From Candidatus Giovannonibacteria bacterium (GTDB taxonomy: Bacteria; Patescibacteriota; Minisyncoccia; JACPKW01; UBA11713), in the NCBI GenBank assembly GCA_016186825.1, contig JACPKW010000004.1, positions 64,428-128,427 on the forward strand: a stretch of 64,000 nucleotides of DNA. The letters are read 5' to 3'. Positions 1 through 64,000 of the stretch are shown here, piece after piece. The notes under the pieces were generated by a model. The model made no database searches, was not told where the DNA came from, and saw nothing but the letters and a program-made list of their open reading frames with translations. Each line of letters begins with the position of its first letter. Position 1 is the first letter of the stretch. Made by a program: the position numbers and the translations under genes.

Positions 1-89
1 ATGAGGATATAGATGAAAGCAAAGTTTCCGCAAATATTAAAACTGACAGAGGGAACATTTTTCTTTCGCATGACAATGGAGAAATAGAA

Positions 90-329
90 TTGTCAGGAAC
101 GCTCCGGCGCGGAACTCCCTGTGTGAATTGGACTGTTGAAACAAGTTACTCAAAAGATTTGCCGCCTTCTTCCGTAACTTTTGACATTAAAGACAAGGCT
201 AAAGGCGTGATCTGCATACAGGTTATAGGTGAGCCGCAAAGAATTGAATCCAAAATAAAAGCGGCCACTGATGCGGATATTACGGTTAAGATAGAAGGGG
301 AGATTGTGTTCAAGGGCAAAGTAAAATAA
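90..329 (+). CDS. hypothetical small protein (79 aa)
   Basis: ORF followed directly by a strong intrinsic terminator; no recognisable motif. Confidence 0.3.
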   Translation: MSGTLRRGTPCVNWTVETSYSKDLPPSSVTFDIKDKAKGVICIQVIGEPQRIESKIKAATDADITVKIEGEIVFKGKVK

Positions 330-348
330 AAAAAATAGGCTAACTACT

Positions 349-380
349 AAACCCGCCCGGCTCACCGGGCGGGTTTAGTT
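349..380 (+). terminator. rho-independent terminator
   Basis: 9 bp GC stem CCCGCCCGG/CCGGGCGGG with 4-nt loop, followed by TTTAGTTATTT. Confidence 0.8.
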
Positions 381-441
381 ATTTCTTCCTTCAATACCGC
401 TTTTATTTTTCAGAGATTTTATGTATTCTATAGACTGTTAA

Positions 442-512
442 GCCAGCGTAGTTCAACGGCAGAACGGAGGACTCATAAGCCTTTAATAGAGGTTCAACTC
501 CTCTCGCTGGCA
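442..512 (+). tRNA. tRNA with CAT anticodon (Met or lysidine-Ile)
   Basis: 7 bp acceptor stem GCCAGCG/CGCTGGC, D-stem GTTC/GAAC, anticodon loop CTCATAA, T-arm AGAGG-TTCAACT-CCTCT, discriminator A; anticodon stem has an A/G mismatch at 31-39; CCA not encoded. Confidence 0.6.
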
Positions 513-588
513 CATACTTTCGGAAATTGGGCGCCCCGTTAGAAAATTTACTTAGCGCCGAATATTCGTTGGTATGGTTTTATAACCT

Positions 589-663
589 GGGCGCGTAGTG
601 TAGCCTGGTTAACACGCCTCCCTGTCACGGAGGAGATCACCGGTTCAAATCCGGCCGCGCCCG
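589..663 (+). tRNA. tRNA-Asp (GTC)
   Basis: Acceptor GGGCGCG/CGCGCCC, D-stem GTGT/ACAC, anticodon stem CCTCC/GGAGG with loop CTGTCAC, T-loop TTCAAAT, discriminator G. Confidence 0.85.
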
Positions 664-908
664 CTAGTTTTAGTATCGAGAGACCGAGGGGCCTCAAAAA
701 ACAGGATTATGGAACTACAAGAATTTATTAAAACAACTCTTATTAGCATTCGAAATGGAGTGCATTTAGCCAACGAAGAATTATTGAAAAACAAAGAAGG
801 AAATCGTATTTATGGACTGCGGTCTCCTAATGAATCTTAGGGCTAATGCCCGCTTTTTCGTTTGATTCTGATTTACGCGACTTTCGGATATAATTAATTA
901 ATCCAATC

Positions 909-1424
909 ATGTTTCAGAAATTCGGCGGGAATAAGATTATTTTGGTTTTTATTTTGTTGGCTTTTTTTGCTTTTGTCTGGGGAAATGAGCGAAAAAATCT
1001 TTTTTCGAATAAATCTAACGAAACTGATGCATATTCCGAAGAAGAGAAAAATGATACTTCTCCATTCGTAATAATTCAAGAAAAGAAAATTTACGTGGAA
1101 ATTGTTAGAGAAGATGTGGAGGTGAAAAAAGGTCTTTCTGGCAGGGCGTCACTCGAAGACGATCATGGGATGCTATTTATTTTTCCGAAACTGGATGTTT
1201 ATCGCTTTTGGATGCCTGACATGCATTTTCCGATTGACATCATCTGGATTGAAAACGGAAAAATTATTGGAGCTGAAAAAAATGTCTCGCCGGAATTTGA
1301 TCCGTCTCGGCCCCGTTTCTACACTTCTCCGGCGCCCGTGCAATATGTATTGGAAGTCAATGCTGGATTTGTTGAAAAAAATGGAATTAAAACAGGTAAT
1401 TCGATTAGCTTTTACAATTTTTGA
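909..1424 (+). CDS. DUF192 (COG1430) family secreted/membrane-anchored protein
   Basis: N-terminal hydrophobic segment; conserved DUF192-like C-terminal region (GMLFIF...IDIIWI...YVLEVNAG); a paralog is at 35426. Confidence 0.55.
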   Translation: MFQKFGGNKIILVFILLAFFAFVWGNERKNLFSNKSNETDAYSEEEKNDTSPFVIIQEKKIYVEIVREDVEVKKGLSGRASLEDDHGMLFIFPKLDVYRFWMPDMHFPIDIIWIENGKIIGAEKNVSPEFDPSRPRFYTSPAPVQYVLEVNAGFVEKNGIKTGNSISFYNF

Positions 1425-2479
1425 ATTATTTAATGGATATTCACCCCATAAATGAAGTTGGTAAGGAAAATTGGAACGCTTTTGTTGCAAAGCATTATCC
1501 TCCGGTGGGCGCTTTCATGCAGACGTGGGAGTGGGGGGAGTTTCAGAAAGCGCTTGGTCGAAAAATAGAGCGATATGTTATGGAAGCGGATTCCGGAGAG
1601 CATATCGCCGTCTTTACCGTCGTTTATCATTCGCTTCCGTTCGGTTTTTCCTACGGATATTCGCCCCGCGGCCCTGTTATCTCAAAACATCTTGACGGGG
1701 ATGCTATTAACAAAGTATTTCAAAAGATTGCGCTTTGGACGAAACAAAATTTTAAGGATATAATTTTTCTTCGTTTGGAGCCGCCGCTTACATCTGCAAT
1801 TCGGGGCTTGCGTGATTCTGAATTTCGCCAGCCTGCTTACTATATTCAGCCGCGCCATAATCTTTTTGTTTCCTTGGCACAGACTGAAAATGAAATTCTC
1901 GAAAGTTTTCATCCCTCAACGCGCTCTAATATCAAACGCGCACTTAGAAGGGGAGTTCGGGATCAGGTGAAACATGCGCTAAGCGGATCGGAGCTCAAAG
2001 AATTTTATTTGATGACTGAAGACACGATTAAAAGAAACAGCGGCAAAAATGTTTATCCGCATCGGCATTATTTTGAAACACTTATCAGGACAATACCCAA
2101 AATCGGCGAAAAAGCTAATCCGGACAAATTAGAGCTCGGAATTCGCTATGCATACCAAAATGAAAAAGCTGCTGCTGCCGAGTTCACGGTTTTTTTTGGA
2201 AATACCGCCACATATCTTTATGGCGCATCATTTTCTGAACGTTTGTCTTCGAAGGCTACAACTTTTCTTCACTGGGCTGAAATCCTCGAAGCAAAACGGA
2301 GGGGATTTTTGTATTATGATTTTGGCGGGATAGATGAAACCATTTGGCCAACTCTCACAAACTTTAAAAGACAATTTCGGGGCGCCGAATTGAGCTATAT
2401 CGGGAATGTCGACATTCCCTTAAAGCCGAAAATGTATCAAGCTTACAACTTTTTCAGGAGAGCGGCCAAGCTGAAATAA
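1421..2479 (+). CDS. FemAB-family peptidoglycan interpeptide-bridge aminoacyltransferase
   Basis: 352 aa; TWEW... and GYSPRGPVIS match the FemA/FemX YSNRGPV motif region; overlaps upstream gene by 4 nt. Confidence 0.6.
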   Translation: MNYLMDIHPINEVGKENWNAFVAKHYPPVGAFMQTWEWGEFQKALGRKIERYVMEADSGEHIAVFTVVYHSLPFGFSYGYSPRGPVISKHLDGDAINKVFQKIALWTKQNFKDIIFLRLEPPLTSAIRGLRDSEFRQPAYYIQPRHNLFVSLAQTENEILESFHPSTRSNIKRALRRGVRDQVKHALSGSELKEFYLMTEDTIKRNSGKNVYPHRHYFETLIRTIPKIGEKANPDKLELGIRYAYQNEKAAAAEFTVFFGNTATYLYGASFSERLSSKATTFLHWAEILEAKRRGFLYYDFGGIDETIWPTLTNFKRQFRGAELSYIGNVDIPLKPKMYQAYNFFRRAAKLK

Positions 2480-2543
2480 AATTTCCCGCGCATGGCAGGA
2501 GTAATCCGGAAACAGAATTGATGTTTTCGGATATAATTGAGTT

Positions 2544-5222
2544 ATGGCGATAGAATGGTATGCTTTTTCACCCGAAGAAACGTTTGCAAGGATTGGAAGC
2601 GGAGATAACGGGCTTTCAACAAATGAAGCCCGAAAGCGGTTCGATCAATACGGCCCGAACGTGCTTCCGGAAGAAAAACCTGATTCCAAGCTCGTAGTTT
2701 TTATTAGCCAATTTCAAAACCCCCTGATTTATTTGCTGTTCGCGGCTGGCGCTGTAGTTTTTTTGATGGGGGATATTATTGACGGCTCTATAATCTTAGC
2801 TGTGCTTCTATTTAATGCTGTTGTTGGCGCGATACAGGAGGGAAAAGCTCAACACACGCTTTTAGCTCTTAAAAATTTCACAAAAACAAATGCCACGGTG
2901 TTTCGCGATGGAGGGGAATTTATTATTCCTGATCAGGAAGCGGTGCTCGGTGACGTTATTATTCTTCAGGAAGGCGAAAAAGTACCTGCTGATGCCCGAA
3001 TTATATTTTCCCAAAATCTGAAAGTCGATGAAGCCTCACTTACAGGCGAATCTAATCCGGTTCATAAAACTGTCGATCTGATTCGGAAAGGAAATCTTTC
3101 GACCGCCGAGCAAAAAAACATTGTTTTCAAAGGAACGCATGTTGTCGCAGGGAACGGCAGGGCAGTTATCATTGCTACCGGTTCTTCAACTGTCATTGGA
3201 AATATTGCAAAAGAAATTTCGTCGCTTGATACGGAAATTCCTTTGAAAACCAACATTCGCTATCTTTCCCACGCAATCATTGCAGTCGTTGCTTCAATCA
3301 GTGGGATACTTTTTATTTCTGGCATTGCGTTTGGTAATCCCGTGAGAGAAATGTTTAAAACAGTTGTGGCGCTTTCGGTTTCGGTCATTCCCGAAGGGCT
3401 TCCGATTGTAATGACTTTAGTGCTTGCGACGGGAGTTTGGCGAATGTCGAAGCAAAATGCGCTTGTTAAAAAAATGCATGCGGTTGAAGCATTGGGGCAG
3501 GCGCGAATTATTGCAGTCGATAAAACAGGAACAATTACGCGAAACGAGCTCATCATTCGCAAGGTATGGGTCGACGGCAAATCTTTTCAGATCGGCGGGA
3601 GCGGATATCAGCCAAAAGGGGAAATAAAATTGGCTGGCGATTATATTGATCCTGTGAACCACAAAGAACTTCTGTTTTTTGCGCGTGCAGCGGCTTTTTC
3701 TGCAAACGCGAGAATTTCTTTTTCCAAAGAAGAAAAAAAATGGCTTATTTCAGGAGATCCTACCGAAGCTGCGATTATCGTTTTTGCTGAAAAAGTTGGT
3801 TTTCACAAAGCAGAACTTTCGGAAGAATCTCCACAAATTTCAGAAATTCCCTTTGACTACAAACTAAAGTATCACGCGACTGTTCACGAAGTTGGAAAGC
3901 ATTCATTGCTCGCCGTTGCTGGCGCACCGGAGGTCATCCTTTCTCTCTCTACGGACATCAAGCGCGGAGAGAGAAGGCGTCCTCTATATGAAAAAGAGAG
4001 GAAAGAACTGGATAAAATTTTTTGGCAGATGTCCAACGAGGGGCTGCGTGTAGTGGCGCTTGGAATTAAAACTGACGCTGAACGGAATGTAAGTCCGGAA
4101 AATGTTCGTGGGCTGTCATTTGTCGGATTTATGGGCATGCAGGATACTTTGCGTCCTGAAGTTGCCGAAGCTGTGAAGCGAGCGAAGGAAGCAGGGATCA
4201 GAGTTGTTATGATCACGGGAGATCACAAAATTACTGCGCGGGCTATTGCGAAAGAAGCCGGGATTTATTCGGAAGGCGATGAGATTCTGACTGGCTTGGA
4301 TATCGATTCGCTTTTTGAAGAAGAGCTTCAGGAAAAACTTCCGCGGACGTCTGTATTCGCGCGCGTTACGCCCGAGCATAAAATGAAAATAATTAATGCT
4401 TACAAAAAGCGCGGAGAAATCGTCGCGATGACTGGTGACGGCGTGAATGATGCCCCGTCGCTTGTTGCAGCGGATCTTGGCGTGAGCATGGGAAAAATTG
4501 GAACCGAAGTTGCGAAAGAAGCATCTGACCTTGTGTTGTTGGATGATAATTTCGGAAGCATCGTTTCTGCGGTGGAAGAGGGGAGAAGTATTTATAAAAC
4601 TATAAAAAAAGTTATTCTTTATCTTTTTTCAACGAGTGCCGGAGAAGTCCTGACAATAACCGTTGCCCTTTTTCTTGGCTATCCCTTGCCGATTCTGGCA
4701 GCGCAGATTATCTGGCTCAATTTTGTGACGGACGGATTTCTGGATGTTGCGCTCGCGATGGAGCCGAAGGAAAAGGGCCTGCTTTCGGGGACTTTCGAGC
4801 GTTCCAAAAAATATCTGGTCGATTCGCTTATGTTGAAGCGCATGTTTTTTATGGCGCTTCCGATGATGCTCGGCACATTATTTCTTTTTCAGAAATATTT
4901 TGAGTCGGATCTGGCGAAAGCCTGGACAATTTCTTTAACCACGCTCGCTGTTTTCCAATGGTTTAACGCCTGGAATTGCCGCTCAGAAAAAGAATCTATT
5001 TTTAGAATGAATCCTTTTTCAAATAAATTTTTAATTGGCGCGACAATAATGGTAATTTTCTTTCAATTAGTCGCAGTTTATAATCCGATTGCGCATAAAC
5101 TTCTCCAAACAGTTCCGCTTGAATTTTCGGAGTGGCTTGTGATAATCCTGATTGCGGCTTCGATATTGATAGTTGAAGAAATTCGAAAATTTTTCAGTCG
5201 TCAAAGTCCCGAGCTAGCTTGA
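2544..5222 (+). CDS. P-type cation-transporting ATPase (Ca2+/Mg2+ type, P2)
   Basis: DKTGTIT phosphorylation motif, MITGDHKITA, TGDGVNDAPSL, 10 predicted TM helices. Confidence 0.9.
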   Translation: MAIEWYAFSPEETFARIGSGDNGLSTNEARKRFDQYGPNVLPEEKPDSKLVVFISQFQNPLIYLLFAAGAVVFLMGDIIDGSIILAVLLFNAVVGAIQEGKAQHTLLALKNFTKTNATVFRDGGEFIIPDQEAVLGDVIILQEGEKVPADARIIFSQNLKVDEASLTGESNPVHKTVDLIRKGNLSTAEQKNIVFKGTHVVAGNGRAVIIATGSSTVIGNIAKEISSLDTEIPLKTNIRYLSHAIIAVVASISGILFISGIAFGNPVREMFKTVVALSVSVIPEGLPIVMTLVLATGVWRMSKQNALVKKMHAVEALGQARIIAVDKTGTITRNELIIRKVWVDGKSFQIGGSGYQPKGEIKLAGDYIDPVNHKELLFFARAAAFSANARISFSKEEKKWLISGDPTEAAIIVFAEKVGFHKAELSEESPQISEIPFDYKLKYHATVHEVGKHSLLAVAGAPEVILSLSTDIKRGERRRPLYEKERKELDKIFWQMSNEGLRVVALGIKTDAERNVSPENVRGLSFVGFMGMQDTLRPEVAEAVKRAKEAGIRVVMITGDHKITARAIAKEAGIYSEGDEILTGLDIDSLFEEELQEKLPRTSVFARVTPEHKMKIINAYKKRGEIVAMTGDGVNDAPSLVAADLGVSMGKIGTEVAKEASDLVLLDDNFGSIVSAVEEGRSIYKTIKKVILYLFSTSAGEVLTITVALFLGYPLPILAAQIIWLNFVTDGFLDVALAMEPKEKGLLSGTFERSKKYLVDSLMLKRMFFMALPMMLGTLFLFQKYFESDLAKAWTISLTTLAVFQWFNAWNCRSEKESIFRMNPFSNKFLIGATIMVIFFQLVAVYNPIAHKLLQTVPLEFSEWLVIILIAASILIVEEIRKFFSRQSPELA

Positions 5223-5229
5223 AACGCAT

Positions 5230-6375
5230 TCATCTTAATTCGGATGCGAATTGCTTTGATGTTTCACGGTAAATTTCAGACTGAATTTTATCGATTTCTT
5301 CGTTAGTGAGTGTGCGCTCATTCGAGCGGTAAACTATTCTATACGTGTAGCTTGTCTTATCTGCTCCGAATTTTTCAGCGTTTTCGTATTTATCCAAAAG
5401 CGAAACTTCTTCCACTAAATCTCCGCCGAGATCTCTTATTAAGTCGAAATAATTGTTTGGGATGAAGGTGTTTGAAACAATGAATGAGATATCGCGAGTT
5501 ATTGGCGGAAACTTTGAAACTTCTTTGAATTTATTTCCGAGCTTCAGTTGTTTTTTTACCCGCTCGTCTTTTGACCAAAGCAGGCGAATGTCGGGCAGAT
5601 CCATCGAGAGCATAGCGAGACGTTCCAAGCCGAAGCCGAAGGCCCAGCCGGTCCATTTCTCTGGATCAACACCACATTTTTTTAAAACTCTGCCTTTTAC
5701 TACCCCGCAACCATTTCCTTCTATCCATTTATCACCGACTTTGATTTCCATTTCCAAGCTTGGGTCTGTGTAAGGGAAAGTATCTGGATTGAAGCGATAT
5801 TTGACATCGGGACCAAAAACAGCTTTTGCAATACTTCCTAGCACATCCTCTAAATCTCTTTGGCCTATGACTCGTTTGCTCTTAGGCGCCAAGAGCCAGC
5901 CATCAATCTGATGGAAGACATTCATGTGTTGGCGATCAATTTCGTCCTTGCGATAAACTTTGCCGAAAGAAAAGGAACCGACTATCTCCTCTCGCGCCAT
6001 TCTCTCTTTGATTTGTGGATCGTTGAGGTAGTAATACCACATGACAGTCGTGTGTGTGCGCAGGACATGCGCTTCACTCGCGTAATATGTGTCAGATTTC
6101 GAGCGCGCAGGATGATCAGCCGGAAAATCGAACAAATCAAAGCTTACATTCGCAGGAACGATTTCTGGAGCTTCGACAATATCGAAATCTTTAAAATCTT
6201 TAATATTGATTATTTTTCCAACCATATCGGCGAGAGGGGATCCCGGAGTTCTGGTCAAATCGGGCATATTTAAAAAACGCAGCATTCTTTTTGCATCCGC
6301 GTCCGATCTATTTTTGAGAGATTTCACTAACTCTTTTTCCTCGGGCGATTCTATTTTTATGTTCATAATTAACAA
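5230..6375 (-). CDS. pheS: phenylalanine--tRNA ligase, monomeric type (PheS catalytic core + C-terminal FDX-ACB anticodon-binding domain)
   Basis: FPADHPAR, LRTHTT, GWAFGFGLERLAML class II motifs; C-terminal ~100 aa (FPPITRDISFIV...ERTLTNEEI) resembles PheT-type FDX-ACB domain; table start is TTG, likely ATG near 6366. Confidence 0.8.
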   Translation of the reverse strand: MLIMNIKIESPEEKELVKSLKNRSDADAKRMLRFLNMPDLTRTPGSPLADMVGKIINIKDFKDFDIVEAPEIVPANVSFDLFDFPADHPARSKSDTYYASEAHVLRTHTTVMWYYYLNDPQIKERMAREEIVGSFSFGKVYRKDEIDRQHMNVFHQIDGWLLAPKSKRVIGQRDLEDVLGSIAKAVFGPDVKYRFNPDTFPYTDPSLEMEIKVGDKWIEGNGCGVVKGRVLKKCGVDPEKWTGWAFGFGLERLAMLSMDLPDIRLLWSKDERVKKQLKLGNKFKEVSKFPPITRDISFIVSNTFIPNNYFDLIRDLGGDLVEEVSLLDKYENAEKFGADKTSYTYRIVYRSNERTLTNEEIDKIQSEIYRETSKQFASELR

Positions 6376-6543
6376 TTAACAGAATTAAATTTTTTTTTCC
6401 AGTCTTTTTAGAAAAACCATTTATCCCGTTAGAAGTAATACCCGTCGTTTGCGGCGTGGGTTGCCCGTTGGGTCTAACACCCGCAGGGATTCAAATACCC
6501 CGCGGGAATTTCTAACGGGATTCATTTTTAATATAGCACCTGA

Positions 6544-6557
6544 TATGATATATCATA
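6544..6557. promoter_or_regulatory. 14 bp perfect palindrome TATGATATATCATA overlapping regulator start codon (candidate operator)
   Basis: Self-complementary; same core recurs at 7031-7044 and 26561-26574. Confidence 0.5.
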
Positions 6558-6973
6558 CAATGCCGCATGTATCGAAAAGAAAGTTGAAAAAGAAAGTATA
6601 TTCAAAAATTGAGACTAATTTTATTGAAGTGTTTCTTAAATTTCGGTCAAGAAAAGAAACATCTTTATTGTTGAACGATCTTCTGACACGAACTGAAAGA
6701 GTGATGCTCTCAAAGAGAATAGCAATAGTTTTAATGTTGGAAAGTGGATACTCGTTTAGTACGATTGAGCGGACTCTGAAAGTGACAAAACAAACGATTG
6801 TGAGATTCATGAAAATGAGAAAATCTGGGAAATTTAGATACTTGGAGGCTAAAAAGGAAAGTAAGGAAAACGATAGTCTGATCGAATTTTTAGAGAAATT
6901 TCTTCAAGCGGGCCTTCCGCCGCGAGGAAAAGGGAGATGGGCCAGGTTTTATAAAATGGCGAATGATGAATAA
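6545..6973 (+). CDS. TrpR/YerC/YecD-family HTH transcriptional regulator
   Basis: LLTRTERVMLSKRIAIVLMLESGYSFSTIERTLKVTKQTIVR matches TrpR_YerC HTH; table ORF starts at 6449 but that N-terminal extension spans a structured inverted-repeat region; start 6545 (or 6560) overlaps a 14 bp palindrome. Confidence 0.55.
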   Translation: MIYHTMPHVSKRKLKKKVYSKIETNFIEVFLKFRSRKETSLLLNDLLTRTERVMLSKRIAIVLMLESGYSFSTIERTLKVTKQTIVRFMKMRKSGKFRYLEAKKESKENDSLIEFLEKFLQAGLPPRGKGRWARFYKMANDE

Positions 6974-7017
6974 TTTCCGTCTTTATTCACAATCGACTTG
7001 TAAAGTATTAGTTTATT

Positions 7018-7053
7018 TTAATGGCTAGTATGATATATCATACTAGCCATTAA
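7018..7053. repeat. 36 bp perfect palindrome TTAATGGCTAGTATGATATATCATACTAGCCATTAA
   Basis: Exact reverse-complement symmetry; shares core TATGATATATCATA; lies between regulator gene and gyrB. Confidence 0.9.
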
Positions 7054-7162
7054 TTTGAATTTTGCGTATCTAATTGTTAAATTATTGCTATTATTTTTTG
7101 GAGTTCTTGAAAATACGTCATTAATTCTTGGTTCGCATTGTTCTCGAATTTTCCTAACTATT

Positions 7163-7174
7163 ATGCTATAATTG
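7163..7174 (+). promoter_or_regulatory. extended -10 promoter element (TGcTATAAT) upstream of gyrB
   Basis: TGCTATAATTGG 23 nt upstream of gyrB ATG; no clear -35. Confidence 0.4.
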
Positions 7175-7196
7175 GTTATTAACATTTGATCTGAAG

Positions 7197-9296
7197 ATGG
7201 CCAAAAAAACAGTAAAAATTAAAACCGCCGGCAACGGGGGGAAGGGGGAATCCGTTAATAACCATTCTAACAACTACACCGCGAAAGACATTTATGTTCT
7301 CGAGGGTCTTGAGCCTGTTCGGAAGCGTCCCGGGATGTATATCGGCTCCACCGGGGTTGATGGTCTGCATCACTTGATTTGGGAAGTTTTTGACAACTCG
7401 CTCGATGAGGCGATGGCGGGATATGCCAAAAATATTTTAGTGACTTTGCTTCCGGGAAATAAAGTGCGGGTAGTGGATGATGGACGCGGAATTCCGGTTG
7501 AAACGCATAAACAGACTAAGAAATCAGCTCTTGAGACTGTGATGACGACATTACACGCCGGCGGAAAATTCGGAGGCGAATCTTATAAAGTTTCAGGTGG
7601 TTTGCACGGCGTCGGCGTTTCCGTTGTAAACGCTCTTTCGAAATCTCTAATAGCTGAAGTTTGCCGCGATGGGGAGCGTTGGCAGCAGGAATACGAACGC
7701 GGGAATCCTAAATCCAAAGTAAAAAAAACCGGCTCATGCAAAGGCACTGGAACTGCCATCACGTTCGAACCAGATTCGGAAATTTTTCGAGACATCCGTT
7801 TTAATTGGGATACGATTCTTGAACATTTGCGACAGCAAGCTTATTTGACGGCAGGGGTCCGGATTCAGATCCGCGATGAACGTGAAAAGGAAGAACATTT
7901 GCATAAGTCCTACGCTTTTTGCTTTGAGTCCGGAATAAAATCTTATGTAAAATTTTTAAACCGCAGTCAGAAAAACAAAAACGAAAGTATTTTTTATGCA
8001 TCCAAAGAAACAAACGGCATTTTTGTGGAAGTCGCGCTTCAATATATTGATGACCTGACTGCGCGCGAACTTGCATTTGCAAACAATATTTATAATCAGG
8101 AGGGCGGATCGCATCTCACCGGATTTAGGACCGCTTTGACGCGCGTATTGAATGATTACGCGAGGAAGAACGGATATTTAAAAGATAAAGACGGTTTGAC
8201 GGGTGAAGATGTGCGCGAAGGTTTGACAGCGGTGATTGCAGTTAAAATTGTAAACTCGCAGCTGCAGTTTGAAGGTCAGACAAAATCCAAATTGGGAAAT
8301 CCCGAAGCGAGGGGAGCGGTGGAGAGCGTATTCGGGGAAGCTTTTTCTGCTTTCCTTGAAGAAAATCCGTCCGAGGCGCGCGCTATTTTGGAAAAAGTGA
8401 TTTTGGCGCTCGAGGCGCGCAAAGCCGCGAAAGCCGCAAAAGATACGGTTTTACGAAAAGGAGTTTTGGATGGGCTGACTTTGCCCGGGAAGCTCGCCGA
8501 TTGCCAGTCGCGAAAAGCGGAGGAGTCGGAGATATTCATAGTTGAGGGCGATTCCGCAGGCGGGAGCGCGAAACAGGCAAGGGATCGGAGAACGCAGGCG
8601 ATTTTGCCTTTGCGCGGAAAAATTTTGAATGTGGAGCGCGCGCGTTTGGATAAAATGCTCGCGTCAAAAGAAATTAAGGCATTAATCATAGCGCTTGGAG
8701 CGGCAATCGCAGAAGAACTGGATGTCTCAAAAATCCGCTATCACAAAATAGTTATCATGACTGATGCTGATGTTGACGGCGCTCACATCAGAACTCTTCT
8801 ATTAACTTTGTTTTACAGATACTATCTGCCCGTGATCGAAATGGGTTACTTATACATTGCCCAGCCTCCTTTATATCGCATTTCAAAAGGAAAGGACGTC
8901 AGATATGCCTATTTGGAGGATGAAAAAGAAAAAATAATTAAGGAGCTTGTAAAAATCGCGGAAGCTAAAACCAAAAAAGGAAAGGAAGAAAAAGAAGAGA
9001 ACGAAAATCCGGAAGTTCAGGAAATTGAAACCGAAGGGGAAAATCCGCCAGCCGGAGGACTGCCAGCCGGCGGACGCGGTGTTTCCATTCAGAGATATAA
9101 GGGCCTCGGAGAAATGAATGCGGAACAGCTTTGGGAGACGACAATGGATCCGGGAAAGCGCGTTTTGAAACAGGTTACAATCGAAGATGCGGCGGAAGCT
9201 TCTAAAACTTTCGATATTTTGATGGGCGATGAAGTCGCGCCTCGCAAACTATTTATACAAACACACGCGAGAGCGGTGCAGAATCTGGATATTTAA
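7197..9296 (+). CDS. gyrB: DNA gyrase subunit B
   Basis: GHKL ATPase motifs (GLHHLIWEVFDNSLDEA), Toprim EGDSAGGSAKQARDR, PLRGKILNVE; acidic/Gly-rich insert near C-terminus. Confidence 0.95.
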   Translation: MAKKTVKIKTAGNGGKGESVNNHSNNYTAKDIYVLEGLEPVRKRPGMYIGSTGVDGLHHLIWEVFDNSLDEAMAGYAKNILVTLLPGNKVRVVDDGRGIPVETHKQTKKSALETVMTTLHAGGKFGGESYKVSGGLHGVGVSVVNALSKSLIAEVCRDGERWQQEYERGNPKSKVKKTGSCKGTGTAITFEPDSEIFRDIRFNWDTILEHLRQQAYLTAGVRIQIRDEREKEEHLHKSYAFCFESGIKSYVKFLNRSQKNKNESIFYASKETNGIFVEVALQYIDDLTARELAFANNIYNQEGGSHLTGFRTALTRVLNDYARKNGYLKDKDGLTGEDVREGLTAVIAVKIVNSQLQFEGQTKSKLGNPEARGAVESVFGEAFSAFLEENPSEARAILEKVILALEARKAAKAAKDTVLRKGVLDGLTLPGKLADCQSRKAEESEIFIVEGDSAGGSAKQARDRRTQAILPLRGKILNVERARLDKMLASKEIKALIIALGAAIAEELDVSKIRYHKIVIMTDADVDGAHIRTLLLTLFYRYYLPVIEMGYLYIAQPPLYRISKGKDVRYAYLEDEKEKIIKELVKIAEAKTKKGKEEKEENENPEVQEIETEGENPPAGGLPAGGRGVSIQRYKGLGEMNAEQLWETTMDPGKRVLKQVTIEDAAEASKTFDILMGDEVAPRKLFIQTHARAVQNLDI

Positions 9297-9418
9297 TTTA
9301 GTGAATTAAATCTGGACTACTTGTGTAAATCCTGTGGAAAATTTGCGTGGTTGGCTTTACCATTTTTTAATTTAGAGTTAAGCTTGATCTAACGATTCCC
9401 GAGAGGAGGTGATCTTTG

Positions 9419-9442
9419 ATGACATACTACCTTGGACCATAA
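9419..9442 (+). CDS. 7-codon mini-ORF (MTYYLGP) with perfect Shine-Dalgarno, candidate leader peptide
   Basis: AGGAGGTGA 9 nt upstream of ATG; followed by a strong 17 bp interrupted hairpin (9443-9485) before gene at 9507. Confidence 0.3.
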   Translation: MTYYLGP

Positions 9443-9506
9443 TTCGACTTTTGTTTTAGAGTCTACCTAAAACTAAAAAGTCGAAAAAAATGGGTGGAGG
9501 AAAAAA

Positions 9507-9818
9507 ATGAACGGATTAGAGAAAATAACTGCTGTGAGATGGAACAAGGAAGCTAGGAGGGTTGAGATAATTCCGGTGGGAGACTACAGTAATGAAGCAA
9601 TGAGGGAATTTCAAAAAGAAGCTCCCTCAACCCAAAACTACTGTGTTCTTATCGGCAATAACTCATCCGGGAAGCCTTCTATTTTTCTTATTCCGCGATT
9701 TCCGGCTCAAGGGGATTTGGCGCGACGAGAAATGTGTGCGTTGGTTCGCTGGTCGCAAGCTAGATTTGCTGCGCCAGTTATATTGGATTCAGAAATTCAA
9801 CGTTTTCTTGCAGCCTGA
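9507..9818 (+). CDS. hypothetical protein (103 aa)
   Basis: SD GGTGGAGG upstream; followed by hairpin GGCCGGC...GCTGGCC at about 9860-9890. Confidence 0.35.
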   Translation: MNGLEKITAVRWNKEARRVEIIPVGDYSNEAMREFQKEAPSTQNYCVLIGNNSSGKPSIFLIPRFPAQGDLARREMCALVRWSQARFAAPVILDSEIQRFLAA

Positions 9819-9959
9819 CCCCTTCCACCCCGAAAATAAGGTTTTGATATTAATACAAAAGGCCGGCATGTTACATCGCTGGCCTTTTGACTTTTTTGGA
9901 GACTTTGCTACGATTGTGGATGAGCCCTGCGGGGCTTTTAAAAAACTCAAAATTTAATA

Positions 9960-10145
9960 ATGATTTCGAGACTCACAAATTATTTAAAAGAAACAAGGTC
10001 AGAGCTTAAACACGTCAATTGGCCGAACAGAAAAAATACAGTCCGTTTTACAATTTTGGTAATCGGAATATCTCTTGCGGTTGCGATTTTTCTTGGGGCT
10101 CTGGATATTCTTTTCCAATTTTTATTAAAAAGGTTTGTTTTATAA
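9960..10145 (+). CDS. secE: preprotein translocase subunit SecE
   Basis: 61 aa, single C-terminal TM helix, ETRSELKHVNWP motif, immediately upstream of nusG. Confidence 0.7.
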   Translation: MISRLTNYLKETRSELKHVNWPNRKNTVRFTILVIGISLAVAIFLGALDILFQFLLKRFVL

Positions 10146-10197
10146 TTTGGCGACACGCGCAATTAACTATTTTACTACTTAACCATTTAACTAATTA

Positions 10198-10743
10198 ATG
10201 GCAAAGCAAACTGGAGAATTCGGGCGGAATTGGTATGCGGTGCATACTTATTCAGGATATGAAGACGCAGTTGCAAGAAACTTGCGGCAAAGAATTGAAT
10301 CATTGGGAATGGAAGACAAAATTTTCAATGTTTTAGTTCCGATTGAGAAGAAAATAAAAATCAAAGCAGGCAAAAGGCGCACGGTTGAAGAAAAAATTTA
10401 TCCCGGGTACGTGCTTGTAGAAATGGTTGTGACTGACGATTCATGGTATGTTGTTCGAAACACTCCGCGCGTGACCGGATTTGTTGGTTCAGGCACTACT
10501 CCGACGCCACTTTCTAGAGAAGAAGTTGACAGCCTGCTCGGCAAAATGAAATCGGAAGAGCCGAAATTCAAATTCGATGTTTCGATCGGCGATACCGTCA
10601 GAATTATTGACGGTCCATTCAAAGAATTCGAGGGGCGCGTTAACGACGTGGATGAAGCGCGCGGCAAGGTTAAAGTTCTTGTTTCGATGTTCGGACGCGA
10701 AACGCCTGTTGAACTTGATTTTTTGCAGGTAAAAAAGCTATAA
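10198..10743 (+). CDS. nusG: transcription termination/antitermination factor NusG
   Basis: NGN domain ([12 protein letters not shown]) and KOW motif ([16 protein letters not shown]). Confidence 0.9.
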
Positions 10744-10750
10744 ACAATTT

Positions 10751-11176
10751 ATGGCAAAACCGGTTAAAACAATTTTGAAATTACAATTACCAGCCGGAAA
10801 AGCGACGGCGGCTCCGCCAGTGGGGACCGCGCTCGGACCGCATGGAATTAATATCGGTGAGTTTGTTAAGAAATTTAACGCCGAGACCGCGCCGATGGGG
10901 GATTCAATTATTCCTGCCGAAATTACGATCTATGAAGACCGCAGTTTTACATTTGTACTAAAAACTTCTCCAGCGTCTGACCTTTTGAGAAAAGCGGCTG
11001 GCATTGAGAAAGGATCCGGCGATCCCTTGAAAACGAAAGTTGGAAAAGTAACGCGGGCGCAAATCCGTGAAATTGCCGAGAAAAAAATGGAGGACTTGAA
11101 TGCAAACGATGTTGATGCCGCGATGAAAATCGTCGAAGGTTCCGCCCGTTCGATGGGAATTGAAGTAACGAATTAA
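10751..11176 (+). CDS. rplK: 50S ribosomal protein L11
   Basis: [22 protein letters not shown] conserved L11 N-terminal domain. Confidence 0.95.
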
Positions 11177-11182
11177 TTTTTT

Positions 11183-11746
11183 ATGATTTTATCAGACCGT
11201 GACATTCAAACTCTAATAAAAAAACGGGAGTTAATTTTTAAACCGTCGCTTTCTCCCAAACAAATCGGTCCGGCTTCAATCGACTTAAAGCTCGGGCCCG
11301 AATTCAAAGTTTTTCATACAAGTCGAGTGAGCCTTTTGGATCCAAAACAGGGGCTGCCGAAGGATTTTATGGATACTCATATACTCAAGGGCGATGAGCC
11401 TTTCATTCTTCATCCGAGCGATTTTGTACTCGCAAGCACAGTAGAATATATCGCGGTGCCGAATGGATATATCGTTAGAGCTGAAGGGAAAAGCACGCTT
11501 GCGCGAATGGGAATATTGGTGCACACGGCAGGTTTTGTTGATCCAGGATTTGAGGGGAACATTACTCTTGAGATTTCTAATCAATCCGATTTGGCAGTCG
11601 CGCTATATGCAGGAATGTATATATGTCAGATCGCGGTAGAAAAAATGAGCTCGCCTGCTGATGTTCCCTATAACAAGCGTAAAACATCGCTTTACGCAGG
11701 TTCTAAAGGAACAATTGAAGCAAAACCCAAGAATCTTTTTGAGTAA
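11183..11746 (+). CDS. dcd: dCTP deaminase
   Basis: MILSDRDI N-terminus, SLARMGILVHTAGFVDPGFEGNITLE matches Dcd/dUTPase-fold trimer motifs. Confidence 0.85.
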   Translation: MILSDRDIQTLIKKRELIFKPSLSPKQIGPASIDLKLGPEFKVFHTSRVSLLDPKQGLPKDFMDTHILKGDEPFILHPSDFVLASTVEYIAVPNGYIVRAEGKSTLARMGILVHTAGFVDPGFEGNITLEISNQSDLAVALYAGMYICQIAVEKMSSPADVPYNKRKTSLYAGSKGTIEAKPKNLFE

Positions 11747-11810
11747 TAGTTTATACACTTCCGAAAATAGTAATTTTTATTTACGATAAAGTTCCTATGA
11801 GGAACTTTTT

Positions 11811-12449
11811 ATGTCTCTTTTCATAGCTTTCGAAGGTATAGACAAGTCCGGCAAAGAAGCGCAGGCGACTATGCTTAAGGAATTTCTTCGTGAAGAAGGA
11901 CTTGAAGTGGTCTTATTTTCGGAGCCGAATTATCAAGCGCCGCTCGGTAATATAATCGGGAGTATTCTTCGGGGCGAGACTCCGATGCCCGAAAATTTTG
12001 AATTACAGCGCATGTATGTTCTCGACCGCGGCGAAAATATCTTAGTGATTGTAAAACCGGCCCTAGAACGGGGAGCTATTGTAATTTCTGACAGGAATTT
12101 TCTTTCCACTGTGGCTTACGGCATGCTTTCGGGGCGTCCGGCTGAGGATTATATCAAACTTCATCATGACGTTTTGGGAGCGCATTTAAAAGTTCCCGAC
12201 CTTACTTTTTATATTGATATTTCATCGGAAGAATGCGTTCGAAGGATGAAAAAAATGGAAGCGACGCCGGATTTTTTTGAAAGAGTTTCTGAAAATCAGA
12301 AAAAAGTCCGCCAAAATTATTTAAAACTTTGCCAGCGGAAGGATCTCGGTGAAATTTATATAGTAAACGGCGAGCGCGCTCGCGAAGAAGTTTTCAATCA
12401 AATAAAAGAAATCGTTCGTTCAAAACTGAATATCAAACAAACAGTCTAA
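11811..12449 (+). CDS. tmk: thymidylate kinase
   Basis: P-loop FIAFEGIDKSGK, DR(Y/F) and lid regions typical of dTMP kinase. Confidence 0.85.
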   Translation: MSLFIAFEGIDKSGKEAQATMLKEFLREEGLEVVLFSEPNYQAPLGNIIGSILRGETPMPENFELQRMYVLDRGENILVIVKPALERGAIVISDRNFLSTVAYGMLSGRPAEDYIKLHHDVLGAHLKVPDLTFYIDISSEECVRRMKKMEATPDFFERVSENQKKVRQNYLKLCQRKDLGEIYIVNGERAREEVFNQIKEIVRSKLNIKQTV

Positions 12450-12471
12450 TTTTAAAAAGGAGGGGAGTGAA

Positions 12472-13116
12472 ATGGTCGATTATAGACACTGGAAACTGAT
12501 TCAGTGGCAGCGAGAGCTCGGGTTCAAACGAAATGGGGCAAAAAGGCGCTGGACGAGATCTGATTATCTGCTACACGTTGTTTCAAACCTCGGGAGTATT
12601 TGCGAGACTTTAAGAAAGCAAGAACGGCATGAGACGATCGATTTATTACCGGAGCTTTTCATAAGCCTTCTTGTTTTCGCAAACGTTTCGAAAATAAATC
12701 TGCAAGAAGCGGCATGGCGCAAATATCCGGGAGTTTGCCCGAGTTGCCTCGAACGGCAGGACTGCAACTGTATTCGACGCGAGAAGGTAATTCGAACAGA
12801 CGCAGATCTTGACCCATACCGTCAATCTCGCCGCCTTATGCCCGAAACGCTTGATGATTGGCAGCTGATGTCATCGAAAATTTTTGGAAAACAAAACCAG
12901 GTCCAATGGCGGGAAAAAATTTGGTATCACTTCGAAGAGGAGGTCGGCGAAATTGCAAAAGCCTTGCTCTTTCAAGGGCCGCGCGAACTTTCAGATGAGC
13001 TCGCCGATGCTTTTGCGTGGTACGTCGCTTTCTCTAACAGAATGGCCGTCAGTATCACAAACTTGCTCGTCGCAAAATTTTTTTCGCACAGCTACTCGCT
13101 TGCGAAAATTGCGTAA
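12472..13116 (+). CDS. MazG-like nucleoside triphosphate pyrophosphohydrolase with internal Cys-rich (CPSC...CNC) insert
   Basis: EEEVGEIAKAL and ELADAFAWYVAF match the MazG EExxE/ExxD metal-binding helices. Confidence 0.5.
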   Translation: MVDYRHWKLIQWQRELGFKRNGAKRRWTRSDYLLHVVSNLGSICETLRKQERHETIDLLPELFISLLVFANVSKINLQEAAWRKYPGVCPSCLERQDCNCIRREKVIRTDADLDPYRQSRRLMPETLDDWQLMSSKIFGKQNQVQWREKIWYHFEEEVGEIAKALLFQGPRELSDELADAFAWYVAFSNRMAVSITNLLVAKFFSHSYSLAKIA

Positions 13117-13220
13117 TGGGCGTTTTTATGGGTCTTGCTGCATCGAATGCGGCAGGACCCTTGTTTTTTTATTGAGCGGTTGCTAGCTTTAAGAAAATTC
13201 TGAAACGGAGGAAATAGTTC

Positions 13221-14912
13221 ATGAACAATTCAAGATATCAGCCGGATTTCCGTCCGGATGAATGGTCTGATGAAGATAGGCGGCTTTTATATCCTTTTGT
13301 GACAAACCTCGACGGGCTCGTCACGGTGTTACGAAATATGCCCCCGGAAATGGTGGGTGCGCTCTGTTCGAGAGCAAGCCGGGCAAACGGGTATTTGCTT
13401 CGAGTTTTGCTCGACGAATATCTTTACCCAGTGTTGCGGGGCGAAAACAAAGCTGAAGCAGCGGAGCTCGAAGCCGTGATCGATTTTTATCACAAACATG
13501 GCGTAACGTCGGCGCTTAACAGTGACCGTGCCCGAAAGTTTTATGCAAGAAATCACGCAGGGTATGGTGACGAGTCGGTGGCGCAGATGACGGGGACGCA
13601 TTTCGTCCTGTGGGGAGTTTCGCAAGTTGCGATGAAGCTACTTGAAGATTCCCGTATCGGCGCGGCTCCGCAGGAAAAATCAACCAGAATGGTTGACTTT
13701 ACAAAGAAGGTTCAGGGCAAGTACTTGTATTACACCGACCCGGATATTGTTCAAGCGAGACTCGGGGACGAATACAAGCTCGTCAATGATCGTCTTTTCG
13801 CGAGGAACGCCGAAATGGTAGATCTGCTTAAGGACAGGTTCGCGAAAAAGTTTCCGGACGTGCCGAAGTCGGTGATCGAAAAAAAGGCATTCGATACGGC
13901 GCGCGGTTTTTTGCCGATGTCCACGCTTGGACAGGTTGCTTTTGATGTAAATGGCCAGGCGGCGGAATACATGATTAACAAGTATCGAAAGCACGGCCTC
14001 GGCGAAATGCGTTGGATAACCGAGGCTCTCGAGAGAGAGCTTGATTGCGAAATCCCGTCTCTGCTTTACCGACTCAAAGAAACTGATCCGGGCCGTCTCC
14101 AGAAACTTGAGGATTATCAGATGTATCTCGCGACGAGAATATCGCGGATTGAGCCATTGGCGCGTGAACTTTTCGATAAATATCAGCTCCCTTGGCGCGG
14201 TCGGCCGACTTCAACGGTCAAGCTCGTCGATAATGATGTTTACGGGGAAGTGAACATTATCGCTGGGATTCTTTTCCCCGCGAGTGAGCAGTCGCTCCAA
14301 AATCTTATTGTGGCTGTTCGCTCCATGACTCCGGAGGAGCGGTGCCGGATTCTTCTGAAATACGTTGAAGGCAGGACCGAGCGCTGGCAGAAAGTCGGAA
14401 GGGCTTTTGAAAACGCCTTCGTAACCTACGAGATTTTGGTAAACGGGGGCGCTTACCGCGATATCCACCGCCATCGTCTACTTACTCAAGAACGCCAGTA
14501 TTTTACTACACAGTTGGGATATGACGTGCCTGTCGAAATTGCCGAGCTTAGGCTTGCTGAGCTGGTCCATCAAGCCATGGAGTGGATGGAAACGCTTTGG
14601 CAAAAAGTTGCAAACGAGCTGGACCGGGAGCATGCTCAATACTGCTCGACTCTCTTCCATCGCGTGCGATTTTACCAAAAAGAAAACCTGCGCGAAGCTT
14701 TCTGGGAAATAGAACTTCGGACAAAACCGGACGGTCACCCGGATTATCGAAAGATTGAGCAGGAAAAATATCGCCTGCTCAAGGAAGCTTATCCGGGAAT
14801 CGCAAAGTTCATGCTGGCGGACTTAAACGAGTATGACTTCGCGAGACGCGGCATGGAGGAGCGCGCTGCAGGGAAGATCGAAAGGCTTGAAAAGCTCCTT
14901 GGAAAGAAGTGA
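13221..14912 (+). CDS. ThyX-like (flavin-dependent thymidylate synthase family) protein, long 563 aa form, divergent
   Basis: N-terminal PEMVGALCSRASRAN and C-terminal half with RDIHRHRLLTQERQYFT resemble the ThyX fold and RHR motif, but the canonical Ser of RHRx7S is not evident; operon context dcd-tmk-mazG. Confidence 0.4.
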   Translation: MNNSRYQPDFRPDEWSDEDRRLLYPFVTNLDGLVTVLRNMPPEMVGALCSRASRANGYLLRVLLDEYLYPVLRGENKAEAAELEAVIDFYHKHGVTSALNSDRARKFYARNHAGYGDESVAQMTGTHFVLWGVSQVAMKLLEDSRIGAAPQEKSTRMVDFTKKVQGKYLYYTDPDIVQARLGDEYKLVNDRLFARNAEMVDLLKDRFAKKFPDVPKSVIEKKAFDTARGFLPMSTLGQVAFDVNGQAAEYMINKYRKHGLGEMRWITEALERELDCEIPSLLYRLKETDPGRLQKLEDYQMYLATRISRIEPLARELFDKYQLPWRGRPTSTVKLVDNDVYGEVNIIAGILFPASEQSLQNLIVAVRSMTPEERCRILLKYVEGRTERWQKVGRAFENAFVTYEILVNGGAYRDIHRHRLLTQERQYFTTQLGYDVPVEIAELRLAELVHQAMEWMETLWQKVANELDREHAQYCSTLFHRVRFYQKENLREAFWEIELRTKPDGHPDYRKIEQEKYRLLKEAYPGIAKFMLADLNEYDFARRGMEERAAGKIERLEKLLGKK

Positions 14913-15001
14913 GGATTTTTGGAAAAAGGGCTGGACTCAACATCCAGCTCTTTTTAATTCATCAATCAATCTTTTTCCCTCATTTTTATCGTTTTTAAGA
15001 T

Positions 15002-15037
15002 GGCCTCATCTTTACGCTATAGCGTAAAGATGAGGCC
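15002..15037. repeat. 36 bp perfect palindrome GGCCTCATCTTTACGCTATAGCGTAAAGATGAGGCC
   Basis: Exact self-complementarity between ThyX-like gene and secD; no U-tract on either side. Confidence 0.9.
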
Positions 15038-15141
15038 TATGTAAATAAGAGATTTGAATAGATAGGCATTGAAGATAAAAATAAAAAATGATAGTCTAAA
15101 AAACAATCCGATAATTTTTATAAAATATCTCGGATGCATTT

Positions 15142-16461
15142 ATGGCAAAATACAGATTGTTTGCTATCGGTTTCTTAATTTTAGGCCTCATCGCGGGATT
15201 TTTTGCATCCGCGAATTTTTTAAACTTCACGCCCAATTTTCTAAAACTGCCTTTTCGGTTGGGGCTCGATCTCCAGGGCGGGACGCATTTGGTTTACAAA
15301 GCGGATACTTCGCAAATTCCTCCTTCGCAGTCTTCGGAAGCTGTTTCCGGTTTGCGCGATGTTATTGAGAGGCGCGTAAATCTTTTTGGAATTACAGAAC
15401 CGGTCGTGCAGACGGAAAAAAGGGGATCGGAAGACCGCCTGATTGTTGAGCTTGCCGGGGTTTTTGATGTAAACCGCGCGATTCAGATTATCGGTGAGAC
15501 GCCGTTTTTGGAATTCCGAACGCTTGCGCCCGGAGTAGACTTTGCTGAAATTCAGAGAAAACAGGAAGCGGGAGAACAAATTAATATTCTCGAATTCTAT
15601 GCCCCCACTCCTTTAAACGGGCGCTATCTTCGCGATGCGGCGCTTGATTTCAACCAGAATTCGCTTGAGCCTGTTGTCGTGATCCGATTCAATGACGAGG
15701 GCTCGAAACTTTTTGCCCAGATTACGAAAGAAAATGTCGGAAAGCCGGTCGCGATATTTTTGGACGGGCTTCCGATTTCAGCGCCGATCGTGAGAGAAGA
15801 AATTACGCAAGGGACGGCGGAAATTTCCGGGCGCTTTACGCCCGATGAAGCGCGCACGCTTGTTAGGCGCCTGAACTCCGGAGCGCTCCCAGTCCCAATC
15901 TCGCTTGTTTCCCAGCAGACGATCGGCCCGACCTTGGGTGCGGAATCTCTTACGAAAATGATCAGAGCGGGAGTTTACGGAACTTTGCTTGTCGCAATAT
16001 TTTTGGTTATTTTTTACCGTCTTCCCGGAATCGCCGCTGTTGTGGCGCTTGGAATTTACACTGCAATTCTTCTCGCCATTTTTAAATTGTTTGGCGTAAC
16101 GCTAACAGCAGCGGGAATCGCCGGCGTGATTCTTTCTATCGGGATGGCAGTGGATGCAAACATTTTGATATTCGAGAGAACACGTGAGGAATTGCGTCTT
16201 GGAAAAACGCTTAGGGCCGCTGTTGAAGAAGGTTTTTCGCGCGCCTGGCTTTCCATTCGCGATTCAAATGTTTCGAGTTTGATTACCTGCGCGATTCTTT
16301 TCTGGTTTGGAACGAGCATCGTGCAGGGTTTCGCGCTGACGCTCGGAATCGGAATTCTCGCGAGCATGTTTTCAGCAATTACCATAACCCGCACATTCCT
16401 GCGCGCGCTTGAACTTAAAGAATCAACGATGATTAGAAAATTATTCGGAGCACGAGCATAA
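15142..16461 (+). CDS. secD: protein translocase subunit SecD
   Basis: LGLDLQGGTHLVY periplasmic domain motif plus C-terminal 6 TM SSD-like region. Confidence 0.9.
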   Translation: MAKYRLFAIGFLILGLIAGFFASANFLNFTPNFLKLPFRLGLDLQGGTHLVYKADTSQIPPSQSSEAVSGLRDVIERRVNLFGITEPVVQTEKRGSEDRLIVELAGVFDVNRAIQIIGETPFLEFRTLAPGVDFAEIQRKQEAGEQINILEFYAPTPLNGRYLRDAALDFNQNSLEPVVVIRFNDEGSKLFAQITKENVGKPVAIFLDGLPISAPIVREEITQGTAEISGRFTPDEARTLVRRLNSGALPVPISLVSQQTIGPTLGAESLTKMIRAGVYGTLLVAIFLVIFYRLPGIAAVVALGIYTAILLAIFKLFGVTLTAAGIAGVILSIGMAVDANILIFERTREELRLGKTLRAAVEEGFSRAWLSIRDSNVSSLITCAILFWFGTSIVQGFALTLGIGILASMFSAITITRTFLRALELKESTMIRKLFGARA

Positions 16462-16474
16462 ACATTAAATTTTT

Positions 16475-17374
16475 ATGAATTTAATTCGAGCAAGAAAATT
16501 TACATACGCGATCTCGATAATTTTGGTTCTCGCAAGCATTGTCGCGCTCTCCGTTTATAAATTGAAACTCGGAATTGACTTTACGGGAGGAGCGATTTTG
16601 GAAGCGGAGTATGATCTGTCAACTGGCGGATTTCCTGAAATTCAAAAAGTTCAAGAGAAAATGTCGAGCTTGGGTTTGGGGGACGTGAGAGTGCAGAGAG
16701 CAGGCGAGCGGGGTGTGATTGTCCGCACACGCGATTTGTCCGAAGAAGAACACCAAAAAGTTTCAACTGCCCTTATGCAGTTTGGGAAAGCGAAAGAACT
16801 TCGGTTTGATTCAATCGGCCCCACGATCGGTCGCGAACTTCGAAATCGCTCGCTCTGGGCGATTCTCGGAGTTTTAGTCATGATCGTTCTTTACATAGCT
16901 TGGGCTTTTCGAAAAGTTTCAAAACCCGTGTCCTCGTGGTTTTACGGACTGTTCGCGGTTGTTGCGCTTTTCCATGATATTTTGATTCCGCTCGGCGTAT
17001 TTTCGATTTTGGGAAAATTTAAGGGAGTTGAAATTGATACCTTGTTTGTAACTGCGATCCTTACCGTGCTCGGTTTTTCGATTCATGACACGATTGTTGT
17101 TTTCGACCGAGTCCGCGAAAATTTGCGCATTCAGAATAAGACCGAAACTTTTGAAGAAACTGTCGGGCGCTCGCTTTCGCAGACTTTGACGCGCTCGATC
17201 AACACCTCGCTTACGGTGTTTATTGTGCTTGTGGCGCTTTTCTTTGTTGGATCCGAATCCACAAAATATTTTTCACTCGCACTTATCATCGGCGTTATCT
17301 CCGGAACATATTCATCAATTTTTATCGCGTCTTCGCTCCTGGTTACGTGGAATAACTTCAGGTCGCGAGCATAG
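16475..17374 (+). CDS. secF: protein translocase subunit SecF
   Basis: GIDFTGGAILEAEYD motif, 6 TM helices, adjacent to secD. Confidence 0.9.
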   Translation: MNLIRARKFTYAISIILVLASIVALSVYKLKLGIDFTGGAILEAEYDLSTGGFPEIQKVQEKMSSLGLGDVRVQRAGERGVIVRTRDLSEEEHQKVSTALMQFGKAKELRFDSIGPTIGRELRNRSLWAILGVLVMIVLYIAWAFRKVSKPVSSWFYGLFAVVALFHDILIPLGVFSILGKFKGVEIDTLFVTAILTVLGFSIHDTIVVFDRVRENLRIQNKTETFEETVGRSLSQTLTRSINTSLTVFIVLVALFFVGSESTKYFSLALIIGVISGTYSSIFIASSLLVTWNNFRSRA

Positions 17375-17505
17375 CATGAACAAAATGCTTCTTAAGACTC
17401 GGCGCAAGAGAGGGGCATTCCACATCTCTCCCTAATTTCAATTTGGCCTCACGGCCTGCGGGATCCCTCTCTTGAGGCCTCCCTATAAGAAGCATTTTGT
17501 TCATG
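17375..17505. other. structured element: 20 bp perfect inverted repeat (CATGAACAAAATGCTTCTTA / TAAGAAGCATTTTGTTCATG) enclosing a ~91 nt hairpin-rich core
   Basis: Arms are exact reverse complements; core contains GAGAG/CTCTC and GGCCTCA/TGAGGCC hairpins and a GGGATCCC palindrome; starts 1 nt after secF stop. Confidence 0.6.
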
Positions 17506-17540
17506 GTCTTGAACTACCTAGTAGAAACTTCACGACCTGT

Positions 17541-17568
17541 TTGACAAGTTATATGACTCGAGTATACT
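17541..17568 (+). promoter_or_regulatory. sigma70-like promoter TTGACA-16nt-TATACT
   Basis: Consensus -35, near-consensus -10, 16 nt spacer, about 190 nt upstream of rpoB. Confidence 0.5.
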
Positions 17569-17658
17569 AAAGGCACGATTGTGTCACGGGTGATACTTAC
17601 TCGTTAAAAAAGTACGAGTGGCAACCCATAAAACGAAATAGCTAAATATAGAGTAGAG

Positions 17659-17700
17659 CTCCCTCAAGACGGCATATAGAGGGGGTTTTTGCTTGTTTTT
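17659..17700 (+). terminator. intrinsic terminator-like hairpin + U-tract (possible attenuator before rpoB)
   Basis: CTCCCTC...GAGGGGG stem followed by TTTTTGCTTGTTTTT. Confidence 0.45.
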
Positions 17701-17757
17701 GGTTGTTTTTTCCAACTTTTATATCTAATTTTTTAAAGGAGTTTAAATTATAAAACC

Positions 17758-20973
<3,216 letters not shown>

Positions 20974-21035
20974 TCATGGACGGGCGCAATTTTTACAAAA
21001 ATTTTTATCGTTAAACTCAATAATTTTTAAAAATT

Positions 21036-24000
21036 ATGGAAACAAAAGTTACAGATTTCAAATCAATTTTAATCAAACTCGCTTCGCCCGAGCGGATTTT
21101 GGCGTGGTCCCGAGGCGAAGTTACAAAACCGGAAACAATTAACTACAGGACCCAGCGCGCCGAAAAAGACGGTCTTTTTGACGAACGCATTTTCGGGCCC
21201 GAACACGATTATGAGTGCTACTGCGGAAAGTATCGGCGCATCCGCTACAAAGGAATCGTTTGCGATAAATGTGGCGTGGAAGTTACGCGCTCGATCGTGC
21301 GCCGCGAACGAATGGGGCATATCAAGCTCGCGACTCCAGTTTCACATATTTGGTTTTTGCGCGGAGTGCCTTCGAAACTCGGATTGATTCTCGACCTTTC
21401 GATTCCGGAACTCGAGCGCGTAATTTATTTTGCGGGCTACATTATCACAAAAGTAAACGACAAAGCCCGCGAAGAAGCTGTGCGGGATCTCGAGCATGAA
21501 TATAAAACTAAAACAAAAAATGCCGATCTTAAAAAAGACAAAGCCGGCCTTAAAGATGCTTATGATGCGGCGAGAAAAGAACTTGAACAGATAAAACTGG
21601 GACGGGTTATTACTGAAGTCGAATATCACCGCCTTGCTATGCGCTATGCGGAAGTTTTTGAAGCGGGAATAGGCGCGGAAGCTCTCTACAAAATTTGCAA
21701 AGAAGTGAACTTGAACGAACTTCACTCGGCGCTCGAAAAAGAATACGAAGACGCGAGCCCCCAGCAAAAGAAAAAATTAGTTAAGCGCTTGAGCCTCATA
21801 AAATCCATGGTGCGCTCGGGTGTGCGTCCGGAATGGATGTTTTTGGCCGTTATTCCGGTTTCTCCGCCGGCGCTCCGTCCGATGGTACAGCTCGAAGGAG
21901 GCAGGCATGCGACTTCTGATGTAAACGATTTATACAGGCGCGTGATCAACCGCAACAATCGTCTGAAAAAACTTTTGGAGCTTCGCGCGCCCGAAGTAAT
22001 CGTCCGCAATGAAAAAAGAATGCTTCAGGAAGCTGTTGACGCTTTGATTGATAACTCGATCCGGCGCGGGGCGGGAGTCGCAACCTCACAGGCCCAAAAG
22101 CGGCCGTTGCGCTCGCTTGCCGATATGCTCAAAGGAAAGCAGGGGAGATTTCGCCAAAATCTTTTGGGCAAACGCGTGGATTATTCCGGCCGCTCCGTTA
22201 TCGTCGTCGGCCCTGAACTTAAACTGCATCAATGCGGACTTCCCAAGCAAATGGCTTTGGAACTTTTCCGCCCGTTCGTAATTAACCGCTTGATTGACGG
22301 CGGGCTTGCGCATAACATTCGAGGCGCAAACCGTTTGATTGACGAAGCGACTCCGGATGTCTGGTCCGCGCTTGAAGAAGTTATTAAAAATAAATTCGTA
22401 TTGCTGAACCGCGCTCCCACTTTGCACCGCTTGGGCATTCAGGCTTTTCAGCCGGTATTGATCGAAGGCGATGCAATCCAGATTCATCCGCTCGTATGCG
22501 CGGCTTTCAACGCGGATTTTGACGGCGACCAGATGGCGGTGCACGTTCCTTTGACAGACGAAGCGCAATGGGAAGCGCGCGAAATCATGGCCGCGTCAAA
22601 AAATCTTTTGAAGCCCGGGACGGGCGATCCGACCGTAACGCCTTCGCAGGACATGGTTATCGGTTGCTACTGGCTTACAAAAATTGTTCCAGGCCTCAAA
22701 GGCGAAGGAAAAATTTTTGCAACTCCGAACGAAGCGATTCTCGCATATGAATTTGGTGATGTGCATCTGAAAGCGCAAGTGAAAGTTCGCGCGACTAAAA
22801 CTGCAAAGTATAAGCGTTTTGACGGGGGGATTATTGAAACTTCTGTCGGGCGGCTTTTATTCAATTCCGTTTTGCCCAATGACTTTGAATTTTTGAACGA
22901 AGAGATGAGGAAAAAAACGCTCGAGAAAATTGTCTCAAAACTGATAGTAAATTATGGTGTCTCTGAAGTCGGGCCCATTCTCGACAAAATAAAATCGTTT
23001 GGCTACCGCTACGCGACTCTTTCCGGAATCAGCTGGGGGATGGACGACGTGATTGTCCCCCCGATCAAAGCGGAAATTATTGAAGCCGCGCTGAAAGAAG
23101 CCGAGAAAGTTAAGGAGCAGTATAACGAAGGCCTGCTCACTGAAGATGAACGTTATGATAAAGTTATTTCAATCTGGGCGGATGTTAAAAGAAAAGTTGA
23201 TGAATGGGTGCCTAAAGTTCTTGATGAATACGGACCGGTCCACTCAATGGTTTCTTCCGCCGCGCGCGGCACTTGGACGCAGATTACGCAGATGTCTGGA
23301 ATGAAAGGTCTTGTCCGAAACCCAGCCGGAAAAACAATCGAGCTTCCAATTATTTCTTCATACAAGGAAGGCTTGAACGTGCTCGAATACTTTATTTCAA
23401 CTCACGGCGCAAGAAAAGGAACTGCAGACACCGCCTTGAAAACAGCGCACGCGGGCTATCTCACGCGCCGCCTCGTTGATGTTGCGCAGGATCTGATTAT
23501 CCGCGATGAAGACTGCAAAACTTCAGACGGATTTAAAGTTTGGAGAAAAGATGTCGAAGAATACGGCAAAGGACTTGCGGCAAGAATTTTCGGGCGCGTG
23601 CTTGCGGAAGATGTTAAAGATGCTGACGGAAAAATGCTTTATAAAAAAGGAGCGCTTCTCTCCGTTGATGATGCTGAAAAAATTGATAAGGCGGGCGTGC
23701 AAGAACTGATTGTCCGCTCGCCGATCACGTGTAAAACGCTTCGCGGAATTTGCCAGACTTGCTACGGCTATGATCTCGGATCGAACGCTCCCGTGAAAAT
23801 GGGGGAGGCGGTTGGGATTGTTGCAGCGCAGGCGATCGGGGAGCCGGGCACGCAATTAACAATGCGCACGTTCCACGTCGGCGGAGTTGCGGGAGCTTCT
23901 GACATTACGCTCGGTCTGCCGCGCGTTGAAGAAATTTTTGAATTGCGGATTCCGAAGTCGATTGCTGTGCTTTCCGATGTTGCGGGAGTAGTGATGGAAA

Positions 24001-24686
24001 TTGAGGAAAACGGAAAAGAAAAAATTGTAAAAATTTTGGTGGATCGTGAAAAAGGAAAAAAGGCGGCGAAAGAAGCTGACGAAACACGCGAGTTTGCCGT
24101 TCCTTACGGACGCGCCTTGTTTGTCTCAAAAGGAAGCCATGTTGAGTCAGGCGATGCATTGACTGACGGGCCTGCTGATATCAAAACTTTATTCTCGCTT
24201 GCGGGGCGCATTACTGCTCAAAATTACATTATCCGTGAAGTTGCCCGAATTTATAATTTACAGGGCGCTTCAATCAATGACAAACACATCGAAGTTATCG
24301 TTCGGCAAATGTTCGGGCGCGTTAAAATCAAAACTCCGGGCGCGACGCGATTTGCGATTGGAGATGTTTTGGAAACCGCGGAGTTCATCGAAGAAAATAT
24401 GCGGATGAAAGAAAAAGGTGCGGAAGTTGCGGAAGGATCTCCGCTTGTGATGGGAATTACAAAAACTGCGCTTTCAACCTCGAGCTTTCTCTCGGCGGCG
24501 TCATTTCAGGAAACGACTCGCGTTTTGATTACGGCCGCGCTTGATGGAAGAGAAGACAGATTAAACGGCCTTAAAGAAAATGTCATCATTGGGCGCTTGA
24601 TCCCCGCGGGAACGGGGTATAGAAAAGATTTTCCGGTTGAAGAATTTGAAGATGCGCAAAGGGAAGTGGAAGAGGCGATGGAATAA
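21036..24686 (+). CDS. rpoC: DNA-directed RNA polymerase subunit beta'
   Basis: 1216 aa, Zn-finger CxxC..CxxC at N-term, NADFDGD catalytic motif. Confidence 0.97.
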   Translation: METKVTDFKSILIKLASPERILAWSRGEVTKPETINYRTQRAEKDGLFDERIFGPEHDYECYCGKYRRIRYKGIVCDKCGVEVTRSIVRRERMGHIKLATPVSHIWFLRGVPSKLGLILDLSIPELERVIYFAGYIITKVNDKAREEAVRDLEHEYKTKTKNADLKKDKAGLKDAYDAARKELEQIKLGRVITEVEYHRLAMRYAEVFEAGIGAEALYKICKEVNLNELHSALEKEYEDASPQQKKKLVKRLSLIKSMVRSGVRPEWMFLAVIPVSPPALRPMVQLEGGRHATSDVNDLYRRVINRNNRLKKLLELRAPEVIVRNEKRMLQEAVDALIDNSIRRGAGVATSQAQKRPLRSLADMLKGKQGRFRQNLLGKRVDYSGRSVIVVGPELKLHQCGLPKQMALELFRPFVINRLIDGGLAHNIRGANRLIDEATPDVWSALEEVIKNKFVLLNRAPTLHRLGIQAFQPVLIEGDAIQIHPLVCAAFNADFDGDQMAVHVPLTDEAQWEAREIMAASKNLLKPGTGDPTVTPSQDMVIGCYWLTKIVPGLKGEGKIFATPNEAILAYEFGDVHLKAQVKVRATKTAKYKRFDGGIIETSVGRLLFNSVLPNDFEFLNEEMRKKTLEKIVSKLIVNYGVSEVGPILDKIKSFGYRYATLSGISWGMDDVIVPPIKAEIIEAALKEAEKVKEQYNEGLLTEDERYDKVISIWADVKRKVDEWVPKVLDEYGPVHSMVSSAARGTWTQITQMSGMKGLVRNPAGKTIELPIISSYKEGLNVLEYFISTHGARKGTADTALKTAHAGYLTRRLVDVAQDLIIRDEDCKTSDGFKVWRKDVEEYGKGLAARIFGRVLAEDVKDADGKMLYKKGALLSVDDAEKIDKAGVQELIVRSPITCKTLRGICQTCYGYDLGSNAPVKMGEAVGIVAAQAIGEPGTQLTMRTFHVGGVAGASDITLGLPRVEEIFELRIPKSIAVLSDVAGVVMEIEENGKEKIVKILVDREKGKKAAKEADETREFAVPYGRALFVSKGSHVESGDALTDGPADIKTLFSLAGRITAQNYIIREVARIYNLQGASINDKHIEVIVRQMFGRVKIKTPGATRFAIGDVLETAEFIEENMRMKEKGAEVAEGSPLVMGITKTALSTSSFLSAASFQETTRVLITAALDGREDRLNGLKENVIIGRLIPAGTGYRKDFPVEEFEDAQREVEEAME

Positions 24687-24713
24687 ATTGCGATCCAAGA
24701 TATTCAATAGATT

Positions 24714-24758
24714 CACTACTTCATATATTCACGATCGTGCACATATGAAGTAGTGAGA
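24714..24758 (+). terminator. hairpin after rpoC (TCACTACTTCATAT...ATATGAAGTAGTGA)
   Basis: 14 bp inverted repeat with 16 nt loop directly after rpoC stop; weak U-tract. Confidence 0.45.
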
Positions 24759-24854
24759 AGAAGAAGAAGTCATAGCTAGGTCTTAAAGTGGAATCCCAAA
24801 AAGCCTTTAAATATGGGCTTTTTTGGTGTTTAAAGCCTAGTTAGTTTTTAGGAC

Positions 24855-24883
24855 TTGACATTGGAAGCCGCAGGTGCTATAAT
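24855..24883 (+). promoter_or_regulatory. consensus sigma70 promoter TTGACA-17nt-TGcTATAAT
   Basis: Perfect -35 and -10 hexamers with 17 nt spacer and extended -10 TG. Confidence 0.6.
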
Positions 24884-24889
24884 GCTCCA

Positions 24890-25044
24890 ATAATAAGGAA
24901 TTAAGGCAATTTGAAAACTTTATAGCCCGCCTACGCTAAAGCTACGGCGGACGAAGAGAGAGCGGATCGCAAACACCGTATAGTTTGCAAAAAGGCGATT
25001 TCGCAATCTCTTAATAATGAAGAAAGTGCGAAATCGCCTTTTTT
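24890..25044 (+). ncRNA. candidate ~155 nt small RNA (promoter-to-terminator unit, unknown family)
   Basis: Starts about 7 nt after consensus -10; ends in a perfect 17 bp stem AAAAAGGCGATTTCGCA/TGCGAAATCGCCTTTTT plus T6; no ORF with SD inside. Confidence 0.4.
24989..25044. terminator. bidirectional intrinsic terminator
   Basis: 17 bp perfect stem, 21 nt loop, A-run 5' and T-run 3'. Confidence 0.75.
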
Positions 25045-25108
25045 CATAGTCGAGACGGGAGGAAGATCAAAAATAATTTATAAAGCGAAAAAAGAAAGGA
25101 GGTGATAG

Positions 25109-25264
25109 TGTGTGTCCAAAATGTGGTGGCCTGAATTGCCCTCGATGCGGGAAGTGTCCCGCGGAAGGGGCGGAAAAATGTTTGCGGTGCGGCCAAGACC
25201 TCCGGCCGAAGCCAGTTCCGGAGGCAGAAGTCAGAACGGACGAAATCCATTTCGATTTCTCTGA
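25109..25264 (+). CDS. small ORF (51 aa, GTG start) behind perfect SD, Cys-containing N-terminus CPKCGGLNCP
   Basis: AAAGGAGGTGAT 7 nt upstream of GTG; low-complexity Arg/Gly/Pro-rich remainder; could be non-coding. Confidence 0.2.
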   Translation, partial: CVSKMWWPELPSMREVSRGRGGKMFAVRPRPPAEASSGGRSQNGRNPFRFL

Positions 25265-25569
25265 AGAGTTCGAGTAAATTTCACCGGTCGCGGACGTGAG
25301 GTCGGTGCATCGAAAGATGCAAAGTCTCGGGGTGCTCTCGAGACACGCGTAAAAACAAGCAGAAGGCACTGCTTGCCGAAAAGTTCCGAGGTGCGCTTGG
25401 AACATGCCATATGGGGAGCTTGGAAATATCCAAAAGCTCCCCGCCAAATTTGAGATCTTACTTGGTTAAAAAAAACTGATCGAGCTCTCAAAATTGGTTC
25501 TTCGAAAAAGTTTTTCCTCCGATTTTGTGCGCTGGAGCTCGGCGCATAAAAAATAAAAGGAGGAGAAAA

Positions 25570-25767
25570 ATGGAAAAGATAAAAGTGTTGGGGCGATTGC
25601 CCCTAGAAAAAGTTGGGCGGCGGTTTTTCCCGCTGTCCCAGCCGGTGCCTGCGCACATTTGTGCGCATAATATTGGTCGCGACGCGTACCGCAAATGCGG
25701 GGCGTCGCTAAAAAAAGATGGAGCTTGCCCAAACTCGCGGTTTCACCGCGAGCAAAAGGCAGTCTAA
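25570..25767 (+). CDS. small protein (65 aa) with 4 Cys, strong SD
   Basis: AAAAGGAGGAGAAAAATG; HIC...KCGASLKKDGAC pattern suggests possible metal-binding ribbon. Confidence 0.35.
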   Translation: MEKIKVLGRLPLEKVGRRFFPLSQPVPAHICAHNIGRDAYRKCGASLKKDGACPNSRFHREQKAV

Positions 25768-25818
25768 CCCGCACGCGATGTTATATCGTCGTGCGGCGGA
25801 TTGAAAGGAGGTGAACCA

Positions 25819-25827
25819 ATGTTGTAA
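25819..25827 (+). CDS. 2-codon mini-ORF (ATG TTG TAA) behind perfect SD, followed by two hairpins
   Basis: GAAAGGAGGTGAACCA ATG TTG TAA; hairpins CAAACTCG-AAAA-CGAGTTTG and GGGCAGA...TCTGCCC directly downstream. Confidence 0.25.
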   Translation: ML

Positions 25828-25976
25828 ATATTCAAACTCGAAAACGAGTTTGAGGGCGTGGGCAGAGCCAGATAATCTGCCCCTCAACTAAGTTTTTATC
25901 CCTAGTCTAAGGATTACAATTGGGATGAAAACTTTGAGAGAAAGTTCTTAAAAAAAATAAGAAAGGAGGTGATGAT

Positions 25977-26189
25977 GTGGCGTGGTTCCGATTTTTTTTC
26001 GGAACTCCCCGGAGGTTTCTAACGACACTGGCCTTCGTCGGGCTTGTGTCCGTTATGATATCTCCCGGGTTGCTTCGCACCGCGGTAGAAAGACTGCTTG
26101 CGGAGTTAAATCCGCTGTTGGGGCCGGCGCTGACGATCATGATCGTCTTTGCTGGAATCCGTCTGATCCTTTTCGGTCGGCGGAGATAA
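25977..26189 (+). CDS. small two-TM membrane protein (70 aa, GTG start)
   Basis: GGAGG 7 nt upstream of GTG; two hydrophobic helices (FLTTLAFVGLVSVMISPGLL, LLGPALTIMIVFAGIRLILFG). Confidence 0.35.
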   Translation: MAWFRFFFGTPRRFLTTLAFVGLVSVMISPGLLRTAVERLLAELNPLLGPALTIMIVFAGIRLILFGRRR

Positions 26190-26381
26190 CCCAAGGGGAC
26201 GTCAGCTGGAGACGACTTGTCCAGCTACTCGGATCGCGCCTAGCCGAGGAAAAATAAACGCGATTAACCCAAGGCAACAGCTCAATAACGGGCAAAGCTT
26301 GAATGATAAGTCCTTGGTTCTCCCGCGAAGGCGAGGAGGTAAAAAATAAATCAAGCTTTCGGTTGATTTTAACCGGAGCTT

Positions 26382-26504
26382 TGATCAAAGTTTCTGATCG
26401 TTGAATTAAAAACACTTCGATATATATGTAGTGAGCTCGCCGAACTATCGAAGTAAATACTATGATGCATCATAGTATTAAAATTCGAATGGAAATTTTG
26501 ATGA
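26382..26504. repeat. ~125 bp direct repeat, copy 1 (contains 24 bp palindrome AATACTATGATGCATCATAGTATT)
   Basis: Near-identical to 28439-28568 except a 7 nt internal insertion in copy 2. Confidence 0.85.
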
Positions 26505-26557
26505 AAGCTCTTTAATACTTTCAGATTTTACTAAATTGAAAAATACGGATTTGTTAT

Positions 26558-26575
26558 CGCTATGATATATCATAG
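26558..26575. promoter_or_regulatory. 18 bp palindrome GCTATGATATATCATAGC (same core as 6544 and 7031 sites)
   Basis: Exact self-complementarity; core TATGATATATCATA. Confidence 0.6.
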
Positions 26576-26813
26576 CAATTTGAAAAAAAGAAATTGAGAA
26601 AAAGAAAGCTGGGAAGAATTATGGAGATTTTGAGAGAGATTAAATCCAGGCATTAAATTTATTGGCCTTGGCGGGCAGGGACGGGATCGGATCGGGAAAG
26701 CAGTGCGAGAGTTCGCTAACTGGTGAATTCGAAAACTTTGAGAGGTAAAACAACATCCCAACAAACTGGAGTTTATGAGGATGAGGAAAAGTTCTTTAAT
26801 AAAATTAAGATGC

Positions 26814-27077
26814 TCATCTGTAAATGTCTTTTCGGTGAGCTACACGGAGGAGCTGGATTGTTTTAGGATTAATGAACTGAAAAATAACTCGCCAGTCGCG
26901 AGTTATTCGAAAAGAATAAAGCCCTGAAAGTTTTCCAACCAGTGCTTTTGTGTGCAGTTGTGGATGAAAAACATTTTTTTCCAGAATTTCTGTGAGCTTC
27001 GAAAGTTTTTCTTGTTGATTTCGAGGAAGTCGCGCGGCGCTATCAAGAAATTTTTCAGTGAAAAGTATTCTTATCAT
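26814..27077 (-). CDS. type II toxin, RelE/ParE superfamily (87 aa)
   Basis: C-terminal LSGLYSFRITRDWRVIFQFINPKTIQLLRVAHRKDIY resembles RelE/ParE/YoeB-fold toxins; start overlaps upstream small gene (ATGA). Confidence 0.6.
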   Translation of the reverse strand: MIRILFTEKFLDSAARLPRNQQEKLSKLTEILEKNVFHPQLHTKALVGKLSGLYSFRITRDWRVIFQFINPKTIQLLRVAHRKDIYR

Positions 27078-27298
27078 GAACGCCGACGGCGCAATTCTCC
27101 TAGAAAGGCCTTTCTGCCCTTGAACTTATGCGCTGGTTTTTCTTTGCTTGCTTTGAGCATTTCCTCGACGAATTCAGGCTGGTATTCTCCTTCGGAATCC
27201 TTTCCTGCGATGCCAATCACGAAAGAACGCAGCCGTCTTACTTCCGCTTTGAGGTTTTCCATTTCTTTTGGATAGGCTATGGCCCTGTTCACTTTCAT
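27074..27298 (-). CDS. putative cognate antitoxin (74 aa)
   Basis: Small acidic/basic protein immediately upstream and translationally coupled to toxin gene. Confidence 0.45.
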   Translation of the reverse strand: MKVNRAIAYPKEMENLKAEVRRLRSFVIGIAGKDSEGEYQPEFVEEMLKASKEKPAHKFKGRKAFLGELRRRRS

Positions 27299-27531
27299 AT
27301 TTTAGTATGACGAGATTGATGCGGTCAATGTTTCTTTAAAACCTGTCCTCGGATGTGTATCCGGGCTGATGAGTCGAAAACGACGAAACAGGAAAAAGTT
27401 CTTTTTCAAATAAATTTCTAGCTGCTGTTTTCCTTCGACAAGCTCAGGATAAGTCGTTCTGAATTTGGAATGAAAACGGCAGCCGGAATTCACGAGATCT
27501 GGCTGACTAAAATTTATTGGAGGAAAAGGAA

Positions 27532-27735
27532 ATGGATTTTAGAAAATTCGTGGACACGATGGGTGGAGATGCAGTTCGGAGTCTGGGAAGGGTACCTGAC
27601 TCCACTGAGTCTAGGGAGATGCTAAAACTCAAGGCTGAAGAAGCCTTGGGTAAGAAACTTTCTGGTTACAGGTTTACCGGCAGCATCCTGCGGAGTGAAA
27701 ATCCGCAGGGCTTTGTCGGGATAGTGGCCTGGTAA
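27532..27735 (+). CDS. hypothetical small protein (67 aa from second Met)
   Basis: GGAGGA 8 nt upstream of ATG at 27532; no motif recognised. Confidence 0.3.
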   Translation: MDFRKFVDTMGGDAVRSLGRVPDSTESREMLKLKAEEALGKKLSGYRFTGSILRSENPQGFVGIVAW

Positions 27736-28090
27736 ATAACCTTTGCGGCGGAGGAAATGCAGAATATCGCATTTCCTCCGCCAGCTTCAATTAAGTTTTT
27801 GTCCTGCGTGAAATTGAAGGACGAAAACTTTGAGAGGTTATAATATCATCCTAACAAACTCAAGTTTATAAGGATAAAAAAAGTTCTTTACAAAATGTTT
27901 CTGGCTGTGGTTTTGGTGGCTTTCCCATAATAATATTATTTTGATGGGTTTAAATTAGCCGCCAAAATCGCAGCCGGAAATCTGAAATACATTCGGCTAG
28001 CTTTTCGGAGAGGAAAAAACAAAAAAGGTCAAAGCAGAGGACGAAATTGATTTTTTTGGCTTTATCCCAAAGAAAGGGGGGGGTGGCTTT

Positions 28091-28384
28091 ATGACGTTTG
28101 TGGGCTTGATCGGAGCGGTGTGGGTGCTGCAAATTCCTCTCGGTCTCTTTCTGGTGGGGGTTGCGTTGGTGGGGAGGTTTGAGAGGAAACACCCCACTTG
28201 GGAAGAGCTCTGCCGGGCGAAAGCGGAGGAAAATTTTGCGCGGGAGCGCAAAATTTTGAAGCACGTCGAGCGGTGCTTGACGTGCTCGGAGAGCGAAATA
28301 GGCAGGCATATTAAAGCGAGCCGCGATTTTTTCCAGCGCTGGCTCGCGGCGGACGGAAAACTTCCGCCGGAAGAATGGAGGTGA
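28091..28384 (+). CDS. hypothetical membrane-anchored protein (97 aa)
   Basis: GGGGGG/GGTGG SD-like tract upstream; N-terminal TM helix then charged cytoplasmic domain with CLTC. Confidence 0.35.
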   Translation: MTFVGLIGAVWVLQIPLGLFLVGVALVGRFERKHPTWEELCRAKAEENFARERKILKHVERCLTCSESEIGRHIKASRDFFQRWLAADGKLPPEEWR

Positions 28385-28438
28385 GACCGAATGAAAAAAA
28401 TCAGGCCTTGGCGCGGATATAATCTGCACCAAGGCCCC

Positions 28439-28568
28439 TGATCAAAGTTTCTGATCGTTGAACTAAAAACACTTCGATATTCGATATATATGTAGTGAGC
28501 TCGCCGAACTATCGAAGTAAATACTATGATGCATCATAGTATTAAAATTCGAATGGAAATTTTGATGA
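28439..28568. repeat. ~125 bp direct repeat, copy 2
   Basis: Matches 26382-26504; contains the same 24 bp palindrome at about 28518-28541. Confidence 0.85.
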
Positions 28569-28606
28569 GGGGTTCGTTAAAAAAACTTTTTAGAGGAGGA
28601 CATATT

Positions 28607-28717
28607 ATGAAGTATTTTTTTATGTTTTTGTTGATGGCGGTCTTATTGACCGCCCCGAGCTGTGGGATCGAGAAAGGGGGAGATGATGGGGGTGAGGATG
28701 CCCCCATCGAAACATAA
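28607..28717 (+). CDS. small secreted/lipoprotein-like peptide (36 aa)
   Basis: GAGGAGGA SD; MKYFFMFLLMAVLLTAPSC signal peptide with lipobox-like APSC, acidic Gly-rich tail. Confidence 0.3.
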   Translation: MKYFFMFLLMAVLLTAPSCGIEKGGDDGGEDAPIET

Positions 28718-28949
28718 AAACGAGAGGTGGGTCGACGAAAAATCGGCTCACCTTCTCAAAAATTCAAGTCGCTATGGAGCCGTGGAGTTAGTTTGTAACA
28801 TTCAAAAGATGAAACTCTCTCTTTGTCTTTTGTTCGAACTAGCTCACGGCTCTATGGCGATTTTTTGTTTTTTTCTTAGTTCTGTGGTCTAGAAACATTT
28901 GTGGATAATAAAATAGCTATGCGGTCAAATTGAATCTACACTTAGAGCA

Positions 28950-31433
28950 ATGAAAATTAGACCTGCCATATTGGTTTTATTGCTTATATTTCTTTTTTCG
29001 TTAATAAATTTCCGCGAAAGCGATGCGGAAATTGTGCCAGAAGCTCCGAGGGTTTATCTGCAGACGAACTATAATCTTCCAAAAGGTAAAACCATTAATG
29101 TCCAAGCTGGCGGGGATTTGCAGTCGGCTTTGAATTCAGCCCTGCCGGGGGATGTTATTATTCTTCAAGCGGGCGCAACTTTTACGGGAAATTTTTTGCT
29201 CCCGAACAAATCCGGACCGGACTGGATTTACATTCAGTCTTCCGGACTTAACAATCTTCCGGAAGGAAAACGCGTGAACCCGACGCAGGCGAATTACATG
29301 GCAAAAATAGTCACTTCAAATACTGCGTCTGCCGTTTCCGCCTCATCCGGCGCCCATCATTACAGATTTTCCGGAATTGAAATTACGACTACTTGGGCGA
29401 GCACGAACGCGACAATGTATAATCTTGTTTCGCTCGATTCCGGATCCGATATTGTTTTCGATCGCGCCTACATTCATGGCACGCCTGGCGGAAATGTGCG
29501 CCGCGGGATTGCCCTCAACAACGCGCGGACTGCCGTGATCGATTCTTATTTTTCCGATTTTCACGAAGTTGGGATGGAAGCGCAAACCATTATGGGGTGG
29601 AGCGGCCAGGGTCCCTATAAAATAGTAAACAATTATTTAGAAGCGGCGGGTGAAAATTTGATGTTTGGCGGACAGGACCCTTGGATTTCTAATTTGGTTC
29701 CCGCGGACATAGAAATCCGCGGAAATTATTTTTATAAACCCATGAAATGGAAAATTGGAGATTCAAGTTATGCGGGAACTCACTGGACCGTGAAAAATAT
29801 TCTCGAATTAAAAAACGCCGAGCGCGTTTTGATTTCCGGAAATATTTTTGAAAACAACTGGCCAGACGCGCAAAATGGTTTTTCAATTTTACTCACGCCG
29901 CGAAACCAGAATGGCACCGCGCCCTGGTCGAAAGTGCGCGATGTTAATTTTTCCCATAATATTCTGAAAAACATTTACGCGGGAATAAATATTATGGGCC
30001 GGGACGATAATAATCCCAGCGGACAAACGGAACGGATCGCAATAAAAAGTAATATCTTTTCCGGAGTTTCAGGAACGCTTTTTCAGATTTTAGACGGACC
30101 TCGCGATGTTTCAATCGAGCATAATACGGGAATGCAAAGCGGAAATATTTTGCTCGCATCGGGAAGCGAGGCGGCCGGTTTTGTTTTCAAAGATAATATC
30201 GCGAATCATAATCAGTACGGCGTGATCGGAACCGGAATGGGAATTGGAAATCCGACTATCAGCCGGTATTTTCCGGGAAGCGTATTTATAAAAAATGCTC
30301 TGATTGGCGGAAGCGCCGGAAGTTATCCCGCAGAAAATTATTTCCCGTCGAATTCTGCCGCGATCGGCTTTGCCGACATGCCGAACGGGAATTACGCTCT
30401 TTTGAATTCGAGCACTTATAAATATATGGGATCGGACGGAAAAGACATTGGCGCGGATGCAAGCGAGGTAAATTCAAATACCCAGTGCATAATTTCCGGG
30501 TATTGTCCGACCATGACAGCCATTTTGGTTTCGAGTCCGGCCGCGCTTTCTTCTGATCCTTTGCCTTCTTCTCAGGCGAGCGCGGCTCTGCCACTGGCAA
30601 CGCAGACAACGTCGAGCTTTGTCCCTTCAGCTGCCTCTGTCGAAGGAATTACTTGGCGGGGCGCTTCGAATGTTTCAGCAAGTTCGGATTCAATTAAGAA
30701 AACTTCGGGATGCGATGGATGCCCTGATGCCGGAGCTTTTTCTGAAAATTCTCTTTCGGGTGATGGATATCTTGAATTTAAAGCGAGTGAAACAAATACA
30801 AATCGTCAGATAGGCCTCTCAAACGGAGATACCGATTTTTCAGGAAACGACATAGATTTTTCCTTTCAAATGCATCCGATTGTCTCGAATTATAATCTCG
30901 AGGTTCGCGAAAACGGCGAATATCGCGCAAACACTTCTTACAAAACAGGGGACTTATTAAAAATTTCAGTTGAAGCTGGAACGGTCAAGTATTACAAAAA
31001 TGGATCGCTTTTATACGGGAGCGCTAATAAGGCGCTGTTCCCGCTCATAATAGATACCTCCATCCTGAATTTGGGCGGAACGCTCGATAAAATTGTCTTG
31101 TCTAAAAGCGCGTTTGCTTCAAGCAAGCCCGCGGCTCCAAAGCCAGCGGCAGTTGAGTCCGGAGGGACAATTCAGCCGCCCGCAACCTCTGCGCGGCAAT
31201 TAATTTTGCCGGTGAAGCCCGCCGCTTTTTTTAAGATAGGTGACAGAGTTTACACCATGGCTTATCTCCGTGTCCGAAGAACCCCCTACGGCTTTACCAT
31301 CGGAATTCAAAAAATTAATTCGTATGGAAAAATTTTGGCCGGGCCTTCGGCTGTCGGAGGTTTGAAATGGTGGAAAGTTGATTATGATAAAGGCGTGGAC
31401 GGATGGTCTGCGGAGAAATGGCTTAAAAAATAG
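28950..31433 (+). CDS. secreted right-handed beta-helix repeat protein with lectin-like middle region and C-terminal SH3b-like domain
   Basis: Signal peptide; repeated N-x-x-G / NNIxxN beta-helix-like segments; C-terminal GDRVYTMAYLRVRRTPYG...GWSAEKWLKK resembles bacterial SH3. Confidence 0.5.
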   Translation: MKIRPAILVLLLIFLFSLINFRESDAEIVPEAPRVYLQTNYNLPKGKTINVQAGGDLQSALNSALPGDVIILQAGATFTGNFLLPNKSGPDWIYIQSSGLNNLPEGKRVNPTQANYMAKIVTSNTASAVSASSGAHHYRFSGIEITTTWASTNATMYNLVSLDSGSDIVFDRAYIHGTPGGNVRRGIALNNARTAVIDSYFSDFHEVGMEAQTIMGWSGQGPYKIVNNYLEAAGENLMFGGQDPWISNLVPADIEIRGNYFYKPMKWKIGDSSYAGTHWTVKNILELKNAERVLISGNIFENNWPDAQNGFSILLTPRNQNGTAPWSKVRDVNFSHNILKNIYAGINIMGRDDNNPSGQTERIAIKSNIFSGVSGTLFQILDGPRDVSIEHNTGMQSGNILLASGSEAAGFVFKDNIANHNQYGVIGTGMGIGNPTISRYFPGSVFIKNALIGGSAGSYPAENYFPSNSAAIGFADMPNGNYALLNSSTYKYMGSDGKDIGADASEVNSNTQCIISGYCPTMTAILVSSPAALSSDPLPSSQASAALPLATQTTSSFVPSAASVEGITWRGASNVSASSDSIKKTSGCDGCPDAGAFSENSLSGDGYLEFKASETNTNRQIGLSNGDTDFSGNDIDFSFQMHPIVSNYNLEVRENGEYRANTSYKTGDLLKISVEAGTVKYYKNGSLLYGSANKALFPLIIDTSILNLGGTLDKIVLSKSAFASSKPAAPKPAAVESGGTIQPPATSARQLILPVKPAAFFKIGDRVYTMAYLRVRRTPYGFTIGIQKINSYGKILAGPSAVGGLKWWKVDYDKGVDGWSAEKWLKK

Positions 31434-31512
31434 GCAGAAGGAAGCTCTGGCAGAAATCAAGCATTTTTCGGCGTTTTTTGATATAATCATCTCATAATTC
31501 AAATTTGTTTTT

Positions 31513-33783
31513 TTGACGCGCAATAACAGTAAGAAAAAAAATAACGGGCCCAAGTGGCATCAGGGGTTGAAAGACGAAACGAAGCAATCGATTTTCGGGA
31601 TTTTTGCTTTTGCGCTCGCCATTTTATTCACGCTTGCCGCATTCGGCAAGGCGGGATTTATCGGGACGAAATTGCAGGGTCTTTTCGAGCTTCTTTTTGG
31701 AAGGGCTTTTTTCCTGATTCCCCTCATGCTTTTGATGGCTGGGATTTCATTTATATTTTCACTCCGAAAACATTTTCTCGCTTCGACGATGATCGGCGCG
31801 ATTTTATTTCTTTTGTCATCGCTCGGAATAGTTGACCTTTTTTTCAGCGACGCGGCTGCGTCTGCAAACGATCGGGCGGCGGGACTCGCGGGATTTGTTT
31901 CAAGCTATCCTTTTATGAAGCTCTTTGATTTTTGGGCAGCGCTTTTGATTCTCGCAGTCTTTTTGGCCGTGGGAATTTTGATCATGCTGAATATTTCGCT
32001 TCCGCGAAGGAAAAAAGAAAATGAATTTCAGAAGGCTGGTCAGATTCAAATCAATCAGCCTATGGCGGCTGTGGCAGTTGCGGAAAAACCGCCCGAGCTT
32101 GAAAAAATGCCCGAACCCGAAAAAATAATTCCGCGCCAGGCATCGGGTTTGAAAAGTGATGAATTTGTGACCGCTCCACTGAAAAGAATGCGCAAAGGCA
32201 ATTTTCTTCTTCCGCCTTTGGATTTGCTCGAAGATGACAAAGGAGTCCCTTCGTCAGGGGATATAAAAGCGAATTCAAATATTATCCGGCGCACGCTCCA
32301 AACTTTCGGGATCGAAGTTGAAATGGCTGAAGTCAATGTTGGCCCTTCGGTTACGCAATACACTTTGAAACCCGCGGAAGGCGTAAAGCTTTCGAGGATT
32401 GTAGCGCTTCAAAATGATTTGGCTTTGGCGCTCGCCGCGCATCCTTTGCGCATTGAAGCTCCGATTCCGGGGAGATCGCTCGTCGGGATTGAGATTCCGA
32501 ACCGTTCGATTGCGCTTGTGGGCCTGCGCACCTTGCTTGCGGCGGATGAATTTCAAAAAACTTCAGCCCTCCTGCCTTTCGCGCTTGGCCGCGATGTTTC
32601 GGGGCAAGCAGTTTATGCCGATCTCGCGAAACTGCCGCACCTTTTGATCGCTGGCGCGACGGGAACCGGAAAATCTGTCGCGATTCATTCTATTTTGATG
32701 AGCATGCTTTATAAAAATCCTCCAGAGATTTTGCGTTTTATTATTATCGATCCCAAACGGGTTGAGCTTTCAGCTTATTCCAAAATTCCGCATTTACTGA
32801 CGCCAGTTATAACGGATTCCAAAAAAACAATCCTCGCGCTGAAGTGGGCGGCGAAGGAGATGGAGCACCGCTATGAAGTTTTGGCGAAATATAATGCAAG
32901 AAATATTTCCTCATACCATGCGCAAATAATGAAAAATCTTTCTGACGTGAAAGATGTCGAAGCGATGCCTTATCTTGTAATTGTAATCGATGAACTCGCC
33001 GATATCATGGCAACTTATCCGCGCGAACTGGAAGCTGCAATTGTCAGGCTCGCGCAAATGTCGCGCGCAGTCGGAATTCATTTGATGCTCTCGACCCAGC
33101 GGCCGTCTGTGGAGGTGATTACTGGGTTGATCAAAGCAAATATTACCTCGCGAATCGCTTTGCAGGTGGTGTCGCAAGTGGATTCACGCACAATTTTGGA
33201 CGCATCCGGCGCGGATAAATTATTAGGAAACGGCGATATGCTTTTTCTCGCGGGCGATGTAGCGAAACCCAGGCGCATTCAGGGCGCGTTTGTGTCGGAG
33301 AGCGAAGTAAAAAATGTTACAAAATGGCTTGCGGATCATGTGGAAGAAGGCGGCGAAGGAGATGTCGGGACGGCGGAGGACATGTTTGCAGGCGAAAACG
33401 GCTCGGGCCTCAAAAATATTCTGGAATCGCTTGAAAGCGGGAGCGAATCTGATGATGATCTTTACGAGGAAGCGCGCAGGATTGCAATCGAAGCCGGAAA
33501 AGTTTCGGCGTCTTATTTGCAGCGCCGCCTTCGTGTCGGCTATGCCCGCGCGGCGAGGCTTCTCGATATGATGGAAGAGCGCGGAGTAATCGGACCGGCA
33601 GACGGCGCAAAACCGCGCGAGATTTTGATGAAATCAGACGATTTTGAAAGCGCACCCGAATTGCCCGTAAGATCTAGCGCCCAGGAAGATATATCTCAAG
33701 CAGATAATTCAAACGCATCCAAAATGAAGGCGGCGCTAAAACCCAAAAATGAAGAAGATTCGGATTTTTATTCCAGTTTTTAA
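31513..33783 (+). CDS. ftsK: DNA translocase FtsK
   Basis: 4-5 N-terminal TM helices, Walker A GATGTGKS, Walker B VIVIDELAD, C-terminal winged-helix gamma domain YLQRRLRVGYARAARLLD. Confidence 0.9.
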   Translation: MTRNNSKKKNNGPKWHQGLKDETKQSIFGIFAFALAILFTLAAFGKAGFIGTKLQGLFELLFGRAFFLIPLMLLMAGISFIFSLRKHFLASTMIGAILFLLSSLGIVDLFFSDAAASANDRAAGLAGFVSSYPFMKLFDFWAALLILAVFLAVGILIMLNISLPRRKKENEFQKAGQIQINQPMAAVAVAEKPPELEKMPEPEKIIPRQASGLKSDEFVTAPLKRMRKGNFLLPPLDLLEDDKGVPSSGDIKANSNIIRRTLQTFGIEVEMAEVNVGPSVTQYTLKPAEGVKLSRIVALQNDLALALAAHPLRIEAPIPGRSLVGIEIPNRSIALVGLRTLLAADEFQKTSALLPFALGRDVSGQAVYADLAKLPHLLIAGATGTGKSVAIHSILMSMLYKNPPEILRFIIIDPKRVELSAYSKIPHLLTPVITDSKKTILALKWAAKEMEHRYEVLAKYNARNISSYHAQIMKNLSDVKDVEAMPYLVIVIDELADIMATYPRELEAAIVRLAQMSRAVGIHLMLSTQRPSVEVITGLIKANITSRIALQVVSQVDSRTILDASGADKLLGNGDMLFLAGDVAKPRRIQGAFVSESEVKNVTKWLADHVEEGGEGDVGTAEDMFAGENGSGLKNILESLESGSESDDDLYEEARRIAIEAGKVSASYLQRRLRVGYARAARLLDMMEERGVIGPADGAKPREILMKSDDFESAPELPVRSSAQEDISQADNSNASKMKAALKPKNEEDSDFYSSF

Positions 33784-33786
33784 TAA

Positions 33787-34122
33787 TTGAGGGTTTCACA
33801 CAAAAAATTTGTTTTGATATTTATGCTCGTTATAATCGCAGCTTATGGAATTTGGCAAGCGCGGAATTTTTTACGGGGTCCCATTATAAGATTGGAAATT
33901 CCGAGAGAGGGAGAAGTGTTTAATGAAAGAGTGGTTACGGTCAAGGGAACTGCTCTTGGCGCAGGCCACCTTTTATTGAATGGCCGCGCGATACTCACTA
34001 ACGAGAAGGGGGAGTTTAGCGAGACTTATGTGCTCGCACCCGGAGTAAATGATATTGAAATTCGCGCCCGCGACCGCTTCGGACATGAAGAGACTGTAAG
34101 ACGGATGGTTTTTTTGAAATAA
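33787..34122 (+). CDS. hypothetical membrane-anchored protein (111 aa)
   Basis: N-terminal TM helix; no motif. Confidence 0.35.
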   Translation: MRVSHKKFVLIFMLVIIAAYGIWQARNFLRGPIIRLEIPREGEVFNERVVTVKGTALGAGHLLLNGRAILTNEKGEFSETYVLAPGVNDIEIRARDRFGHEETVRRMVFLK

Positions 34123-34194
34123 AAGCAAGCAATGCACTCTTAAGAAGCGCTTATATATTGTTTGTTTCTTTTCCAAAGTGGTAAAATATGAATC

Positions 34195-35205
34195 ATGATT
34201 AAGCCGAAAAAAGCAGACGAAAAAAAAGAAAAAAACTTGGGAGTGGAATCAGCGCTCAAAGAAATTCAGGCGAAATATGGCGAAGGGGCGATAATGAAAC
34301 TGGGCGAAGCGCGCAAAGTTGATGTTGATACGATTCCCTCGGGCTCCTTGGGACTGGATTTGGCGCTTGGAGTCGGCGGAGTGCCGCGCGGAAGAATTAT
34401 AGAAATCTACGGCCCGGAATCTTCGGGGAAAACTACTCTCGCCTTGCATATTGTCGCAAACGCCCAAAAAAAAGGCGGGCTTTGCGCATATGTGGACGCG
34501 GAGCATGCGCTTGATCCCGAATATGCGAGAAAAATCGGGGTAAAAATAGATGATCTTTTAATTTCCCAGCCGGACACCGGTGAGCAGGCTTTGGAAATTA
34601 CGGAAAGTCTGGTGCGTTCCGGTTCAATCGACGTTTTGGTGATCGATTCCGTCGCGGCTTTGACGCCGCAGGCTGAAATTGAAGGAGAGATGGGACAATC
34701 TCACATGGGCCTGCAGGCGCGATTGATGTCGCAGGCGCTTCGGAAACTTACTGCGATAGTCGCGAAGTCAAAAACGGTTGTGATTTTCATCAACCAAATC
34801 CGGATGCAGATTGGAATAATGTTTGGAAATCCGGAGACAACTACTGGGGGCAAAGCTTTAAAATTTTATGCTTCTGTGCGGATCGAGGTGCGCAGAGCCG
34901 CACAAATAAAAAAGGGGGAAGATATAGTTGGAAACAGAGTAAAGGCTAAGATTGTTAAAAATAAAGTCGCGCCTCCCTTCAGAACGGCGGAATTTGACAT
35001 TATGTATAACGAGGGCATTTCTTATGAGGGCGATTTGATTAACTTGGGGCTCAAGTACGAATTGATAAAAAAATCCGGCGCTTCGCTTTCTTTTGGCGAG
35101 GCCCGTTTGGGGCAAGGCTATGAAAATGCGAAGGAATATCTGCGCGCTAACCCTTTAATTGTGAAAGAGCTGGTTAAAGCTGTGCGTCAAAAAGCTGTAT
35201 CTTGA
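34195..35205 (+). CDS. recA: recombinase RecA
   Basis: [13 protein letters not shown] Walker A, L1/L2 loop regions conserved. Confidence 0.95.
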
Positions 35206-35229
35206 TTTATTTTCGAGTATAATAAGAGC

Positions 35230-35373
35230 ATGGCGAACAATTTTTATGATTATGGGATGATGCAGAACCTCTGGTTTTGGTCCTGGCTCGGGCCATTTAT
35301 CCAGGTTTTGGTTCTCGTCGTTCTCGTTTTGTGGACGGTAAAACTTTTCAAGGAAGTTACCAAAACAAAATAA
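35230..35373 (+). CDS. unannotated small hydrophobic peptide (47 aa)
   Basis: Not in ORF table (<60 aa); MANNFYDYGMMQNLWFWSWLGPFIQVLVLVVLVLWTVK single TM helix with Trp-rich flank, basic C-terminus. Confidence 0.3.
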   Translation: MANNFYDYGMMQNLWFWSWLGPFIQVLVLVVLVLWTVKLFKEVTKTK

Positions 35374-35425
35374 TTTTATTTTTCAGACACAAATATTCGG
35401 AGTCGTTGGTTTTGCTATTCTATAA

Positions 35426-35860
35426 ATGAAATACATTATTTTATTATTGTTACTGGCTGCGGTCACGGTTTCTTTTATTTATTTCGGACGCGGCCGCCTG
35501 CAGACCGAAATTAAAGAAATTACGGTTGATAGCTATAAGCTAAAGGTGCAAGTGGCGCGCAGTGAAGCGGATTACGAAAAGGGCCTTCAGGACGTAAAAG
35601 ATCTCGGAGAGAACGAAGGCATGCTTTTCGTTTTTGATAAACCGCGGCAAGCTCTATTTTGGAATAAAAACACGCGGATTGATCTCGATGTGATTTGGAT
35701 CCAGAACGGGAACGTAGTCGGCTTTGGCTTTTTGCCCAAAGAAAGTTCACGCAAAACTTATCTGACTTCGCCAAGCCCTGTGGATATGGTTCTTGAGGTG
35801 AATGCCGGCTGGGCGGAACAGCATGATATTAAAAACGGATCGACAGTGGTCGGATACTGA
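35426..35860 (+). CDS. DUF192 family protein (paralog of 909..1424)
   Basis: GMLFVF...IDLDVIWI...MVLEVNAGW mirrors the motifs of the first copy. Confidence 0.55.
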   Translation: MKYIILLLLLAAVTVSFIYFGRGRLQTEIKEITVDSYKLKVQVARSEADYEKGLQDVKDLGENEGMLFVFDKPRQALFWNKNTRIDLDVIWIQNGNVVGFGFLPKESSRKTYLTSPSPVDMVLEVNAGWAEQHDIKNGSTVVGY

Positions 35861-35940
35861 TTATTATTCTAGAATATAAACGTCCGGTGTGTCCCAAGTT
35901 GTGCCGGACGGTCGAAGAAAAATATAGGAGATTTTTATCT

Positions 35941-36102
35941 ATGTGGCAGAACTGGGTAACCGGTATTTTAGGCCTTTGGGTCATTTTAATCCCTTTTTTG
36001 GGGATGGAGCCTATTCGGCAAAATGTCCTGATCGTAACAGGAGTAGTAATCGCCGTATTGGGTTTTTGGTCTGCTTCAGGATCAAAAACGGAGGGAATGT
36101 AA
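35941..36102 (+). CDS. small two-TM membrane protein (53 aa from internal Met)
   Basis: TATAGGAG SD-like upstream of MWQNWVTGILGLWVILIPFLG. Confidence 0.3.
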   Translation: MWQNWVTGILGLWVILIPFLGMEPIRQNVLIVTGVVIAVLGFWSASGSKTEGM

Positions 36103-36185
36103 ATTCCCATTGATCCGTTTTTGGAAACCTCCGAAGACCCCGTTATTAAGCCGTTTTCCTTTTTAAGCTTTTTAAGAACGTGAGT

Positions 36186-36319
36186 TTCTAACGGGGAAGC
36201 GAAGGCGTTTTTGCATTGTTTACCCCGTTAGAGAACTCGTGCGGGGCATTAAACCACGCACTCGCATTAAAATACTAAAACCCTCGCGGCAAGCCTCGAG
36301 GCATTCTCTAACGGGGTAA
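36186..36319 (+). promoter_or_regulatory. candidate cis-regulatory RNA leader with three copies of TTCTCTAACGGGG / CCCCGTTAGAGAA motif allowing alternative hairpins
   Basis: Copy 2 (inverted) can pair with copy 1 or with copy 3, which abuts the start codon at 36323; the same motif pair occurs at 6425/6506. Confidence 0.35.
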
Positions 36320-36322
36320 AAA

Positions 36323-37567
36323 ATGTTTAACTACGATTATTTGATTATTGGCGGAGGAATTGCTGGAACGACTGCGGCGGAAACTTTGCGTAAAAATGAT
36401 TCGGCGGCAAAAATCGCCATTTTGGAAGATGAAAAACATCTTTTGTATTCGCGGGTTTTTCTTCCCAGATTCGCAATGGGGGAGATAGGTTTGGATAAAG
36501 TAATGCTTCGCACTCTCAATGATTATGAAAAGAACAACATCGACATTTTTCTTTCGGAACGTGTAGTGAAAATAGATTTTGAGAAAAAAACTGCTGATAC
36601 TGATTCAGGAAAAAATTTTTCATACAAAAAACTTCTGATTGCCTCCGGCGGGCGTGCGGAGGAATGGCAATTTTCAGACGGCATAAAAGACAAAGTCTAT
36701 CGCCTGCAAACATTGGATGATGCGCTGGGCCTCAAATCTTTATTCGAGCAAAAACCTCATGGAAAAGTGCTGGTGGTGGGCGGGGGTTTAATAACGCTTG
36801 AATTTCTGAATATTTTTTCCAAATACGGCTGGGAAATCACTCTTTTGATGCGCGAACGCTTTTTTTGGAACGGCCTTGTAGAGGAGCGCGGCGGCGAGCT
36901 TTTTAATAAAATTTTTTTGCGAGGAAAAATAAATGTTATTGCTGGCGATGAGGTGCATGCAATTAAAGCTGAAGAAAACATTTTAGCGGTCCGGACGAAA
37001 GGCTCAAAAATTTTACATGCTGACGCGATCGCGGTCGGAGTGGGACTGAAAAGAAACCTGGAATTTGCGCGAGGACTAAGCACTGCGAGCGGAATAAAAG
37101 TGGATAATTACTTAAAAGCGGGTGACGGTGTCTGGGCGGCGGGAGATGTCGCGGAATATGTGGATCCGTTTTCAGGAAAATCTAAAACAATCGGAAACTG
37201 GACACATGCTTTTTTAACCGGCCGGATCGCAGGAATAAATATGGCGGGCTCGCCCGCTAAGGCAGGCGACGAAGAATTCAGATCGACCGCATCTTATTCC
37301 ACTGAAGTTTTAGGTGCGGTAATAACAATCATCGGGGAAATCGCTTTGCCCGAAGCTGAAACATTTGTGTCACTGGATGAAGTCAGCGATAAGTATTCAA
37401 GGTTTTTTCTTAAAAACGGGCGTTTGATCGGCGCTTTTCTCGTAAATAGTCAGCAAATAAAGCCTTTTGCGGCGAAACTGATCGAATCTGAAAAAAATGT
37501 TTCAGGCAGAGAAAATTTACTCTTTTACGAAAGCGGCCTCAAGGAATTGCTTCGAGATGACACCTAA
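36323..37567 (+). CDS. FAD-dependent pyridine nucleotide-disulfide oxidoreductase (NAD(P)H oxidase/ferredoxin reductase-like)
   Basis: Two Rossmann motifs IIGGGIAG and VVGGGLITLE, C-terminal dimerisation region. Confidence 0.75.
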   Translation: MFNYDYLIIGGGIAGTTAAETLRKNDSAAKIAILEDEKHLLYSRVFLPRFAMGEIGLDKVMLRTLNDYEKNNIDIFLSERVVKIDFEKKTADTDSGKNFSYKKLLIASGGRAEEWQFSDGIKDKVYRLQTLDDALGLKSLFEQKPHGKVLVVGGGLITLEFLNIFSKYGWEITLLMRERFFWNGLVEERGGELFNKIFLRGKINVIAGDEVHAIKAEENILAVRTKGSKILHADAIAVGVGLKRNLEFARGLSTASGIKVDNYLKAGDGVWAAGDVAEYVDPFSGKSKTIGNWTHAFLTGRIAGINMAGSPAKAGDEEFRSTASYSTEVLGAVITIIGEIALPEAETFVSLDEVSDKYSRFFLKNGRLIGAFLVNSQQIKPFAAKLIESEKNVSGRENLLFYESGLKELLRDDT

Positions 37568-38747
37568 GTTCGCTGAATTTAAGAAAAAAGTCAGGTGGCG
37601 CTTTTGGGCATTACTTGCGGCTATATTTACTGTGGCTGGCGGAATTATTTTCGGCGCAAAAAACATGGCAACTGAATTTGTAGAGCCCCTTGAGTATGTT
37701 GCGCGCGCTATCGACAATCTCCCGCTTTTGCAAAAAGAACCAGCGACGCAGCATTTATCAACTCCTGCGATTGTCCGCGGCATTTACATCTCGAGCTGGG
37801 TTGCTGGCACGGCTTCATGGCGGAAAGACCTTGTGAGCTTCGTTGAAAATTCAGAATTGAACAGCGTTATAATAGACGTCAAAGATTCAACGGGAAAGGT
37901 TTCTTTTATTTCTGACAACGAAAAATTGAAGGCGCTTGGCTATTTCGAAAAAAGAATTCCCGAAATTAGAAAAGTAATAAATGAACTCCACGAAAAAAAT
38001 ATTTATGTAATCGGGCGGATTGCAGTTTTCCAGGATGGAATTTTGGCGCTCAAGCGCTCTGATCTTGCAATCAAGAGAAAATCGAACGGAAATCTTTGGG
38101 GGGATAAAAAAGGGCTTGCGTGGGTGGACCCTGCTTCGAGGGAAACATGGGAGATCGCGGCGCTTGTAGCGAAAGAAGCCGAAAAAGTCGGATTCGATGA
38201 AATCAATTTCGATTATATTCGCTTTCCTTCTGACGGCGATCTTTCGGATATGTCATTTCCGTTTTGGGACGGAAAAACTTCTAGGTCTGGGGTTATCGAA
38301 AACTTTTTTGAGTATTTAAAAAACGAACTCGGAACGCTCGGGGTTCCGATATCGGCAGATTTATTTGGCCTTACGAGCTGGAATTATGACGATTTGAAAA
38401 TTGGGCAAACTTTGGAAATTGCCGCAAAACATTTCGATTATGTCTCACCGATGATGTATCCATCGCATTATCCCGCCGATTTTCAGGGATTTAAAAATCC
38501 TGCCGCTCACCCGTATGAGGTTATCAAAACGGCTTTGACGCGTGCGAAAGCACGGATTATCGCGATTGGAGAGCGTCCGGAAAAACTGCGCCCGTGGATT
38601 CAGGACTTCGATCTCGGAGCGAAATACGACGCTTCCATGATTAAACTCCAGAAACAGGCGATCTATGATGCGGGGCTCGGTTCGTGGCTTTCATGGGATC
38701 CTGCGAATAAATACACGCGGGATGGATATGACCCTGTTAGAAATTAG
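37557..38747 (+). CDS. membrane-anchored putative glycoside hydrolase (DUF4015/GH-like TIM barrel)
   Basis: N-terminal TM; VRGIYISSW...IIDVKD...YVIGRIAVFQD...WVDP...FDEINFDYIRFP pattern resembles the GHL10/DUF4015 family; start overlaps upstream stop by 11 nt. Confidence 0.45.
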   Translation: MTPKFAEFKKKVRWRFWALLAAIFTVAGGIIFGAKNMATEFVEPLEYVARAIDNLPLLQKEPATQHLSTPAIVRGIYISSWVAGTASWRKDLVSFVENSELNSVIIDVKDSTGKVSFISDNEKLKALGYFEKRIPEIRKVINELHEKNIYVIGRIAVFQDGILALKRSDLAIKRKSNGNLWGDKKGLAWVDPASRETWEIAALVAKEAEKVGFDEINFDYIRFPSDGDLSDMSFPFWDGKTSRSGVIENFFEYLKNELGTLGVPISADLFGLTSWNYDDLKIGQTLEIAAKHFDYVSPMMYPSHYPADFQGFKNPAAHPYEVIKTALTRAKARIIAIGERPEKLRPWIQDFDLGAKYDASMIKLQKQAIYDAGLGSWLSWDPANKYTRDGYDPVRN

Positions 38748-38844
38748 CAGGTCTTGAAGTTGCGCGCGAAAAGGAGATTTTTAACGCGGCAAAGATGTGC
38801 ATAAGCCGATTTAAAAGTGGCTCGGGATTGCGTATTATTAATAC

Positions 38845-39081
38845 ATGGATAAGCGTGAGAAGATTCAATTGATTTTTGCGATACTTGCTTCGCTGCTTGT
38901 GGGATATGTCGCGGGTTATTATGTTATTTCAGACGAAACTGAAAAAATTCAGTCGGAACTTACAAGTTACAAAGAGCGGGAGCGTGCACTTGATACTTTG
39001 AGTGCGCCAATTCGCGGTGCAAATGTCAGCTCCAAAGTTTTGGACTCATTAACAGCTCCGTCAGCCGGCGAGAGCCGTTAG
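38845..39081 (+). CDS. hypothetical membrane-anchored protein (78 aa)
   Basis: Single N-terminal TM helix. Confidence 0.3.
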   Translation: MDKREKIQLIFAILASLLVGYVAGYYVISDETEKIQSELTSYKERERALDTLSAPIRGANVSSKVLDSLTAPSAGESR

Positions 39082-39104
39082 CTATTAAAAATAATTTTTA
39101 AACC

Positions 39105-39689
39105 ATGAAAAAATTCACGGGAGATTTAATAAAAGTGACTGCTCTTGCGGGAGTGCTTATGGTGGTACAGGTTTTTGCATGGGATGAACCGACCCAGGCG
39201 CCTCCGGGAGGGAATGCTCCCGCGCCCTTGAATGTGAGCTCAATCGGGCAAACGAAAGCCGGCGGGTTATTGCTCAATACCGCAGGAGCGGACAACGGTT
39301 TGCTGGTTGATAAAGGAAATGTTGGAATCGGGACGCTCAACCCTTTGCAAAAACTGCATGTTGTAGGCGGTAAGGCGCAGGCGGATGATTTCTGTTTGAA
39401 CAGCGATCCCGCGAAATGTTTGTCAGGTTCAGGCGGCGGAGGCGGGGGAGGGGTTGGCCAGAAGATGTGCATTGCGAGCCACAGCGGGGACAACTGGTTT
39501 GTGACTATGCAGGTGCCATCAAGTTGGACGATTGCAGACTGCAAGAAAACAGTAAATATGAGCGCGCATCCTTTTAACGCCGCAAATCGCTACCAGGTGG
39601 GTTGCGTTTTTGCGAATTCCGTTTCAGTTGGGCCGATTGTTTCCCAGTCTGGAAATGCTGCGGCACCATCGCCGAACTGCGGCTGGTAA
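39105..39689 (+). CDS. secreted Gly-rich protein with NVGIGT...KLHV motif (tail-fibre/pilin-like)
   Basis: Signal peptide, G9 tract, 6 Cys. Confidence 0.4.
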   Translation: MKKFTGDLIKVTALAGVLMVVQVFAWDEPTQAPPGGNAPAPLNVSSIGQTKAGGLLLNTAGADNGLLVDKGNVGIGTLNPLQKLHVVGGKAQADDFCLNSDPAKCLSGSGGGGGGGVGQKMCIASHSGDNWFVTMQVPSSWTIADCKKTVNMSAHPFNAANRYQVGCVFANSVSVGPIVSQSGNAAAPSPNCGW

Positions 39690-39712
39690 TATTTTAAAAA
39701 TTAATTTATTCC

Positions 39713-40516
39713 GTGATTTTCAGATATAAATTTTTTCGGATTCCGGTAATTATGCTCGCGCTCGCTTTTTTTGCGCTGGTTTATTTTGTAAGCGCGGGCA
39801 GCGCTGATGATCTTTCAGGGTGGGCTTGGTCTGAAAATATCGGCTGGATCAGTTTTAATTCTGTGAATTTGAATAGGGGCGCGAACTACGGAGTTCGCAT
39901 CAGCAACTCTGGAAATCTTTCAGGTTATGCTTGGTCTGAAAATATCGGCTGGATAAGTTTTAACGAAAATTCCGGATGTCCGAAGTCGCCTTGCGTCCCG
40001 AGATTAAACCGCGACACTGGTGAGGTTTCGGGATGGGCGCGTGCGCTTTCCGCTGATAATAAAGGGTGGGATGGATGGATAAGTTTCCGTGGCTCGGGAT
40101 ACGGCGTTACTGTATCAAACTGCCTTTGGGATGGCTGGGCTTGGGGGTCAGATGTTGTCGGCTGGGTTCATTTCAAAGGAGCTGGATACGGTGTGGCTGC
40201 TAAAGACCAAGGCTGTATCGAAGAGCCTCTGCCACCTCCGCCACCGCCTCTGGTGTGTCCTTCTGGACAAGTGCGCCCGCATCGAACTTGCGAGGACGAG
40301 GTCTGCAAATTGGTTGATTCATGCGGAGTTTCTTCGTGCACTTCATCTTCCGAATGCAAGCCCAAAAAAGTTACCCAATGCTCGGATGGCATTGATAACG
40401 ATGGGGATGCAAAAGTTGATTATCGAACTTCACCGCTTCGTGCGGGACGCCCGAGCGATCCAGGCTGCTCCTCCCTCGAAGACGACAATGAGCGAAATTT
40501 GATTATTGAGATTTGA
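39713..40516 (+). CDS. secreted Trp-rich repeat protein with C-terminal MopE-like Cys/Asp motif; 3' end remodelled by cassette insertion
   Basis: Repeats SGWAWSENIGWISFN x2 plus degenerate copies; CSDGIDNDGDAKVDY...DPGC; the last 8 codons differ from the predicted ancestral end. Confidence 0.5.
   Translation: MIFRYKFFRIPVIMLALAFFALVYFVSAGSADDLSGWAWSENIGWISFNSVNLNRGANYGVRISNSGNLSGYAWSENIGWISFNENSGCPKSPCVPRLNRDTGEVSGWARALSADNKGWDGWISFRGSGYGVTVSNCLWDGWAWGSDVVGWVHFKGAGYGVAAKDQGCIEEPLPPPPPPLVCPSGQVRPHRTCEDEVCKLVDSCGVSSCTSSSECKPKKVTQCSDGIDNDGDAKVDYRTSPLRAGRPSDPGCSSLEDDNERNLIIEI
40446..40491. repeat. 46 bp direct repeat (copy 1) = target-site duplication of HicAB cassette
   Basis: GACGCCCGAGCGATCCAGGCTGCTCCTCCCTCGAAGACGACAATGA, identical at 41096-41141. 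Confidence 0.85.
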
Positions 40517-40576
40517 TTGGCTAAAACTTTTTTTGTGACGGTTGACCGTCCTTGATCGTTGTAATAAGGTATTTCT

Positions 40577-40807
40577 ATGGCGAAGACAAAAAAACAATTC
40601 ACCGCCATTTATAAAAAAGCCGGGGGATGGTATTTGGGATGGATTGAAGAAATTCCCGGAGTCAACAGCCAAGGCAAAACGCTTCGAGAAGTTAAAAATA
40701 ATCTCAAAGAGGCCTTAACGCTTATAATTGAAACAAATAAAGCGCTTTTGTCCAAAGATGAGCCTTCCGGCAAAAGAATTCGAGAAGTGCTCTCGGTTTC
40801 TGTTTAA
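40577..40807 (+). CDS. hicB: HicB-family antitoxin (UPF0150)
   Basis: GWYLGWIEEIPGVNSQGKTLREVKNNLKEALTLIIE matches HicB N-terminal fold. Confidence 0.6.
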   Translation: MAKTKKQFTAIYKKAGGWYLGWIEEIPGVNSQGKTLREVKNNLKEALTLIIETNKALLSKDEPSGKRIREVLSVSV

Positions 40808-40815
40808 TTTGTTTT

Positions 40816-41013
40816 TTGATGAGGCGCGCTGACTTAATCCGTCATTTAGTAAAAGAGGGTTGTATTTTTGTTCGCGAAGGGGGTAGTCATAGCGTATTTT
40901 TTAATCCAGCAACTAGGCGTTCATCAACTGTACCGCGGCATAATGAAATTCATTACTTTTTGGCTCGAAAAATTTGCCGTGACTTGGGGATAAGAGAGCT
41001 TAGAAAAAAATAA
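40816..41013 (+). CDS. hicA: HicA-family mRNA interferase toxin
   Basis: LVKEGCIFVREGGSHSVFFNP...TVPRH with the GSH signature of HicA/YcfA. Confidence 0.75.
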   Translation: MMRRADLIRHLVKEGCIFVREGGSHSVFFNPATRRSSTVPRHNEIHYFLARKICRDLGIRELRKK

Positions 41014-41095
41014 TCTCATGCAGTTACCTTTTTGCGCTAATTGTCTCATAACATTAATACAAGAAAACTTCGAACGGAAATTTTATCTATTATCA

Positions 41096-41141
41096 GACGC
41101 CCGAGCGATCCAGGCTGCTCCTCCCTCGAAGACGACAATGA
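41096..41141. repeat. 46 bp direct repeat (copy 2)
   Basis: Identical to 40446-40491; in the host-gene frame this copy continues ...DDNEKF-stop. Confidence 0.85.
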
Positions 41142-41162
41142 AAAATTTTAAGAAGAAGAGGT

Positions 41163-42788
41163 TTAATCAATTCTTTCTAGACAGTAAACCTCGTTTGCAT
41201 CCGTAGAGACAAAATATCTTTTTGTGTTTTCATTATAAACTACTTTTTGAGTAATTTTTTCAGTGACCTGGAAAACTCTTGTTGCTTTTCCAGTTTCCGG
41301 ATTGAATTCATATAAAGTTCCTCCATTAGAGCCCACATAAACATTTCCATCAATAATATTTGGGGTTGCTATAATTCTGCCACTCGTTGCAAACTGCCAT
41401 TTCATTTCTCCGGTTCTTAAATCAAAACAGTAAATATTTTTGTCTGTGGATGTAAAATAAACTTTGCTGTCTCTTACAACCGGACTCGAATAAATAATAT
41501 CTTCTGTTTTAAATTTTCCAATAACGTTTCCCGTATCAAGATCCAATGCATATTCGTTTTTATCAAATGAACCAAAGAGGAGAAGATTTGTTTCAATGTC
41601 GAATGCAAGGGAAGCTTTTATTTCGCCTCCTGTTTCATATTTCCAAAGAAGTGTTCCATTTTTCGCATTGAATAAATAAACTGTATTATCATTTCCTCCG
41701 ATCGCAACAATTTGTTTTTCTTTGCAATAAGCCGGTGAGCAGTGCACATATTCCGGCACTTTATAATCCCAAATTTTTTCTCCGGTATCCATCTTCAAAG
41801 CGGCGATTCCTCCCTTTCTTTTGAAAAGTCCAAACTCTAGTCCTATGAATACCAAATTTAAATCTGGCGCAAGAGCGGGCGATGAACCGATCCAGTCTGC
41901 TTCAGAATATTTCCAAATAATCTTTCCGTCTTTCGCATTCTGGCAGTAAAAATTACCATCGTAAGAGCCGAAATATATCATTTTTTTATTTATTGCAGGT
42001 GAAGAAAAGATACTTTTACCCATTGAAGGATAGCCAACTTTATATTTCCAAGCCACCGAACCGTCATTTTGATTTATGGCCCATAAAAATCCGTTATCAC
42101 TTCCGAAATAAATTTTTTCATTGTCCATGCACGGTGTTGATTTCGGTACAACGTGAAAAAGATTTGCATCAGGGGCCTGAAATTTCCACATAATTTTGAA
42201 TCTTTCTTGGGGAGTAAATCTTTTTTTAGGACTCATTGAAAGCCCGAAGTCTTTTAACGAGAAAAGATAGGTCAAATTAATATTTCTTTTTTTAATAAAA
42301 TCGAAATCATCATTTCCGCTGAAATTCATTATTGGAAAGATGCGGGAAACAATTTTTCCCGTTTCTTCTATAATCCGGATTTGACGCAGAAAAGTTGATC
42401 CGCTATTTATTATATCGTCAACTAAAATAATCGGCGTGTTATCCAATTCTCCTTCAATCAATTTTTGGAGTCCTATGCTTTTGCGAGCTTTTCTGATCAT
42501 AAAACCGTTTACTGGTTTGCCGATCTGATGGGAACGAAGAACAATGGCTCCAATTAACGGCACGGCGGCTAATTCTTGGCCTCCGACTTGAAATGGATAT
42601 TCTTTTTCAAATTTTTCCCAAAAAATATCAACGATTAAATCAAGCGCCTCGGGCTTTAAAAAAATATTTCTTAAATCAAACAGCCAATTTTCTCGTTCAC
42701 CAGTTGGAGAAATGATTATATGGGTTTTTGAAGTGGGAAGAGCGTCCCTTTTAATAATATTTTTAAGCTTTTCTAATTTTTGTTCCAC
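41163..42788 (-). CDS. fusion protein: orotate-PRTase-like (type I phosphoribosyltransferase) N-domain + 8-bladed PQQ/BamB-like beta-propeller
   Basis: GKPVNGFMIRKARKSIG...PIILVDDIINSGST matches PyrE motifs; C-terminal repeated YFGSxDGxLxAxxxxDGxxxWKY blades; start overlaps SagB-like gene stop. Confidence 0.6.
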   Translation of the reverse strand: MEQKLEKLKNIIKRDALPTSKTHIIISPTGERENWLFDLRNIFLKPEALDLIVDIFWEKFEKEYPFQVGGQELAAVPLIGAIVLRSHQIGKPVNGFMIRKARKSIGLQKLIEGELDNTPIILVDDIINSGSTFLRQIRIIEETGKIVSRIFPIMNFSGNDDFDFIKKRNINLTYLFSLKDFGLSMSPKKRFTPQERFKIMWKFQAPDANLFHVVPKSTPCMDNEKIYFGSDNGFLWAINQNDGSVAWKYKVGYPSMGKSIFSSPAINKKMIYFGSYDGNFYCQNAKDGKIIWKYSEADWIGSSPALAPDLNLVFIGLEFGLFKRKGGIAALKMDTGEKIWDYKVPEYVHCSPAYCKEKQIVAIGGNDNTVYLFNAKNGTLLWKYETGGEIKASLAFDIETNLLLFGSFDKNEYALDLDTGNVIGKFKTEDIIYSSPVVRDSKVYFTSTDKNIYCFDLRTGEMKWQFATSGRIIATPNIIDGNVYVGSNGGTLYEFNPETGKATRVFQVTEKITQKVVYNENTKRYFVSTDANEVYCLERID

Positions 42789-42789
42789 T

Positions 42790-43536
42790 CTATTGTAATT
42801 TGCCTAAAACTGATAAGTGAACTGTTGATTCTTCTTCATTGTCAATATCCAGCATTAGTTCTATTTTTTCATTTGAATAGCCAGCTAAATGGCAGCACCC
42901 TATGTTCAAAGCCGAGCTGATAAGCGCAATATTTTGCATTAAATGCCCTGATTCATTTAAAACGATTTTATATCCGAAGTCTTTGTATTTGATAAAATTT
43001 CTGTCCCAAACTGACGTAAGGATAACAAAAAGAGCTGCGTCCTTTGACCATGGATAAAACATAGCTTCTTTAATAATTTTTATTCCTTCAGATTCAATCA
43101 GCTCTTCAAGCGCATGTTTTTTTACATTGTAGTGATAAATGCCTCTGTCTAAATCAGTTACATTTTGTGCTCCGATATAAATTTCTAAGGGGTATCGTGA
43201 CCCGCCTGAAGGATAGAATCTTTTTGATCCATTCCATTCCCCATTATCCGGAATTTTTCTGATTCCGCCCCCGAAATATAGAAGAGTCGAAAGTTCTTCA
43301 AATGTAATCGGTTTATTGCTGAATTCTCTTGTTGAATGGCGGTTTTTAAGGGCAGATTCTAAATTTCCAAGCTCTAAAAAATTCCATGATAAAGGAATCA
43401 AATTTAATCGAGGATATTCTTTGAAATACACTGTTTTCCAGGATTTCGGCCAAGTTTTCGGGTCGCTAGGCCCAGTCCCGGATTTAAATTTAAAATTTAT
43501 TTCTTTATGAAATAATTTTGAGAGAGCTCCAATCAT
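42790..43536 (-). CDS. SagB/McbC-type (nitroreductase-fold) dehydrogenase of azole RiPP pathways
   Basis: NRHSTREF and YPSGGSRYPLEIY motifs; 4 nt overlap with YcaO gene. Confidence 0.75.
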   Translation of the reverse strand: MIGALSKLFHKEINFKFKSGTGPSDPKTWPKSWKTVYFKEYPRLNLIPLSWNFLELGNLESALKNRHSTREFSNKPITFEELSTLLYFGGGIRKIPDNGEWNGSKRFYPSGGSRYPLEIYIGAQNVTDLDRGIYHYNVKKHALEELIESEGIKIIKEAMFYPWSKDAALFVILTSVWDRNFIKYKDFGYKIVLNESGHLMQNIALISSALNIGCCHLAGYSNEKIELMLDIDNEEESTVHLSVLGKLQ

Positions 43537-45005
43537 GGAAAAGGATGAGGTTCTTGATTTAATGTTAGCGCGGCTTTATATCCCATTTTTTCAGGGATTT
43601 CTTTCAGGCGTTTGCCTCCGAAATATGGGATTGACTCGTTTAAGTGCATTGGCTGGAGTTCAGAAATAATTACTTTTGCGCTAAAAATTCCAAGCTTTTC
43701 AATTTCAGGTGTAGTTATTTTAACATAACAAGCTTCATAATTTTTTTTGCTTAATTCATCTGATAGGATTTTTAATTTTTCCTTGAAATACTCTTGTGTT
43801 TCTCTCAACTCGAACATTCGTTTTTTCAGATCTATCTTCACTTTTTCTCCGCTAAATATGAATTCTATTTTGTTCAAATTTTCTGGCCTGGACCAATAAA
43901 TTAATCTTTCTTCTCGTCCTATTTGTTTTTCATTTATATCATTTTTGAATTTTCTTTTTAATGAATAACGAACTATTAATGCTTCTGACAACGAATCGAT
44001 TATTGCTTGCTTAAAGTCAAAATCAGCGCTCGCACCTACACAAAAAGCAGGGCCTAATCCTGTTCTATCGAGTATTACGGCGAGGTAGATATGAACGGGA
44101 AAATCGCTCGGGAGTCGAACTATGTATGGTTCGAGCCTATATCGCTGAAAGTTTTTAATTATTGCATTTATTTCCTCATCTTGAGCACTGACGTAATCTA
44201 GATCGACAACTTCGGGCGATAATTTATTTAAATAGGTGATCATAAATGCATCTCTTTCGATAACTTCCATAATTCCTTTCACTATAGCTTCAACCATGTT
44301 TCTACCCGAGGCTAACCCTGTTGTTATGCACCATCTAAGAAGCGGTTCTTTTCGATTTTGTGTCGGGCTTAATCTTTGATTTCTATAAGCAAAGTTGGAG
44401 CTTGCAAGCTGAAGAGGGCAATACATTTTTTCGTTGCCCTGAACTGAAAAAGCCTCGAGCCACCTAAGCTCTGTCTGAGTATTAAATTTGAGATTCGATA
44501 AATTACTTTTTTGCTCTTCCGAAAAACCGGCAAGTTTAAATATATTTAATGCCTTGCCTTTCAAATCTTCATAATTGCTTTCAACTGAATTTTTCAGCAA
44601 ATGGTCTGAACTGGACCAAAGTGATCGTTCAACTCCTTCTGCGGTCGCGCGCCATATCGCCTTCACTTCGTTATTGAATTCCACTCCTGTGCCTAATTTT
44701 ATATTGCTTTCTTTGTTGCTATTCACGTTGTAAATATATATGAAAGGTTCATCTGGATAACGTCTCCCCTTTTTTATATTTTCTATTATTCCCATTGACT
44801 GAAGTTGGTACAGAGTATCAATGGCAACCAGCATCTCTTGACTTTTGTCAGCTAAAGTATCAGGGATTTTAACTAAAAGTTCAGAGCCAAAATATTTTTC
44901 AAGGTTTTTTAATAAAAACTTGGGCCATATAGAGAAAATCCCACCCTTATTAGGTTTTTTTAGGAAATCTTCGGCTTTTTTAGTAATTTCAAGTTTTTTT
45001 CCCAT
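43533..45005 (-). CDS. ycaO: YcaO-domain cyclodehydratase (TOMM D protein) with C-terminal PxPxP motif
   Basis: TGLASGRNMVEAIVKGIMEVIERDAF YcaO signature; C-terminus ...QEPHPFP. Confidence 0.8.
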   Translation of the reverse strand: MGKKLEITKKAEDFLKKPNKGGIFSIWPKFLLKNLEKYFGSELLVKIPDTLADKSQEMLVAIDTLYQLQSMGIIENIKKGRRYPDEPFIYIYNVNSNKESNIKLGTGVEFNNEVKAIWRATAEGVERSLWSSSDHLLKNSVESNYEDLKGKALNIFKLAGFSEEQKSNLSNLKFNTQTELRWLEAFSVQGNEKMYCPLQLASSNFAYRNQRLSPTQNRKEPLLRWCITTGLASGRNMVEAIVKGIMEVIERDAFMITYLNKLSPEVVDLDYVSAQDEEINAIIKNFQRYRLEPYIVRLPSDFPVHIYLAVILDRTGLGPAFCVGASADFDFKQAIIDSLSEALIVRYSLKRKFKNDINEKQIGREERLIYWSRPENLNKIEFIFSGEKVKIDLKKRMFELRETQEYFKEKLKILSDELSKKNYEACYVKITTPEIEKLGIFSAKVIISELQPMHLNESIPYFGGKRLKEIPEKMGYKAALTLNQEPHPFP

Positions 45006-45129
45006 TTACACACCTATAGTAGTTGTGGCTTCTAAATTAAATGTCTATTATTAAATTGTGCTGATAACTTCAATATAGATAGGTTTAATTTACATTAGCG
45101 TCTTAAAAAAGGGAAGCCGTGGTTTTTAC

Positions 45130-46269
45130 GTGATTGACTCAATAAATCAAAAGAAAATAGGCGCACTAGATATAAAAAATATATTATTATTAGTTATTAT
45201 TTTAATAATAGGAGTATTCTTGTACACTAATTTTTCTTTAAAACCCGATTTAAAACCCGATTTTCAGCAAGCTTTATCTCAGGCAGCAGAGCTGAGAGAT
45301 ATAGATTCCAAAAAAGCTGCTGAGAAATTTGAGATCGCACTTGCTTTGGCAAAAACCCCCGAACAAAAAGCTATTGCTAAATTATTCATTGCAAATAATT
45401 ATTTGGATGTTGAGCCTGCAAAGGGGATGAAGCTTTTAAAAGAGATTGTGGCAGATAATTCTATGCCTTCGATGCAACGTGCTTTTGCAATACAATTTAT
45501 TGCGGATAAATATATGCTGGGTTTACATTCTACGAAATTTGCTCGAGAAAATATTTTCAATGATTCTCCTTTCGATTCGTTTATTTTACCTGGTAATGAT
45601 AAAGATACAGATGCTGCGAATATAATATTGAAAGACCGAGTTGGCATTAGAAAAATTTATGAATTTGCCACAGATACTTTCCCCATTCCGGTCGCGAATT
45701 TTTGGGTAGCAGAATGGCATGCAAGAAGAGTGTTAATGTCAAACGAATATTCAAACTTGCCACTAGTTGAAGAAAGAGTGGAATATATCAAGAAAACTAA
45801 AGAATATATTGAAAAAGGTGATTTGGCGCTACCTGCTTTTATTTTGCATGAAGGTGAAAACAGTCAAGTGGCTTACGCTTATTGGGTGAAGGGATTAGCG
45901 CTCGGGTATCTTTATGAACTAGAAAAAAAATCTGAGTTACAAATTGAAGCGGAAGAAAGCTTTACAAAAGCATTGCAGATTCTGAAAAGTGGTTCGACTG
46001 ATTATATGAAATTACAATCCCTTTGGGCTAGTTTCTATTATGCTGATTTTCTTGCAACAAGTTTTGGTGTTGACAAAAAGCTTGAAGTTAAGAAAAGTCT
46101 TTCATATATTATGGAGCCACGTTTTTTTAATGATTTCGTTTTTTTGAAATATTTAAGGGTTGTAAAAGATGATAAAGACAGCTATACCCGAAAAAGAATA
46201 ATGCGATTGACTGAGCAGAATGTAGAATTCAAAGATTTTTTAATACGTTTAGGATGGGAGTTCAATTAG
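45130..46269 (+). CDS. hypothetical membrane-anchored alpha-helical protein (379 aa), cluster-associated
   Basis: N-terminal TM helix; no Cys; possible immunity or scaffold role (inference only). Confidence 0.35.
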   Translation: MIDSINQKKIGALDIKNILLLVIILIIGVFLYTNFSLKPDLKPDFQQALSQAAELRDIDSKKAAEKFEIALALAKTPEQKAIAKLFIANNYLDVEPAKGMKLLKEIVADNSMPSMQRAFAIQFIADKYMLGLHSTKFARENIFNDSPFDSFILPGNDKDTDAANIILKDRVGIRKIYEFATDTFPIPVANFWVAEWHARRVLMSNEYSNLPLVEERVEYIKKTKEYIEKGDLALPAFILHEGENSQVAYAYWVKGLALGYLYELEKKSELQIEAEESFTKALQILKSGSTDYMKLQSLWASFYYADFLATSFGVDKKLEVKKSLSYIMEPRFFNDFVFLKYLRVVKDDKDSYTRKRIMRLTEQNVEFKDFLIRLGWEFN

Positions 46270-46297
46270 TAAATTTTATTTTGCAACAAATAAAAAT

Positions 46298-46648
46298 ATG
46301 GGAGTCATAAAAAAACCAACTCGCAAGATCATTTCTCTAATACTTCCTGTCTTGAGCATTTTGGGTTTGGCTTTAATGAAAATACCCAAAGGCGAATATC
46401 ATTTAAGGGAGGCTGACAGAAAAATTTCTAAACTCTTTAAAATTGATAACTTTGCAGTTAATGAAGTTAATGCTGATATTGTCGAAGGCGGTTCCGGCGG
46501 AGATGGTGGTGGTTCTGTAAGTGATGACGGTTCTGGTGGTTGCGGAAGTGGCGGTTGCGGTTCTGGCGGAGATGGTGGAGGTACTGATGGCGGATGTGAT
46601 GCGGGAGATGGTGGTGATGACAGTGGCGACGACGGCGACGGCAAGTAA
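46298..46648 (+). CDS. candidate TOMM precursor peptide with Gly/Ser/Cys/Asp-rich core (microcin B17-like)
   Basis: C-terminal 50 aa GGSGGDGGGSVSDDGSGGCGSGGCGSGGDGGGTDGGCDAGDGGDDSGDDGDGK; alternative start at 46376 would give a soluble 38 aa leader. Confidence 0.5.
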   Translation: MGVIKKPTRKIISLILPVLSILGLALMKIPKGEYHLREADRKISKLFKIDNFAVNEVNADIVEGGSGGDGGGSVSDDGSGGCGSGGCGSGGDGGGTDGGCDAGDGGDDSGDDGDGK

Positions 46649-46667
46649 ATAATTTTTTTTCTCTTTA

Positions 46668-48089
46668 TTGAAAAGAATTTCTTTTTCTTTGTATTTTATT
46701 ATATGGAAAATCATGGAAAATTGTACTGAAGATCTAATAATAAGACCTGAAAAATCATTCAAACCTAGTATAAATTTTTCAAATCTTCTTGGAAATTCTC
46801 ATTTCGCAGAAAATTTAGAACCAATAATAAGTTCTCTCCGCGAATCGCAGTATTGGCCATTATCAAAGTTGGAGCAGATTCGCGAAGAGCGATTTCGAAA
46901 TTTATCTCATGATATTCGATCTTCTAAATTTTGGAGTGAATATTTCAAGAAATATGCAATTTCTACTTCTTCAAGTGAGGTATCAGAAGAATTATTAAAA
47001 TTTCCTGTTATTAATCGAAATGACTTCAGGAACTGGGGTAAGAATGTCTTTATTTATCAAAAAGATTTAAATATATTCAAAACTATTACAAGTGGGACAA
47101 GCGGGACTCCTTTAGAAATTATTCTGGACAAAAAAACTGCATCTATTGCTTATTTTTCCTTTTTCTTCAGAAATCCAATTTTTGAAAAAATTGATTTAGG
47201 TATATTGAATAGAAAATTTATTGTTAGTTTGGGAAACCATGGTTTAAGAAGATGGTTTAGGGATTTTATTTATCTATTTTCCATTTCTCCATCAGATCTT
47301 GAAAAAAAAGAAGTTCGCCAGAAAATATATAAACAGTTTGAAAAAATACCTGATGGAATGCTCGGAGGGTTTGCGTCTGTTGTCTTGAAGTTCGCTGAAT
47401 ATGCCGCCGATGAAAAAATAAAATTTCCGGGTCTATCTGCGATTAAAATCAGCAGTGAAGGGATTGGTTTGAATGATAGAACTTTTATTGAAAAGACTTT
47501 TGGCGCTCCTGTCCTGAATGAATTGAATTGTTCTGAAGCTGGCATGATTGGGTTCGAATGCCCTGAAAACCTTGGAAAATTTCATCTTAATGCTGAAAGA
47601 ATAATCATGGAGATTGTTGGAGAAAACAATGAAGCATTAGGGAAAAATAAAGAAGGTAAAATTATAATCACAGCCTTGGACCGTATAGCGATGCCTATAA
47701 TTCGTTATGAAATAGGAGATCGTGGAAAATTACTTTCTGAAATTTGTCGTTGTGGAAGAACTCTGCCATTGTTTGAATTTACTGGTCGTCAAAACAATAG
47801 TTTAATTTTTTCTGACGGGAAAAAAATTCGTTCAATTATAATACAAAGTGCATTAATCAAAAGTGGTTTGGCGAAAAAATGTAATTTCATCCAACTAAAG
47901 CAGCTAAATCCATACGATTTCCAATTCACAATTATTCCTTCACCTCTCTATTCCAAAGAGGATGAAACAAAAATAAGGGTGATTCTAACAAATCTTACGG
48001 AAAACAGAAAAATAAAAATTGATTTCGAATATAAAAACATTTCCGATTTAAAAAATAATAAACCATCTTTTTTTGTTCCTTTGCAATAA
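46668..48089 (+). CDS. PaaK/CapK/F390-synthetase-family adenylate-forming enzyme
   Basis: TSGTSGTPL AMP-binding motif, IRYEIGDRG; table start is TTG, probable ATG at 46713. Confidence 0.55.
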   Translation: MKRISFSLYFIIWKIMENCTEDLIIRPEKSFKPSINFSNLLGNSHFAENLEPIISSLRESQYWPLSKLEQIREERFRNLSHDIRSSKFWSEYFKKYAISTSSSEVSEELLKFPVINRNDFRNWGKNVFIYQKDLNIFKTITSGTSGTPLEIILDKKTASIAYFSFFFRNPIFEKIDLGILNRKFIVSLGNHGLRRWFRDFIYLFSISPSDLEKKEVRQKIYKQFEKIPDGMLGGFASVVLKFAEYAADEKIKFPGLSAIKISSEGIGLNDRTFIEKTFGAPVLNELNCSEAGMIGFECPENLGKFHLNAERIIMEIVGENNEALGKNKEGKIIITALDRIAMPIIRYEIGDRGKLLSEICRCGRTLPLFEFTGRQNNSLIFSDGKKIRSIIIQSALIKSGLAKKCNFIQLKQLNPYDFQFTIIPSPLYSKEDETKIRVILTNLTENRKIKIDFEYKNISDLKNNKPSFFVPLQ

Positions 48090-48092
48090 AAA

Positions 48093-48122
48093 AGAGGAGC
48101 GATGTTACAAATCGCTCCCCCT
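48093..48122. terminator. bidirectional hairpin between convergent genes
   Basis: GGAGCGATGTTACAAATCGCTCC stem-loop flanked by A-run and C/T-run. Confidence 0.5.
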
Positions 48123-48142
48123 TAGAGCTCCGTCGGCAGATG

Positions 48143-48760
48143 CTAATTGCGGCGAGCAATATCCGGACTTCGGTTGCCGGAGTTAATGAGTTCGATCTCC
48201 CTTGTTCCACCAGGAGATCCTCGAGAAAAGCTCTCCATTCTGTACTTCGCGATGACCTTTTTGCTTTCGCAGTAATAATAGGTCATTTTGAGTTCGATGG
48301 ATCGAGCACTCTCCGTCCTCGAGAGCTTTATCGCACTGCAGTTGCCGGCGGCCGTAGAAATGTTTTCCGTCCCGACGATTGCAGTGCCTGTTTCCATGCG
48401 GGTGCTCCTCGGACTGGTCGGCCTCATATAATTTCCATCCCATTTATCAGCGAGTGGAAATTTTAAGAGGTCTTTTCCTGTTCCAGGCAACATATCTTGG
48501 AGCACGTAGACCTCTTGCCCGTTGGTGTCGAGGGGAACTTCCCGATTCTTAGATCTGTCGAGCCAAAAAAAGGAGAAACTCGAACCATCATACACGGCGA
48601 GGTATTCCTCACCGTTCATGACAGCCATTTCCTTCCTAACGAAGTCCTTTTCGACGACCTTGAAGACCCAGAAGTCTCCCGAGTTGTAGCTCGGTTGCGC
48701 ATGAGCAAACGAGGTTAAGGCCGCTAAAGCAATGACGACGAAAAAAAACTTTATTTTCAT
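48143..48760 (-). CDS. secreted hypothetical protein (205 aa)
   Basis: Signal peptide MKIKFFFVVIALAALTSFAHA. Confidence 0.45.
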   Translation of the reverse strand: MKIKFFFVVIALAALTSFAHAQPSYNSGDFWVFKVVEKDFVRKEMAVMNGEEYLAVYDGSSFSFFWLDRSKNREVPLDTNGQEVYVLQDMLPGTGKDLLKFPLADKWDGNYMRPTSPRSTRMETGTAIVGTENISTAAGNCSAIKLSRTESARSIELKMTYYYCESKKVIAKYRMESFSRGSPGGTREIELINSGNRSPDIARRN

Positions 48761-48869
48761 ATATTGGCCCCTCCTAATGGCCTTTGTTAAACTATGAAAA
48801 TCATAGCTTAAAACGAAAATTTTGTAAAGAGCCTTTGCTTTCGTGCTATAATTTTAACATAAAAACGGT

Positions 48870-49694
48870 ATGGAAAGTTTTAGCAAAAAAGATATTCTGA
48901 TTTCTTTAATTTTTTTACTGTTTTTAGGATTTTTTACGTTCCAAGATGATTTCTCTGGAATTGCATGGGGGAAGTATAAAAATGCAGATTTTGCCCTGGC
49001 GCTCAATGGAAATAATGCAAAGCTCGCATATGAAATTGGAGATTATTATTTCAACGGGCGTGCATGTGTTGAAACAGCCGGAAAAGGATGCTATGACCTG
49101 GAGAAAGCGGAGGCGGGATATAAAAAAGCGATTTCGATAAACCCGAAATTTGAACGCGCGCATTATCAGCTTGCGAGGATTTATTTTGTTAAAGGCGAGC
49201 GGGAGCGAGCGATGAAAGAAATTAATTTGGAACTCGAATATTATCCCGATTACAAGCGGTCTTATTACGTGCGCGGGCTTATAAACGGCTATGACGGCAG
49301 GTTGGAAGCTGCGGAAAAAGATTTTCTCGAATTTATTTCTTGGGCGCCTTACGAATGGGGAGGATATAACGATCTTGCATGGATTCTCTTGAAATCAAGC
49401 AAATACGAGCAAGCAAAAGAAATTGCGCTTGCGGGATTAAAATATCCGAGCACCCGAGATAACCCCTGGCTTTTGAATGCTTTAGGAGCGTCAGAGCTTA
49501 ATTTAAGGGATTATGATTCTGCAAAAAGTACTTTCGAAAAAGTCAGCGAAATTCTCATGGATTTTCCAGAAAGCGAATTTGAGAAAGCTTATCCGGGTAA
49601 TAATCCGCTATCAGTCGGGGCTGGGCTTACGGCATTCAAAACCGCCGTTTTAGAAAATTTAAAAAAAAGCGAGGAAGGGACGCGCAGGGATTAA
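48870..49694 (+). CDS. TPR-repeat protein, membrane-anchored
   Basis: N-terminal TM; repeated Ala/Tyr/Leu 34-residue-like helices (AHYQLARIYF..., YYVRGLI...). Confidence 0.5.
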   Translation: MESFSKKDILISLIFLLFLGFFTFQDDFSGIAWGKYKNADFALALNGNNAKLAYEIGDYYFNGRACVETAGKGCYDLEKAEAGYKKAISINPKFERAHYQLARIYFVKGERERAMKEINLELEYYPDYKRSYYVRGLINGYDGRLEAAEKDFLEFISWAPYEWGGYNDLAWILLKSSKYEQAKEIALAGLKYPSTRDNPWLLNALGASELNLRDYDSAKSTFEKVSEILMDFPESEFEKAYPGNNPLSVGAGLTAFKTAVLENLKKSEEGTRRD

Positions 49695-49712
49695 AAGGGG
49701 TGTTAATAACCT

Positions 49713-51719
49713 TTGCTCGAAATGAGTGTCTTAAGACTTATAATAAGATTAATGCAGAAATGGATTGAGACCAGCGTTTCGGAGAAAATCACAACAGGGC
49801 TCGGGTTTTTTATTGTTTTGTTATTTGCTGTAGCCGTCTTTAATTCGAGCGCTGCAAAAGTCGGTCAGAGCGCAAAATGGACCCAGTCTGTAGGGAACGC
49901 AATAACAGTTCCGGCATGCGTTGGAAGCGAAGATCATGATGTCATGATCAATCTTTCCTTGACAATGGATTGCGCCTCTGACCCGAAGCGTGTTGTTTTG
50001 ACTTGGAATGATATCAATGAAATTGTGTCAGAGAGCGGACAAGATACGGTTAAATATGATATTTACAGGTGCGATGGTGCTTGCGTTGAATTTATTAAAA
50101 TTGGGAGTGTCCCCGATACTTTGGATGGTATTGGTAATTACACATTTTCTGACAGCTCCGGCGTTCCAAGCAGTTCGACCTATCAATATCAAATCGAGGC
50201 GTCCGATGCCGTAAACAAAACGGCTTATAGTAATATAGCTTCCATAGTCCCAACTTGTGGCGGGGGTTCTCCCGAGCTCTCTGCGGATTTGACGGCGGAA
50301 CCGTCTAGCGGGGCGGCGCCTTTGAACGGCGTGGATTTGTTCGCAAGAATTGACGGGACTGCACAGGGCGCGATTAATTATTCTTTCGATTGTAATCCGG
50401 CGGATGGCAATGATACGCCAGAAGAGCAATATAAAGGCGTTGGAGGTGGGCTCGTTGGCCATTGGAAATTTGATGAGGCGGCTGACGGAAATATTGTCGC
50501 GCGGGATTCATCCGGGTATGATAATGTCGGCACGCTTATCAACGGCCCTGTAAGATTGGACGGCAAACTCGGCCGCGCCCTGGATTTCAACGGTTCGAGC
50601 AATTATGTTGAAATTTCTGATTCTGCCTCGCTTGATGCTTCCCAGATGACATTTTCTGCGTGGATTCGCACAACAGATGATCAGGGCATGATCGCGGAGC
50701 GCTACAGTTACGATCCCATAACCGGGGGACATGGCTGGAGGCTTGAGGTTTGGCCCGGCGGAACTCTATTTGGAGCAGTTTTTATAAACGGCAATAATTA
50801 TAATCCATGGCCTTACGGCAAGGGTCCTGTAATTAATGACGGGAGCTGGCATCACGTTGCAATGACCGCGGACGGCTCAACAGGAATATGGTACTTCGAC
50901 GGAAATGTCGCCACGGGACCGGGACTTAATAATCCATTCGCGCTTGCGGGACCGGTTGATGATACCGATGCGGGCGTTACAATCGGCAATGGTGTGGCGG
51001 GCTTCTTTAACGGTGTAATTGACGATGTTCGTTTGTATAACCGCTCGCTTTCAGCTGGGGAAATCAAAGATATGTATGACGCGAATGTCGCAGGATATCT
51101 TGACGGGAAAAAAGCAGTTGACATTTGCAGTTATCCTGTGAAAGGAGATTATTTTCCAAAAGTAACGGTTACGCGCGGGGGCAAAGCAGCAGAGGACACG
51201 ACGGACATTCCAGTTTCTGTAACAGGTTGTACGGATGATAGCCAGTGTGCAACCGGAAACTGCAACGAGGCAACCGGAATTTGCGAAGCCGCCCCCAATT
51301 TCTTTCTCGAAGATTCGGGTCCGATGAAAGCGAGAATTATCGGGAACAGTTCAACCTGGTCGGAGCCGACTACGATTAGCGTGACAAATGTCGTCAACTT
51401 TTCGGATAATGTTAAGCTTTCGCGCGATGGTTCAAAACCCGTCCGGGACTGCGTTACCAATGTGGAAAAAATCTTTTCCGGCACCTATAACTTTGATCCC
51501 TCGCAGATTTCATCTCCCTACTCAAGCGGATCGGAATTTAAAATCAGAGTTGCCGCCACGAATCCTCCGGGCTGCTACAAAATACCTATCAAGGGTGAAG
51601 GCGGAGGAATTTCGAGAGAGCACGAGGTTAAGCTGAACGTAGATATAAATAATCCCTCGTATAAAGAAGTATTTGCACCGACGCTTCGGTTATTGGCATC
51701 CCTGTTTAATATTTTTTAG
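49713..51719 (+). CDS. large surface protein: Fn3-like + LamG/concanavalin-like lectin domain + shared C-terminal module
   Basis: LVGHWKFDE...GSWHHVAMTADGS...IDDVRLYNRSLSAGEI is a LamG_3 signature; C-terminal ~200 aa homologous to C-terminus of 52119 protein. Confidence 0.55.
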   Translation: MLEMSVLRLIIRLMQKWIETSVSEKITTGLGFFIVLLFAVAVFNSSAAKVGQSAKWTQSVGNAITVPACVGSEDHDVMINLSLTMDCASDPKRVVLTWNDINEIVSESGQDTVKYDIYRCDGACVEFIKIGSVPDTLDGIGNYTFSDSSGVPSSSTYQYQIEASDAVNKTAYSNIASIVPTCGGGSPELSADLTAEPSSGAAPLNGVDLFARIDGTAQGAINYSFDCNPADGNDTPEEQYKGVGGGLVGHWKFDEAADGNIVARDSSGYDNVGTLINGPVRLDGKLGRALDFNGSSNYVEISDSASLDASQMTFSAWIRTTDDQGMIAERYSYDPITGGHGWRLEVWPGGTLFGAVFINGNNYNPWPYGKGPVINDGSWHHVAMTADGSTGIWYFDGNVATGPGLNNPFALAGPVDDTDAGVTIGNGVAGFFNGVIDDVRLYNRSLSAGEIKDMYDANVAGYLDGKKAVDICSYPVKGDYFPKVTVTRGGKAAEDTTDIPVSVTGCTDDSQCATGNCNEATGICEAAPNFFLEDSGPMKARIIGNSSTWSEPTTISVTNVVNFSDNVKLSRDGSKPVRDCVTNVEKIFSGTYNFDPSQISSPYSSGSEFKIRVAATNPPGCYKIPIKGEGGGISREHEVKLNVDINNPSYKEVFAPTLRLLASLFNIF

Positions 51720-51726
51720 GCATTTT

Positions 51727-52119
51727 ATGTCGAGTCAGTCTTTTTTTCTGAAGCCCTCATTCCAAAGAGATGTTTTTCGGATTGTCATCGGAATATTTAT
51801 CGTATCTTTGATCTTGCTCGGGCTTTCTTATCTCCCGTTTAGGAGTTCTATTACTTCAGCGGAACCCATTTTCGGGACGATTACTTTTTTAGATGAGTAT
51901 CAGAAATTCATAAAAATTCAAGCGGATGGGAATCCTCCGAAAACGTGGGACGTTATGATCCGCGGCGTAAAAATAAACAAAGATACAGGCGGCAATGTTG
52001 AGGAAGGCGCAATGGGCGATTTTTTGATCGGCGCGAAAATAAAAATCACGGCGAAGCCCGATTCAGCTGATCCGGAGAATCACGTTATTACCCCGGATTT
52101 AATTACGATTATCAGATAA
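51727..52119 (+). CDS. hypothetical membrane-anchored protein (~130 aa)
   Basis: Internal Met start with TM helix RIVIGIFIVSLILLGLS. Confidence 0.35.
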   Translation: MSSQSFFLKPSFQRDVFRIVIGIFIVSLILLGLSYLPFRSSITSAEPIFGTITFLDEYQKFIKIQADGNPPKTWDVMIRGVKINKDTGGNVEEGAMGDFLIGAKIKITAKPDSADPENHVITPDLITIIR

Positions 52120-54491
52120 TGAAAGATTTTAAAATTAACCGGCTAAAAATTGCGTCTGCATTTTTTATAATATCCCTTGCCGGGTTATTGGTTTTTATTC
52201 TTGAAAAGAATTCGCCAATTCAAACCGCCGAGGCCGCTTCGGCGCAAAACGGAGAAGACGGGCAAGCGGGAGGATGCTTTAACCAAGGCGACGATTGGAC
52301 CGGAAAAACTGGCGGTCTGGCTAGTGGACTGAACGGTGGCGCAGGAGGAAAAGGCGCACCTGCTGGCTGCGGGTTTCCCGCTGGGCGCGGAGGAAATGGC
52401 GGAAGAGGCGCGGATGTGGCAACTCTCATAACTGCGGGCCGCGGAGGAGCGGGTGGACAAGGCGGCAGCGCATGCAGCGCGCCTGGGGGAGATTGTCTAG
52501 GCCAACCGTCTGAAACAGCAGGAGATGGAGGGCGCGGAGGCGATGGCGGCGATCTTACATATGGTTCAAACATCTCCGGTCTTGCCGCCTATGCGCTCCG
52601 CGGAGGACAGGGAGGAAATGGCGGCGCGCCAGGTGCTGGAAATAACATGGGCGGAAGAGGAGGCGATGGCGGTAACGGAGGAAGTGTAACCTTGAATGGC
52701 GATGTAACCGTAACGAGCGGTGACTTTGTGACTGACTATGTTTTTGGCGATAATATTATTTGGGGAGGTTTAGGGGGGACTGGAGGAGGCGCTTATGGAG
52801 TTCTATCCTATAAAAAGGAATACGGCAGTGGCGGAAATGGAGGTGATGTGACAATAAAAGGCAAATTAAACATCGCGGGAGTTAGCGGCCATTCTGTGGT
52901 AAGAGGCGGCGGAGGAGGAGTCGGATCAAATGGTGGCAATGGCGGCAATGTGCGCGTTTTAAATATTTTTATCCAAAATTCCGCACTTAATTACGATTTT
53001 TTTGAATCTATCGATGGTGCGCTCTCCGGAGGCTCAGGAAATTTTGCAACAAGCACCCTCATCATTTCGGGAAGAAAAGGGGGCGATGGAGGTAATGTGG
53101 TTGTTGAGGGTAATGTTGAGCTGCTTAACACAGTAGGCCAGCAAAAAATATATATGGCGTGGGCTGGCGAGGGGGGCGGCGGTAATTCGGGCGTACCGCT
53201 CGGTTCTTCCTATGCTGGAAAAGGCGGCGAAGGCGGAAAAGTAATTGTAAAAGGCGATTTATCTTTGAAAATTTCGGCGGCTGCTGACGGAGCACAGCAA
53301 AATGTCAATGGTATTGGGGGTGGCGCGGGAGGAGGGGGACTTGACGGAGGCGGAGCAGGAGGATGTGTGAGAGTTGGCGGCAATCTGATCAGAGAGAGAA
53401 ATAATAGGGGGAGTGACATTGGTATGAGAGGGTTTGTTGGGGGACAGGGTTATTCCCAGCCGGGTGGAAAAGGCGGCGATGCGGTTTTAGACGGGTCTAT
53501 CACAAATATTTTATCTACTTCCATGGACGTGCTCGTAGGATCCGGAAATCTTGGAACTCCGAGTGGAGCAGACGGAAAAACAAAAGCTGAAGGCGGTGTA
53601 TGTGATGGGGAGCCAATGATTCCTGCTGTAGTTATTACAGCGACTCCTTCAACGCCATCGGATACTTGCCCGGCTTTTGTAAATTTAAGCTGGTCGGACG
53701 CGCACACAAGCAATTACAACATTTACCGCTGTGAAGGCGCGGGATGCGCCCCCTCTATTTGGCGCATAGGGTGGACTTCAACAAGTTTAGTGGATAACAC
53801 CGTAACAAGCGGCGGAATCTATAGGTATATAATTAAGGCTTTTAATGGGGCTGATTTGAGCGCGGAATCAAATATCGTGGAAGGTGTGCCGCAATGCGCA
53901 TGTCCCGTGGGCGAACAAAATCCTCATTATACTTGCGAAAACGGGGCTTGTGTCGAAAAAACTTTCTGCGGTGTCCAGACCTGCACAGGTCCGGGAGATA
54001 ATTCATGCCTCGTTTCTGATTTTTCAATTGTGAGTTCAAATTCGATTTTTGCCATAGTGATTGGCACAAGCCACGCTGAATCCACGGAATCAACCATAAG
54101 CGTTACTAATGCACAGGGTATTACAGGTGATGTGAAATTGGGTTTTGATAACGCGAGAGCGATAATAGATTGCTCAACCGAAGTTGAAAAAACGATTCCG
54201 GGAGCGCAGTATCTTTTCGAGCCTTCGAAAAATATTCCCGAACCGTATTTAGAAACATCTCAATTTAGCGTGGATGTGCCCGCGCAAACGCCGAACGGAT
54301 GTTATAGAATTCCAATCAAGGGCGATAACGGCAATGGCATAAATACTATTACGCGCACTACTACTGTCGATTTGAATGTCATTTCCGCTCCGCCGGCATT
54401 TAAAGAAGTATTTAATCCTTTATTTAGATTATGGACAATAACAAAGACTCCCGTCTCATCCCTGCTAGTATCATTGCCGCTGGCTTTCTGA
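52119..54491 (+). CDS. large Gly-rich repeat surface protein (GGxGGxVxV/L repeats) with Fn3-like and shared C-terminal module
   Basis: More than 10 repeats like GGNGGDVTIKGKLNIAG; C-terminal CYRIPIKGDNGNGI...KEVFNPLFRLW parallels CYKIPIKGEGGGI...KEVFAPTLRLL of the 49713 protein. Confidence 0.5.
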   Translation: MKDFKINRLKIASAFFIISLAGLLVFILEKNSPIQTAEAASAQNGEDGQAGGCFNQGDDWTGKTGGLASGLNGGAGGKGAPAGCGFPAGRGGNGGRGADVATLITAGRGGAGGQGGSACSAPGGDCLGQPSETAGDGGRGGDGGDLTYGSNISGLAAYALRGGQGGNGGAPGAGNNMGGRGGDGGNGGSVTLNGDVTVTSGDFVTDYVFGDNIIWGGLGGTGGGAYGVLSYKKEYGSGGNGGDVTIKGKLNIAGVSGHSVVRGGGGGVGSNGGNGGNVRVLNIFIQNSALNYDFFESIDGALSGGSGNFATSTLIISGRKGGDGGNVVVEGNVELLNTVGQQKIYMAWAGEGGGGNSGVPLGSSYAGKGGEGGKVIVKGDLSLKISAAADGAQQNVNGIGGGAGGGGLDGGGAGGCVRVGGNLIRERNNRGSDIGMRGFVGGQGYSQPGGKGGDAVLDGSITNILSTSMDVLVGSGNLGTPSGADGKTKAEGGVCDGEPMIPAVVITATPSTPSDTCPAFVNLSWSDAHTSNYNIYRCEGAGCAPSIWRIGWTSTSLVDNTVTSGGIYRYIIKAFNGADLSAESNIVEGVPQCACPVGEQNPHYTCENGACVEKTFCGVQTCTGPGDNSCLVSDFSIVSSNSIFAIVIGTSHAESTESTISVTNAQGITGDVKLGFDNARAIIDCSTEVEKTIPGAQYLFEPSKNIPEPYLETSQFSVDVPAQTPNGCYRIPIKGDNGNGINTITRTTTVDLNVISAPPAFKEVFNPLFRLWTITKTPVSSLLVSLPLAF

Positions 54492-55159
54492 TCGCGCTTG
54501 CGGTTATTTATTCAAAAGGGGAAATTTCCAAGGATTCAAAAATTTCAGAATCAAACACTGCCGCTCAAGGGAAGAGTGTAACTTCGGGCCTAGACAATCT
54601 GCGGCCGATTGATTCGGGCGATCATATTTTGGGAAATCCAGACGCGGTTTTAAAAATCGTGGAGTATTCTGATTTGGAATGCCCTTTTTGCAAAACTTTT
54701 CATAAAACAATGCATCAGATCATGGATGAATACGGAAAAGACGGGCGTGTAGCCTGGGTTTACCGCCATCTGCCGATCGCGTCGCTTCACCCGCGCGCTT
54801 TTAAAGAATCCGAGGCTTCCGAATGCGCAAATGATCTCGGCGGAAATCAGAAATTCTGGGCGTATATCGACCGGATTTTTGAAATAACACCATCAAATAA
54901 CGGTCTTGATCCGAATCAGCTTTTGGAAACGGCTCGGGCGCTCGGATTTAATGAAAGCGATTTTAAGGGTTGCCTGGATTCTGGGAGGCATTCAAAGCGG
55001 ATTTCAGAGGATATTTCAAATGCATCAAAGATAGGAGTTGACGGGACTCCCTATAGCATTGTCGTTTTGCCTGATGGAAAAAAACTTACGCTTTCGGGCG
55101 CGCGTCCATATGAGGAAGTCCGAGCTTTTATTGATCAAGCGCTTGGATTCATCAAGTGA
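54431..55159 (+). CDS. DsbA-family thiol:disulfide oxidoreductase, membrane-anchored
   Basis: CPFC active site in thioredoxin fold, N-terminal TM. Confidence 0.7.
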   Translation: MDNNKDSRLIPASIIAAGFLIALAVIYSKGEISKDSKISESNTAAQGKSVTSGLDNLRPIDSGDHILGNPDAVLKIVEYSDLECPFCKTFHKTMHQIMDEYGKDGRVAWVYRHLPIASLHPRAFKESEASECANDLGGNQKFWAYIDRIFEITPSNNGLDPNQLLETARALGFNESDFKGCLDSGRHSKRISEDISNASKIGVDGTPYSIVVLPDGKKLTLSGARPYEEVRAFIDQALGFIK

Positions 55160-55226
55160 TTTAAATTGCCTCGGATGTTAAAATTATGATAGCTTTAAGC
55201 GGAGCTATTATTGGGTTTTAGAGTCT

Positions 55227-55403
55227 AAAGTATTTTATGGCTCATTGCGATTCTTGCGGCCATGATCATGTAAAAGCTTGCGGATGCGGATGCCCGCGGA
55301 CTGTTTGTGTAGTGTGTAAACACCACCATTCGAAAGAAGACGGCGGTTGTTTTTGCGGATGCAAAGTAAAAGTCAAGGATACCGAAGAAGAAGGAGATGA
55401 GGA
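55227..55403 (+). CDS. unannotated Cys/His-rich small protein (58 aa; 12 Cys, 6 His), putative metal-binding
   Basis: MAHCDSCGHDHVKACGCGCPRTVCVVCKHHHSKEDGGCFCGCKVKVKD + acidic tail; below ORF-table cutoff; opposite-strand 88 aa ORF is likely spurious. Confidence 0.45.
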
Positions 55404-55468
55404 ACAATCTTGAAAAACGAAACCTGAAACCTTTGTTTCTTATATTATTAAAATGATGCTTCAAGCCC

Positions 55469-56434
55469 ATGTTATATGATCTGATCATCATTGGCGGCGG
55501 ACCAGCGGGAGTGGCGGCGGGAGTCTATGCAGGGAGAAAACGCCTGAAAACATTGCTGGTTACTGATGCTTTCGGCGGGCAATCGCTTGTTTCCAATGAA
55601 ATCCAAAACTGGATTGGCACAAAGACTATCTCTGGTTTTGAGCTTGCCCAGAAAATGGAGGAACATCTTCGTGCGCAGGAAACGGTTGAAATAAAAATCC
55701 CGGAGAGAATTAAAGCTGTTGAACTTAGAGAAAAAAACTTTTTGATCCAGACGGAAAAAGGAGAGGCTTACGAAACGAAAGCGCTGATTGTTACGGCGGG
55801 CGCAAAGCGCAAGCGCCTCGGAGTTCCCGGCGAAGATAAATTCGAGGGAAGAGGCGTGGTTTATTGTTCCACGTGTGATGCGCCTTTGTTTGGAGACAAA
55901 ACCGTTGCGGTAGTTGGCGGAGGAAATGCTGCTCTTGAGGCCGTGGTTGATCTTCTCCCTTATGCAAAAAAAGTTTATTTATTGGTGCGCGGCGAGAAGT
56001 TGAAAGGCGATCAGATCACGCAGGAAAAAGTCGAGCGCGCCGAAAAAGTGGAGGTTATGTTTAATACGGAAATTGCTGAAGTAAAGGGTTCAAATTTTCT
56101 TGATACTGCGGTTATTAAAAATAGAAAAACCGAAGAAATGCGCGAACTTCCAGTTGAGGGCGTTTTTGTTGAAATAGGATCCGAACCGAATTCCGAAATT
56201 TTAAAATCACTTGTGGAGCTGAATCATTTCGGCGAGGTTGTAGTTGATCATCGGACAGGAAAAACTTCGCGTTCAGGAATTTTCGCGGCGGGCGATATCA
56301 CGGATGAACTTTATAAGCAGAATAATATTTCCGCGGGGGATGGTGTAGCCGCTGCGCTTTCAGCCTATAATTATCTTTTGGAGCGGGAGCATCAAAGCCC
56401 GGCTTCAGAAAAACTAAACGGAAATGGCAGCTGA
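55469..56434 (+). CDS. trxB: thioredoxin-disulfide reductase
   Basis: IIGGGPAG FAD motif, redox CSTC, VVGGGNAALE NADPH motif. Confidence 0.85.
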   Translation: MLYDLIIIGGGPAGVAAGVYAGRKRLKTLLVTDAFGGQSLVSNEIQNWIGTKTISGFELAQKMEEHLRAQETVEIKIPERIKAVELREKNFLIQTEKGEAYETKALIVTAGAKRKRLGVPGEDKFEGRGVVYCSTCDAPLFGDKTVAVVGGGNAALEAVVDLLPYAKKVYLLVRGEKLKGDQITQEKVERAEKVEVMFNTEIAEVKGSNFLDTAVIKNRKTEEMRELPVEGVFVEIGSEPNSEILKSLVELNHFGEVVVDHRTGKTSRSGIFAAGDITDELYKQNNISAGDGVAAALSAYNYLLEREHQSPASEKLNGNGS

Positions 56435-57698
56435 TTTTTTTAAAAATTCGTTAAAAAATTTGGATGAAGCTGGCCGAGTCGGGAAAATTGACTCTGAAGT
56501 TTTAAAAATTTTGCAAAGTCCCGAGCGGACGCTTGAAGCGAATCTTCCGGTGCGGATGGATTCGGGCGAGCTGAAAATTTTTAAAGCATGGCGCGTGCAG
56601 TATTCAAGCTCGCTCGGCCCTTACAAGGGCGGCATTCGCTTTCATCCGGAAAGTTCACTCGAAGAAGTCGAGGCGCTCTCATTTTTGATGACTTTTAAGA
56701 ATGCGGCGCTTGGGCTTGCGTTCGGCGGCGGGAAGGGTGCGGTTAAAGTTAATCCCAAAGAAATGAGTTCTGGAGAACTCGAACGCCTTTCGCGCGCTTT
56801 TGTGCGTGGTTTTTATGATGTGTTCGGTCCGGACAAGGATGTCCCCGCGCCGGATGTAAATACAAATCCAACAGTCCTCGGCTGGATGTCAGATGAATTT
56901 GATAAAATTGCAGGCAAAAAAACTCCCCGGGCTTTTACCGGAAAACCGCTCGAATTAGGCGGCATAGTTTCGAGAGAGTCTTCCACGGGCTACGGCGGCT
57001 TTATAGTTATTCGTGAAATTTTGAAATTTGCGGGATATCCTTCTAGCGCCTTGAAGGTGGCAGTGCAGGGTTTTGGAAATGTTGGTTCGCATCTCGCAGA
57101 AATTCTTGATGAAAGCGGTTTTCGGGTTGTTGCAGTTTCGGATTCCAAAAGCGCGCTCTATGCGAATGGCGGACTCGACATCAGAAAAATAATCAAAGAT
57201 CGTGAAAAAGAGGGGCGGCTTACAAAAAACATATGTTATTATAAAAACGTAGAGAATCTTTCATCCGAAGAAGGGTGCGAAGTTATTTCAAATGAAGATC
57301 TGCTTAAACTCGATACAGATATTTTAATTCCCGCGGCTATAGAGGGAGCGATTAATGCTTCAAATGCGGGAGATATTAAAGCCAAGATTATTCTTGAAAT
57401 GTCGAACGGAGGAATTTCAGAAAATGCATACGAAATTTTGGCGGGAAAAAATATTTTGGTAATTCCAGATATACTTGCCAACGGCGGGGGAGTTGCGGGG
57501 AGTTTTCTAGAGTGGCTATCAAACAGGGAGAATAGACTTCTTGGCGCTGAAAAGGAATTCAAAAAACTGGAAGAGTATATGGCGAACGCCGCGAAAAATA
57601 TCTGGGATAAAAGCCTTGAATTAAAAACCAATTTGCGCATCGCGGCCTATGTCGTGGCGCTTGAGAGACTGTCTAAGGAAATTAAAAATAAAATTTAA
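56424..57698 (+). CDS. gdh: Glu/Leu/Phe/Val dehydrogenase family (likely glutamate dehydrogenase)
   Basis: GGGKGA catalytic Lys region and GFGNVG Rossmann motif. Confidence 0.8.
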   Translation: MAADFFKNSLKNLDEAGRVGKIDSEVLKILQSPERTLEANLPVRMDSGELKIFKAWRVQYSSSLGPYKGGIRFHPESSLEEVEALSFLMTFKNAALGLAFGGGKGAVKVNPKEMSSGELERLSRAFVRGFYDVFGPDKDVPAPDVNTNPTVLGWMSDEFDKIAGKKTPRAFTGKPLELGGIVSRESSTGYGGFIVIREILKFAGYPSSALKVAVQGFGNVGSHLAEILDESGFRVVAVSDSKSALYANGGLDIRKIIKDREKEGRLTKNICYYKNVENLSSEEGCEVISNEDLLKLDTDILIPAAIEGAINASNAGDIKAKIILEMSNGGISENAYEILAGKNILVIPDILANGGGVAGSFLEWLSNRENRLLGAEKEFKKLEEYMANAAKNIWDKSLELKTNLRIAAYVVALERLSKEIKNKI

Positions 57699-57700
57699 AT

Positions 57701-58711
57701 ATGGCAAAAATAGCGATTAATGGTTTTGGAAGGATTGGGAGGTCGTTTTTCCGAGCCGCTTTTGGAGATTCTGATCTCGACGTCATTGCAATAAACGATT
57801 TAACTTCGCCTGAAACGCTCGCTTATCTTCTGAAATACGATTCGGTCTATGGAAGATACGATAAAGAAATTAAAATTCAAAATTCAAAATTCAAAATTGA
57901 AGGGAAAGAAATTCAAATCTTTGCCCAAAAAGATCCGGCGAAACTGCCTTGGGGCAAATTGGGCGTTGACATAGTGCTCGAATCCACAGGATTTTTTACT
58001 GACGGCGCAAAAGCGAAAGCGCATCTCGACGCCGGCGCGAAACGCGTTGTAATCACGGCTCCCGCGAAGGGAGATGTTACGACGGCATTGATCGGTGTGA
58101 ATAACGATTCGTTTGAAAGCGCCCTTCCGATTACTGCTAACGCTTCCTGCACGACGAATTCTGTTGCCCCCGTAATGAAAGTGATTTTAGAAAATTTTGG
58201 AATTGAGAAAGCGACGATGACTACAGTGCATGGTTACACCGCAACTCAAAAACTTGTAGATGGCCCTGATGAAAAAGACATGCGCCGCGGACGCGCCGCA
58301 GCGGTTAACATCGTCCCATCTACGACTGGTGCGGCGGAGGCGGTGATTCAAGCGATTCCCGAACTCGAGGGTAGATTTAATGCCGAATCCATGAGAGTCC
58401 CGATAGTTTCAGGCTCAATCAGCATCATTTCAGTGTTTATAAAAAAAGAGACGACGGCAGAAGAAGTAAATGAGATTTTCAGGAAGGCGGCGGGAGAAAA
58501 ACGCTGGCAGAAAATTTTAAAAGCGACCGATGATCCGATTGTTTCCACTGATATAATCGGCGAGCCCTACGGCGCGATTGTGGATTTGACGCTTACGAAA
58601 GTTCTCGGAGGTGACTTCATAAAAGTTTTTTCTTGGTACGACAATGAAGCAGGTTATACCGCGACATTAGTGGAGCATGTTAAAAGGATAGTTAAGAATT
58701 TGAATGAATAG
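57701..58711 (+). CDS. gap: glyceraldehyde-3-phosphate dehydrogenase
   Basis: INGFGRIGR, ASCTTN active-site Cys motif. Confidence 0.9.
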   Translation: MAKIAINGFGRIGRSFFRAAFGDSDLDVIAINDLTSPETLAYLLKYDSVYGRYDKEIKIQNSKFKIEGKEIQIFAQKDPAKLPWGKLGVDIVLESTGFFTDGAKAKAHLDAGAKRVVITAPAKGDVTTALIGVNNDSFESALPITANASCTTNSVAPVMKVILENFGIEKATMTTVHGYTATQKLVDGPDEKDMRRGRAAAVNIVPSTTGAAEAVIQAIPELEGRFNAESMRVPIVSGSISIISVFIKKETTAEEVNEIFRKAAGEKRWQKILKATDDPIVSTDIIGEPYGAIVDLTLTKVLGGDFIKVFSWYDNEAGYTATLVEHVKRIVKNLNE

Positions 58712-58749
58712 ATTTTTTCGGGCAATTTTAATTGGAGTTGAACGTTCTA

Positions 58750-59238
58750 ATGAAAATTTATATCGGTTCTGATCATGCAGGCTTCGAACTTAAAGAAAAA
58801 CTCAAGAAATTTTTGGGTGAGTTGGGGCATGAAGTTGAGGATAAAGGCGCCTTTGAGCTGAATTTGGAAGATAACTATCCAGATTTTATAAAACCTGTTG
58901 CAGAAGCTGTCGCAAAAGATTTTGTCAGCTTTGGCGTAGTTATCGGCGGATCAGGACAGGCGGAAGCGATTTGCGCGAACCGCGTGAAAGGCGCGCGTGC
59001 CGCAGTTTTTTACGGTCCGAAAGCTACCATTGGTGCTGCTGATGTTACAGGAAGGATTTCAGAAGATCCTTTTGAAATTGTCCGGCTTGCCCGCTTGCAT
59101 AATAACGCAAATATTTTATCAATCGGTGCGCGTTTTGTTTCGGAGGAAGAAGCGAAAGAAGCGGCTAAAATTTTTCTTTCGACTGAATTCGAAGGCGGAC
59201 GGCATCAGAGGCGCGTGAAAAAAATTGACAATTTGTAA
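58750..59238 (+). CDS. rpiB: ribose-5-phosphate isomerase B
   Basis: MKIYIGSDHAGFELKE N-terminus typical of RpiB/LacAB. Confidence 0.8.
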   Translation: MKIYIGSDHAGFELKEKLKKFLGELGHEVEDKGAFELNLEDNYPDFIKPVAEAVAKDFVSFGVVIGGSGQAEAICANRVKGARAAVFYGPKATIGAADVTGRISEDPFEIVRLARLHNNANILSIGARFVSEEEAKEAAKIFLSTEFEGGRHQRRVKKIDNL

Positions 59239-59316
59239 GAAAATAAATTGAACGCGCGTCCTAAACATGGAACGCTCAAAAGATAAAGGTCGGGATTATA
59301 GAATTATATTCTTGAT

Positions 59317-59850
59317 ATGAAAAGATATTATTTGATTGCAGGTTTGCTTTTGACAGTCGGACTTCTTGTTTTGCCTGTCATTGCTAAAGAAAATAGTTCA
59401 ACAATGGCTCTCGAAAGAGCAATAGATAAACTTGAAAAATTCGAGCTTCCGGACGTGGAATCAACCGGCTCACATAATCAGTCGCTTTTTGTAGGTCCGC
59501 GGGGACAAGTCCGAATAATTTCCGGTGAGGTTAAATCTATCGCAAGTTCGACGATTTCTGTCGAGGTTTGGGGACTCACTTTGCAGGTGAATATCGGCTC
59601 TGCTTCTTTTAGGCCAAAGGGAGAATTGGCATCCACTCTGAAAGTTGGTGATAAAGTGAATATCAAAGGAAAAATGAATAGCGCCGGCGGAGTAGATGCG
59701 GAGGTTGTCCATAATCTTTCGCGCCGAAAGGCGGTTACGGACGAGCTTTCAGCTCAAATCAGAAAATTGATTGAAAGATTGCGCGAGCTCCAACTAAAAG
59801 CGGGCATGCCTTTAACGCCGCTTCCCGTTGCCACTTCCACAACTCCGTAG
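59317..59850 (+). CDS. secreted hypothetical protein (177 aa)
   Basis: Signal peptide; followed by a clear terminator. Confidence 0.4.
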   Translation: MKRYYLIAGLLLTVGLLVLPVIAKENSSTMALERAIDKLEKFELPDVESTGSHNQSLFVGPRGQVRIISGEVKSIASSTISVEVWGLTLQVNIGSASFRPKGELASTLKVGDKVNIKGKMNSAGGVDAEVVHNLSRRKAVTDELSAQIRKLIERLRELQLKAGMPLTPLPVATSTTP

Positions 59851-59867
59851 TTTTCTAAGATTTAAAT

Positions 59868-59900
59868 CAAAATGCCCCGCAGTTTGCGGGGCATTTTGAT
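59868..59900 (+). terminator. rho-independent terminator
   Basis: AAAATGCCCCGCAGTTTGCGGGGCATTTTGATTTTT. Confidence 0.85.
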
Positions 59901-59963
59901 TTTTCGCTATTCACATAGCGAAAATGATATTGTGCTATCGTTTATATGTAAATACAATTTTCG

Positions 59964-61607
59964 ATGCCAAGCCCAAGGTATATTTTTATTGTAGGCGGAG
60001 TTATGTCCGGCATAGGTAAAGGCATTGCGACTGCATCAGTGGCCCGTATTTTGAAGTCCAAAGGATTCAATGCAACTTGCGTTAAAATCGATCCTTATCT
60101 GAACGTTGATGCCGGAACAATGAATCCGATCGAGCACGGAGAAGTTTTTGTGACCGAAGACGGGATGGAATGCGATCAGGATATCGGAAATTATGAAAGA
60201 TTTTTAGGCGAAAATATTTACGCAATGAATTACATGACTTCCGGCTCTGTTTATCTCTCTGTAATCGAGCGGGAGCGCGCTCTCAAATATGAGGGGAAAT
60301 GCGTGGAAATAGTCCCGCATATTCCGGAAGAGGTTATCAGTCGGCTTTCGAAAGTAGCAAAGAAAACGAAAGCCGATTTTATTTTGGTTGAAATCGGAGG
60401 CACGGTCGGGGAATATCAAAATCTGCTTTTTTTGGAAGCGGCGCGGATGATGCATTTGAAAGATCCGAAAAATATCATGTTTGTTTTGGTGAGCTACCTT
60501 CCGATTCCGAAAAAAATCGGAGAGATGAAGACGAAGCCCACACAATATGCAGTACGCTCGCTTAACTCCGCGGGAATCCAGCCGGACTTTATTATTGCGC
60601 GCTCCGAAGCGCCGCTCGATGAGCCTCGGAAAAGAAAACTTTCAATTTTTTGCAATGTGCATGCCGAAGATGTTATTTCCGCCCCCGACATTGATAACAT
60701 TTATCAAGCGCCGGTTAATTTTGAAAAAGATAAGCTTGGCGATAAAATTTTAAAAAAATTTGAAATCCGCCGGCGCGAAAAAGATTTGGTTGAATGGTCG
60801 AAAATGCTGCGGCGCGCTCTTTTTTCGCGCCGAGAAGTCAAAATCGGAATTGTTGGAAAATACTTCGGAACAGGGAAGTTCACACTTTCTGATTCCTATA
60901 TTTCCGTGATTGAAGCAATTAAGCATGCCGCGTGGCATTTTTCTCGCAAGCCTCGAATTTTCTGGCTTGAGGCCGAAGCTTATGAAAAAAATCCTAGAAA
61001 AATAAAAGAAGAGCTGTCGGAGCTCGACGGAATAATCGTCCCGGGAGGCTTCGGAAACAGGGGAATTGAGGGCAAAATCAAAGCGATTGAATTTGCAAGA
61101 AAAAATAAGAAACCGTATTTAGGCCTGTGCTATGGAATGCAGCTTGCGGTCGTTGAATTCGCGCGGCACGTAGCCGGCATGAACGGAGCGCATACGACGG
61201 AGGCAAACCCAAAGACAAAATATCCCGTTATTGATATTATGGCGGAACAGAAGGAGAAGATTTTTACAAAAAATATGGGTGCTACGATGCGGCTCGGCGC
61301 CTATGCCTGCAGGCTAAAGGAAAAGACACTTGCGTTTAAAGCCTATGGAATAAAAACGATTCATGAAAGGCATCGGCATCGCTATGAATTTAACAGCGCG
61401 TTGCAAAATGTTTTGGAGTCGAAAGGTCTGATGATTTCTGGGGTGAATCCCGAATCGGGGCTTGTTGAAATAATTGAGCTGAAAGATCATCCTTTTTTTG
61501 TCGGCTCTCAATTTCATCCGGAATTCAAATCGCGCCCGCTTTCTCCGCATCCGCTTTTCAGGGAATTTATTAAAGCGGCGATTTCAAAAAAGAAATCTAA
61601 AAGATAA
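59964..61607 (+). CDS. pyrG: CTP synthase
   Basis: N-terminal synthetase domain GGVMSGIGKG and C-terminal GATase GLCYGMQ. Confidence 0.95.
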   Translation: MPSPRYIFIVGGVMSGIGKGIATASVARILKSKGFNATCVKIDPYLNVDAGTMNPIEHGEVFVTEDGMECDQDIGNYERFLGENIYAMNYMTSGSVYLSVIERERALKYEGKCVEIVPHIPEEVISRLSKVAKKTKADFILVEIGGTVGEYQNLLFLEAARMMHLKDPKNIMFVLVSYLPIPKKIGEMKTKPTQYAVRSLNSAGIQPDFIIARSEAPLDEPRKRKLSIFCNVHAEDVISAPDIDNIYQAPVNFEKDKLGDKILKKFEIRRREKDLVEWSKMLRRALFSRREVKIGIVGKYFGTGKFTLSDSYISVIEAIKHAAWHFSRKPRIFWLEAEAYEKNPRKIKEELSELDGIIVPGGFGNRGIEGKIKAIEFARKNKKPYLGLCYGMQLAVVEFARHVAGMNGAHTTEANPKTKYPVIDIMAEQKEKIFTKNMGATMRLGAYACRLKEKTLAFKAYGIKTIHERHRHRYEFNSALQNVLESKGLMISGVNPESGLVEIIELKDHPFFVGSQFHPEFKSRPLSPHPLFREFIKAAISKKKSKR

Positions 61608-61610
61608 AGA

Positions 61611-62423
61611 ATGCCAGAACTTCCGGAAGTTGAAATTACAACGAGAAAACTTGAGCCGCTTCTGATAGGGAAGCGGATTTTAAATTTTTGGACAGACTGG
61701 CCACGCGGATTAAAAATGTCCAGCGCAATGTCAAACATCAGAGGTTTGACAATAAGGAAAGTTTTTCGAAGAGGCAAGGTAATTTTTCTGGAACTTTCCA
61801 AAGGATATTTATTGGCTTTCCACCAACGCATGAGCGGGAAATTGTTGGTTGTTACAAAAAATATTCAGGATAAACACATTCATCATCGCTTCGATATATC
61901 GAAGTCAAGAGCACTTATTTTTCACGACGTTAGAAAATTTGGAGTTGTTTGGTTTGGGAAGGAAAAAGAAATTTTGAAAGATAAATTTCTTTCTGGGCTC
62001 GGGCATGACCCGCTCACCCTTTCTTTCAAAGATTTTAAAAAATCGCTCGCGCCTTTCAAGGGGGCGATCAAGCCGCTTCTCTTACGCCAGGATGTTCTCT
62101 CCGGGATCGGAAATATTATTGCCGATGAAAGTCTGTGGCATGCCCGGGTTTATCCAAAGAGAAGGAGAGAGAATTTGAGTGAAAGTGAATTAAAAAAATT
62201 GTATTCATCGATTCGTTTTGTTTTGAGAAAGTCTATCCGGCTCGGAGGAACGACTATGCGCGATTGGCTGCATCCGGATAATTCAAAAGGGAGATATTAT
62301 GCAAGAAGATTTGTTTACAAACGGGCGGGTGAGCCGTGCTCGCACTGCGGGACGCTTGTAAAGAGGATCAAAATAGGCTCTCGGGGGACTTTCATTTGTG
62401 AACAATGCCAGAGCGAAAAATAA
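61611..62423 (+). CDS. mutM: formamidopyrimidine-DNA glycosylase
   Basis: MPELPEVE N-terminus with catalytic Pro2/Glu3, C-terminal CxxC...CxxC zinc finger. Confidence 0.9.
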   Translation: MPELPEVEITTRKLEPLLIGKRILNFWTDWPRGLKMSSAMSNIRGLTIRKVFRRGKVIFLELSKGYLLAFHQRMSGKLLVVTKNIQDKHIHHRFDISKSRALIFHDVRKFGVVWFGKEKEILKDKFLSGLGHDPLTLSFKDFKKSLAPFKGAIKPLLLRQDVLSGIGNIIADESLWHARVYPKRRRENLSESELKKLYSSIRFVLRKSIRLGGTTMRDWLHPDNSKGRYYARRFVYKRAGEPCSHCGTLVKRIKIGSRGTFICEQCQSEK

Positions 62424-62438
62424 GCTAAAATAGATGCA

Positions 62439-63068
62439 ATGATTGAAGTAGTTCCCGCGATTAACGCTGAAAGTTTTGAAGAGGTTGTTCGGAAAATAAA
62501 AAAAATTGAGCCTTTTTCTCGCTGGGTTCACATCGATATTGCAGACGGTACTTTTACGCCAAATTCGATTTGGCATCATTCCGAGGACTTGATGACCCTT
62601 GATACTCCATTGTTTGTAGAGCTTCATTTAATGATCGCTGATATGGACTTGCGCTGGCGCGATTGGACCTTGCCAGCTGTGAACCGAATAATTTTTCATT
62701 TTGAAGCGGCGCATGATCCGACCTTGGTAATCGGAAAAATTCATGATGCGGGGCAGGAAGCGGGGATTGCGATTCGTCCGGAAACCGATTGGCACAAAGT
62801 TGAGCCTTTTTTAACTACCGCGGATTTGGTTCAGACTTTAGCGGTGCCCCCGGGAAAACCGGGCCAAGAATTTCGACCCGAGGTTATAGACAAGATTCGC
62901 GCCTTATCGTCTCATCACGATGAATGTATAATTGAGGTAGATGGCGGGATTAATCAAAAGACGGGAAAAGAGTGCGTGGAGGCTGGAGCAAAGATTCTCG
63001 TTTCCGCAAATTATATTTTTAACGCTCCGGATATTGGGAAAGCGATCGAGGAATTGCGGTCAGTATAA
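62439..63068 (+). CDS. rpe: ribulose-phosphate 3-epimerase
   Basis: PAINAESF, HIDIADGTFTPN metal-binding motifs. Confidence 0.85.
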   Translation: MIEVVPAINAESFEEVVRKIKKIEPFSRWVHIDIADGTFTPNSIWHHSEDLMTLDTPLFVELHLMIADMDLRWRDWTLPAVNRIIFHFEAAHDPTLVIGKIHDAGQEAGIAIRPETDWHKVEPFLTTADLVQTLAVPPGKPGQEFRPEVIDKIRALSSHHDECIIEVDGGINQKTGKECVEAGAKILVSANYIFNAPDIGKAIEELRSV

Positions 63069-63096
63069 TCGTAAAATTGTTTAAATAGTTCTGATA

Positions 63097-63954
63097 ATGC
63101 ATCTTCACGACGAAAAAATTAAATTTCTGGAGGAGACCGCGAACAAAATTCGTGAATCTATCATTGAAATGCTTGTGGAGGCTGGAAGCGGGCATACCGC
63201 GGGGCCTTTGGGAATGGCGGATATTTTTACTGCGTTTTATTTTCATATTTTAAATCACGATCCAAAAAATCCGCTCTGGCCGGATCGGGACAGGTTATTT
63301 TTATCAAATGGCCATATTTGCCCCGTGCAATATGCCGCACTTGCGCATGCGGGATATTTCACGCTCGATGAACTGAAAACGCTTCGAAAATTTGGAACAC
63401 GACTGCAGGGTCATCCCCATCGCGGGGCTTTGCCCGGCGTTGAGTCAACTTCCGGACCTTTGGGTTCCGGCCTTTCGCAGGCCGCGGGATATGCGTATGG
63501 GGCGAGAATGGATGGAAAAAGATTTCGAGTTTACTGCCTGATGTCAGACGGTGAACATGACGCGGGAAATATTTGGGAAGGCGCGATGTTTGCTGGCAAA
63601 TATAAACTCTCGAATTTAACAGGATTGATTGATAGAAATAATATTCAGATTGATGGGATGACGGAAGACATCATGCCTTTGGAGCCGCTTCGAAAAAAGT
63701 ATGAAGCGTTTAATTGGCATGTCATAGAGATAGATGGTCACAATTTTGAAGAGATTGTGAATGCGGTTGAAGAAGCGAAAGCGATTTATGAAAAACCGAC
63801 ACTTGTAATCGCGCACACGATTCCCGGAAAAGGGATCAAAGAAATCGAGTTTGATTATAAATGGCACGGCGTACCTCCCAATAAAGAGCAAGCCGCGAAG
63901 TTTTTGTCGGAACTTCGCACGCTCGGCGGAAAAATTACAAGCGAACATCAATAA
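63097..63954 (+). CDS. transketolase, N-terminal (TPP-binding) subunit
   Basis: GSGHTAGPLGMAD, GHPHRG, CLMSDGE, GDGE-like TPP motifs; split-type Tkt. Confidence 0.85.
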   Translation: MHLHDEKIKFLEETANKIRESIIEMLVEAGSGHTAGPLGMADIFTAFYFHILNHDPKNPLWPDRDRLFLSNGHICPVQYAALAHAGYFTLDELKTLRKFGTRLQGHPHRGALPGVESTSGPLGSGLSQAAGYAYGARMDGKRFRVYCLMSDGEHDAGNIWEGAMFAGKYKLSNLTGLIDRNNIQIDGMTEDIMPLEPLRKKYEAFNWHVIEIDGHNFEEIVNAVEEAKAIYEKPTLVIAHTIPGKGIKEIEFDYKWHGVPPNKEQAAKFLSELRTLGGKITSEHQ

Positions 63955-64000
63955 AATGAAAAACAGGAAAAAGGATAAAACAGAGTCAGTTTTATATTTT

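What the first reader, a model, noticed from the sequence alone, without database searches (positions are those of the whole stretch)
5230..6375. Monomeric, mitochondrial-type phenylalanyl-tRNA synthetase
The single 378 aa protein combines a PheS-type class II catalytic core (FPADHPAR, LRTHTT, GFGLERLAML) with a C-terminal ~100 aa FDX-ACB-like anticodon-binding domain that is normally found at the end of PheT. The long N-terminal coiled coil of bacterial PheS is missing. This is the architecture of organellar PheRS. In bacteria PheRS is normally an (alpha beta)2 heterotetramer, so this points to a streamlined single-subunit enzyme. It may explain the absence of pheT in small genomes.
Basis: partly seen in the sequence, partly recalled or inferred. 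Interest (0 to 1): 0.55.

Follow-up and report, generated by a model that had tools for sequence, protein, structure and literature searches.

The report
Single-chain bacterial phenylalanyl-tRNA synthetase, mitochondrial type
A candidate-phyla-radiation bacterium (Giovannonibacteria) encodes a 378-residue, single-chain phenylalanyl-tRNA synthetase built like the mitochondrial enzyme, a form that textbooks treat as found only in organelles; it is conserved across hundreds of related bacterial species.

Summary
Window 5233-6366 (minus strand) encodes a 378-aa protein with a PheS-type class II core (PF01409, E 5e-55) fused to a C-terminal FDX-ACB anticodon-binding domain (PF03147, E 9e-24). It has no PheS N-terminal coiled coil. 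The best solved match by sequence and by predicted fold is human mitochondrial PheRS (E 1e-60; TM 0.78-0.79).

It is identical to a 'hypothetical protein' of a Candidatus Giovannonibacteria MAG. It belongs to a tight clade (64-73% identity) found in at least 560 Patescibacteria species genomes. The gene sits in a conserved gyrB-nusG-rplK neighbourhood and evolves as slowly as those genes. All PheRS pocket and catalytic residues are about 100% conserved in 200 clade members.

The sister family, NCBIfam's 'mystery ligase SrmL', is also Patescibacterial. It has a remodelled pocket and lies beside radical-SAM genes in the three contexts where such genes were seen.

Most likely this is the organism's housekeeping, editing-free, monomeric PheRS. 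Absence of pheT from the genome could not be tested. Some Paceibacteria do carry pheST. In 15 of 80 related loci, a stand-alone gene for the PheT B2 domain precedes the gene. I found no publication describing this.

The parts
5230..6366 (-). Gene for the 378-aa single-chain PheRS-like protein (coding 5233-6366, stop 5230-5232; an alternative TTG start lies at 6375)
   Evidence: ORF listing. 100% identity and coverage to a 378-aa NCBI protein. Coordinates verified by translation.
6238..6366 (-). N-terminal 43 residues: two short helices (8-18, 23-33) that stand in place of the roughly 85-residue coiled coil of bacterial PheS
   Evidence: Predicted secondary structure. No PF02912 hit, and the TIGR00468 match starts at profile position 72. 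The segment is conserved within the CPR clade (R30, P35, L37 invariant).
5548..6237 (-). Class II PheS-type catalytic core (residues 44-273)
   Evidence: PF01409, E 5.3e-55. Fold matches to PheS alpha subunits with TM about 0.83 on the target.
6103..6117 (-). DHPAR (residues 84-88), equivalent to E. coli HHPAR 148-152
   Evidence: H85, P86 and R88 are 100% conserved in 200 CPR-clade sequences. In SrmL, H85 is N or S.
6046..6063 (-). LRTHTT (residues 102-107), equivalent to E. coli LRTQTS 166-171 and, from memory, T. thermophilus LRTHTS
   Evidence: R103 100%, H105 98%, T106 100%.
5899..5958 (-). Motif 2 region VYRKDEIDRQHMNVFHQIDG (residues 137-156), with the motif-2 arginine R139 and the FHQxDG stretch
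   Evidence: R139, D141, H147, F151, H152 and D155 are 100% conserved, Q153 and G156 98%. SrmL has P at 151 and I/V at 156.
5758..5778 (-). FPYTDPS (residues 197-203), the Phe-pocket wall. It equals E. coli F248-P-F-T251-E-P-S254, so T200 corresponds to E. coli T251
   Evidence: F197, P198, T200 and S203 are 100% conserved; position 199 is Y in 92% and F in 8%. SrmL has H at 197 and G at 203.
5611..5649 (-). Motif 3 GWAFGFGLERLAM (residues 240-252). A242 corresponds to E. coli A294 (pocket floor), and R249 is the motif-3 arginine
   Evidence: G240, W241, A242, F243, G244 and R249 are 100% conserved. SrmL has L at 241 and M/L at 243.
5233..5517 (-). C-terminal ferredoxin-fold anticodon-binding domain (FDX-ACB, equivalent to domain B8 of PheT), residues 284-378
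   Evidence: PF03147, E 8.9e-24, profile positions 1-94 of 94. It aligns to the C-terminus of TIGR00472 pheT_bact (positions 692-798 of 798) and to PheT chains in the PDB.
6449..6973 (+). Divergently transcribed 174-aa neighbour with a Trp-repressor-like domain. It is context only; no link to the synthetase is shown
   Evidence: PF01371, E 4e-9. It was not recovered as a conserved neighbour in the 80 related loci.
7197..9296 (+). gyrB, the conserved syntenic neighbour of the synthetase gene
   Evidence: Pfam DNA_gyraseB, Toprim and HATPase_c. An orthologue lies in the same locus as the synthetase gene in 55 of 80 related loci.
10198..11176 (+). nusG and rplK (L11), which belong to the same conserved housekeeping block
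   Evidence: Pfam NusG/KOW and Ribosomal_L11. Present in 34 and 32 of the 80 loci respectively.

Best explanation
This gene most likely encodes the housekeeping phenylalanyl-tRNA synthetase of this Giovannonibacterium, working as a single polypeptide in the way mitochondrial PheRS does. The PheS-type class II core would bind Phe and ATP, form Phe-AMP, and transfer Phe to A76 of tRNA-Phe. The fused C-terminal FDX-ACB domain would read the GAA anticodon. By analogy with human mtPheRS, the enzyme would swing from a closed resting state, in which the FDX-ACB domain is packed on the core, to an open tRNA-bound state. It has no B3/B4 editing domain, so Tyr-tRNA-Phe could not be proofread in cis.

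Shown here: the domain architecture, the fold, conservation of the active-site residues, wide vertical conservation in Paceibacteria and in genetic-code-25 CPR bacteria (UGA read as glycine), housekeeping synteny, and clear separation from the SrmL paralogue family.

Inferred: monomeric state, Phe specificity, the domain motion, and that it is the only PheRS in the cell.
For: (1) Architecture: PF01409 plus PF03147 in one 378-aa chain, with no PF02912.

(2) The closest solved relatives are human mitochondrial PheRS over both domains (E 2.6e-60). The AF2 model (pLDDT 94, pTM 0.90) superposes on closed-state 3cmq/5mgh over 388-390 columns (TM 0.78-0.79, rmsd 3.1-3.5 A).

(3) Active site: in 200 clade members the residues equivalent to the PheRS pocket and catalytic residues are 98-100% conserved. 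These are H85, R88, R103, H105, R139, F151, Q153, D155, G156, F197, P198, T200 (= E. coli T251), S203, G219, A242 (= E. coli A294), F243 and R249.

(4) Distribution: at least 560 GTDB species genomes, all of the best 80 being Patescibacteria (Giovannoni-, Yanofsky-, Doudna-, Nomura- and Brennerbacteria and others) at 64-73% identity. More than 7,000 database relatives have E <= 1e-5. The whole Parcubacteria group appears to collapse into very few 50%-identity clusters: the best representative hit is 59% identical and the next full-length ones are 50% or less.

(5) Housekeeping behaviour: gyrB lies in the same locus in 55 of 80 loci, and nusG/rplK in 32-34. Median identity is 68%, against 64% for GyrB, 69% for L11 and 72% for NusG in the same genome pairs.

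(6) Divergent members of the clade occur in CPR bacteria that use genetic code 25. The P0128 gene has 13 in-frame TGA codons, and 7 of the 9 that align fall on Gly.

(7) In 15 of 80 loci the gene is directly preceded, on the same strand, by a roughly 140-aa gene homologous only to the B2 tRNA-binding domain of PheT (E 1e-13 to 1e-22 against E. coli PheT residues 40-149; PF01588). This links the gene to PheRS function.

(8) No second PheS-like gene and no PheT-like gene lies in the window or in 1.27 Mb of related flanks.

(9) Precedent: mitochondrial PheRS is an active monomer of this architecture (PMC3275996).
Against: Absence of canonical pheS and pheT from this genome was not shown; only about 65 kb was readable. 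Canonical pheT (681 aa, no B2 domain) plus pheS exist in another Paceibacteria lineage (Minisyncoccus-type PMX_810_sub) and, by UniRef name, in Nealsonbacteria, so the phylum is heterogeneous.

The protein falls below the curated cut-offs of both TIGR00469 (250.9 < 258.35) and TIGR00468 (158.5 < 237.45). Its top-scoring NCBIfam model is the unexplained ligase SrmL.

A 50%-identical clade member (P0408) lies 5 kb from an SrmL gene across a radical-SAM cluster in a Nealsonbacteria contig, so some clade members could serve a specialised pathway.

Position 199 is Tyr where characterised PheRS enzymes have Phe (the FPF motif). No biochemical data exist.
Confidence: 0.75

Rival explanations
1. The protein is an accessory paralogue like SrmL. 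On this reading it is a PheS-derived ligase that activates an amino acid, possibly Phe or an analogue, for a specialised tRNA-dependent or radical-SAM-linked pathway, while a canonical (alpha-beta)2 PheRS encoded elsewhere does the housekeeping work.
For: The highest NCBIfam score is to NF051887 SrmL (259.3 bits). The CPR clade and SrmL are sister groups (bootstrap 82) and share Tyr at position 199. SrmL is itself Patescibacterial (Nealson- and Harrisonbacteria) and lies beside radical SAM/SPASM genes. In contig L095 a 380-aa member of the query's clade flanks that same cluster. Canonical pheST exists in some Paceibacteria.
Against: The score is below the SrmL cut-off of 300. At all eight pocket positions that distinguish SrmL (residues 85, 151, 156, 197, 203, 219, 241, 243) the query clade keeps the PheRS residue in 98-100% of 200 sequences. 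No radical-SAM gene or SrmL gene lies near the gene in the window or in any of the 80 related loci, each of which has only one PheS-like hit. Conservation and synteny match core informational genes, which is unlike a patchy accessory gene. No contig-length overlap was seen between carriers of the query family and carriers of SrmL in the listed hits.
Confidence: 0.13
2. The protein is the catalytic subunit of a still-heteromeric, reduced PheRS. On this reading it needs a partner encoded elsewhere in this genome, either the stand-alone B2 tRNA-binding protein or a truncated beta subunit, so 'monomeric' is wrong even though it is the housekeeping enzyme.
For: In 15 of 80 related loci a B2-only gene sits directly upstream on the same strand. 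That family has at least 2,519 members of 123-173 aa, which JGI labels 'beta chain', and it shares contigs with the synthetase (for example the 266,756-bp Doudnabacteria contig, where the locus tags are adjacent: P4L74_04855 and P4L74_04860).
Against: No B2 gene is found in the window or in the other 65 loci. The protein carries its own anticodon-binding domain. The predicted structure is a compact two-domain fold equal to the monomeric human enzyme. In canonical PheRS the B2 domain is, from memory, not needed for catalysis, and many CPR PheT proteins lack it (PMC5370408).
Confidence: 0.1
3. The gene is foreign DNA, either eukaryotic/organellar or viral contamination or a recent horizontal acquisition, and is not a native bacterial gene.
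For: The closest characterised relatives are mitochondrial. Compact relatives that pass the TIGR00469 cut-off occur on a 340-kb phage-like contig and in Yasminevirus.
Against: The gene is embedded among bacterial housekeeping genes (gyrB, nusG, rplK, rpoBC, secDF, recA), with the same neighbourhood in 55 of 80 related genomes. GC content is unremarkable (0.417 in the 4-kb block containing the gene, within the window's overall range of 0.35-0.49). The gene forms its own bacterial clade separate from the eukaryotic/viral sequences.
Confidence: 0.02

Closest known systems
Mitochondrial (organellar) monomeric PheRS: FARS2 / yeast MSF1, TIGR00469 pheS_mito, PDB 3cmq and 3tup
   Same: It has the same two-domain architecture (PheS core plus FDX-ACB, no coiled coil, no editing domain) and a similar size. 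There is whole-chain sequence similarity (E 1e-60, 32% identity in the structural alignment) and fold similarity (TM 0.78-0.79 to the closed state). It has the same pocket residues, including Thr at the pocket floor (T200, corresponding to human Thr235 as described in PMC3275996) and Ala at the position of E. coli A294.
   Different: It is bacterial, chromosomal and syntenic with gyrB. It scores 250.9 bits, just under the curated cut-off of 258.35. It lacks the roughly 25-residue insertion that splits the mitochondrial alignment into two stretches. It has instead a 43-residue N-terminal helical segment and a roughly 10-residue insertion (about residues 116-126, in the QIKERMAREEI stretch) that is shared with SrmL. 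Position 199 is Tyr rather than Phe, and position 155 is Asp rather than Glu. It forms a clade sister to the eukaryotic/viral sequences, not within them.
NCBIfam NF051887 'PheS-related mystery ligase SrmL'
   Same: It has the same architecture and length, occurs in the same phylum (Patescibacteria), and is the sister clade (bootstrap 82). It shares the insertion after the LRTHT motif and Tyr at position 199. The residues I take to be the ATP-binding and catalytic residues (R88, R103, R139, H147, H152, Q153, E216, R249) are conserved in both families.
   Different: The query scores 259 bits against a cut-off of 300, whereas true SrmL members score 402-442 bits. SrmL has a remodelled amino-acid pocket (H85 to N/S, F151 to P, G156 to I/V, F197 to H, S203 to G, G219 to E, W241 to L, F243 to M/L). 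It lies next to radical SAM/SPASM genes in three of the four SrmL contexts examined. The query family has none of these features. No publication on SrmL was found.
Canonical bacterial PheRS alpha subunit (PheS, TIGR00468) of the (alpha-beta)2 enzyme
   Same: The catalytic core is homologous (33% identity to E. coli PheS residues 108-327), and all three class II motifs and the Phe-pocket residues are conserved.
   Different: It has no N-terminal coiled coil and no adjacent pheT. It carries the anticodon-binding domain that normally ends PheT. It scores 158.5 bits against a cut-off of 237.45.

Membership tests
Mitochondrial-type monomeric PheRS (TIGR00469 / FARS2-MSF1 type) | PheS-type class II catalytic core | tested here: met
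   PF01409, E 5.3e-55, residues 44-273.
Mitochondrial-type monomeric PheRS (TIGR00469 / FARS2-MSF1 type) | FDX-ACB (B8) anticodon-binding domain fused to the C-terminus of the same chain | tested here: met
   PF03147, E 8.9e-24, full profile, residues 284-378.
Mitochondrial-type monomeric PheRS (TIGR00469 / FARS2-MSF1 type) | No alpha-subunit N-terminal coiled coil, and no B1-B7 domains (hence no editing domain) | tested here: met
   No PF02912, PF03483, PF03484 or PF17759 hits. The chain is 378 aa in total.
Mitochondrial-type monomeric PheRS (TIGR00469 / FARS2-MSF1 type) | Whole-chain fold equal to solved mtPheRS | tested here: met
   AF2 pLDDT 94. Foldseek ranks 1-6 are human mtPheRS, TM 0.78-0.79 over 388-390 columns.
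Mitochondrial-type monomeric PheRS (TIGR00469 / FARS2-MSF1 type) | Score at or above the curated equivalog cut-off of TIGR00469 | tested here: not met
   250.9 bits against 258.35. A clade member, P0121, passes with 264.3 bits.
Mitochondrial-type monomeric PheRS (TIGR00469 / FARS2-MSF1 type) | Orthology with eukaryotic organellar PheRS (falls inside that clade) | tested here: not met
   NJ trees place it in a bacterial clade with SrmL (bootstrap 82), sister to the eukaryotic plus viral clade (bootstrap 66). The trees used a single outgroup and a distance method only.
Mitochondrial-type monomeric PheRS (TIGR00469 / FARS2-MSF1 type) | Active as a monomer that charges tRNA-Phe with Phe | not testable with these tools
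   Supported indirectly only, by 98-100% conservation of the PheRS pocket and catalytic residues in 200 sequences.
SrmL (NCBIfam NF051887) | Score at or above the curated cut-off (300 bits) | tested here: not met
   259.3 bits. True members score 402-442 bits.
SrmL (NCBIfam NF051887) | SrmL-specific pocket residues (H197, G203, E219, P151, I/V156, L241, M/L243, N/S85) | tested here: not met
   The query and 98-100% of 200 clade members have F197, S203, G219, F151, G156, W241, F243 and H85.
SrmL (NCBIfam NF051887) | Membership of the SrmL clade | tested here: not met
   SrmL is monophyletic at bootstrap 100 and excludes the query.
SrmL (NCBIfam NF051887) | Neighbourhood with radical SAM/SPASM genes (seen here in three of the four SrmL contexts examined; not a published criterion) | tested here: not met
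   None in the window around the gene, and no such conserved neighbour in the 80 loci.
Canonical bacterial PheS alpha subunit (TIGR00468) | Score at or above the curated cut-off, with the N-terminal coiled-coil domain | tested here: not met
   158.5 bits against 237.45. The match covers profile positions 72-321 only, and there is no PF02912 hit.
Canonical bacterial PheS alpha subunit (TIGR00468) | Partner pheT gene, usually adjacent | tested here: inconclusive
   No PheT-like ORF apart from FDX-ACB and B2 matches in the 64-kb window or in 80 related loci. The rest of the genome was not readable.

The most novel reading that the evidence does not exclude
A large part of the Candidate Phyla Radiation (many Paceibacteria orders plus the CPR lineages that use genetic code 25) has completely replaced the universal bacterial (alpha-beta)2 PheRS. 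The replacement is a roughly 380-residue, editing-free monomer, in some lineages assisted by a free-standing B2 tRNA-binding protein. This bacterial clade is the sister or the source of mitochondrial PheRS. The alpha-core/B8 fusion would therefore have arisen in bacteria, and eukaryotes would have obtained their organellar PheRS by transfer from a CPR-like lineage rather than inventing it after endosymbiosis. SrmL would be a later neofunctionalised offshoot of the same enzyme.
Probability: 0.3. Interest if true: 0.8.

Novelty: new variant of a known kind. Interest (0 to 1): 0.62.

Why it matters
Reviews of PheRS state that the heterotetramer is conserved 'in all known species' of prokaryotes. 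They also state that the mitochondrial enzyme is the only monomeric class II synthetase and the smallest aaRS (PMC3275996).

A bacterial clade of hundreds of species that carries this form, probably as its only PheRS, would have four consequences. First, it would overturn that generalisation. Second, it would give a free-living-lineage model for how translation tolerates loss of Tyr-tRNA-Phe editing. Third, it would make the unresolved origin of mitochondrial PheRS testable with a bacterial sister group. Fourth, it exposes an annotation problem. NCBI calls the protein 'hypothetical' and JGI calls it 'alpha chain'. JGI calls the 140-aa B2 protein 'beta chain', so KEGG-style reconstructions will report a normal PheST pair where there may be none. 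Marker sets that include pheT or the B5 domain would then underestimate the completeness of these genomes.

The SrmL sister family, with its radical-SAM neighbours, is a separate lead for tRNA-dependent chemistry in CPR bacteria.

Tried and rejected
(1) Genome-level search for pheT.
Only Logan contigs of 13 kb or less were returned.
- One walk that used a cluster look-up to obtain a protein id reached the S10-spc ribosomal operon of a Nealsonbacteria contig. No pheT followed S19 there. The S19-pheT adjacency in PMX_810_sub is therefore not conserved.

(2) I could not obtain a Paceibacteria PheT seed sequence. E. coli PheT would only retrieve enterobacterial relatives in the top-120 lists, so no name-based survey of PheT in Giovannoni-, Yanofsky- or Doudnabacteria was possible.

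(3) Literature. Ten searches found no paper on a bacterial monomeric PheRS, on SrmL, or on pheT in CPR bacteria. One apparent hit (PMC13622651) concerned only a pheS counter-selection marker. The supplements of PMC5220378 and PMC12239599 had no PheRS entries.

(4) I checked whether long fusion proteins among the relatives (P0143, P0147, P0259, P0206, P0194) carry an editing domain. They do not. Their extra parts are an AlaRS core, TACO1/YebC, a methyltransferase, or unknown sequence.

(5) The idea that SrmL is a defence gene, prompted by a reverse-transcriptase/PLD context in L005, was dropped. Three other SrmL contexts showed radical SAM/SPASM genes instead.

(6) The promoter/terminator scan around the gene found nothing above shuffled expectation. 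Rfam found no leader or T-box.

(7) tRNA-Phe was not found in the window or in the 27 related loci scanned, so identity elements could not be examined.
Full report
**What is there**

Window 5230..6375 holds one long ORF on the minus strand. Read from the ATG at 6366 it encodes 378 aa. This form is 100% identical over its full length to NCBI 'hypothetical protein HYW53_01705 [Candidatus Giovannonibacteria bacterium]', which lies on a 256,829-bp contig.

Pfam gives two domains: tRNA-synt_2d (PF01409) at residues 44-273 (E 5.3e-55), and FDX-ACB (PF03147) at residues 284-378 covering the entire profile (E 8.9e-24). The PheS N-terminal domain is absent. The TIGR00468 alignment begins at profile position 72 of 324, and the predicted structure shows two short helices (8-18, 23-33) ahead of the core. 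The gene is on the minus strand.

**Context**

The window is Patescibacterial housekeeping DNA. It contains tRNA-Met and tRNA-Asp; DUF192, FemAB and a P-type ATPase; and the synthetase gene. It then contains a TrpR-like small gene, gyrB, nusG, rplK, dcd, tmk, secDF, rpoB, rpoC and recA, ftsK and pyrG. No PheT-like or second PheS-like ORF exists in the 64 kb. Rfam finds only the two tRNAs.

**Closest characterised relatives**

By sequence, the best PDB matches are human mitochondrial PheRS (8p8x, 3cmq and others; E 2.6e-60 to 2.7e-58), covering both domains. Bacterial PheS chains match only the core (E 1e-40 or weaker), and PheT chains match only the last roughly 95 residues.

An AlphaFold2 model built on a 71-sequence alignment is very confident (mean pLDDT 94, pTM 0.90). 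Foldseek ranks six human mtPheRS entries first, with TM 0.78-0.79 and rmsd 3.1-3.5 A over 388-390 columns. The open, tRNA-bound form 3tup scores lower (TM 0.59) because of its different domain arrangement. The model therefore resembles the closed resting state of the monomeric enzyme.

**Curated families**

NCBIfam places the protein between families and above no cut-off:

| Model | Score (bits) | Cut-off |
|---|---|---|
| NF051887 'PheS-related mystery ligase SrmL' | 259.3 | 300 |
| TIGR00469 pheS_mito | 250.9 | 258.35 |
| TIGR00468 pheS | 158.5 | 237.45 |

This explains the 'hypothetical protein' label at NCBI. JGI calls relatives 'phenylalanyl-tRNA synthetase alpha chain'.

**Family structure**

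An exhaustive HMMER search of 1.84 billion cluster representatives found only 274 clusters at E <= 1e-30. Distance trees rooted on E. coli PheS resolve two groups.

- A bacterial group (bootstrap 82) made of two clades.
  - The first is the query's clade (bootstrap 62; its Parcubacteria core has bootstrap 100). It includes P0121, an Oligoflexia-labelled MAG protein (P0125), and P0124/P0128.
  - The second is SrmL (bootstrap 100), whose members score 402-442 bits on NF051887.
- A group of sequences that pass TIGR00469 (bootstrap 66). It includes eukaryotes such as Vitrella. Relatives of this kind also occur in the giant virus Yasminevirus (not itself tested against TIGR00469) and on a 340-kb phage-like contig.

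The P0128 gene contains 13 in-frame TGA codons. Seven of the nine that can be aligned fall on Gly of the query, including invariant glycines. Its host therefore uses genetic code 25 (UGA read as glycine), which, from my own knowledge, points to Gracilibacteria or Absconditabacteria. The clade thus reaches beyond Parcubacteria.

**Is it a PheRS or an SrmL-like 'mystery' ligase?**

I aligned 200 members of the query clade (80 from GTDB genomes, 119 database homologues, and the query) with 118 SrmL sequences. E. coli numbering was checked directly: T251 is the T of FPFTEPS, and A294 is the A of GFAFG.

Every position that lines the Phe pocket or performs catalysis in characterised PheRS is 98-100% conserved in the query clade. 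These positions are H85/P86/R88 (DHPAR), R103/H105/T106 (LRTHT), R139 (motif 2), F151-H-Q153-x-D155-G156, F197-P198-x-T200 (= Ec T251), S203, G219, W241-A242 (= Ec A294)-F243-G244, and R249 (motif 3). The one clade-specific change is Tyr at position 199 (92% Tyr, 8% Phe), where PheRS normally has the second Phe of FPF.

SrmL keeps the residues I take to be the ATP-binding and catalytic residues but is systematically different at eight pocket positions: H85 to N/S, F151 to P, G156 to I/V, F197 to H, S203 to G, G219 to E, W241 to L, and F243 to M/L. SrmL therefore looks like a ligase retargeted to another substrate, whereas the query clade looks like a true PheRS.

SrmL also turned out to be Patescibacterial (Nealsonbacteria, Harrisonbacteria). 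It lies next to radical SAM/SPASM genes in three contexts. In the two that share one gene layout, an archaeal-type LysRS gene is also adjacent. In one Nealsonbacteria contig, an SrmL gene and a 380-aa member of the query's clade (50% identical to the query, with PheRS-type motifs) flank three radical-SAM genes. That is the best evidence for the rival reading.

**Housekeeping signature**

The best 80 are all Patescibacteria, at 64-73% identity. They include Giovannoni-, Yanofsky-, Doudna-, Nomura- and Brennerbacteria, Spechtbacterales and Paceibacterota.

Across those 80 loci, gyrB lies in the same locus in 55, and nusG and rplK in 34 and 32. tRNA-Met/tRNA-Asp genes recur nearby. Median identity to the window's proteins is 68% for the synthetase, against 64% for GyrB, 69% for L11 and 72% for NusG. 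Each locus has exactly one PheS-like gene, and none of the 80 has an SrmL gene or a conserved radical-SAM neighbour. This pattern is that of a vertically inherited, strongly constrained core gene.

**The pheT question**

phmmer searches with E. coli PheT and PheS over all ORFs of the window and the 80 loci (1.3 Mb) found no canonical PheS or PheT. If every genome had one pheST locus at a random position, only about 1.6 hits would be expected, so the absence is not significant.

The search did reveal something unexpected. In 15 of 80 loci (the four named loci are Doudnabacteria; the others carry generic or placeholder labels), a roughly 140-aa ORF lies directly upstream on the same strand. It matches only residues 40-149 of E. 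coli PheT, the B2 OB-fold tRNA-binding domain (E 1e-13 to 1e-22; PF01588). This stand-alone family has at least 2,519 members, all 123-173 aa among the 120 listed. JGI labels many of them 'phenylalanyl-tRNA synthetase beta chain'. The family shares contigs with the synthetase; for example, the locus tags P4L74_04855 and P4L74_04860 are adjacent on the 266,756-bp Doudnabacteria contig. It is absent from the window and from the other 65 loci.

On the other side, the annotated genome of a Minisyncoccus-type Paceibacterium (PMX_810_sub) has a canonical pheT (681 aa: B3/4, CLM, B5 and FDX-ACB, with no B2) next to pheS. Its best UniRef hit is a Nealsonbacteria PheT (supplement of PMC10936435). Mukai et al. 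noted that many CPR PheRS-beta proteins lack B2 (PMC5370408). Parcubacteria are therefore heterogeneous. Whether this Giovannonibacterium lacks pheST remains untested. I could read only about 1.5 kb beyond the window, and further walking was blocked.

**Most likely mechanism**

By homology with mtPheRS (PMC3275996), the core would make Phe-AMP and transfer Phe to tRNA-Phe. The fused FDX-ACB domain would bind the anticodon after a closed-to-open domain rotation. There is no B3/B4 domain, so there is no cis editing of Tyr-tRNA-Phe. The conserved Tyr199 and Thr200 in the pocket may matter for discrimination against Tyr in the absence of editing; this is inference. In some lineages a free B2 protein may add tRNA affinity in trans; this is also inference.

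I put 0.75 on 'housekeeping single-chain PheRS', 0.13 on 'accessory SrmL-like paralogue with pheST elsewhere', 0.10 on 'still needs a partner subunit', and 0.02 on foreign or contaminant DNA.

**Novelty**

The kind of enzyme, a monomeric alpha-core plus B8 PheRS, is known from mitochondria. The review literature describes the heterotetramer as conserved in all prokaryotes and the monomer as exclusively mitochondrial. Ten full-text searches found no description of a bacterial counterpart or of SrmL. The sequences have, however, been public since about 2016, and domain databases implicitly show the architecture.

I rate it a new variant of a known kind. It is a separate bacterial clade, sister to the organellar one, and it fails the curated organellar cut-off by 7 bits. 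The tree topology, with bacterial and organellar/viral clades reciprocally monophyletic, leaves the direction of any transfer open. It rests on one outgroup and a distance method, so the 'origin of mtPheRS' reading is only a hypothesis (probability about 0.3 for the full chain).

Noticed in passing
L020:9357-9899, L052:304-732, L031, L063, L036, L081, L070, L032, L043, L088, L038, L037, L049, L041, L078 (each directly upstream of the synthetase gene): A stand-alone gene of about 140 aa is homologous only to the B2 (tRNA_bind, PF01588) domain of PheT. It lies on the same strand immediately before the single-chain PheRS gene in 15 of 80 related loci. The family has at least 2,519 members, which JGI annotates as 'phenylalanyl-tRNA synthetase beta chain'. 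It is not present in the window.
   Followed up: partly
L092-L094 (SrmL at L093:6319-7437) and L095/L096 (SrmL at L095:10001-11107; paralogue at L095:16152-17294): NCBIfam's 'mystery ligase' SrmL is itself a Patescibacterial protein (Nealson- and Harrisonbacteria). It sits beside 2-3 radical SAM/SPASM genes, and in one gene layout also beside an archaeal-type LysRS and an AlaDH-like gene. In one Nealsonbacteria contig, SrmL and a PheRS-type paralogue (50% identical to the query) flank the radical-SAM genes. A different SrmL context (L005) instead has a reverse transcriptase and a PLD-like gene.
   Followed up: partly
L089:8001-9047 (340,874-bp ENA contig); P0225: A compact 348-aa PheRS of the mitochondrial type, which passes the TIGR00469 cut-off, is encoded on a 340-kb phage-like contig (SNF2 helicase, phage metallopeptidase, PcfJ). 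A related PheRS is found in Yasminevirus. Viruses with large genomes therefore carry this single-chain synthetase.
   Followed up: no
L006:9463-10833 and L007:154-1524: The P0128 member of the clade has 13 in-frame TGA codons. Seven of the nine that align correspond to Gly in the query, so its host uses genetic code 25. The database protein was translated with TGA as Trp, which gives spurious tryptophans.
   Followed up: yes
window 41163-45005 (minus strand), within the low-GC stretch at about 40-48 kb: A YcaO cyclodehydratase (43533-45005), a nitroreductase-family protein (42790-43536) and a 541-aa beta-propeller protein (41163-42788) lie in a region with GC 0.35-0.38, against about 0.45 elsewhere. 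This looks like an azoline/TOMM-type peptide-modification island, possibly acquired horizontally.
   Followed up: no
window 13221-14912: A 563-aa ORF in which the best-scoring ThyX (Thy1) stretch covers only residues 391-525. It has a long N-terminal region that was not examined further.
   Followed up: no
window 6449-6973: A 174-aa protein with a Trp-repressor-like domain (PF01371, E 4e-9) is transcribed divergently from the synthetase gene. It is not conserved at this position in related genomes.
   Followed up: partly
window 28950-31433, 52119-54491, 46668-48089, 45130-46269: Four large ORFs (827, 790, 473 and 379 aa) have no Pfam match at E <= 1e-5.
   Followed up: no
P0147, P0259, P0194 (cluster representatives, not in the window): Some relatives are fused to other modules: an AlaRS catalytic core (872 aa), TACO1/YebC (669 aa), and a SAM methyltransferase (761 aa). 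These may be eukaryotic gene models or gene-calling fusions.
   Followed up: no
window 442-664 and related loci (for example L009:12097-12325, L044:8397-9406): A tRNA-Met/tRNA-Asp pair recurs within a few kb of the synthetase gene across many Paceibacteria. It forms part of a conserved block with gyrB, nusG and rplK.
   Followed up: partly

What the first reader, a model, noticed from the sequence alone, without database searches (positions are those of the whole stretch)
6544..7053. Palindromic operator family TATGAT-NN-ATCATA associated with a TrpR/YerC-like regulator
A 14 bp perfect palindrome overlaps the regulator's own start codon. A 36 bp perfect palindrome with the same core lies just 3' of the gene, ~150 bp upstream of gyrB. 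An 18 bp version occurs at 26558, and GC-centre variants (TATGATGCATCATA in 24 bp palindromes) occur in both 125 bp repeats at 26456 and 28518. Shared cores with different flanks favour a dimeric DNA-binding protein site over random hairpins. This suggests autoregulation and a small regulon linking the regulator, the gyrB promoter region and the rpoC-proximal island.
Basis: partly seen in the sequence, partly recalled or inferred. Interest (0 to 1): 0.55.

Follow-up and report, generated by a model that had tools for sequence, protein, structure and literature searches.

The report
Self-flanking palindromic operators of a CPR regulator
A small Trp-repressor-like gene in a Giovannonibacteria (candidate phyla radiation) genome sits between two copies of a perfect palindrome that it almost certainly binds, and the same gene-plus-palindrome arrangement recurs widely in this barely studied bacterial group.

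Summary
TATGATNNATCATA occurs 5 times in 64 kb, against 0 expected, at the stated positions.

The gene 6560-6973 is a TrpR-family protein, and the palindromes are its cognate sites. In more than 25 related loci the gene is flanked by one palindrome at its promoter or start and a second just after its stop. When the protein diverges, both palindromes change together; I found seven different cores. The upstream site contains the best predicted -10 (TATCAT) of a nearly leaderless promoter, so autorepression is likely.

The proposed regulon linking gyrB and the rpoC-proximal island is not supported. The 36-bp palindrome belongs to the regulator cassette rather than to gyrB, and the two GC-centre sites are copies of one duplicated 125-bp segment.

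In Patescibacteria genomes and in metagenome contigs (taxonomy not checked), the same core occurs as solo sites. About 85% lie in non-coding DNA, next to unrelated housekeeping genes, and a few lie inside genes.

Two properties were unexpected:
- Sites are perfect or absent, with no degenerate copies.
- The arms stay perfectly symmetric up to 56 bp at positions that show no base preference, and then end abruptly.

This points to DNA-level dyad maintenance (cruciform formation or template-switch copying) on top of protein recognition. No binding has been demonstrated.

The parts
6528..6556 (+). Predicted promoter of the regulator: -35-like TTAATA (6528-6533), 17-bp spacer, -10-like TATCAT (6551-6556, the right half of palindrome A)
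   Evidence: Consensus scan, 9 of 12 matches. The same geometry, with better -35 hexamers (TTGCCA, TTGCAA, TTGGGA), is the top match in 6 of 8 orthologues. Inferred only; no transcription start site data.
6544..6557 (.). Site A: 14-bp perfect palindrome TATGATATATCATA, the upstream (promoter) operator
   Evidence: The orthologous position carries a palindrome 0-10 nt before the ATG in L001, L011, L013, L050, L169, L180, L256 and L259.
6560..6973 (+). TrpR-family DNA-binding protein, 137 aa. The deposited annotation starts at 6545. The conserved C-terminal motif LQAGLPPRGKGRW is not covered by the matches to solved TrpR/HisR-type structures, which end near residue 100.
   Evidence: Pfam PF01371, E 4e-9. 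NCBI hypothetical protein HYW53_01710, Candidatus Giovannonibacteria. AF2 model plus Foldseek. Family profile hits 3520 cluster representatives.
7018..7053 (.). Site B: 36-bp perfect palindrome with the same core, 45 nt after the stop codon. It is the downstream partner site and, in this genome, possibly also a terminator hairpin (tail TTTGAATTTT).
   Evidence: DNA hairpin -14.9 kcal/mol, z -8.4. The downstream partner is conserved with the cognate core in all lineages examined, mostly without a T tract.
7164..7172 (+). gyrB extended -10 (TGcTATAAT). gyrB ORF is 7197-9296.
   Evidence: Read from the sequence. gyrB domains. This shows gyrB has a promoter of its own about 130 bp downstream of site B.
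26382..26504 (+). Copy 1 of the roughly 125-bp direct repeat, containing site D
   Evidence: families D2 and D20.
26456..26479 (.). Site D: 24-bp perfect palindrome AATACTATGATGCATCATAGTATT (GC-centre variant)
   Evidence: The same centre variant lies next to a canonical site in L226.
26559..26576 (.). Site C: 18-bp perfect palindrome GCTATGATATATCATAGC, 100 bp from site D, followed by purine-rich non-coding sequence
28439..28568 (+). Copy 2 of the direct repeat (7-bp insertion relative to copy 1), containing site E, upstream of a small lipoprotein-like ORF (28608-28717)
28520..28543 (.). Site E: identical to site D, present through duplication of the repeat

Best explanation
The TATGAT-NN-ATCATA palindromes are the cognate DNA sites of the TrpR-family protein encoded at 6560-6973. 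The protein, presumably a dimer like TrpR and HisR, recognises a dyad of about 20 bp (extended consensus CAC-TATGATATATCATA-GTG).

Site A lies on the spacer and -10 of the gene's own promoter, which appears nearly leaderless, so occupancy should block RNA polymerase and give negative autoregulation. Site B is the obligatory second site of the same cassette, placed just after the stop codon. I infer that it closes the transcription unit, either as a protein roadblock or as a hairpin, or that it cooperates with site A by looping. I do not think it controls gyrB.

Sites C and D/E are further members of the same site family, and their target genes are unclear.

Superimposed on protein recognition, the arms of each site are kept perfectly symmetric at the DNA level. 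The most likely cause is hairpin-templated (template-switch) copying between arms, or a requirement for cruciform formation.

Shown by sequence: the sites, the protein family, the conserved flanking arrangement, covariation of protein and site, and excess arm symmetry. Inferred: binding, repression, the role of site B, and the symmetrising mechanism.
For: 1. The sites are non-random in the window.

2. The protein is TrpR-family by sequence and by predicted fold. Known family members bind 20-bp palindromes and often autoregulate: TrpR, and HisR (B. subtilis YerC) with consensus cacTTTAn6TAAAgtg (PMC9413887).

3. The gene is flanked by two copies of a palindrome in every lineage for which both flanks were available. 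These are the window; P0003 in 10 contigs; P0005; L050 and L063; 15 metagenome loci with pairs mostly 430-540 bp apart (L211: 316 bp); and P0013, P0014, P0016 and P0018, P0021, P0002, P0020.

4. Both copies change together with the protein. The seven cores are TATGATATATCATA; TATCATATATGATA (P0002); ACGATATATCGT (P0016 and P0018, both with helix SPST); TACGGTTAACCGTA (P0021); ACAGTATACTGT (P0014); TACTACGATATACTGTAGTA (P0020); and TACTACAATACA..TGTATTGTAGTA (P0015). Within the MPHVS subfamily the recognition-helix residue tracks the core: Q, F, S, V and T.

5. The best sigma-70-like promoter in 6 of 8 orthologues uses the palindrome's TATCAT as the -10 with a 17-bp spacer. The -10 ends 3-10 nt before the ATG and there is no Shine-Dalgarno sequence. 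L012 has TTGACG-17-TATACT centred on its own palindrome.

6. The downstream sites are not generic terminators. They carry the cognate core, and the orthologues' downstream sites mostly lack a T tract by inspection. Across the wider site family, 59% of sites have no T tract on either side.

7. Arm symmetry exceeds what sequence preference explains: +2, 85% against 50% expected; +3, 74% against 40%; +4, 58% against 25%. Arms differ between the two sites that flank a single gene (L178, L179, L137, L197 and the window). There is no G-T tolerance, and the edges are abrupt: after the first mismatch, the next 6 pairs match at the chance rate.
Against: - No experimental binding or expression data exist.
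- In this window the TATCAT hexamer ends only 3 nt before ATG 6560, too close for a start site at the A. The alternative is TATGAT with -35 TTCATT.
- A second subfamily, adjacent to recG and with helix GVGPDTIYRV, is flanked by the same TATGAT core. A one-residue recognition code therefore does not hold family-wide.
- Solo sites show no coherent regulon. They more often face gene 3' ends (72) than 5' ends (48), and they often lie upstream of the neighbouring gene's own promoter. About 15% lie inside conserved genes.
- Sites are all-or-none: 143 perfect, 5 with one mismatch against 3.5 expected by chance. This is unusual for an ordinary operator set.
Confidence: 0.7

Rival explanations
1. The palindromes act mainly as structural or insulating sites rather than as a regulon. 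The protein would be an abundant site-specific DNA binder, comparable to ParB-parS, Noc-NBS or a roadblock terminator. It would mark intergenic boundaries or organise the chromosome, with its own gene simply carrying two of the sites.
For: - Site density is roughly one per 30-60 kb in the retrieved loci.
- About 85% of sites lie in the roughly 20% of DNA that is non-coding, in any kind of intergenic region: 42 tandem, 12 convergent, 7 divergent.
- Neighbouring genes are unrelated housekeeping genes.
- There is a bias towards gene 3' ends, 72 against 48.
- Sites often lie upstream of the next gene's own promoter.
- Sites inside conserved genes arose by substitution, not insertion.
- Conservation is perfect or nothing.
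- Clusters occur near the gene: L063 has 8 sites in 900 bp; L050 has a third site.
- The gene neighbours gyrB in subfamily 1 and recG in subfamily 2.
Against: - No complete genome was available to show the chromosome-wide distribution.
- No partner ATPase or other machinery was seen.
- The promoter overlap at the regulator gene is classical repressor logic and is compatible with both views.
- The 3'-end bias is modest.
Confidence: 0.3
2. The palindromes are RNA-level hairpins, either intrinsic or bidirectional terminators or mRNA stabilisers. Their association with the regulator gene would then be incidental.
For: - Site B scores as terminator-like: 16-bp stem with tail TTTGAATTTT.
- Long perfect terminator stems do exist in this genome (346-379 and 13130-13160).
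- Some family members carry A-tract/T-tract outer arms, for example L189, L163 and L254.
- T tracts are mildly enriched: 23% per side against 14% in controls.
Against: - 59% of sites have no T tract on either side.
- The upstream copy sits on the promoter or start codon, not at a 3' end.
- The core co-varies with the adjacent protein.
- The centre of the dyad, which would be the loop in RNA, is conserved.
- G-U pairs are not tolerated: G-T is the first mismatch in 27 of 132 sites, about the chance rate, with no continuation of pairing afterwards.
- The orthologues' downstream sites mostly lack T runs, by inspection.
Confidence: 0.1
3. The gene plus its palindromes is a selfish or mobile unit, like REP/RAYT elements or a MITE with a domesticated transposase DNA-binding domain. 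The solo palindromes would then be its dispersed copies.
For: - The gene is flanked on both sides by the repeat that is dispersed elsewhere.
- In P0020 the two flanking copies are reverse complements of each other.
- There is weak HTH similarity to IS630/IS1 transposases and invertases (P0016 against IS630, E 1.3e-4).
- The copies are near-identical ('digital').
- The cassette sits in different genomic contexts: an r-protein operon in L013, hyp genes in L012.
Against: - The protein has no catalytic domain (137 aa, an HTH plus a basic tail).
- Only the core is shared between copies. The flanks are locus-specific, and no target-site duplications are seen.
- Sites inside genes cause no length change relative to a homologue that lacks them.
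- The synteny pheS - regulator - gyrB is stable across about 60%-identity orthologues.
- There is only 1 hit in 2.9 million viral contigs.
Confidence: 0.07

Closest known systems
HisR (B. subtilis YerC) and TrpR: TrpR-family repressors with 20-bp palindromic operators (PMC9413887)
   Same: - Same Pfam family and same predicted fold.
- Operator of about 20 bp with dyad symmetry, with similar outer positions (cac...gtg).
- A site at the regulator's own promoter.
- Lineage-specific operator consensus that tracks protein phylogeny.
   Different: - The protein fails the YerC/YecD equivalog model (23.7 against a cut-off of 42.2).
- It is 130-145 aa rather than under 100 aa, with a conserved C-terminal LPPRGKGRW tail.
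- The core sequence is different.
- No his or trp genes lie nearby.
- A second site after the stop codon is the rule.
- Sites are perfect, with arms symmetric beyond 20 bp.
- Solo sites are scattered next to unrelated genes and occur inside genes.
Quasipalindrome template-switch mutagenesis and homogenisation of inverted-repeat arms (PMC7202029, PMC3820800, PMC8604942); coding palindromes in Nematomorpha mitochondria (PMC6649704)
   Same: - Perfect arm identity with abrupt ends.
- Arms extended at positions that have no sequence preference.
- Multi-nucleotide replacement inside coding regions without length change.
- One case (P0020) in which the two copies differ by inversion of an asymmetric centre.
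   Different: - Here the process would be focused on the binding sites of a specific protein family, across a whole bacterial superphylum.
- The mechanism was not tested here.
ParB-parS and Noc-NBS type chromosomal site families
   Same: - Short perfect palindromes.
- A few to tens of sites per genome.
- Sites tolerated inside genes.
- Sites clustered at or near the binding protein's own gene.
   Different: - The protein fold is different.
- No partner NTPase is present.
- Chromosome-wide placement is unknown.
REP elements flanking RAYT transposase genes
   Same: A gene bracketed by the palindromic repeat that is also dispersed in intergenic regions.
   Different: - No transposase domain.
- Only a 14-20-bp core is shared between copies.
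- Tens of copies per genome rather than hundreds.

Membership tests
TrpR family (Pfam PF01371) | Sequence match above the curated threshold | tested here: met
   36.9 bits against a gathering score of 27, E 4e-9, residues 20-94.
TrpR family (Pfam PF01371) | TrpR-like all-helical fold with an HTH | tested here: met
   AF2 model with mean pLDDT 78.5, and 86-97 over residues 11-90. Top Foldseek matches are 3kor, 3frw, 3g1c and E. coli TrpR, with target TM-scores of 0.63-0.82 for the top five and down to 0.56 for some E. coli TrpR chains. This is a predicted structure only.
TrpR family (Pfam PF01371) | Palindromic operator of about 18-20 bp, often at the regulator's own promoter | tested here: met
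   In silico only. The extended consensus is CAC-TATGATATATCATA-GTG. The site overlaps the predicted -10 of the regulator's own promoter. Comparison with PMC9413887.
TrpR family (Pfam PF01371) | Dimeric binding controlled by a small-molecule co-repressor | not testable with these tools
   No ligand or oligomer information. The effector-binding residues of TrpR and HisR were not examined.
YerC/YecD = HisR (NCBIfam TIGR02531) | Score above the equivalog cut-off | tested here: not met
   23.7 bits against a cut-off of 42.2. P0014 scores 21.7 and P0016 scores 16.2.
YerC/YecD = HisR (NCBIfam TIGR02531) | Operator cacTTTAn6TAAAgtg upstream of histidine biosynthesis or transport genes; protein under 100 aa | tested here: not met
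   The core is TATGAT-ATAT-CATA. No his genes are among 45 site-adjacent genes or among the regulator's neighbours. The protein is 137 aa.
Intrinsic (rho-independent) terminator | G+C-rich hairpin followed directly by a U tract | tested here: inconclusive
   Site B meets the scan's criteria. The orthologous downstream sites mostly lack T runs by inspection. Across the family, 59% of sites have no T tract on either side.
REP/RAYT or MITE-like mobile palindrome | Associated transposase with a catalytic domain; copies arise by insertion | tested here: not met
   Only HTH matches were found. The in-gene site in L070 PheT aligns without a gap to L119 PheT, which lacks it.
ParB-parS-like partition site | Adjacent partition NTPase; sites clustered around the origin | not tested
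   No ParA or ParM gene was seen next to the regulators. No complete genome was available for site mapping.

The most novel reading that the evidence does not exclude
Patescibacteria may carry a superphylum-wide system of orthogonal pairs, each made of a TrpR-like protein and its own perfect palindrome. Each gene is bracketed by its own site, and the sites do not act as classical metabolite-responsive operators. Instead they would be cruciform-prone boundary or roadblock elements. Their arms would be continually re-symmetrised by hairpin-templated copying, possibly triggered by replication stalling at the bound protein. The system would be functionally tied to DNA topology and branched-DNA processing, given the conserved adjacency to gyrB in one subfamily and recG in another.
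Probability: 0.2. Interest if true: 0.8.

Novelty: new variant of a known kind. Interest (0 to 1): 0.62.

Why it matters
Almost nothing is known about transcriptional control or chromosome organisation in candidate phyla radiation bacteria, which are mostly uncultured.

This finding gives a concrete, testable protein-DNA pair. The family is large: 3520 cluster representatives match its profile. Its recognition code can be read directly from natural covariation, with seven cores and matching changes in the recognition helix. That makes it suitable for DAP-seq or EMSA with synthetic genes. It could also supply orthogonal repressor-operator parts.

Two properties suggest a DNA-level symmetrising process acting at protein-bound palindromes: the all-or-none conservation of sites, and the perfectly symmetric, abruptly ending arms, which include in-place palindromes inside housekeeping genes. 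If confirmed, this would be a natural, genome-wide case of template-switch homogenisation shaping regulatory DNA.

Tried and rejected
- **Rfam.** At gathering thresholds over the whole window, only two tRNAs were found. With permissive E-values around the sites, the palindromes produced only spurious miRNA-like hits.
- **Terminator hypothesis.** I tested for T tracts outside and inside the arms and by orthologue comparison. It is rejected as a general explanation and kept as a possible side role for site B.
- **RNA-hairpin selection.** I tested for G-T tolerance and for pairing that continues after the first mismatch. Rejected.
- **Pooling artefact.** Arm symmetry could have come from pooling genomes whose regulators differ in specificity. 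Rejected, because the two sites flanking a single gene have different arms that are each symmetric.
- **Insertion of a mobile palindrome into genes.** Rejected by the ungapped PheT alignment.
- **'MIYH' reading-frame bias of in-gene sites.** Explained trivially: CTATGA and TCATAG place stop codons in the other two frames.
- **Coherent regulon.** Pfam annotation of 45 site-adjacent genes found no recurrent function.
- **Phage origin.** Only 1 hit in the viral contigs.
- **Single-residue recognition code across the whole family.** Fails for the recG-linked subfamily.
- **Literature.** A search for the motif string found only unrelated primer-like matches. No paper links CPR bacteria with TrpR-like regulators.
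- **Genome-wide site counts for this organism.** Not obtainable. The contig is 256,829 bp, but only the window and ±10-kb look-ups were available.
Full report
**Observation**

The pattern TATGATNNATCATA occurs five times in the window: 6544, 7029, 26461, 26561 and 28525. None is expected in dinucleotide shuffles. The shorter ATGATNNATCAT gives the same five against 0.14 expected. Allowing two mismatches adds no further site, although chance alone predicts 2.5.

The sites are perfect zero-spacer palindromes of the following lengths:
- 6544-6557: 14 bp
- 7018-7053: 36 bp
- 26456-26479: 24 bp
- 26559-26576: 18 bp
- 28520-28543: 24 bp

The two GC-centre sites lie in direct repeats at 26382-26504 and 28439-28568, which are 98-100% identical apart from a 7-bp indel. 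They are copies of one another, so the window holds four independent sites.

**The gene**

ORF 6560-6973 (+) matches Pfam Trp_repressor above threshold (36.9 bits against 27). It is the NCBI hypothetical protein HYW53_01710 of a Candidatus Giovannonibacteria MAG, on a 256,829-bp contig.

An AlphaFold model (pLDDT 86-97 over residues 11-90) finds the TrpR-like structures 3kor, 3frw and 3g1c, and E. coli TrpR, as its best matches.

The protein fails the NCBIfam YerC/YecD equivalog, scoring 23.7 against 42.2. It also carries a conserved C-terminal LQAGLPPRGKGRW tail that lies beyond the region matched by the solved TrpR/HisR-type structures. It is therefore a TrpR-family protein but not a YerC/HisR orthologue.

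A profile of 17 homologues hits 3520 cluster representatives at E ≤ 1e-3 and 146 at E ≤ 1e-30. The 150 best-scoring hits, the only ones listed, are nearly all 130-145 aa.

The family N-terminus MPHVS is nearly invariant. The true start is therefore ATG 6560, not the deposited ATG 6545 that lies inside the palindrome.

**Comparative evidence that the palindromes belong to the gene**

Orthologues at about 60% identity keep the order pheS/pheT - regulator - (small convergent gene) - gyrB. These are P0003 in ten contigs from different samples, and P0005. Each has one palindrome abutting ATGCCGCATG and another 15-60 nt after the stop:
- L001: ACTGTTATGATATATCATAACAGT and ATCGTTATGATATATCATAACGAT
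- L011: TTTTGTGATGATATATCATAACAAAA and TGTGATGATATATCATCACA

The same bracketing is seen in:
- L050, a Giovannonibacteria genome
- L063, a Paceibacterota genome
- 15 metagenome loci, where the two sites are mostly 430-540 bp apart (L211: 316 bp)

More divergent homologues are bracketed by different palindromes, and in each case both copies carry the same new core:

| Protein | Flanking palindrome core |
|---|---|
| P0016, P0018 | ACGATATATCGT |
| P0021 | AAATAGTACGGTTAACCGTACTATTT |
| P0014 | CACTACAGTATACTGTAGTG |
| P0002 | CCACTATCATATATGATAGTGG (a symmetric G-to-C swap) |
| P0020 | TACTACGATATACTGTAGTA, with its reverse complement on the other side |
| P0015 | TACTACAATACA-tcgc-TGTATTGTAGTA (downstream copy only) |

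Within the MPHVS subfamily, one recognition-helix position tracks the core:
- Q with TATGAT
- F with TATCAT
- S with ACGAT
- V with ACAGT
- T with the P0020 type

A second subfamily (helix GVGPDTIYRV) sits next to recG in five loci and uses the same TATGAT core. The one-residue code is therefore not universal.

This pattern matches what is known for the family. HisR (B. subtilis YerC) and TrpR bind 20-bp palindromes with lineage-specific consensus sequences, and they often autoregulate (PMC9413887).

**Mechanism at the regulator gene**

In 6 of 8 MPHVS-type orthologues, the best sigma-70-like match upstream of the gene has these features:
- The palindrome's right half, TATCAT, serves as the -10.
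- The spacer is 17 bp.
- The -35 hexamers are TTGCCA, TTGCAA, TTGGGA and, in the window, TTAATA (6528-6533).
- The -10 ends 3-10 nt before the ATG.
- There is no Shine-Dalgarno sequence.

L012 has TTGACG-17-TATACT centred on its own palindrome.

I infer a leaderless or nearly leaderless transcript whose core promoter is the operator itself, and therefore autorepression by occlusion. In the window the 3-nt distance is too short for a start at the A of the ATG. The alternative TATGAT/TTCATT pair would give a leader of 3-4 nt. Either way the promoter lies within the site.

**Site B and gyrB**

Site B scores as terminator-like here (16-bp stem, tail TTTGAATTTT), and long perfect terminator stems do exist in this genome. 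However, the orthologous downstream sites carry the cognate core and mostly lack T runs.

In L001 and L011, site B's counterpart lies between convergent genes and is separated from gyrB. In the window, gyrB has its own TGcTATAAT at 7164-7172, about 130 bp downstream of the palindrome centre.

Site B is therefore the second site of the regulator cassette. A role as a gyrB operator is not supported.

**The wider site family**

Sixteen are Patescibacteria. In those, 22 of 25 sites are embedded in perfect palindromes of 18-38 bp. Among the 105 sites in other taxa, 65 show no extension at all.

The taxonomy of these contigs was not checked. Palindromes reach 56 bp.

Position relative to genes:
- About 85% of sites lie in the roughly 20% of DNA that is non-coding.
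- Intergenic regions of all kinds are used: 42 tandem, 12 convergent, 7 divergent.
- Sites face gene 3' ends somewhat more often than 5' ends (72 against 48).

Genes whose 5' ends face a site are unrelated housekeeping genes, including RuvA, RuvC, LigA, ClpP, DHFR, DnaG, RF, L11 and GreA. Many of them have their own promoter between the palindrome and the ATG.

Some sites lie inside conserved genes such as miaA, uvrC, pheT, murI and ychF. The PheT comparison shows that such a site replaces sequence without any change in length.

Only one hit was found in 2.9 million viral contigs.

**Two unexpected properties**

*The family is all-or-none.* In 730 kb there are 143 perfect sites. Only 5 have one mismatch (3.5 expected by chance) and 40 have two mismatches (43.7 expected).

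*The arms are symmetric beyond what sequence preference explains.* Counting outward from the 14-bp core, symmetric pairs make up the following fractions, falling to background by +9:

| Position | Observed | Expected |
|---|---|---|
| +2 | 85% | 50% |
| +3 | 74% | 40% |
| +4 | 58% | 25% |
| +5 | 52% | 33% |

Further features of the arms:
- Arms differ between sites of one genome, and even between the two sites bracketing one gene, yet each is perfectly symmetric. Pooling genomes with different regulator specificities therefore cannot explain the symmetry.
- Palindrome length follows a roughly geometric distribution. The chance of continuing is about 0.78 per pair, against 0.25 for random sequence.
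- After the first mismatch, the next six pairs match exactly at the chance rate. G-T mismatches are neither enriched nor followed by further pairing.

This rules out RNA-level selection and decay of old long repeats. It points to a DNA-level process or constraint. The candidates are a requirement for cruciform formation, or hairpin-templated (template-switch) copying between arms. Template switching is known to perfect and extend quasipalindromes and to homogenise repeat arms, including inside coding sequence (PMC7202029, PMC3820800, PMC8604942).

Other long perfect palindromes with other cores exist in the same contigs and in the window, for example at 15002-15037. Some of them match the cores of other regulator paralogues. 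Which explanation applies was not tested.

**Verdict**

Identifying the palindromes as sites of a dimeric TrpR-like protein, with autoregulation, is well supported by covariation and promoter geometry, but no binding has been demonstrated. The proposed small regulon joining gyrB and the rpoC-proximal island is not supported.

What is really there is one instance of a widespread, undescribed cassette: a TrpR-family gene bracketed by its own perfect palindrome. It is recorded in named Patescibacteria genomes and in metagenome contigs of unchecked taxonomy. Solo copies of the site have an unresolved role as operator, roadblock or insulator, or structural site.

I rate it a new variant of a known kind, with moderately high interest.

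Noticed in passing
window 27340-27394 (+): Candidate type III hammerhead ribozyme: 39.9 bits (gathering score 48.5), E 1.4e-7, full-length match with an intact CUGAUGAG...GAAAC core and GUC cleavage site. It lies inside the 2-kb segment bounded by the 125-bp direct repeats.
   Followed up: partly
window 26382-28568: The two 125-bp direct repeats bracket about 2 kb. This segment holds a ParE-family toxin (26814-27077, -), a DUF2683 protein (27074-27298, -), the hammerhead candidate and two small ORFs. It looks like a duplicated or mobile cassette.
   Followed up: partly
window 6423-6521: G+C-rich structured element between pheS and the regulator: a 14-bp closing stem around three short hairpins (RNA fold -46.5 kcal/mol, z -3.2). 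It has no Rfam match even at permissive E-values. Strand and function are unknown.
   Followed up: partly
window 5230-6375 (-): pheS is the single-chain type carrying a C-terminal FDX-ACB domain, as in mitochondrial PheRS. The same form is found in L001-L010. The related contig L011 instead has a conventional pheS plus pheT.
   Followed up: no
window 15002-15037: A second 36-bp perfect zero-spacer palindrome with an unrelated core, GGCCTCATCTTTACGCTATAGCGTAAAGATGAGGCC (DNA hairpin -19.3 kcal/mol, z -10.8), in an intergenic region. A similar GCTATAGC-centred 48-bp palindrome occurs in L212 and L220.
   Followed up: partly
window 24855-24883 and 24900-26200: A perfect consensus promoter (TTGACA-17-TGcTATAAT) follows rpoC. 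Downstream lies a string of small ORFs, each preceded by a strong Shine-Dalgarno sequence: a 55-aa zinc ribbon, a 65-aa protein and a roughly 70-aa membrane protein. None has a confident Pfam match; the only hit is a sub-threshold zinc-ribbon match (20.6 bits against a cut-off of 27).
   Followed up: partly
L063 4300-5200: Eight palindromes (seven canonical, plus one TATGACATGTCATA variant) lie in a 900-bp purine-rich stretch with no convincing ORF, just upstream of the regulator gene. Spacing is 100-250 bp. Purine-rich sequence also follows site C in the window and sites in L050, L060 and L170.
   Followed up: partly
L186, L249, L235, L137, L063: A second TrpR-like subfamily (helix GVGPDTIYRV), flanked by the same TATGAT core, is adjacent to recG in five loci. 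The MPHVS subfamily is adjacent to gyrB in the window, L001-L011 and L211.
   Followed up: partly
L013 25-432 and the related JGI contig: In this lineage the regulator cassette sits inside the ribosomal-protein operon, between rplE and rpsH, where rpsN usually lies. A 254-aa ORF with no Pfam match follows it.
   Followed up: no
L260 about 1440-1460 and 1960-1985: The P0020 regulator is flanked by a dyad with an asymmetric centre (TACTACGATATACTGTAGTA). The downstream copy is the exact reverse complement of the upstream copy, which shows that the two flanking sites are in inverted orientation.
   Followed up: no
window 40446-40491 and 41096-41141: A 46-nt direct repeat at 100% identity, 650 bp apart. 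Also an 85%-identical 61-nt repeat at 39798-39858 and 39903-39963.
   Followed up: no

Follow-up and report, generated by a model that had tools for sequence, protein, structure and literature searches.

In bacteria, hammerhead ribozymes are frequently located beside small, non-conserved ORFs, in many cases close to phage genes, and what they do is unexplained (PMC6155905, PMC3088659, PMC6765202). We found an island that fits this pattern, known for bacterial self-cleaving ribozymes, directly after rpoC in the genome of an uncultivated Candidatus Giovannonibacteria (CPR/Patescibacteria), within a window of 64 kb, the whole stretch of DNA that we analysed. Described bacterial ribozyme loci often contain several ribozymes flanking genes, whereas the island contains one. 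The explanation that we favour, with some reserve, is that the island is a strain-specific, accessory, cassette-like array with a hammerhead, located in a variable rpoC|ftsK hotspot and most likely horizontally acquired.

A search of the region with Rfam covariance models, which the preliminary description had proposed, identified a type III hammerhead (39.9 bits, below the Rfam gathering score of 48.5; E = 2.4e-6 in 4.4 kb). It is a new finding, absent from that description, and the most informative feature of the island. Stem III is CCUGU/ACAGG, stem I is CUCGGAU-GUGU-AUCCGGG and stem II is GUCG-AAAA-CGAC; the cores are CUGAUGA and GAAA, and the cleavage triplet is GUC. The core is complete (C3-A9, G12-A14, A15.1-U16.1, C17), the core-adjacent pairs are intact, and the minimum free energy (MFE) fold of the segment was a three-way junction. 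A custom hammerhead descriptor matched once in the window and once in 300 shuffled windows (expected ~0.003 per window), and the element counts as a hammerhead by every acceptance criterion of PMC3088659. By its sequence it is a canonical type III self-cleaving ribozyme, with cleavage predicted between C27347 and C27348. Since its tetraloops are small (GUGU, AAAA) and make no obvious loop-loop contact, it is uncertain whether cleavage would be fast at physiological Mg2+. The ribozyme lies between a divergent RelE/ParE-DUF2683 operon and an orphan 67-aa ORF, and a promoter scan recognised no plus-strand promoter directly 5' of it.

The genes rpoB (17758-20973) and rpoC (21036-24686) are separated from the next well-supported large gene, encoding 827 aa, by a gap of 4263 nt (24687-28949). 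No other intergenic distance in the window comes close; the runners-up are 901 and 646 nt. The preliminary description had remarked that rpsL-rpsG-fusA-tuf is missing after rpoC and had asked whether rpsL normally follows. The genes are indeed missing, but this is not an anomaly: synteny across 8 related genomes gave the conserved order secD-secF-rpoB-rpoC-ftsK-recA, and since ftsK is the usual gene after rpoC in the lineage, the absence gives no evidence of disruption. In four Ryanbacteria-like genomes rpoC and ftsK lie ~45 nt apart, compared with 6.8 kb here; in three Giovannonibacteria genomes the junction holds 1.4-1.9 kb with mutually unrelated genes, including an excisionase-type HTH gene in one and a NUDIX gene in another. 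The junction is a variable hotspot, carrying another insert, or none, in each genome. The 827-aa gene is missing from the junction in the relatives and is therefore part of the same variable insert as the island. Independent Logan assemblies from many samples contained the island at 100% identity, with breaks solely inside repeats, indicating that its sequence is real. The polymorphic 53-nt insert (Table 1) completes a 15-bp hairpin and adds a further AAAGTTCTTT motif.

Table 1. Features of the island and the gene 3' of it (positions in the window; MFE in kcal/mol).
Position	Strand	Feature	Scores and remarks
24713-24756	+	Palindrome directly 3' of rpoC stop	22-nt arms, 91% complementary
24798-24830	+	Intrinsic-terminator-like hairpin + T run	
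24855-24883	+	Consensus sigma-70 promoter	TTGACA, 17 nt, TG-TATAAT; 12/12 matches, TG extension
24890-25046	+	Candidate sRNA or leader, ~155 nt	MFE -48.3, z = -4.1
25087-25088	+	Polymorphic site	53 extra nt (TCTTCCCTCCATCTCGGTTAAAATTTGAAAGTTCTTTTGTTTGAAGGAAAATA) in three independent Logan assemblies (L004, L046, L047)
25095-25277	+	Perfect Shine-Dalgarno (SD; 25095-25105) + 55-aa Cys-rich zinc-ribbon-like ORF (GTG 25110-25277)	Codon score -0.098, atypical
25278-25560	+	Array of ~8 GC-rich hairpins	MFE -110, z = -6.5
25556-25767	+	SD AAAGGAGGAGA + 65-aa ORF (25570-25767)	Conserved Cys/His
25804-25827	+	Perfect SD + 2-codon mini-ORF (25819-25827)	ATG TTG TAA
25884-25955	+	U-element copy b	Hairpin YUCAA...AAGUUUUU-RUCC..GGAY-GAAAACUUUGAGAG, then AAAGTTCTTA; z = -3.5
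25962-26189	+	Perfect SD + hydrophobic 70-aa ORF (GTG 25977-26189)	Codon score -0.023
26376-26510	+	Direct repeat copy 1 (core 26382-26504)	Closed multi-branch fold
26559-26576		Palindrome GCTATGATATATCATAGC	Core TATGATNNATCATA
26730-26803	+	U-element copy c (75-nt repeat)	AAAGTTCTTT at end
26814-27077	-	RelE/ParE-family type II toxin, 87 aa	NCBI MBI2609884.1
27074-27298	-	DUF2683 putative antitoxin, 74 aa from 27298	NCBI: 62-aa version
27342-27392 (27340-27394 at widest)	+	Type III hammerhead ribozyme	Rfam RF00008
27393-27492	+	AAAAAGTTCTTT motif + long hairpin LH1 (27412-27488)	z = -5.0
27532-27735	+	Orphan 67-aa ORF, GGAGG SD	NCBI HYW53_01790 (72-aa version); codon score +0.112
27747-27782	+	Terminator-like hairpin	Perfect 14 bp, GC-rich
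27783-27895	+	U-element copy e: upstream hairpin + 75-nt repeat	AAAGTTCTTT at end; z = -3.4
27897-27981	+	Long hairpin LH2, homologous to LH1	25-bp stem with G·U pairs; MFE -46.5, z = -8.75
28091-28384	+	Orphan 97-aa ORF, N-terminal TM segment	NCBI HYW53_01795; codon score +0.110
28433-28574	+	Direct repeat copy 2 (core 28439-28568)	z = -6.6
28607-28717	+	Lipoprotein-like 36-aa ORF (signal peptide + Cys)	Codon score +0.130
28765-28880	+	~42-bp hairpin, then T tract	-53.2 on +, -31.2 on -
28950-31433	+	827-aa secreted beta-helix-type protein	NCBI HYW53_01800

We propose that each plus-strand cassette unit joins, in this order, a structured RNA element, the conserved AAAGTTCTTT motif, often a long hairpin, and a small ORF (36-97 aa). 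Module 1 (about 24.85-26.38 kb) comprises the consensus promoter, the terminator-ended ~155-nt RNA and three small SD-led ORFs. Module 2 (26.38-28.57 kb) is a 2.06 kb block between the structured 125-130-nt direct repeats, containing the inverted RelE/ParE-DUF2683 operon, the hammerhead and two orphan ORFs. LH1 and LH2 have AAAAAGTTCTTT and their stems in common, the U-element is present in three copies, and AAAGTTCTTT is confined to the island; by these common parts, the cassettes are evidently related to one another. Plus-strand transcripts would traverse the array, and the hammerhead would cleave itself at the predicted site. Cleavage would part an upstream RNA, antisense to the toxin-antitoxin (TA) operon, from a downstream mRNA with LH1 and the 67-aa ORF, which would carry a 5'-OH and be highly structured at its 5' end. 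The U-elements, LH1/LH2 and direct repeats may serve as extra processing, stability or termination signals, and the TA module may help to keep the island.

The RelE/ParE toxin-antitoxin pair and the two ~125 bp direct repeats of the preliminary description were both confirmed. The toxin matched PF05016 (31.6 bits), TIGR02385 (39 bits; cut-off 27.9) and phrog_1213 (5.5e-16); its gene overlaps the DUF2683 gene by 4 nt, and a promoter-like site for the operon is present at 27328-27299 (-). The direct repeats are 94% identical, with one 7-nt tandem duplication (TTCGATA) in copy 2. Copy 1 includes a 24-nt perfect palindrome (AATACTATGATGCATCATAGTATT). Its closing stem reaches into non-repeated flanks (GAGCTT/AAGCTC), and that of copy 2 is extended by different flanks (GGCCCC/GGGGTT). 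Module 2 (26382-28568) might instead be a small circular or plasmid-like element integrated via a shared ~125-nt structured site, with the repeats as attL/attR-like junctions, the TA pair as addiction module and the remaining island as earlier insertions at the same hotspot. The near-identical 123/130-nt repeats enclose exactly one 2.06 kb unit, whose removal leaves a single repeat directly 5' of the 36-aa ORF. The TA pair, of a kind typical of mobile DNA, fits this reading, as does the excisionase-type HTH at the relatives' rpoC|ftsK junction. Module 2 assembled as its own 2035-nt contig in at least nine samples; however, k=31 assemblies are expected to break at repeats, and such breaks do not show excision. 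No recombinase or replication gene is present in the unit or the whole window, no tRNA was found, and the occurrence of U-elements and AAAGTTCTTT both inside and outside the unit points to a common origin with module 1. We consider an origin of module 2 by such integration unlikely.

Import of the island as an accessory array is probable. The Pfam-scanned window contained neither an integrase or transposase gene nor a tRNA target or phage hallmark gene, and the island had no similarity to phage and plasmid collections or to viral contigs. These results point to no route of acquisition, and we infer mobility. The earlier reading of a mobile or regulatory island rather than decayed genes thus held for an accessory, undecayed island, as judged by synteny, orphan ORFs, foreign signals and the TA pair; no mobility gene in the window backs the word 'mobile'.

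The island had been said to lack ORFs of more than 100 aa. Four exist mechanically (126, 102, 160 aa (-) and 107 aa (+)), but their codon scores are non-coding-like and all overlap better candidates. Small ORFs that are SD-led or plausible on other grounds cover about 39% of the island, which is thus poor in genes but not non-coding. Three of the four reported perfect SD sites read AAAGGAGGTGA (25095, 25804, 25962), but the fourth (25556) reads AAAGGAGGAGA. The perfect AAAGGAGGTGA occurs just three times in the window, all inside 900 nt of the island, and host genes mostly lack an SD (~4/46 with an SD of at least 5 nt). The module-1 small ORFs, which NCBI did not call, have no coding-like codon signal; their scores are intermediate (-0.10 to -0.02, compared with 0.185±0.08 in host genes). 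The translation signals and codon usage of the island look foreign. The first ORF has 55 codons from GTG 25110, not 51 as reported; it matched Pfam Zn_ribbon_3 with E = 2.6e-4, below the cut-off, and like the 36-aa ORF it has no NCBI annotation. The 65-aa ORF had a single homologue among 1.8e9 representatives (P0124; 62 aa, 47% identity, E = 7e-7), with C31/C43/C53/H59 invariant. This homologue sits on a contig (L042) whose layout resembles that of the island, with consensus promoters, long hairpins, strong SDs, small TM ORFs and two copies of GAGAG..AGTTCTTTGA. The 67-aa and 97-aa ORFs had self-matches only among 5.8e9 proteins. By these searches, the island ORFs are orphans or near-orphans.

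Long non-coding stretches, the weak coding statistics and missing NCBI annotation of the module-1 ORFs, and the 53-nt indel polymorphism, read as ongoing erosion, would also suit decayed coding DNA, that is, remnants of longer genes turned pseudogenes, in which start signals survive and ORFs occur by chance. The preliminary description had taken intact homologous genes in related genomes as the sign of decay. Comparison of the island with 29 related loci by tblastx and blastn, every rpoC-downstream region included, gave no match (tblastx E < 0.01), and no remnants of the relatives' genes were found. In addition, the non-coding parts are extremely structured and repeated in register, with an intact ribozyme; the 65-aa ORF and its homologue keep their Cys/His residues; and the TA genes are intact. 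Decay is therefore improbable.

RNA structure was concentrated in the island: the mean z of 100-nt windows was -1.99, compared with -0.21 elsewhere, and 31% of the windows had z < -3, compared with 3% elsewhere (Mann-Whitney p ~1e-15). The GC-rich hairpin-dense segment (25278-25560), several palindromes (e.g. 24713-24756, 26559-26576) and the repeated stem-loop element described earlier were all recovered, the last as 75-nt copies at 26730-26803 and 27822-27895 (83% identical, E = 2e-12). The repeat families have 2-3 copies each, without relatives, and covariation support is minimal for all structures except the hammerhead. An integron-like cassette array without integrase (CALIN-like), with the direct repeats and U-elements as attC-type sites placed between small ORFs that lack promoters and a TA cassette in inverted orientation, is very improbable: the small co-oriented ORFs of no known function, ~60-130-nt imperfect-palindrome spacers and reversed TA module recall sedentary chromosomal integrons, and the predicted folds of the direct repeats are long closed stems, branched at the tip, whose closing stems covary, but the window has no IntI-type tyrosine recombinase, inspection of both strands of the direct repeats and U-elements found no RYYYAAC ... 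GTTRRRY boxes arranged as attC sites require, the element architecture is heterogeneous, and stability via G·U pairs points to RNA, not folded ssDNA.

The consensus-promoter sRNA unit reported earlier was also found: the promoter is followed by a ~155-nt RNA, predicted to end in a 17-bp hairpin (24986-25046) between an A tract and a U tract, that matched no Rfam family. The hairpin at 24798-24830 is likely the rpoBC terminator, and that at 28765-28880 is, by its predicted fold, a strong terminator closing the island ahead of the 827-aa gene. TATGATNNATCATA occurs in the palindrome at 26559-26576, in both direct repeats and on either side of a TrpR-like gene (6544, 7029), giving 5 matches in the window (0.12 expected) and none in about 480 kb of the relatives' loci. 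This distribution and the promoter with its discrete candidate RNA could suit a host regulatory RNA hub, with sRNAs or leaders acting on the 827-aa surface protein, ftsK or recA and palindromes as operators of the TrpR-like regulator (about 6560-6973), but we give this as little credence as the integron-like reading, as the terminator insulates the 827-aa gene from the island, relatives keep ftsK/recA without the island or the 827-aa gene, which makes a conserved regulatory role impossible, and no Rfam cis-regulatory family matched.

The plus strand was mostly the more stable in the hairpin array, and in LH2 it exceeded the minus strand by 17.7 kcal/mol. Summed over the island, the MFE was -655 (+) and -556 (-) kcal/mol, with G·U pairs mostly on the plus strand. 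The region has a positive GC skew, which could alone favour plus-strand G·U pairs.

The 4263 nt between rpoC and the gene for an 827-aa protein (24687–28949) form the longest gap in the window, the runners-up measuring 901 and 646 nt, and the low-coding stretch described at this place is therefore real. On the 3' side of rpoC, the 827-aa gene, which has no Pfam match, is followed by ftsK, a Glucodextran_B-like gene, recA and a DUF192 gene (Pfam). On the 5' side lie secD/secF, thyX, tmk, dcd, rplK, nusG and gyrB. The classical ribosomal and RNA polymerase operons are rearranged in this lineage: after rplK (10751–14912 region) come dcd, tmk and a thyX-domain gene in place of rplA-rplJ-rplL, and secD/secF stand directly 5' of rpoB.

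The C-terminal 399 aa of RpoC were 68–69% identical to those of three Candidatus Giovannonibacteria MAGs and 57–60% identical to those of Ryanbacteria-like and other Parcubacteria. A synteny comparison, suggested in the preliminary description, indicated that rpoC is normally followed by ftsK, not rpsL, in the relatives. In four Ryanbacteria-like genomes ftsK begins ~45 nt past rpoC; in three Giovannonibacteria genomes the interval holds 1.4–1.9 kb of small genes, unrelated to each other and to the window, and in the window it reaches 6.8 kb (the 4.26-kb region plus the 827-aa gene). The relatives' inserts include an excisionase-type HTH_17 gene (L006, 6285–6470) and a NUDIX gene (L007, 11880–12617), supporting repeated independent insertions. 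The rpoC-ftsK junction is thus a genuine variable hotspot for accessory genes in Giovannonibacteria, and the rpsL operon, rightly noted as absent after rpoC, is missing as a trait of the lineage and not through disruption. As in known island-integration hotspots between core genes, the accessory DNA at one junction changes from genome to genome among the relatives; what sets this site apart is the absence of a defining recombinase, tRNA or att site that could be recognised. The island DNA had no tblastx or blastn match among 29 related loci, which counts against the weaker reading that the stretch is a remnant of decayed ancestral genes. The earlier proposal of an accessory, mobile or regulatory island instead of decayed genes therefore holds as far as the hotspot and the lack of homologous genes in these 29 loci go; its mobile side is not backed by any integrase, tRNA or phage gene. 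We consider it fairly probable that the region was acquired horizontally as a cassette-like accessory island at a hotspot between core genes. Structured RNA elements, a canonical hammerhead among them, would punctuate its transcripts.

Positions of features in and around the island (window coordinates)
Feature	Position	Strand	Remarks
rpoB	17758–20973		Pfam
rpoC	21036–24686		Pfam; NCBI MBI2609883.1, locus tags in region HYW53_017xx-018xx
55-aa ORF	25110–25277		zinc-ribbon-like
65-aa ORF	25570–25767		conserved Cys/His
2-codon mini-ORF	25819–25827		preceded by perfect SD
U-elements (copies b, c, e)	25884–25955; 26730–26803; 27783–27895		repeated structured hairpin elements
70-aa ORF	25977–26189		hydrophobic
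Direct repeats, cores of copies 1 and 2	26382–26504; 28439–28568		bracket module 2
Toxin/antitoxin	26814–27298	-	RelE/ParE + DUF2683
DUF2683 gene	27074–27298	-	putative antitoxin
Hammerhead_3 match	27340–27394	+	RF00008
Long hairpins LH1, LH2	27412–27488; 27897–27981		
67-aa ORF	27532–27735		orphan
97-aa ORF	28091–28384		orphan
36-aa ORF	28607–28717		lipoprotein-like
42-bp hairpin + T tract	28765–28880		closes array

A z-score scan of 100-nt windows gave a mean z of −1.99 for the island, with 31% of windows below −3, against −0.21 and 3% for the remainder of the window (p ~1e-15). Stems were regularly more stable on the plus strand, where G·U pairs were concentrated. The consensus promoter, the ~155-nt terminator-ended RNA, the hairpin-dense GC-rich stretch, the toxin-antitoxin (TA) pair, the ~125-nt direct repeats, the palindromes and the repeated stem-loop element of the preliminary description were all found where it had placed them. 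Rfam and tRNA searches ruled out an rRNA, tRNA or tmRNA explanation of the region. Pairing in trans of the ~155-nt RNA, through its GAAAACUUU, with AAAGUUCUUU was unconvincing, as it involved only ~6 A/U-rich pairs.

Rfam in gathering mode returned two tRNAs and nothing more over the whole window. The covariance search that had been suggested, run in E-value mode on 4.4 kb, revealed a Hammerhead_3 match of 39.9 bits (E = 2.4e-6), an element unmentioned until then. Its score lies below the Rfam gathering score of 48.5, so the default scan had missed it. At E ≤ 10, sub-regions of the island yielded no further ribozyme or riboswitch and only generic miRNA-hairpin matches, and the three closest relatives gave no Rfam match.

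The hammerhead sequence (CCUGUC/CUCGGAU-GUGU-AUCCGGG-CUGAUGA-GUCG-AAAA-CGAC-GAA-ACAGG) has a complete core, with CUGAUGA at 27366–27372, GAA at 27385–27387, A27388 paired to U27346, and C27347 in position 17. Stem I has 7 bp and a GUGU loop, stem II has 4 bp and an AAAA loop, and stem III (5 bp) is open; the core-adjacent pairs C1.1–G2.1, G10.1–C11.1 and 15.1–16.1 are intact. The hammerhead core comprises C3 U4 G5 A6 N7 G8 A9, G12 A13 A14, the pair A15.1–U16.1 and, where cleavage occurs, H17 (any base but G) (PMC3088659); the core and adjacent pairs found here agree throughout with the acceptance criteria of Perreault et al. (PMC3088659). The MFE fold of the segment is a three-way junction. 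A looser descriptor of our own matched once in the real window and once in 300 dinucleotide-shuffled windows; its sole other match among all loci, in L017, was judged spurious. No obvious pairing is possible between loop I (GUGU) and loop II (AAAA), a contact that serves fast cleavage. A canonical type III hammerhead motif is thus present, and self-cleavage is predicted from it. No published report of hammerheads in CPR/Patescibacteria was found.

The hammerhead and the annotated start of the antitoxin gene, which is encoded on the other strand, are 44 nt apart; the 67-aa ORF begins 140 nt downstream of the ribozyme. The motif AAAGTTCTTT, confined to the island (26788, 27395, 27880 and, as a variant, 25946), has a U-element or the hammerhead in front of it. 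The copies at 27393 and 27878 lead into homologous long hairpins, LH1 (z = −5.0) and LH2 (z = −8.75), with an ORF after each, and this shared order places the hammerhead and U-element e in equivalent positions of paralogous leaders. The U-elements occupy the cassette position of the hammerhead, directly 5' of a AAAAAGTTCTTT-long-hairpin leader; they matched no Rfam family, and the U-element pattern gave three chance matches in the single metagenome scanned. Reading AAAGTTCTTT as a sigma-70 promoter element was rejected because the −10 spacing is inconsistent. Three independent Logan assemblies from the same population (L004, 4410–4462; L046; L047) carry a 53-nt segment between 25087 and 25088 that the window lacks. 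The segment adds a AAAGTTCTTT motif and completes a 15-bp hairpin; the difference reflects either population microheterogeneity or a small assembly deletion in the MAG.

The toxin scored above the curated cut-offs of TIGR02385 (39 bits; cut-off 27.9) and PF05016 (31.6 bits; cut-off 23), and NCBI names it a RelE/ParE toxin. Like other type II modules of this kind, the pair has a small upstream partner gene that shares 4 nt with the start of the toxin gene, and its own promoter-like site with a short inverted repeat. It differs in that the partner is a DUF2683 protein, putatively the antitoxin, and in the divergently encoded hammerhead close to the annotated start. If the island is transcribed through the ribozyme, we infer that cleavage would act on the TA-antisense RNA and on the downstream mRNA.

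The ORFs in the table are SD-led or otherwise plausible. Four mechanical ORFs exceed 100 aa, though with non-coding-like scores, so the statement that none does was too strict; similarly, the first small ORF has 55 codons, not 51, and three of the four SD sites described as perfect are indeed perfect 11-mers, the fourth being imperfect. NCBI calls no gene between rpoC and the toxin: automatic annotation is blank over the 2.1 kb after rpoC, yet the strongest translation and transcription signals of the window lie there. An SD of ≥5 nt precedes only ~4 of the 46 gene starts in the whole window, which suggests that initiation in the host is SD-independent or leaderless and makes the island's perfect SDs conspicuous. 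The window has three perfect AAAGGAGGTGA sites, and all of them fall inside the island. By a codon score trained on long genes of the window (0.185±0.08 for true coding chunks, −0.24±0.13 for false frames), the ORFs of module 2 (26.38–28.57 kb) were host-like (0.09–0.13), and the three perfect-SD ORFs of module 1 (~24.85–26.38 kb) scored −0.10 to −0.02. Taken together, SD scarcity in the host, the AAAGGAGGTGA sites and the codon data suggest an imported origin, at least for module 1.

The 67-aa and 97-aa ORFs matched only themselves among 5.8e9 proteins. The 65-aa ORF has a single homologue, in which the Cys/His positions are kept; a 219-aa protein (P0127) considered as a longer variant was set aside, being apparently a gene call reading through TGA on identical DNA. 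PADLOC gave no match, and PHROGs and NCBIfam matched only the TA genes, apart from a marginal PHROGs match (E = 0.0084, function unknown) for the 827-aa protein. At 28392–28442, an SD-like AATGGAGGTGA stands at the end of the 97-aa ORF; the mini-ORF of 16 codons behind it (MKKIRPWRGYNLHQGP) crosses the 28405–28438 hairpin.

Both direct repeats fold into closed multi-branch structures, whose closing stems extend into the non-repeated flanks; these differ yet are complementary (GAGCTT/AAGCTC in copy 1, GGCCCC/GGGGTT in copy 2). The 2.06-kb unit between the repeats occurs as its own 2035-nt contig in at least nine samples, as might be expected of a small circular element integrated through the repeats. 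However, assembly at k = 31 would produce such a contig anyway, so that it does not by itself demonstrate excision, and we regard this origin as less likely than acquisition as a cassette-like island. Examined as MITEs, the 125-nt repeats have termini (TGATCAAAGTTTC/GAAATTTTGATGA) inverted at 11/13 positions and only two copies, both in the island; since their flanks are complementary and not duplicated, there is no TSD.

The palindrome core TATGATNNATCATA occurs five times in the window, against 0.12 expected, and was absent from ~480 kb of the relatives' loci. It lies within the 24-nt palindrome of both repeats (26461–26474 and 28525–28538), at a third island site (26561–26574), and at two sites (6544–6557 and 7029–7042) flanking a TrpR-like gene with a Trp-repressor-family HTH (~6560–6973; probable true start ATG 6560). 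The sites may be an operator of this regulator or a genome-specific palindromic repeat, and the palindrome TATGATATATCATA may be a candidate binding site for the TrpR-like protein. A regulatory hub of the host is likewise a weaker account of the island as a whole.

The Pfam scan of ORFs across the 64-kb window turned up no recombinase or integrase, so there is no IntI nearby. Prophage or integrative hallmarks were absent (no integrase, no tRNA target, phage matches limited to the TA genes), yet direct repeats flank module 2. Phage and plasmid DNA collections showed no similarity to the island. An integron-like array is suggested by the run of small ORFs, alike in orientation and of unknown function, with structured imperfect palindromes between them, the embedded inverted type II TA module and the strain-specific content, all of which recall sedentary chromosomal integrons and CALINs. 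Against this weaker reading, IntI is missing from the window and, by inspection of both strands, the direct repeats and U-elements fail the attC consensus RYYYAAC (R'') / GTTRRRY (R'): the sole GTTGAAY/ATTCGAA pair is in the wrong order, and the U-elements have the polarity RRRRAAC...GTTYYYY. The separators are also heterogeneous and RNA-like in appearance, with G·U-dependent stability.

A closer parallel to the favoured RNA-punctuated accessory island is offered by known ribozyme loci. Work by Perreault in 2011 and Weinberg in 2015 reportedly placed self-cleaving ribozymes beside small poorly conserved ORFs, often several of them and with phage genes nearby. Bacterial hammerheads adjoin small non-conserved ORFs, their function being not known (PMC6155905, PMC6765202, PMC3088659), and hammerhead or twister loci with small ORFs often lie in prophage-like DNA (Perreault et al., 2011, PMC3088659; reviews PMC6155905, PMC6765202). 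By analogy, the island appears to match this pattern: an intergenic canonical hammerhead stands beside small orphan ORFs amid accessory variable gene content, with a predicted role in processing polycistronic transcripts. It departs from the pattern in having a single recognisable ribozyme instead of several flanking genes, no integrase or phage gene near the island, a CPR/Patescibacteria host, and a paralogous cassette with a non-ribozyme U-element where the hammerhead stands. The role of bacterial hammerhead and twister ribozymes beside small ORFs is an open question, to which the island adds a CPR/Patescibacteria example. Its context is unusually explicit, the ribozyme being divergent from a RelE/ParE TA promoter and heading a leader whose paralogue starts with a different structured element.

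The sole homologue of the 65-aa ORF is borne by contig L042 (Logan SRR22388048, 3237 nt). This contig has two tandem consensus promoters (~330–470), long hairpins at 574–729 and 1149–1212, strong SDs, a 355-aa protein without family, small TM ORFs and two copies of the motif GAGAG..AGTTCTTTGA. It lacks annotation, matched nothing viral, and may represent a second locus of the kind described here. Viral contigs scanned for the U-element, the hammerhead plus motif, the 355-aa protein, the 65-aa family and GAGAG..AGTTCTTTGA gave no matches or chance matches within coding sequence. That the U-elements are a new self-cleaving or processing RNA class, and the whole island an undescribed RNA-punctuated CPR gene-cassette system with L042 as its second example, seems to us very improbable.

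Elsewhere in the window, a YcaO cyclodehydratase, a nitroreductase (SagB-like dehydrogenase) and a PQQ-type beta-propeller gene stand in a row (41163–45005, minus strand). The row resembles an azoline-type RiPP cluster, here carried by a CPR genome, and the 646-nt gap at 40517–41162 might hold a candidate precursor peptide. Very stable perfect hairpins of 12–17 bp (z to −9) were found at 346–377, 7018–7053, 14928–14955, 15002–15037 and 59865–59901. These intergenic hairpins follow the TrpR-like gene and thyX or precede pyrG and the tRNAs, and are probably terminators.
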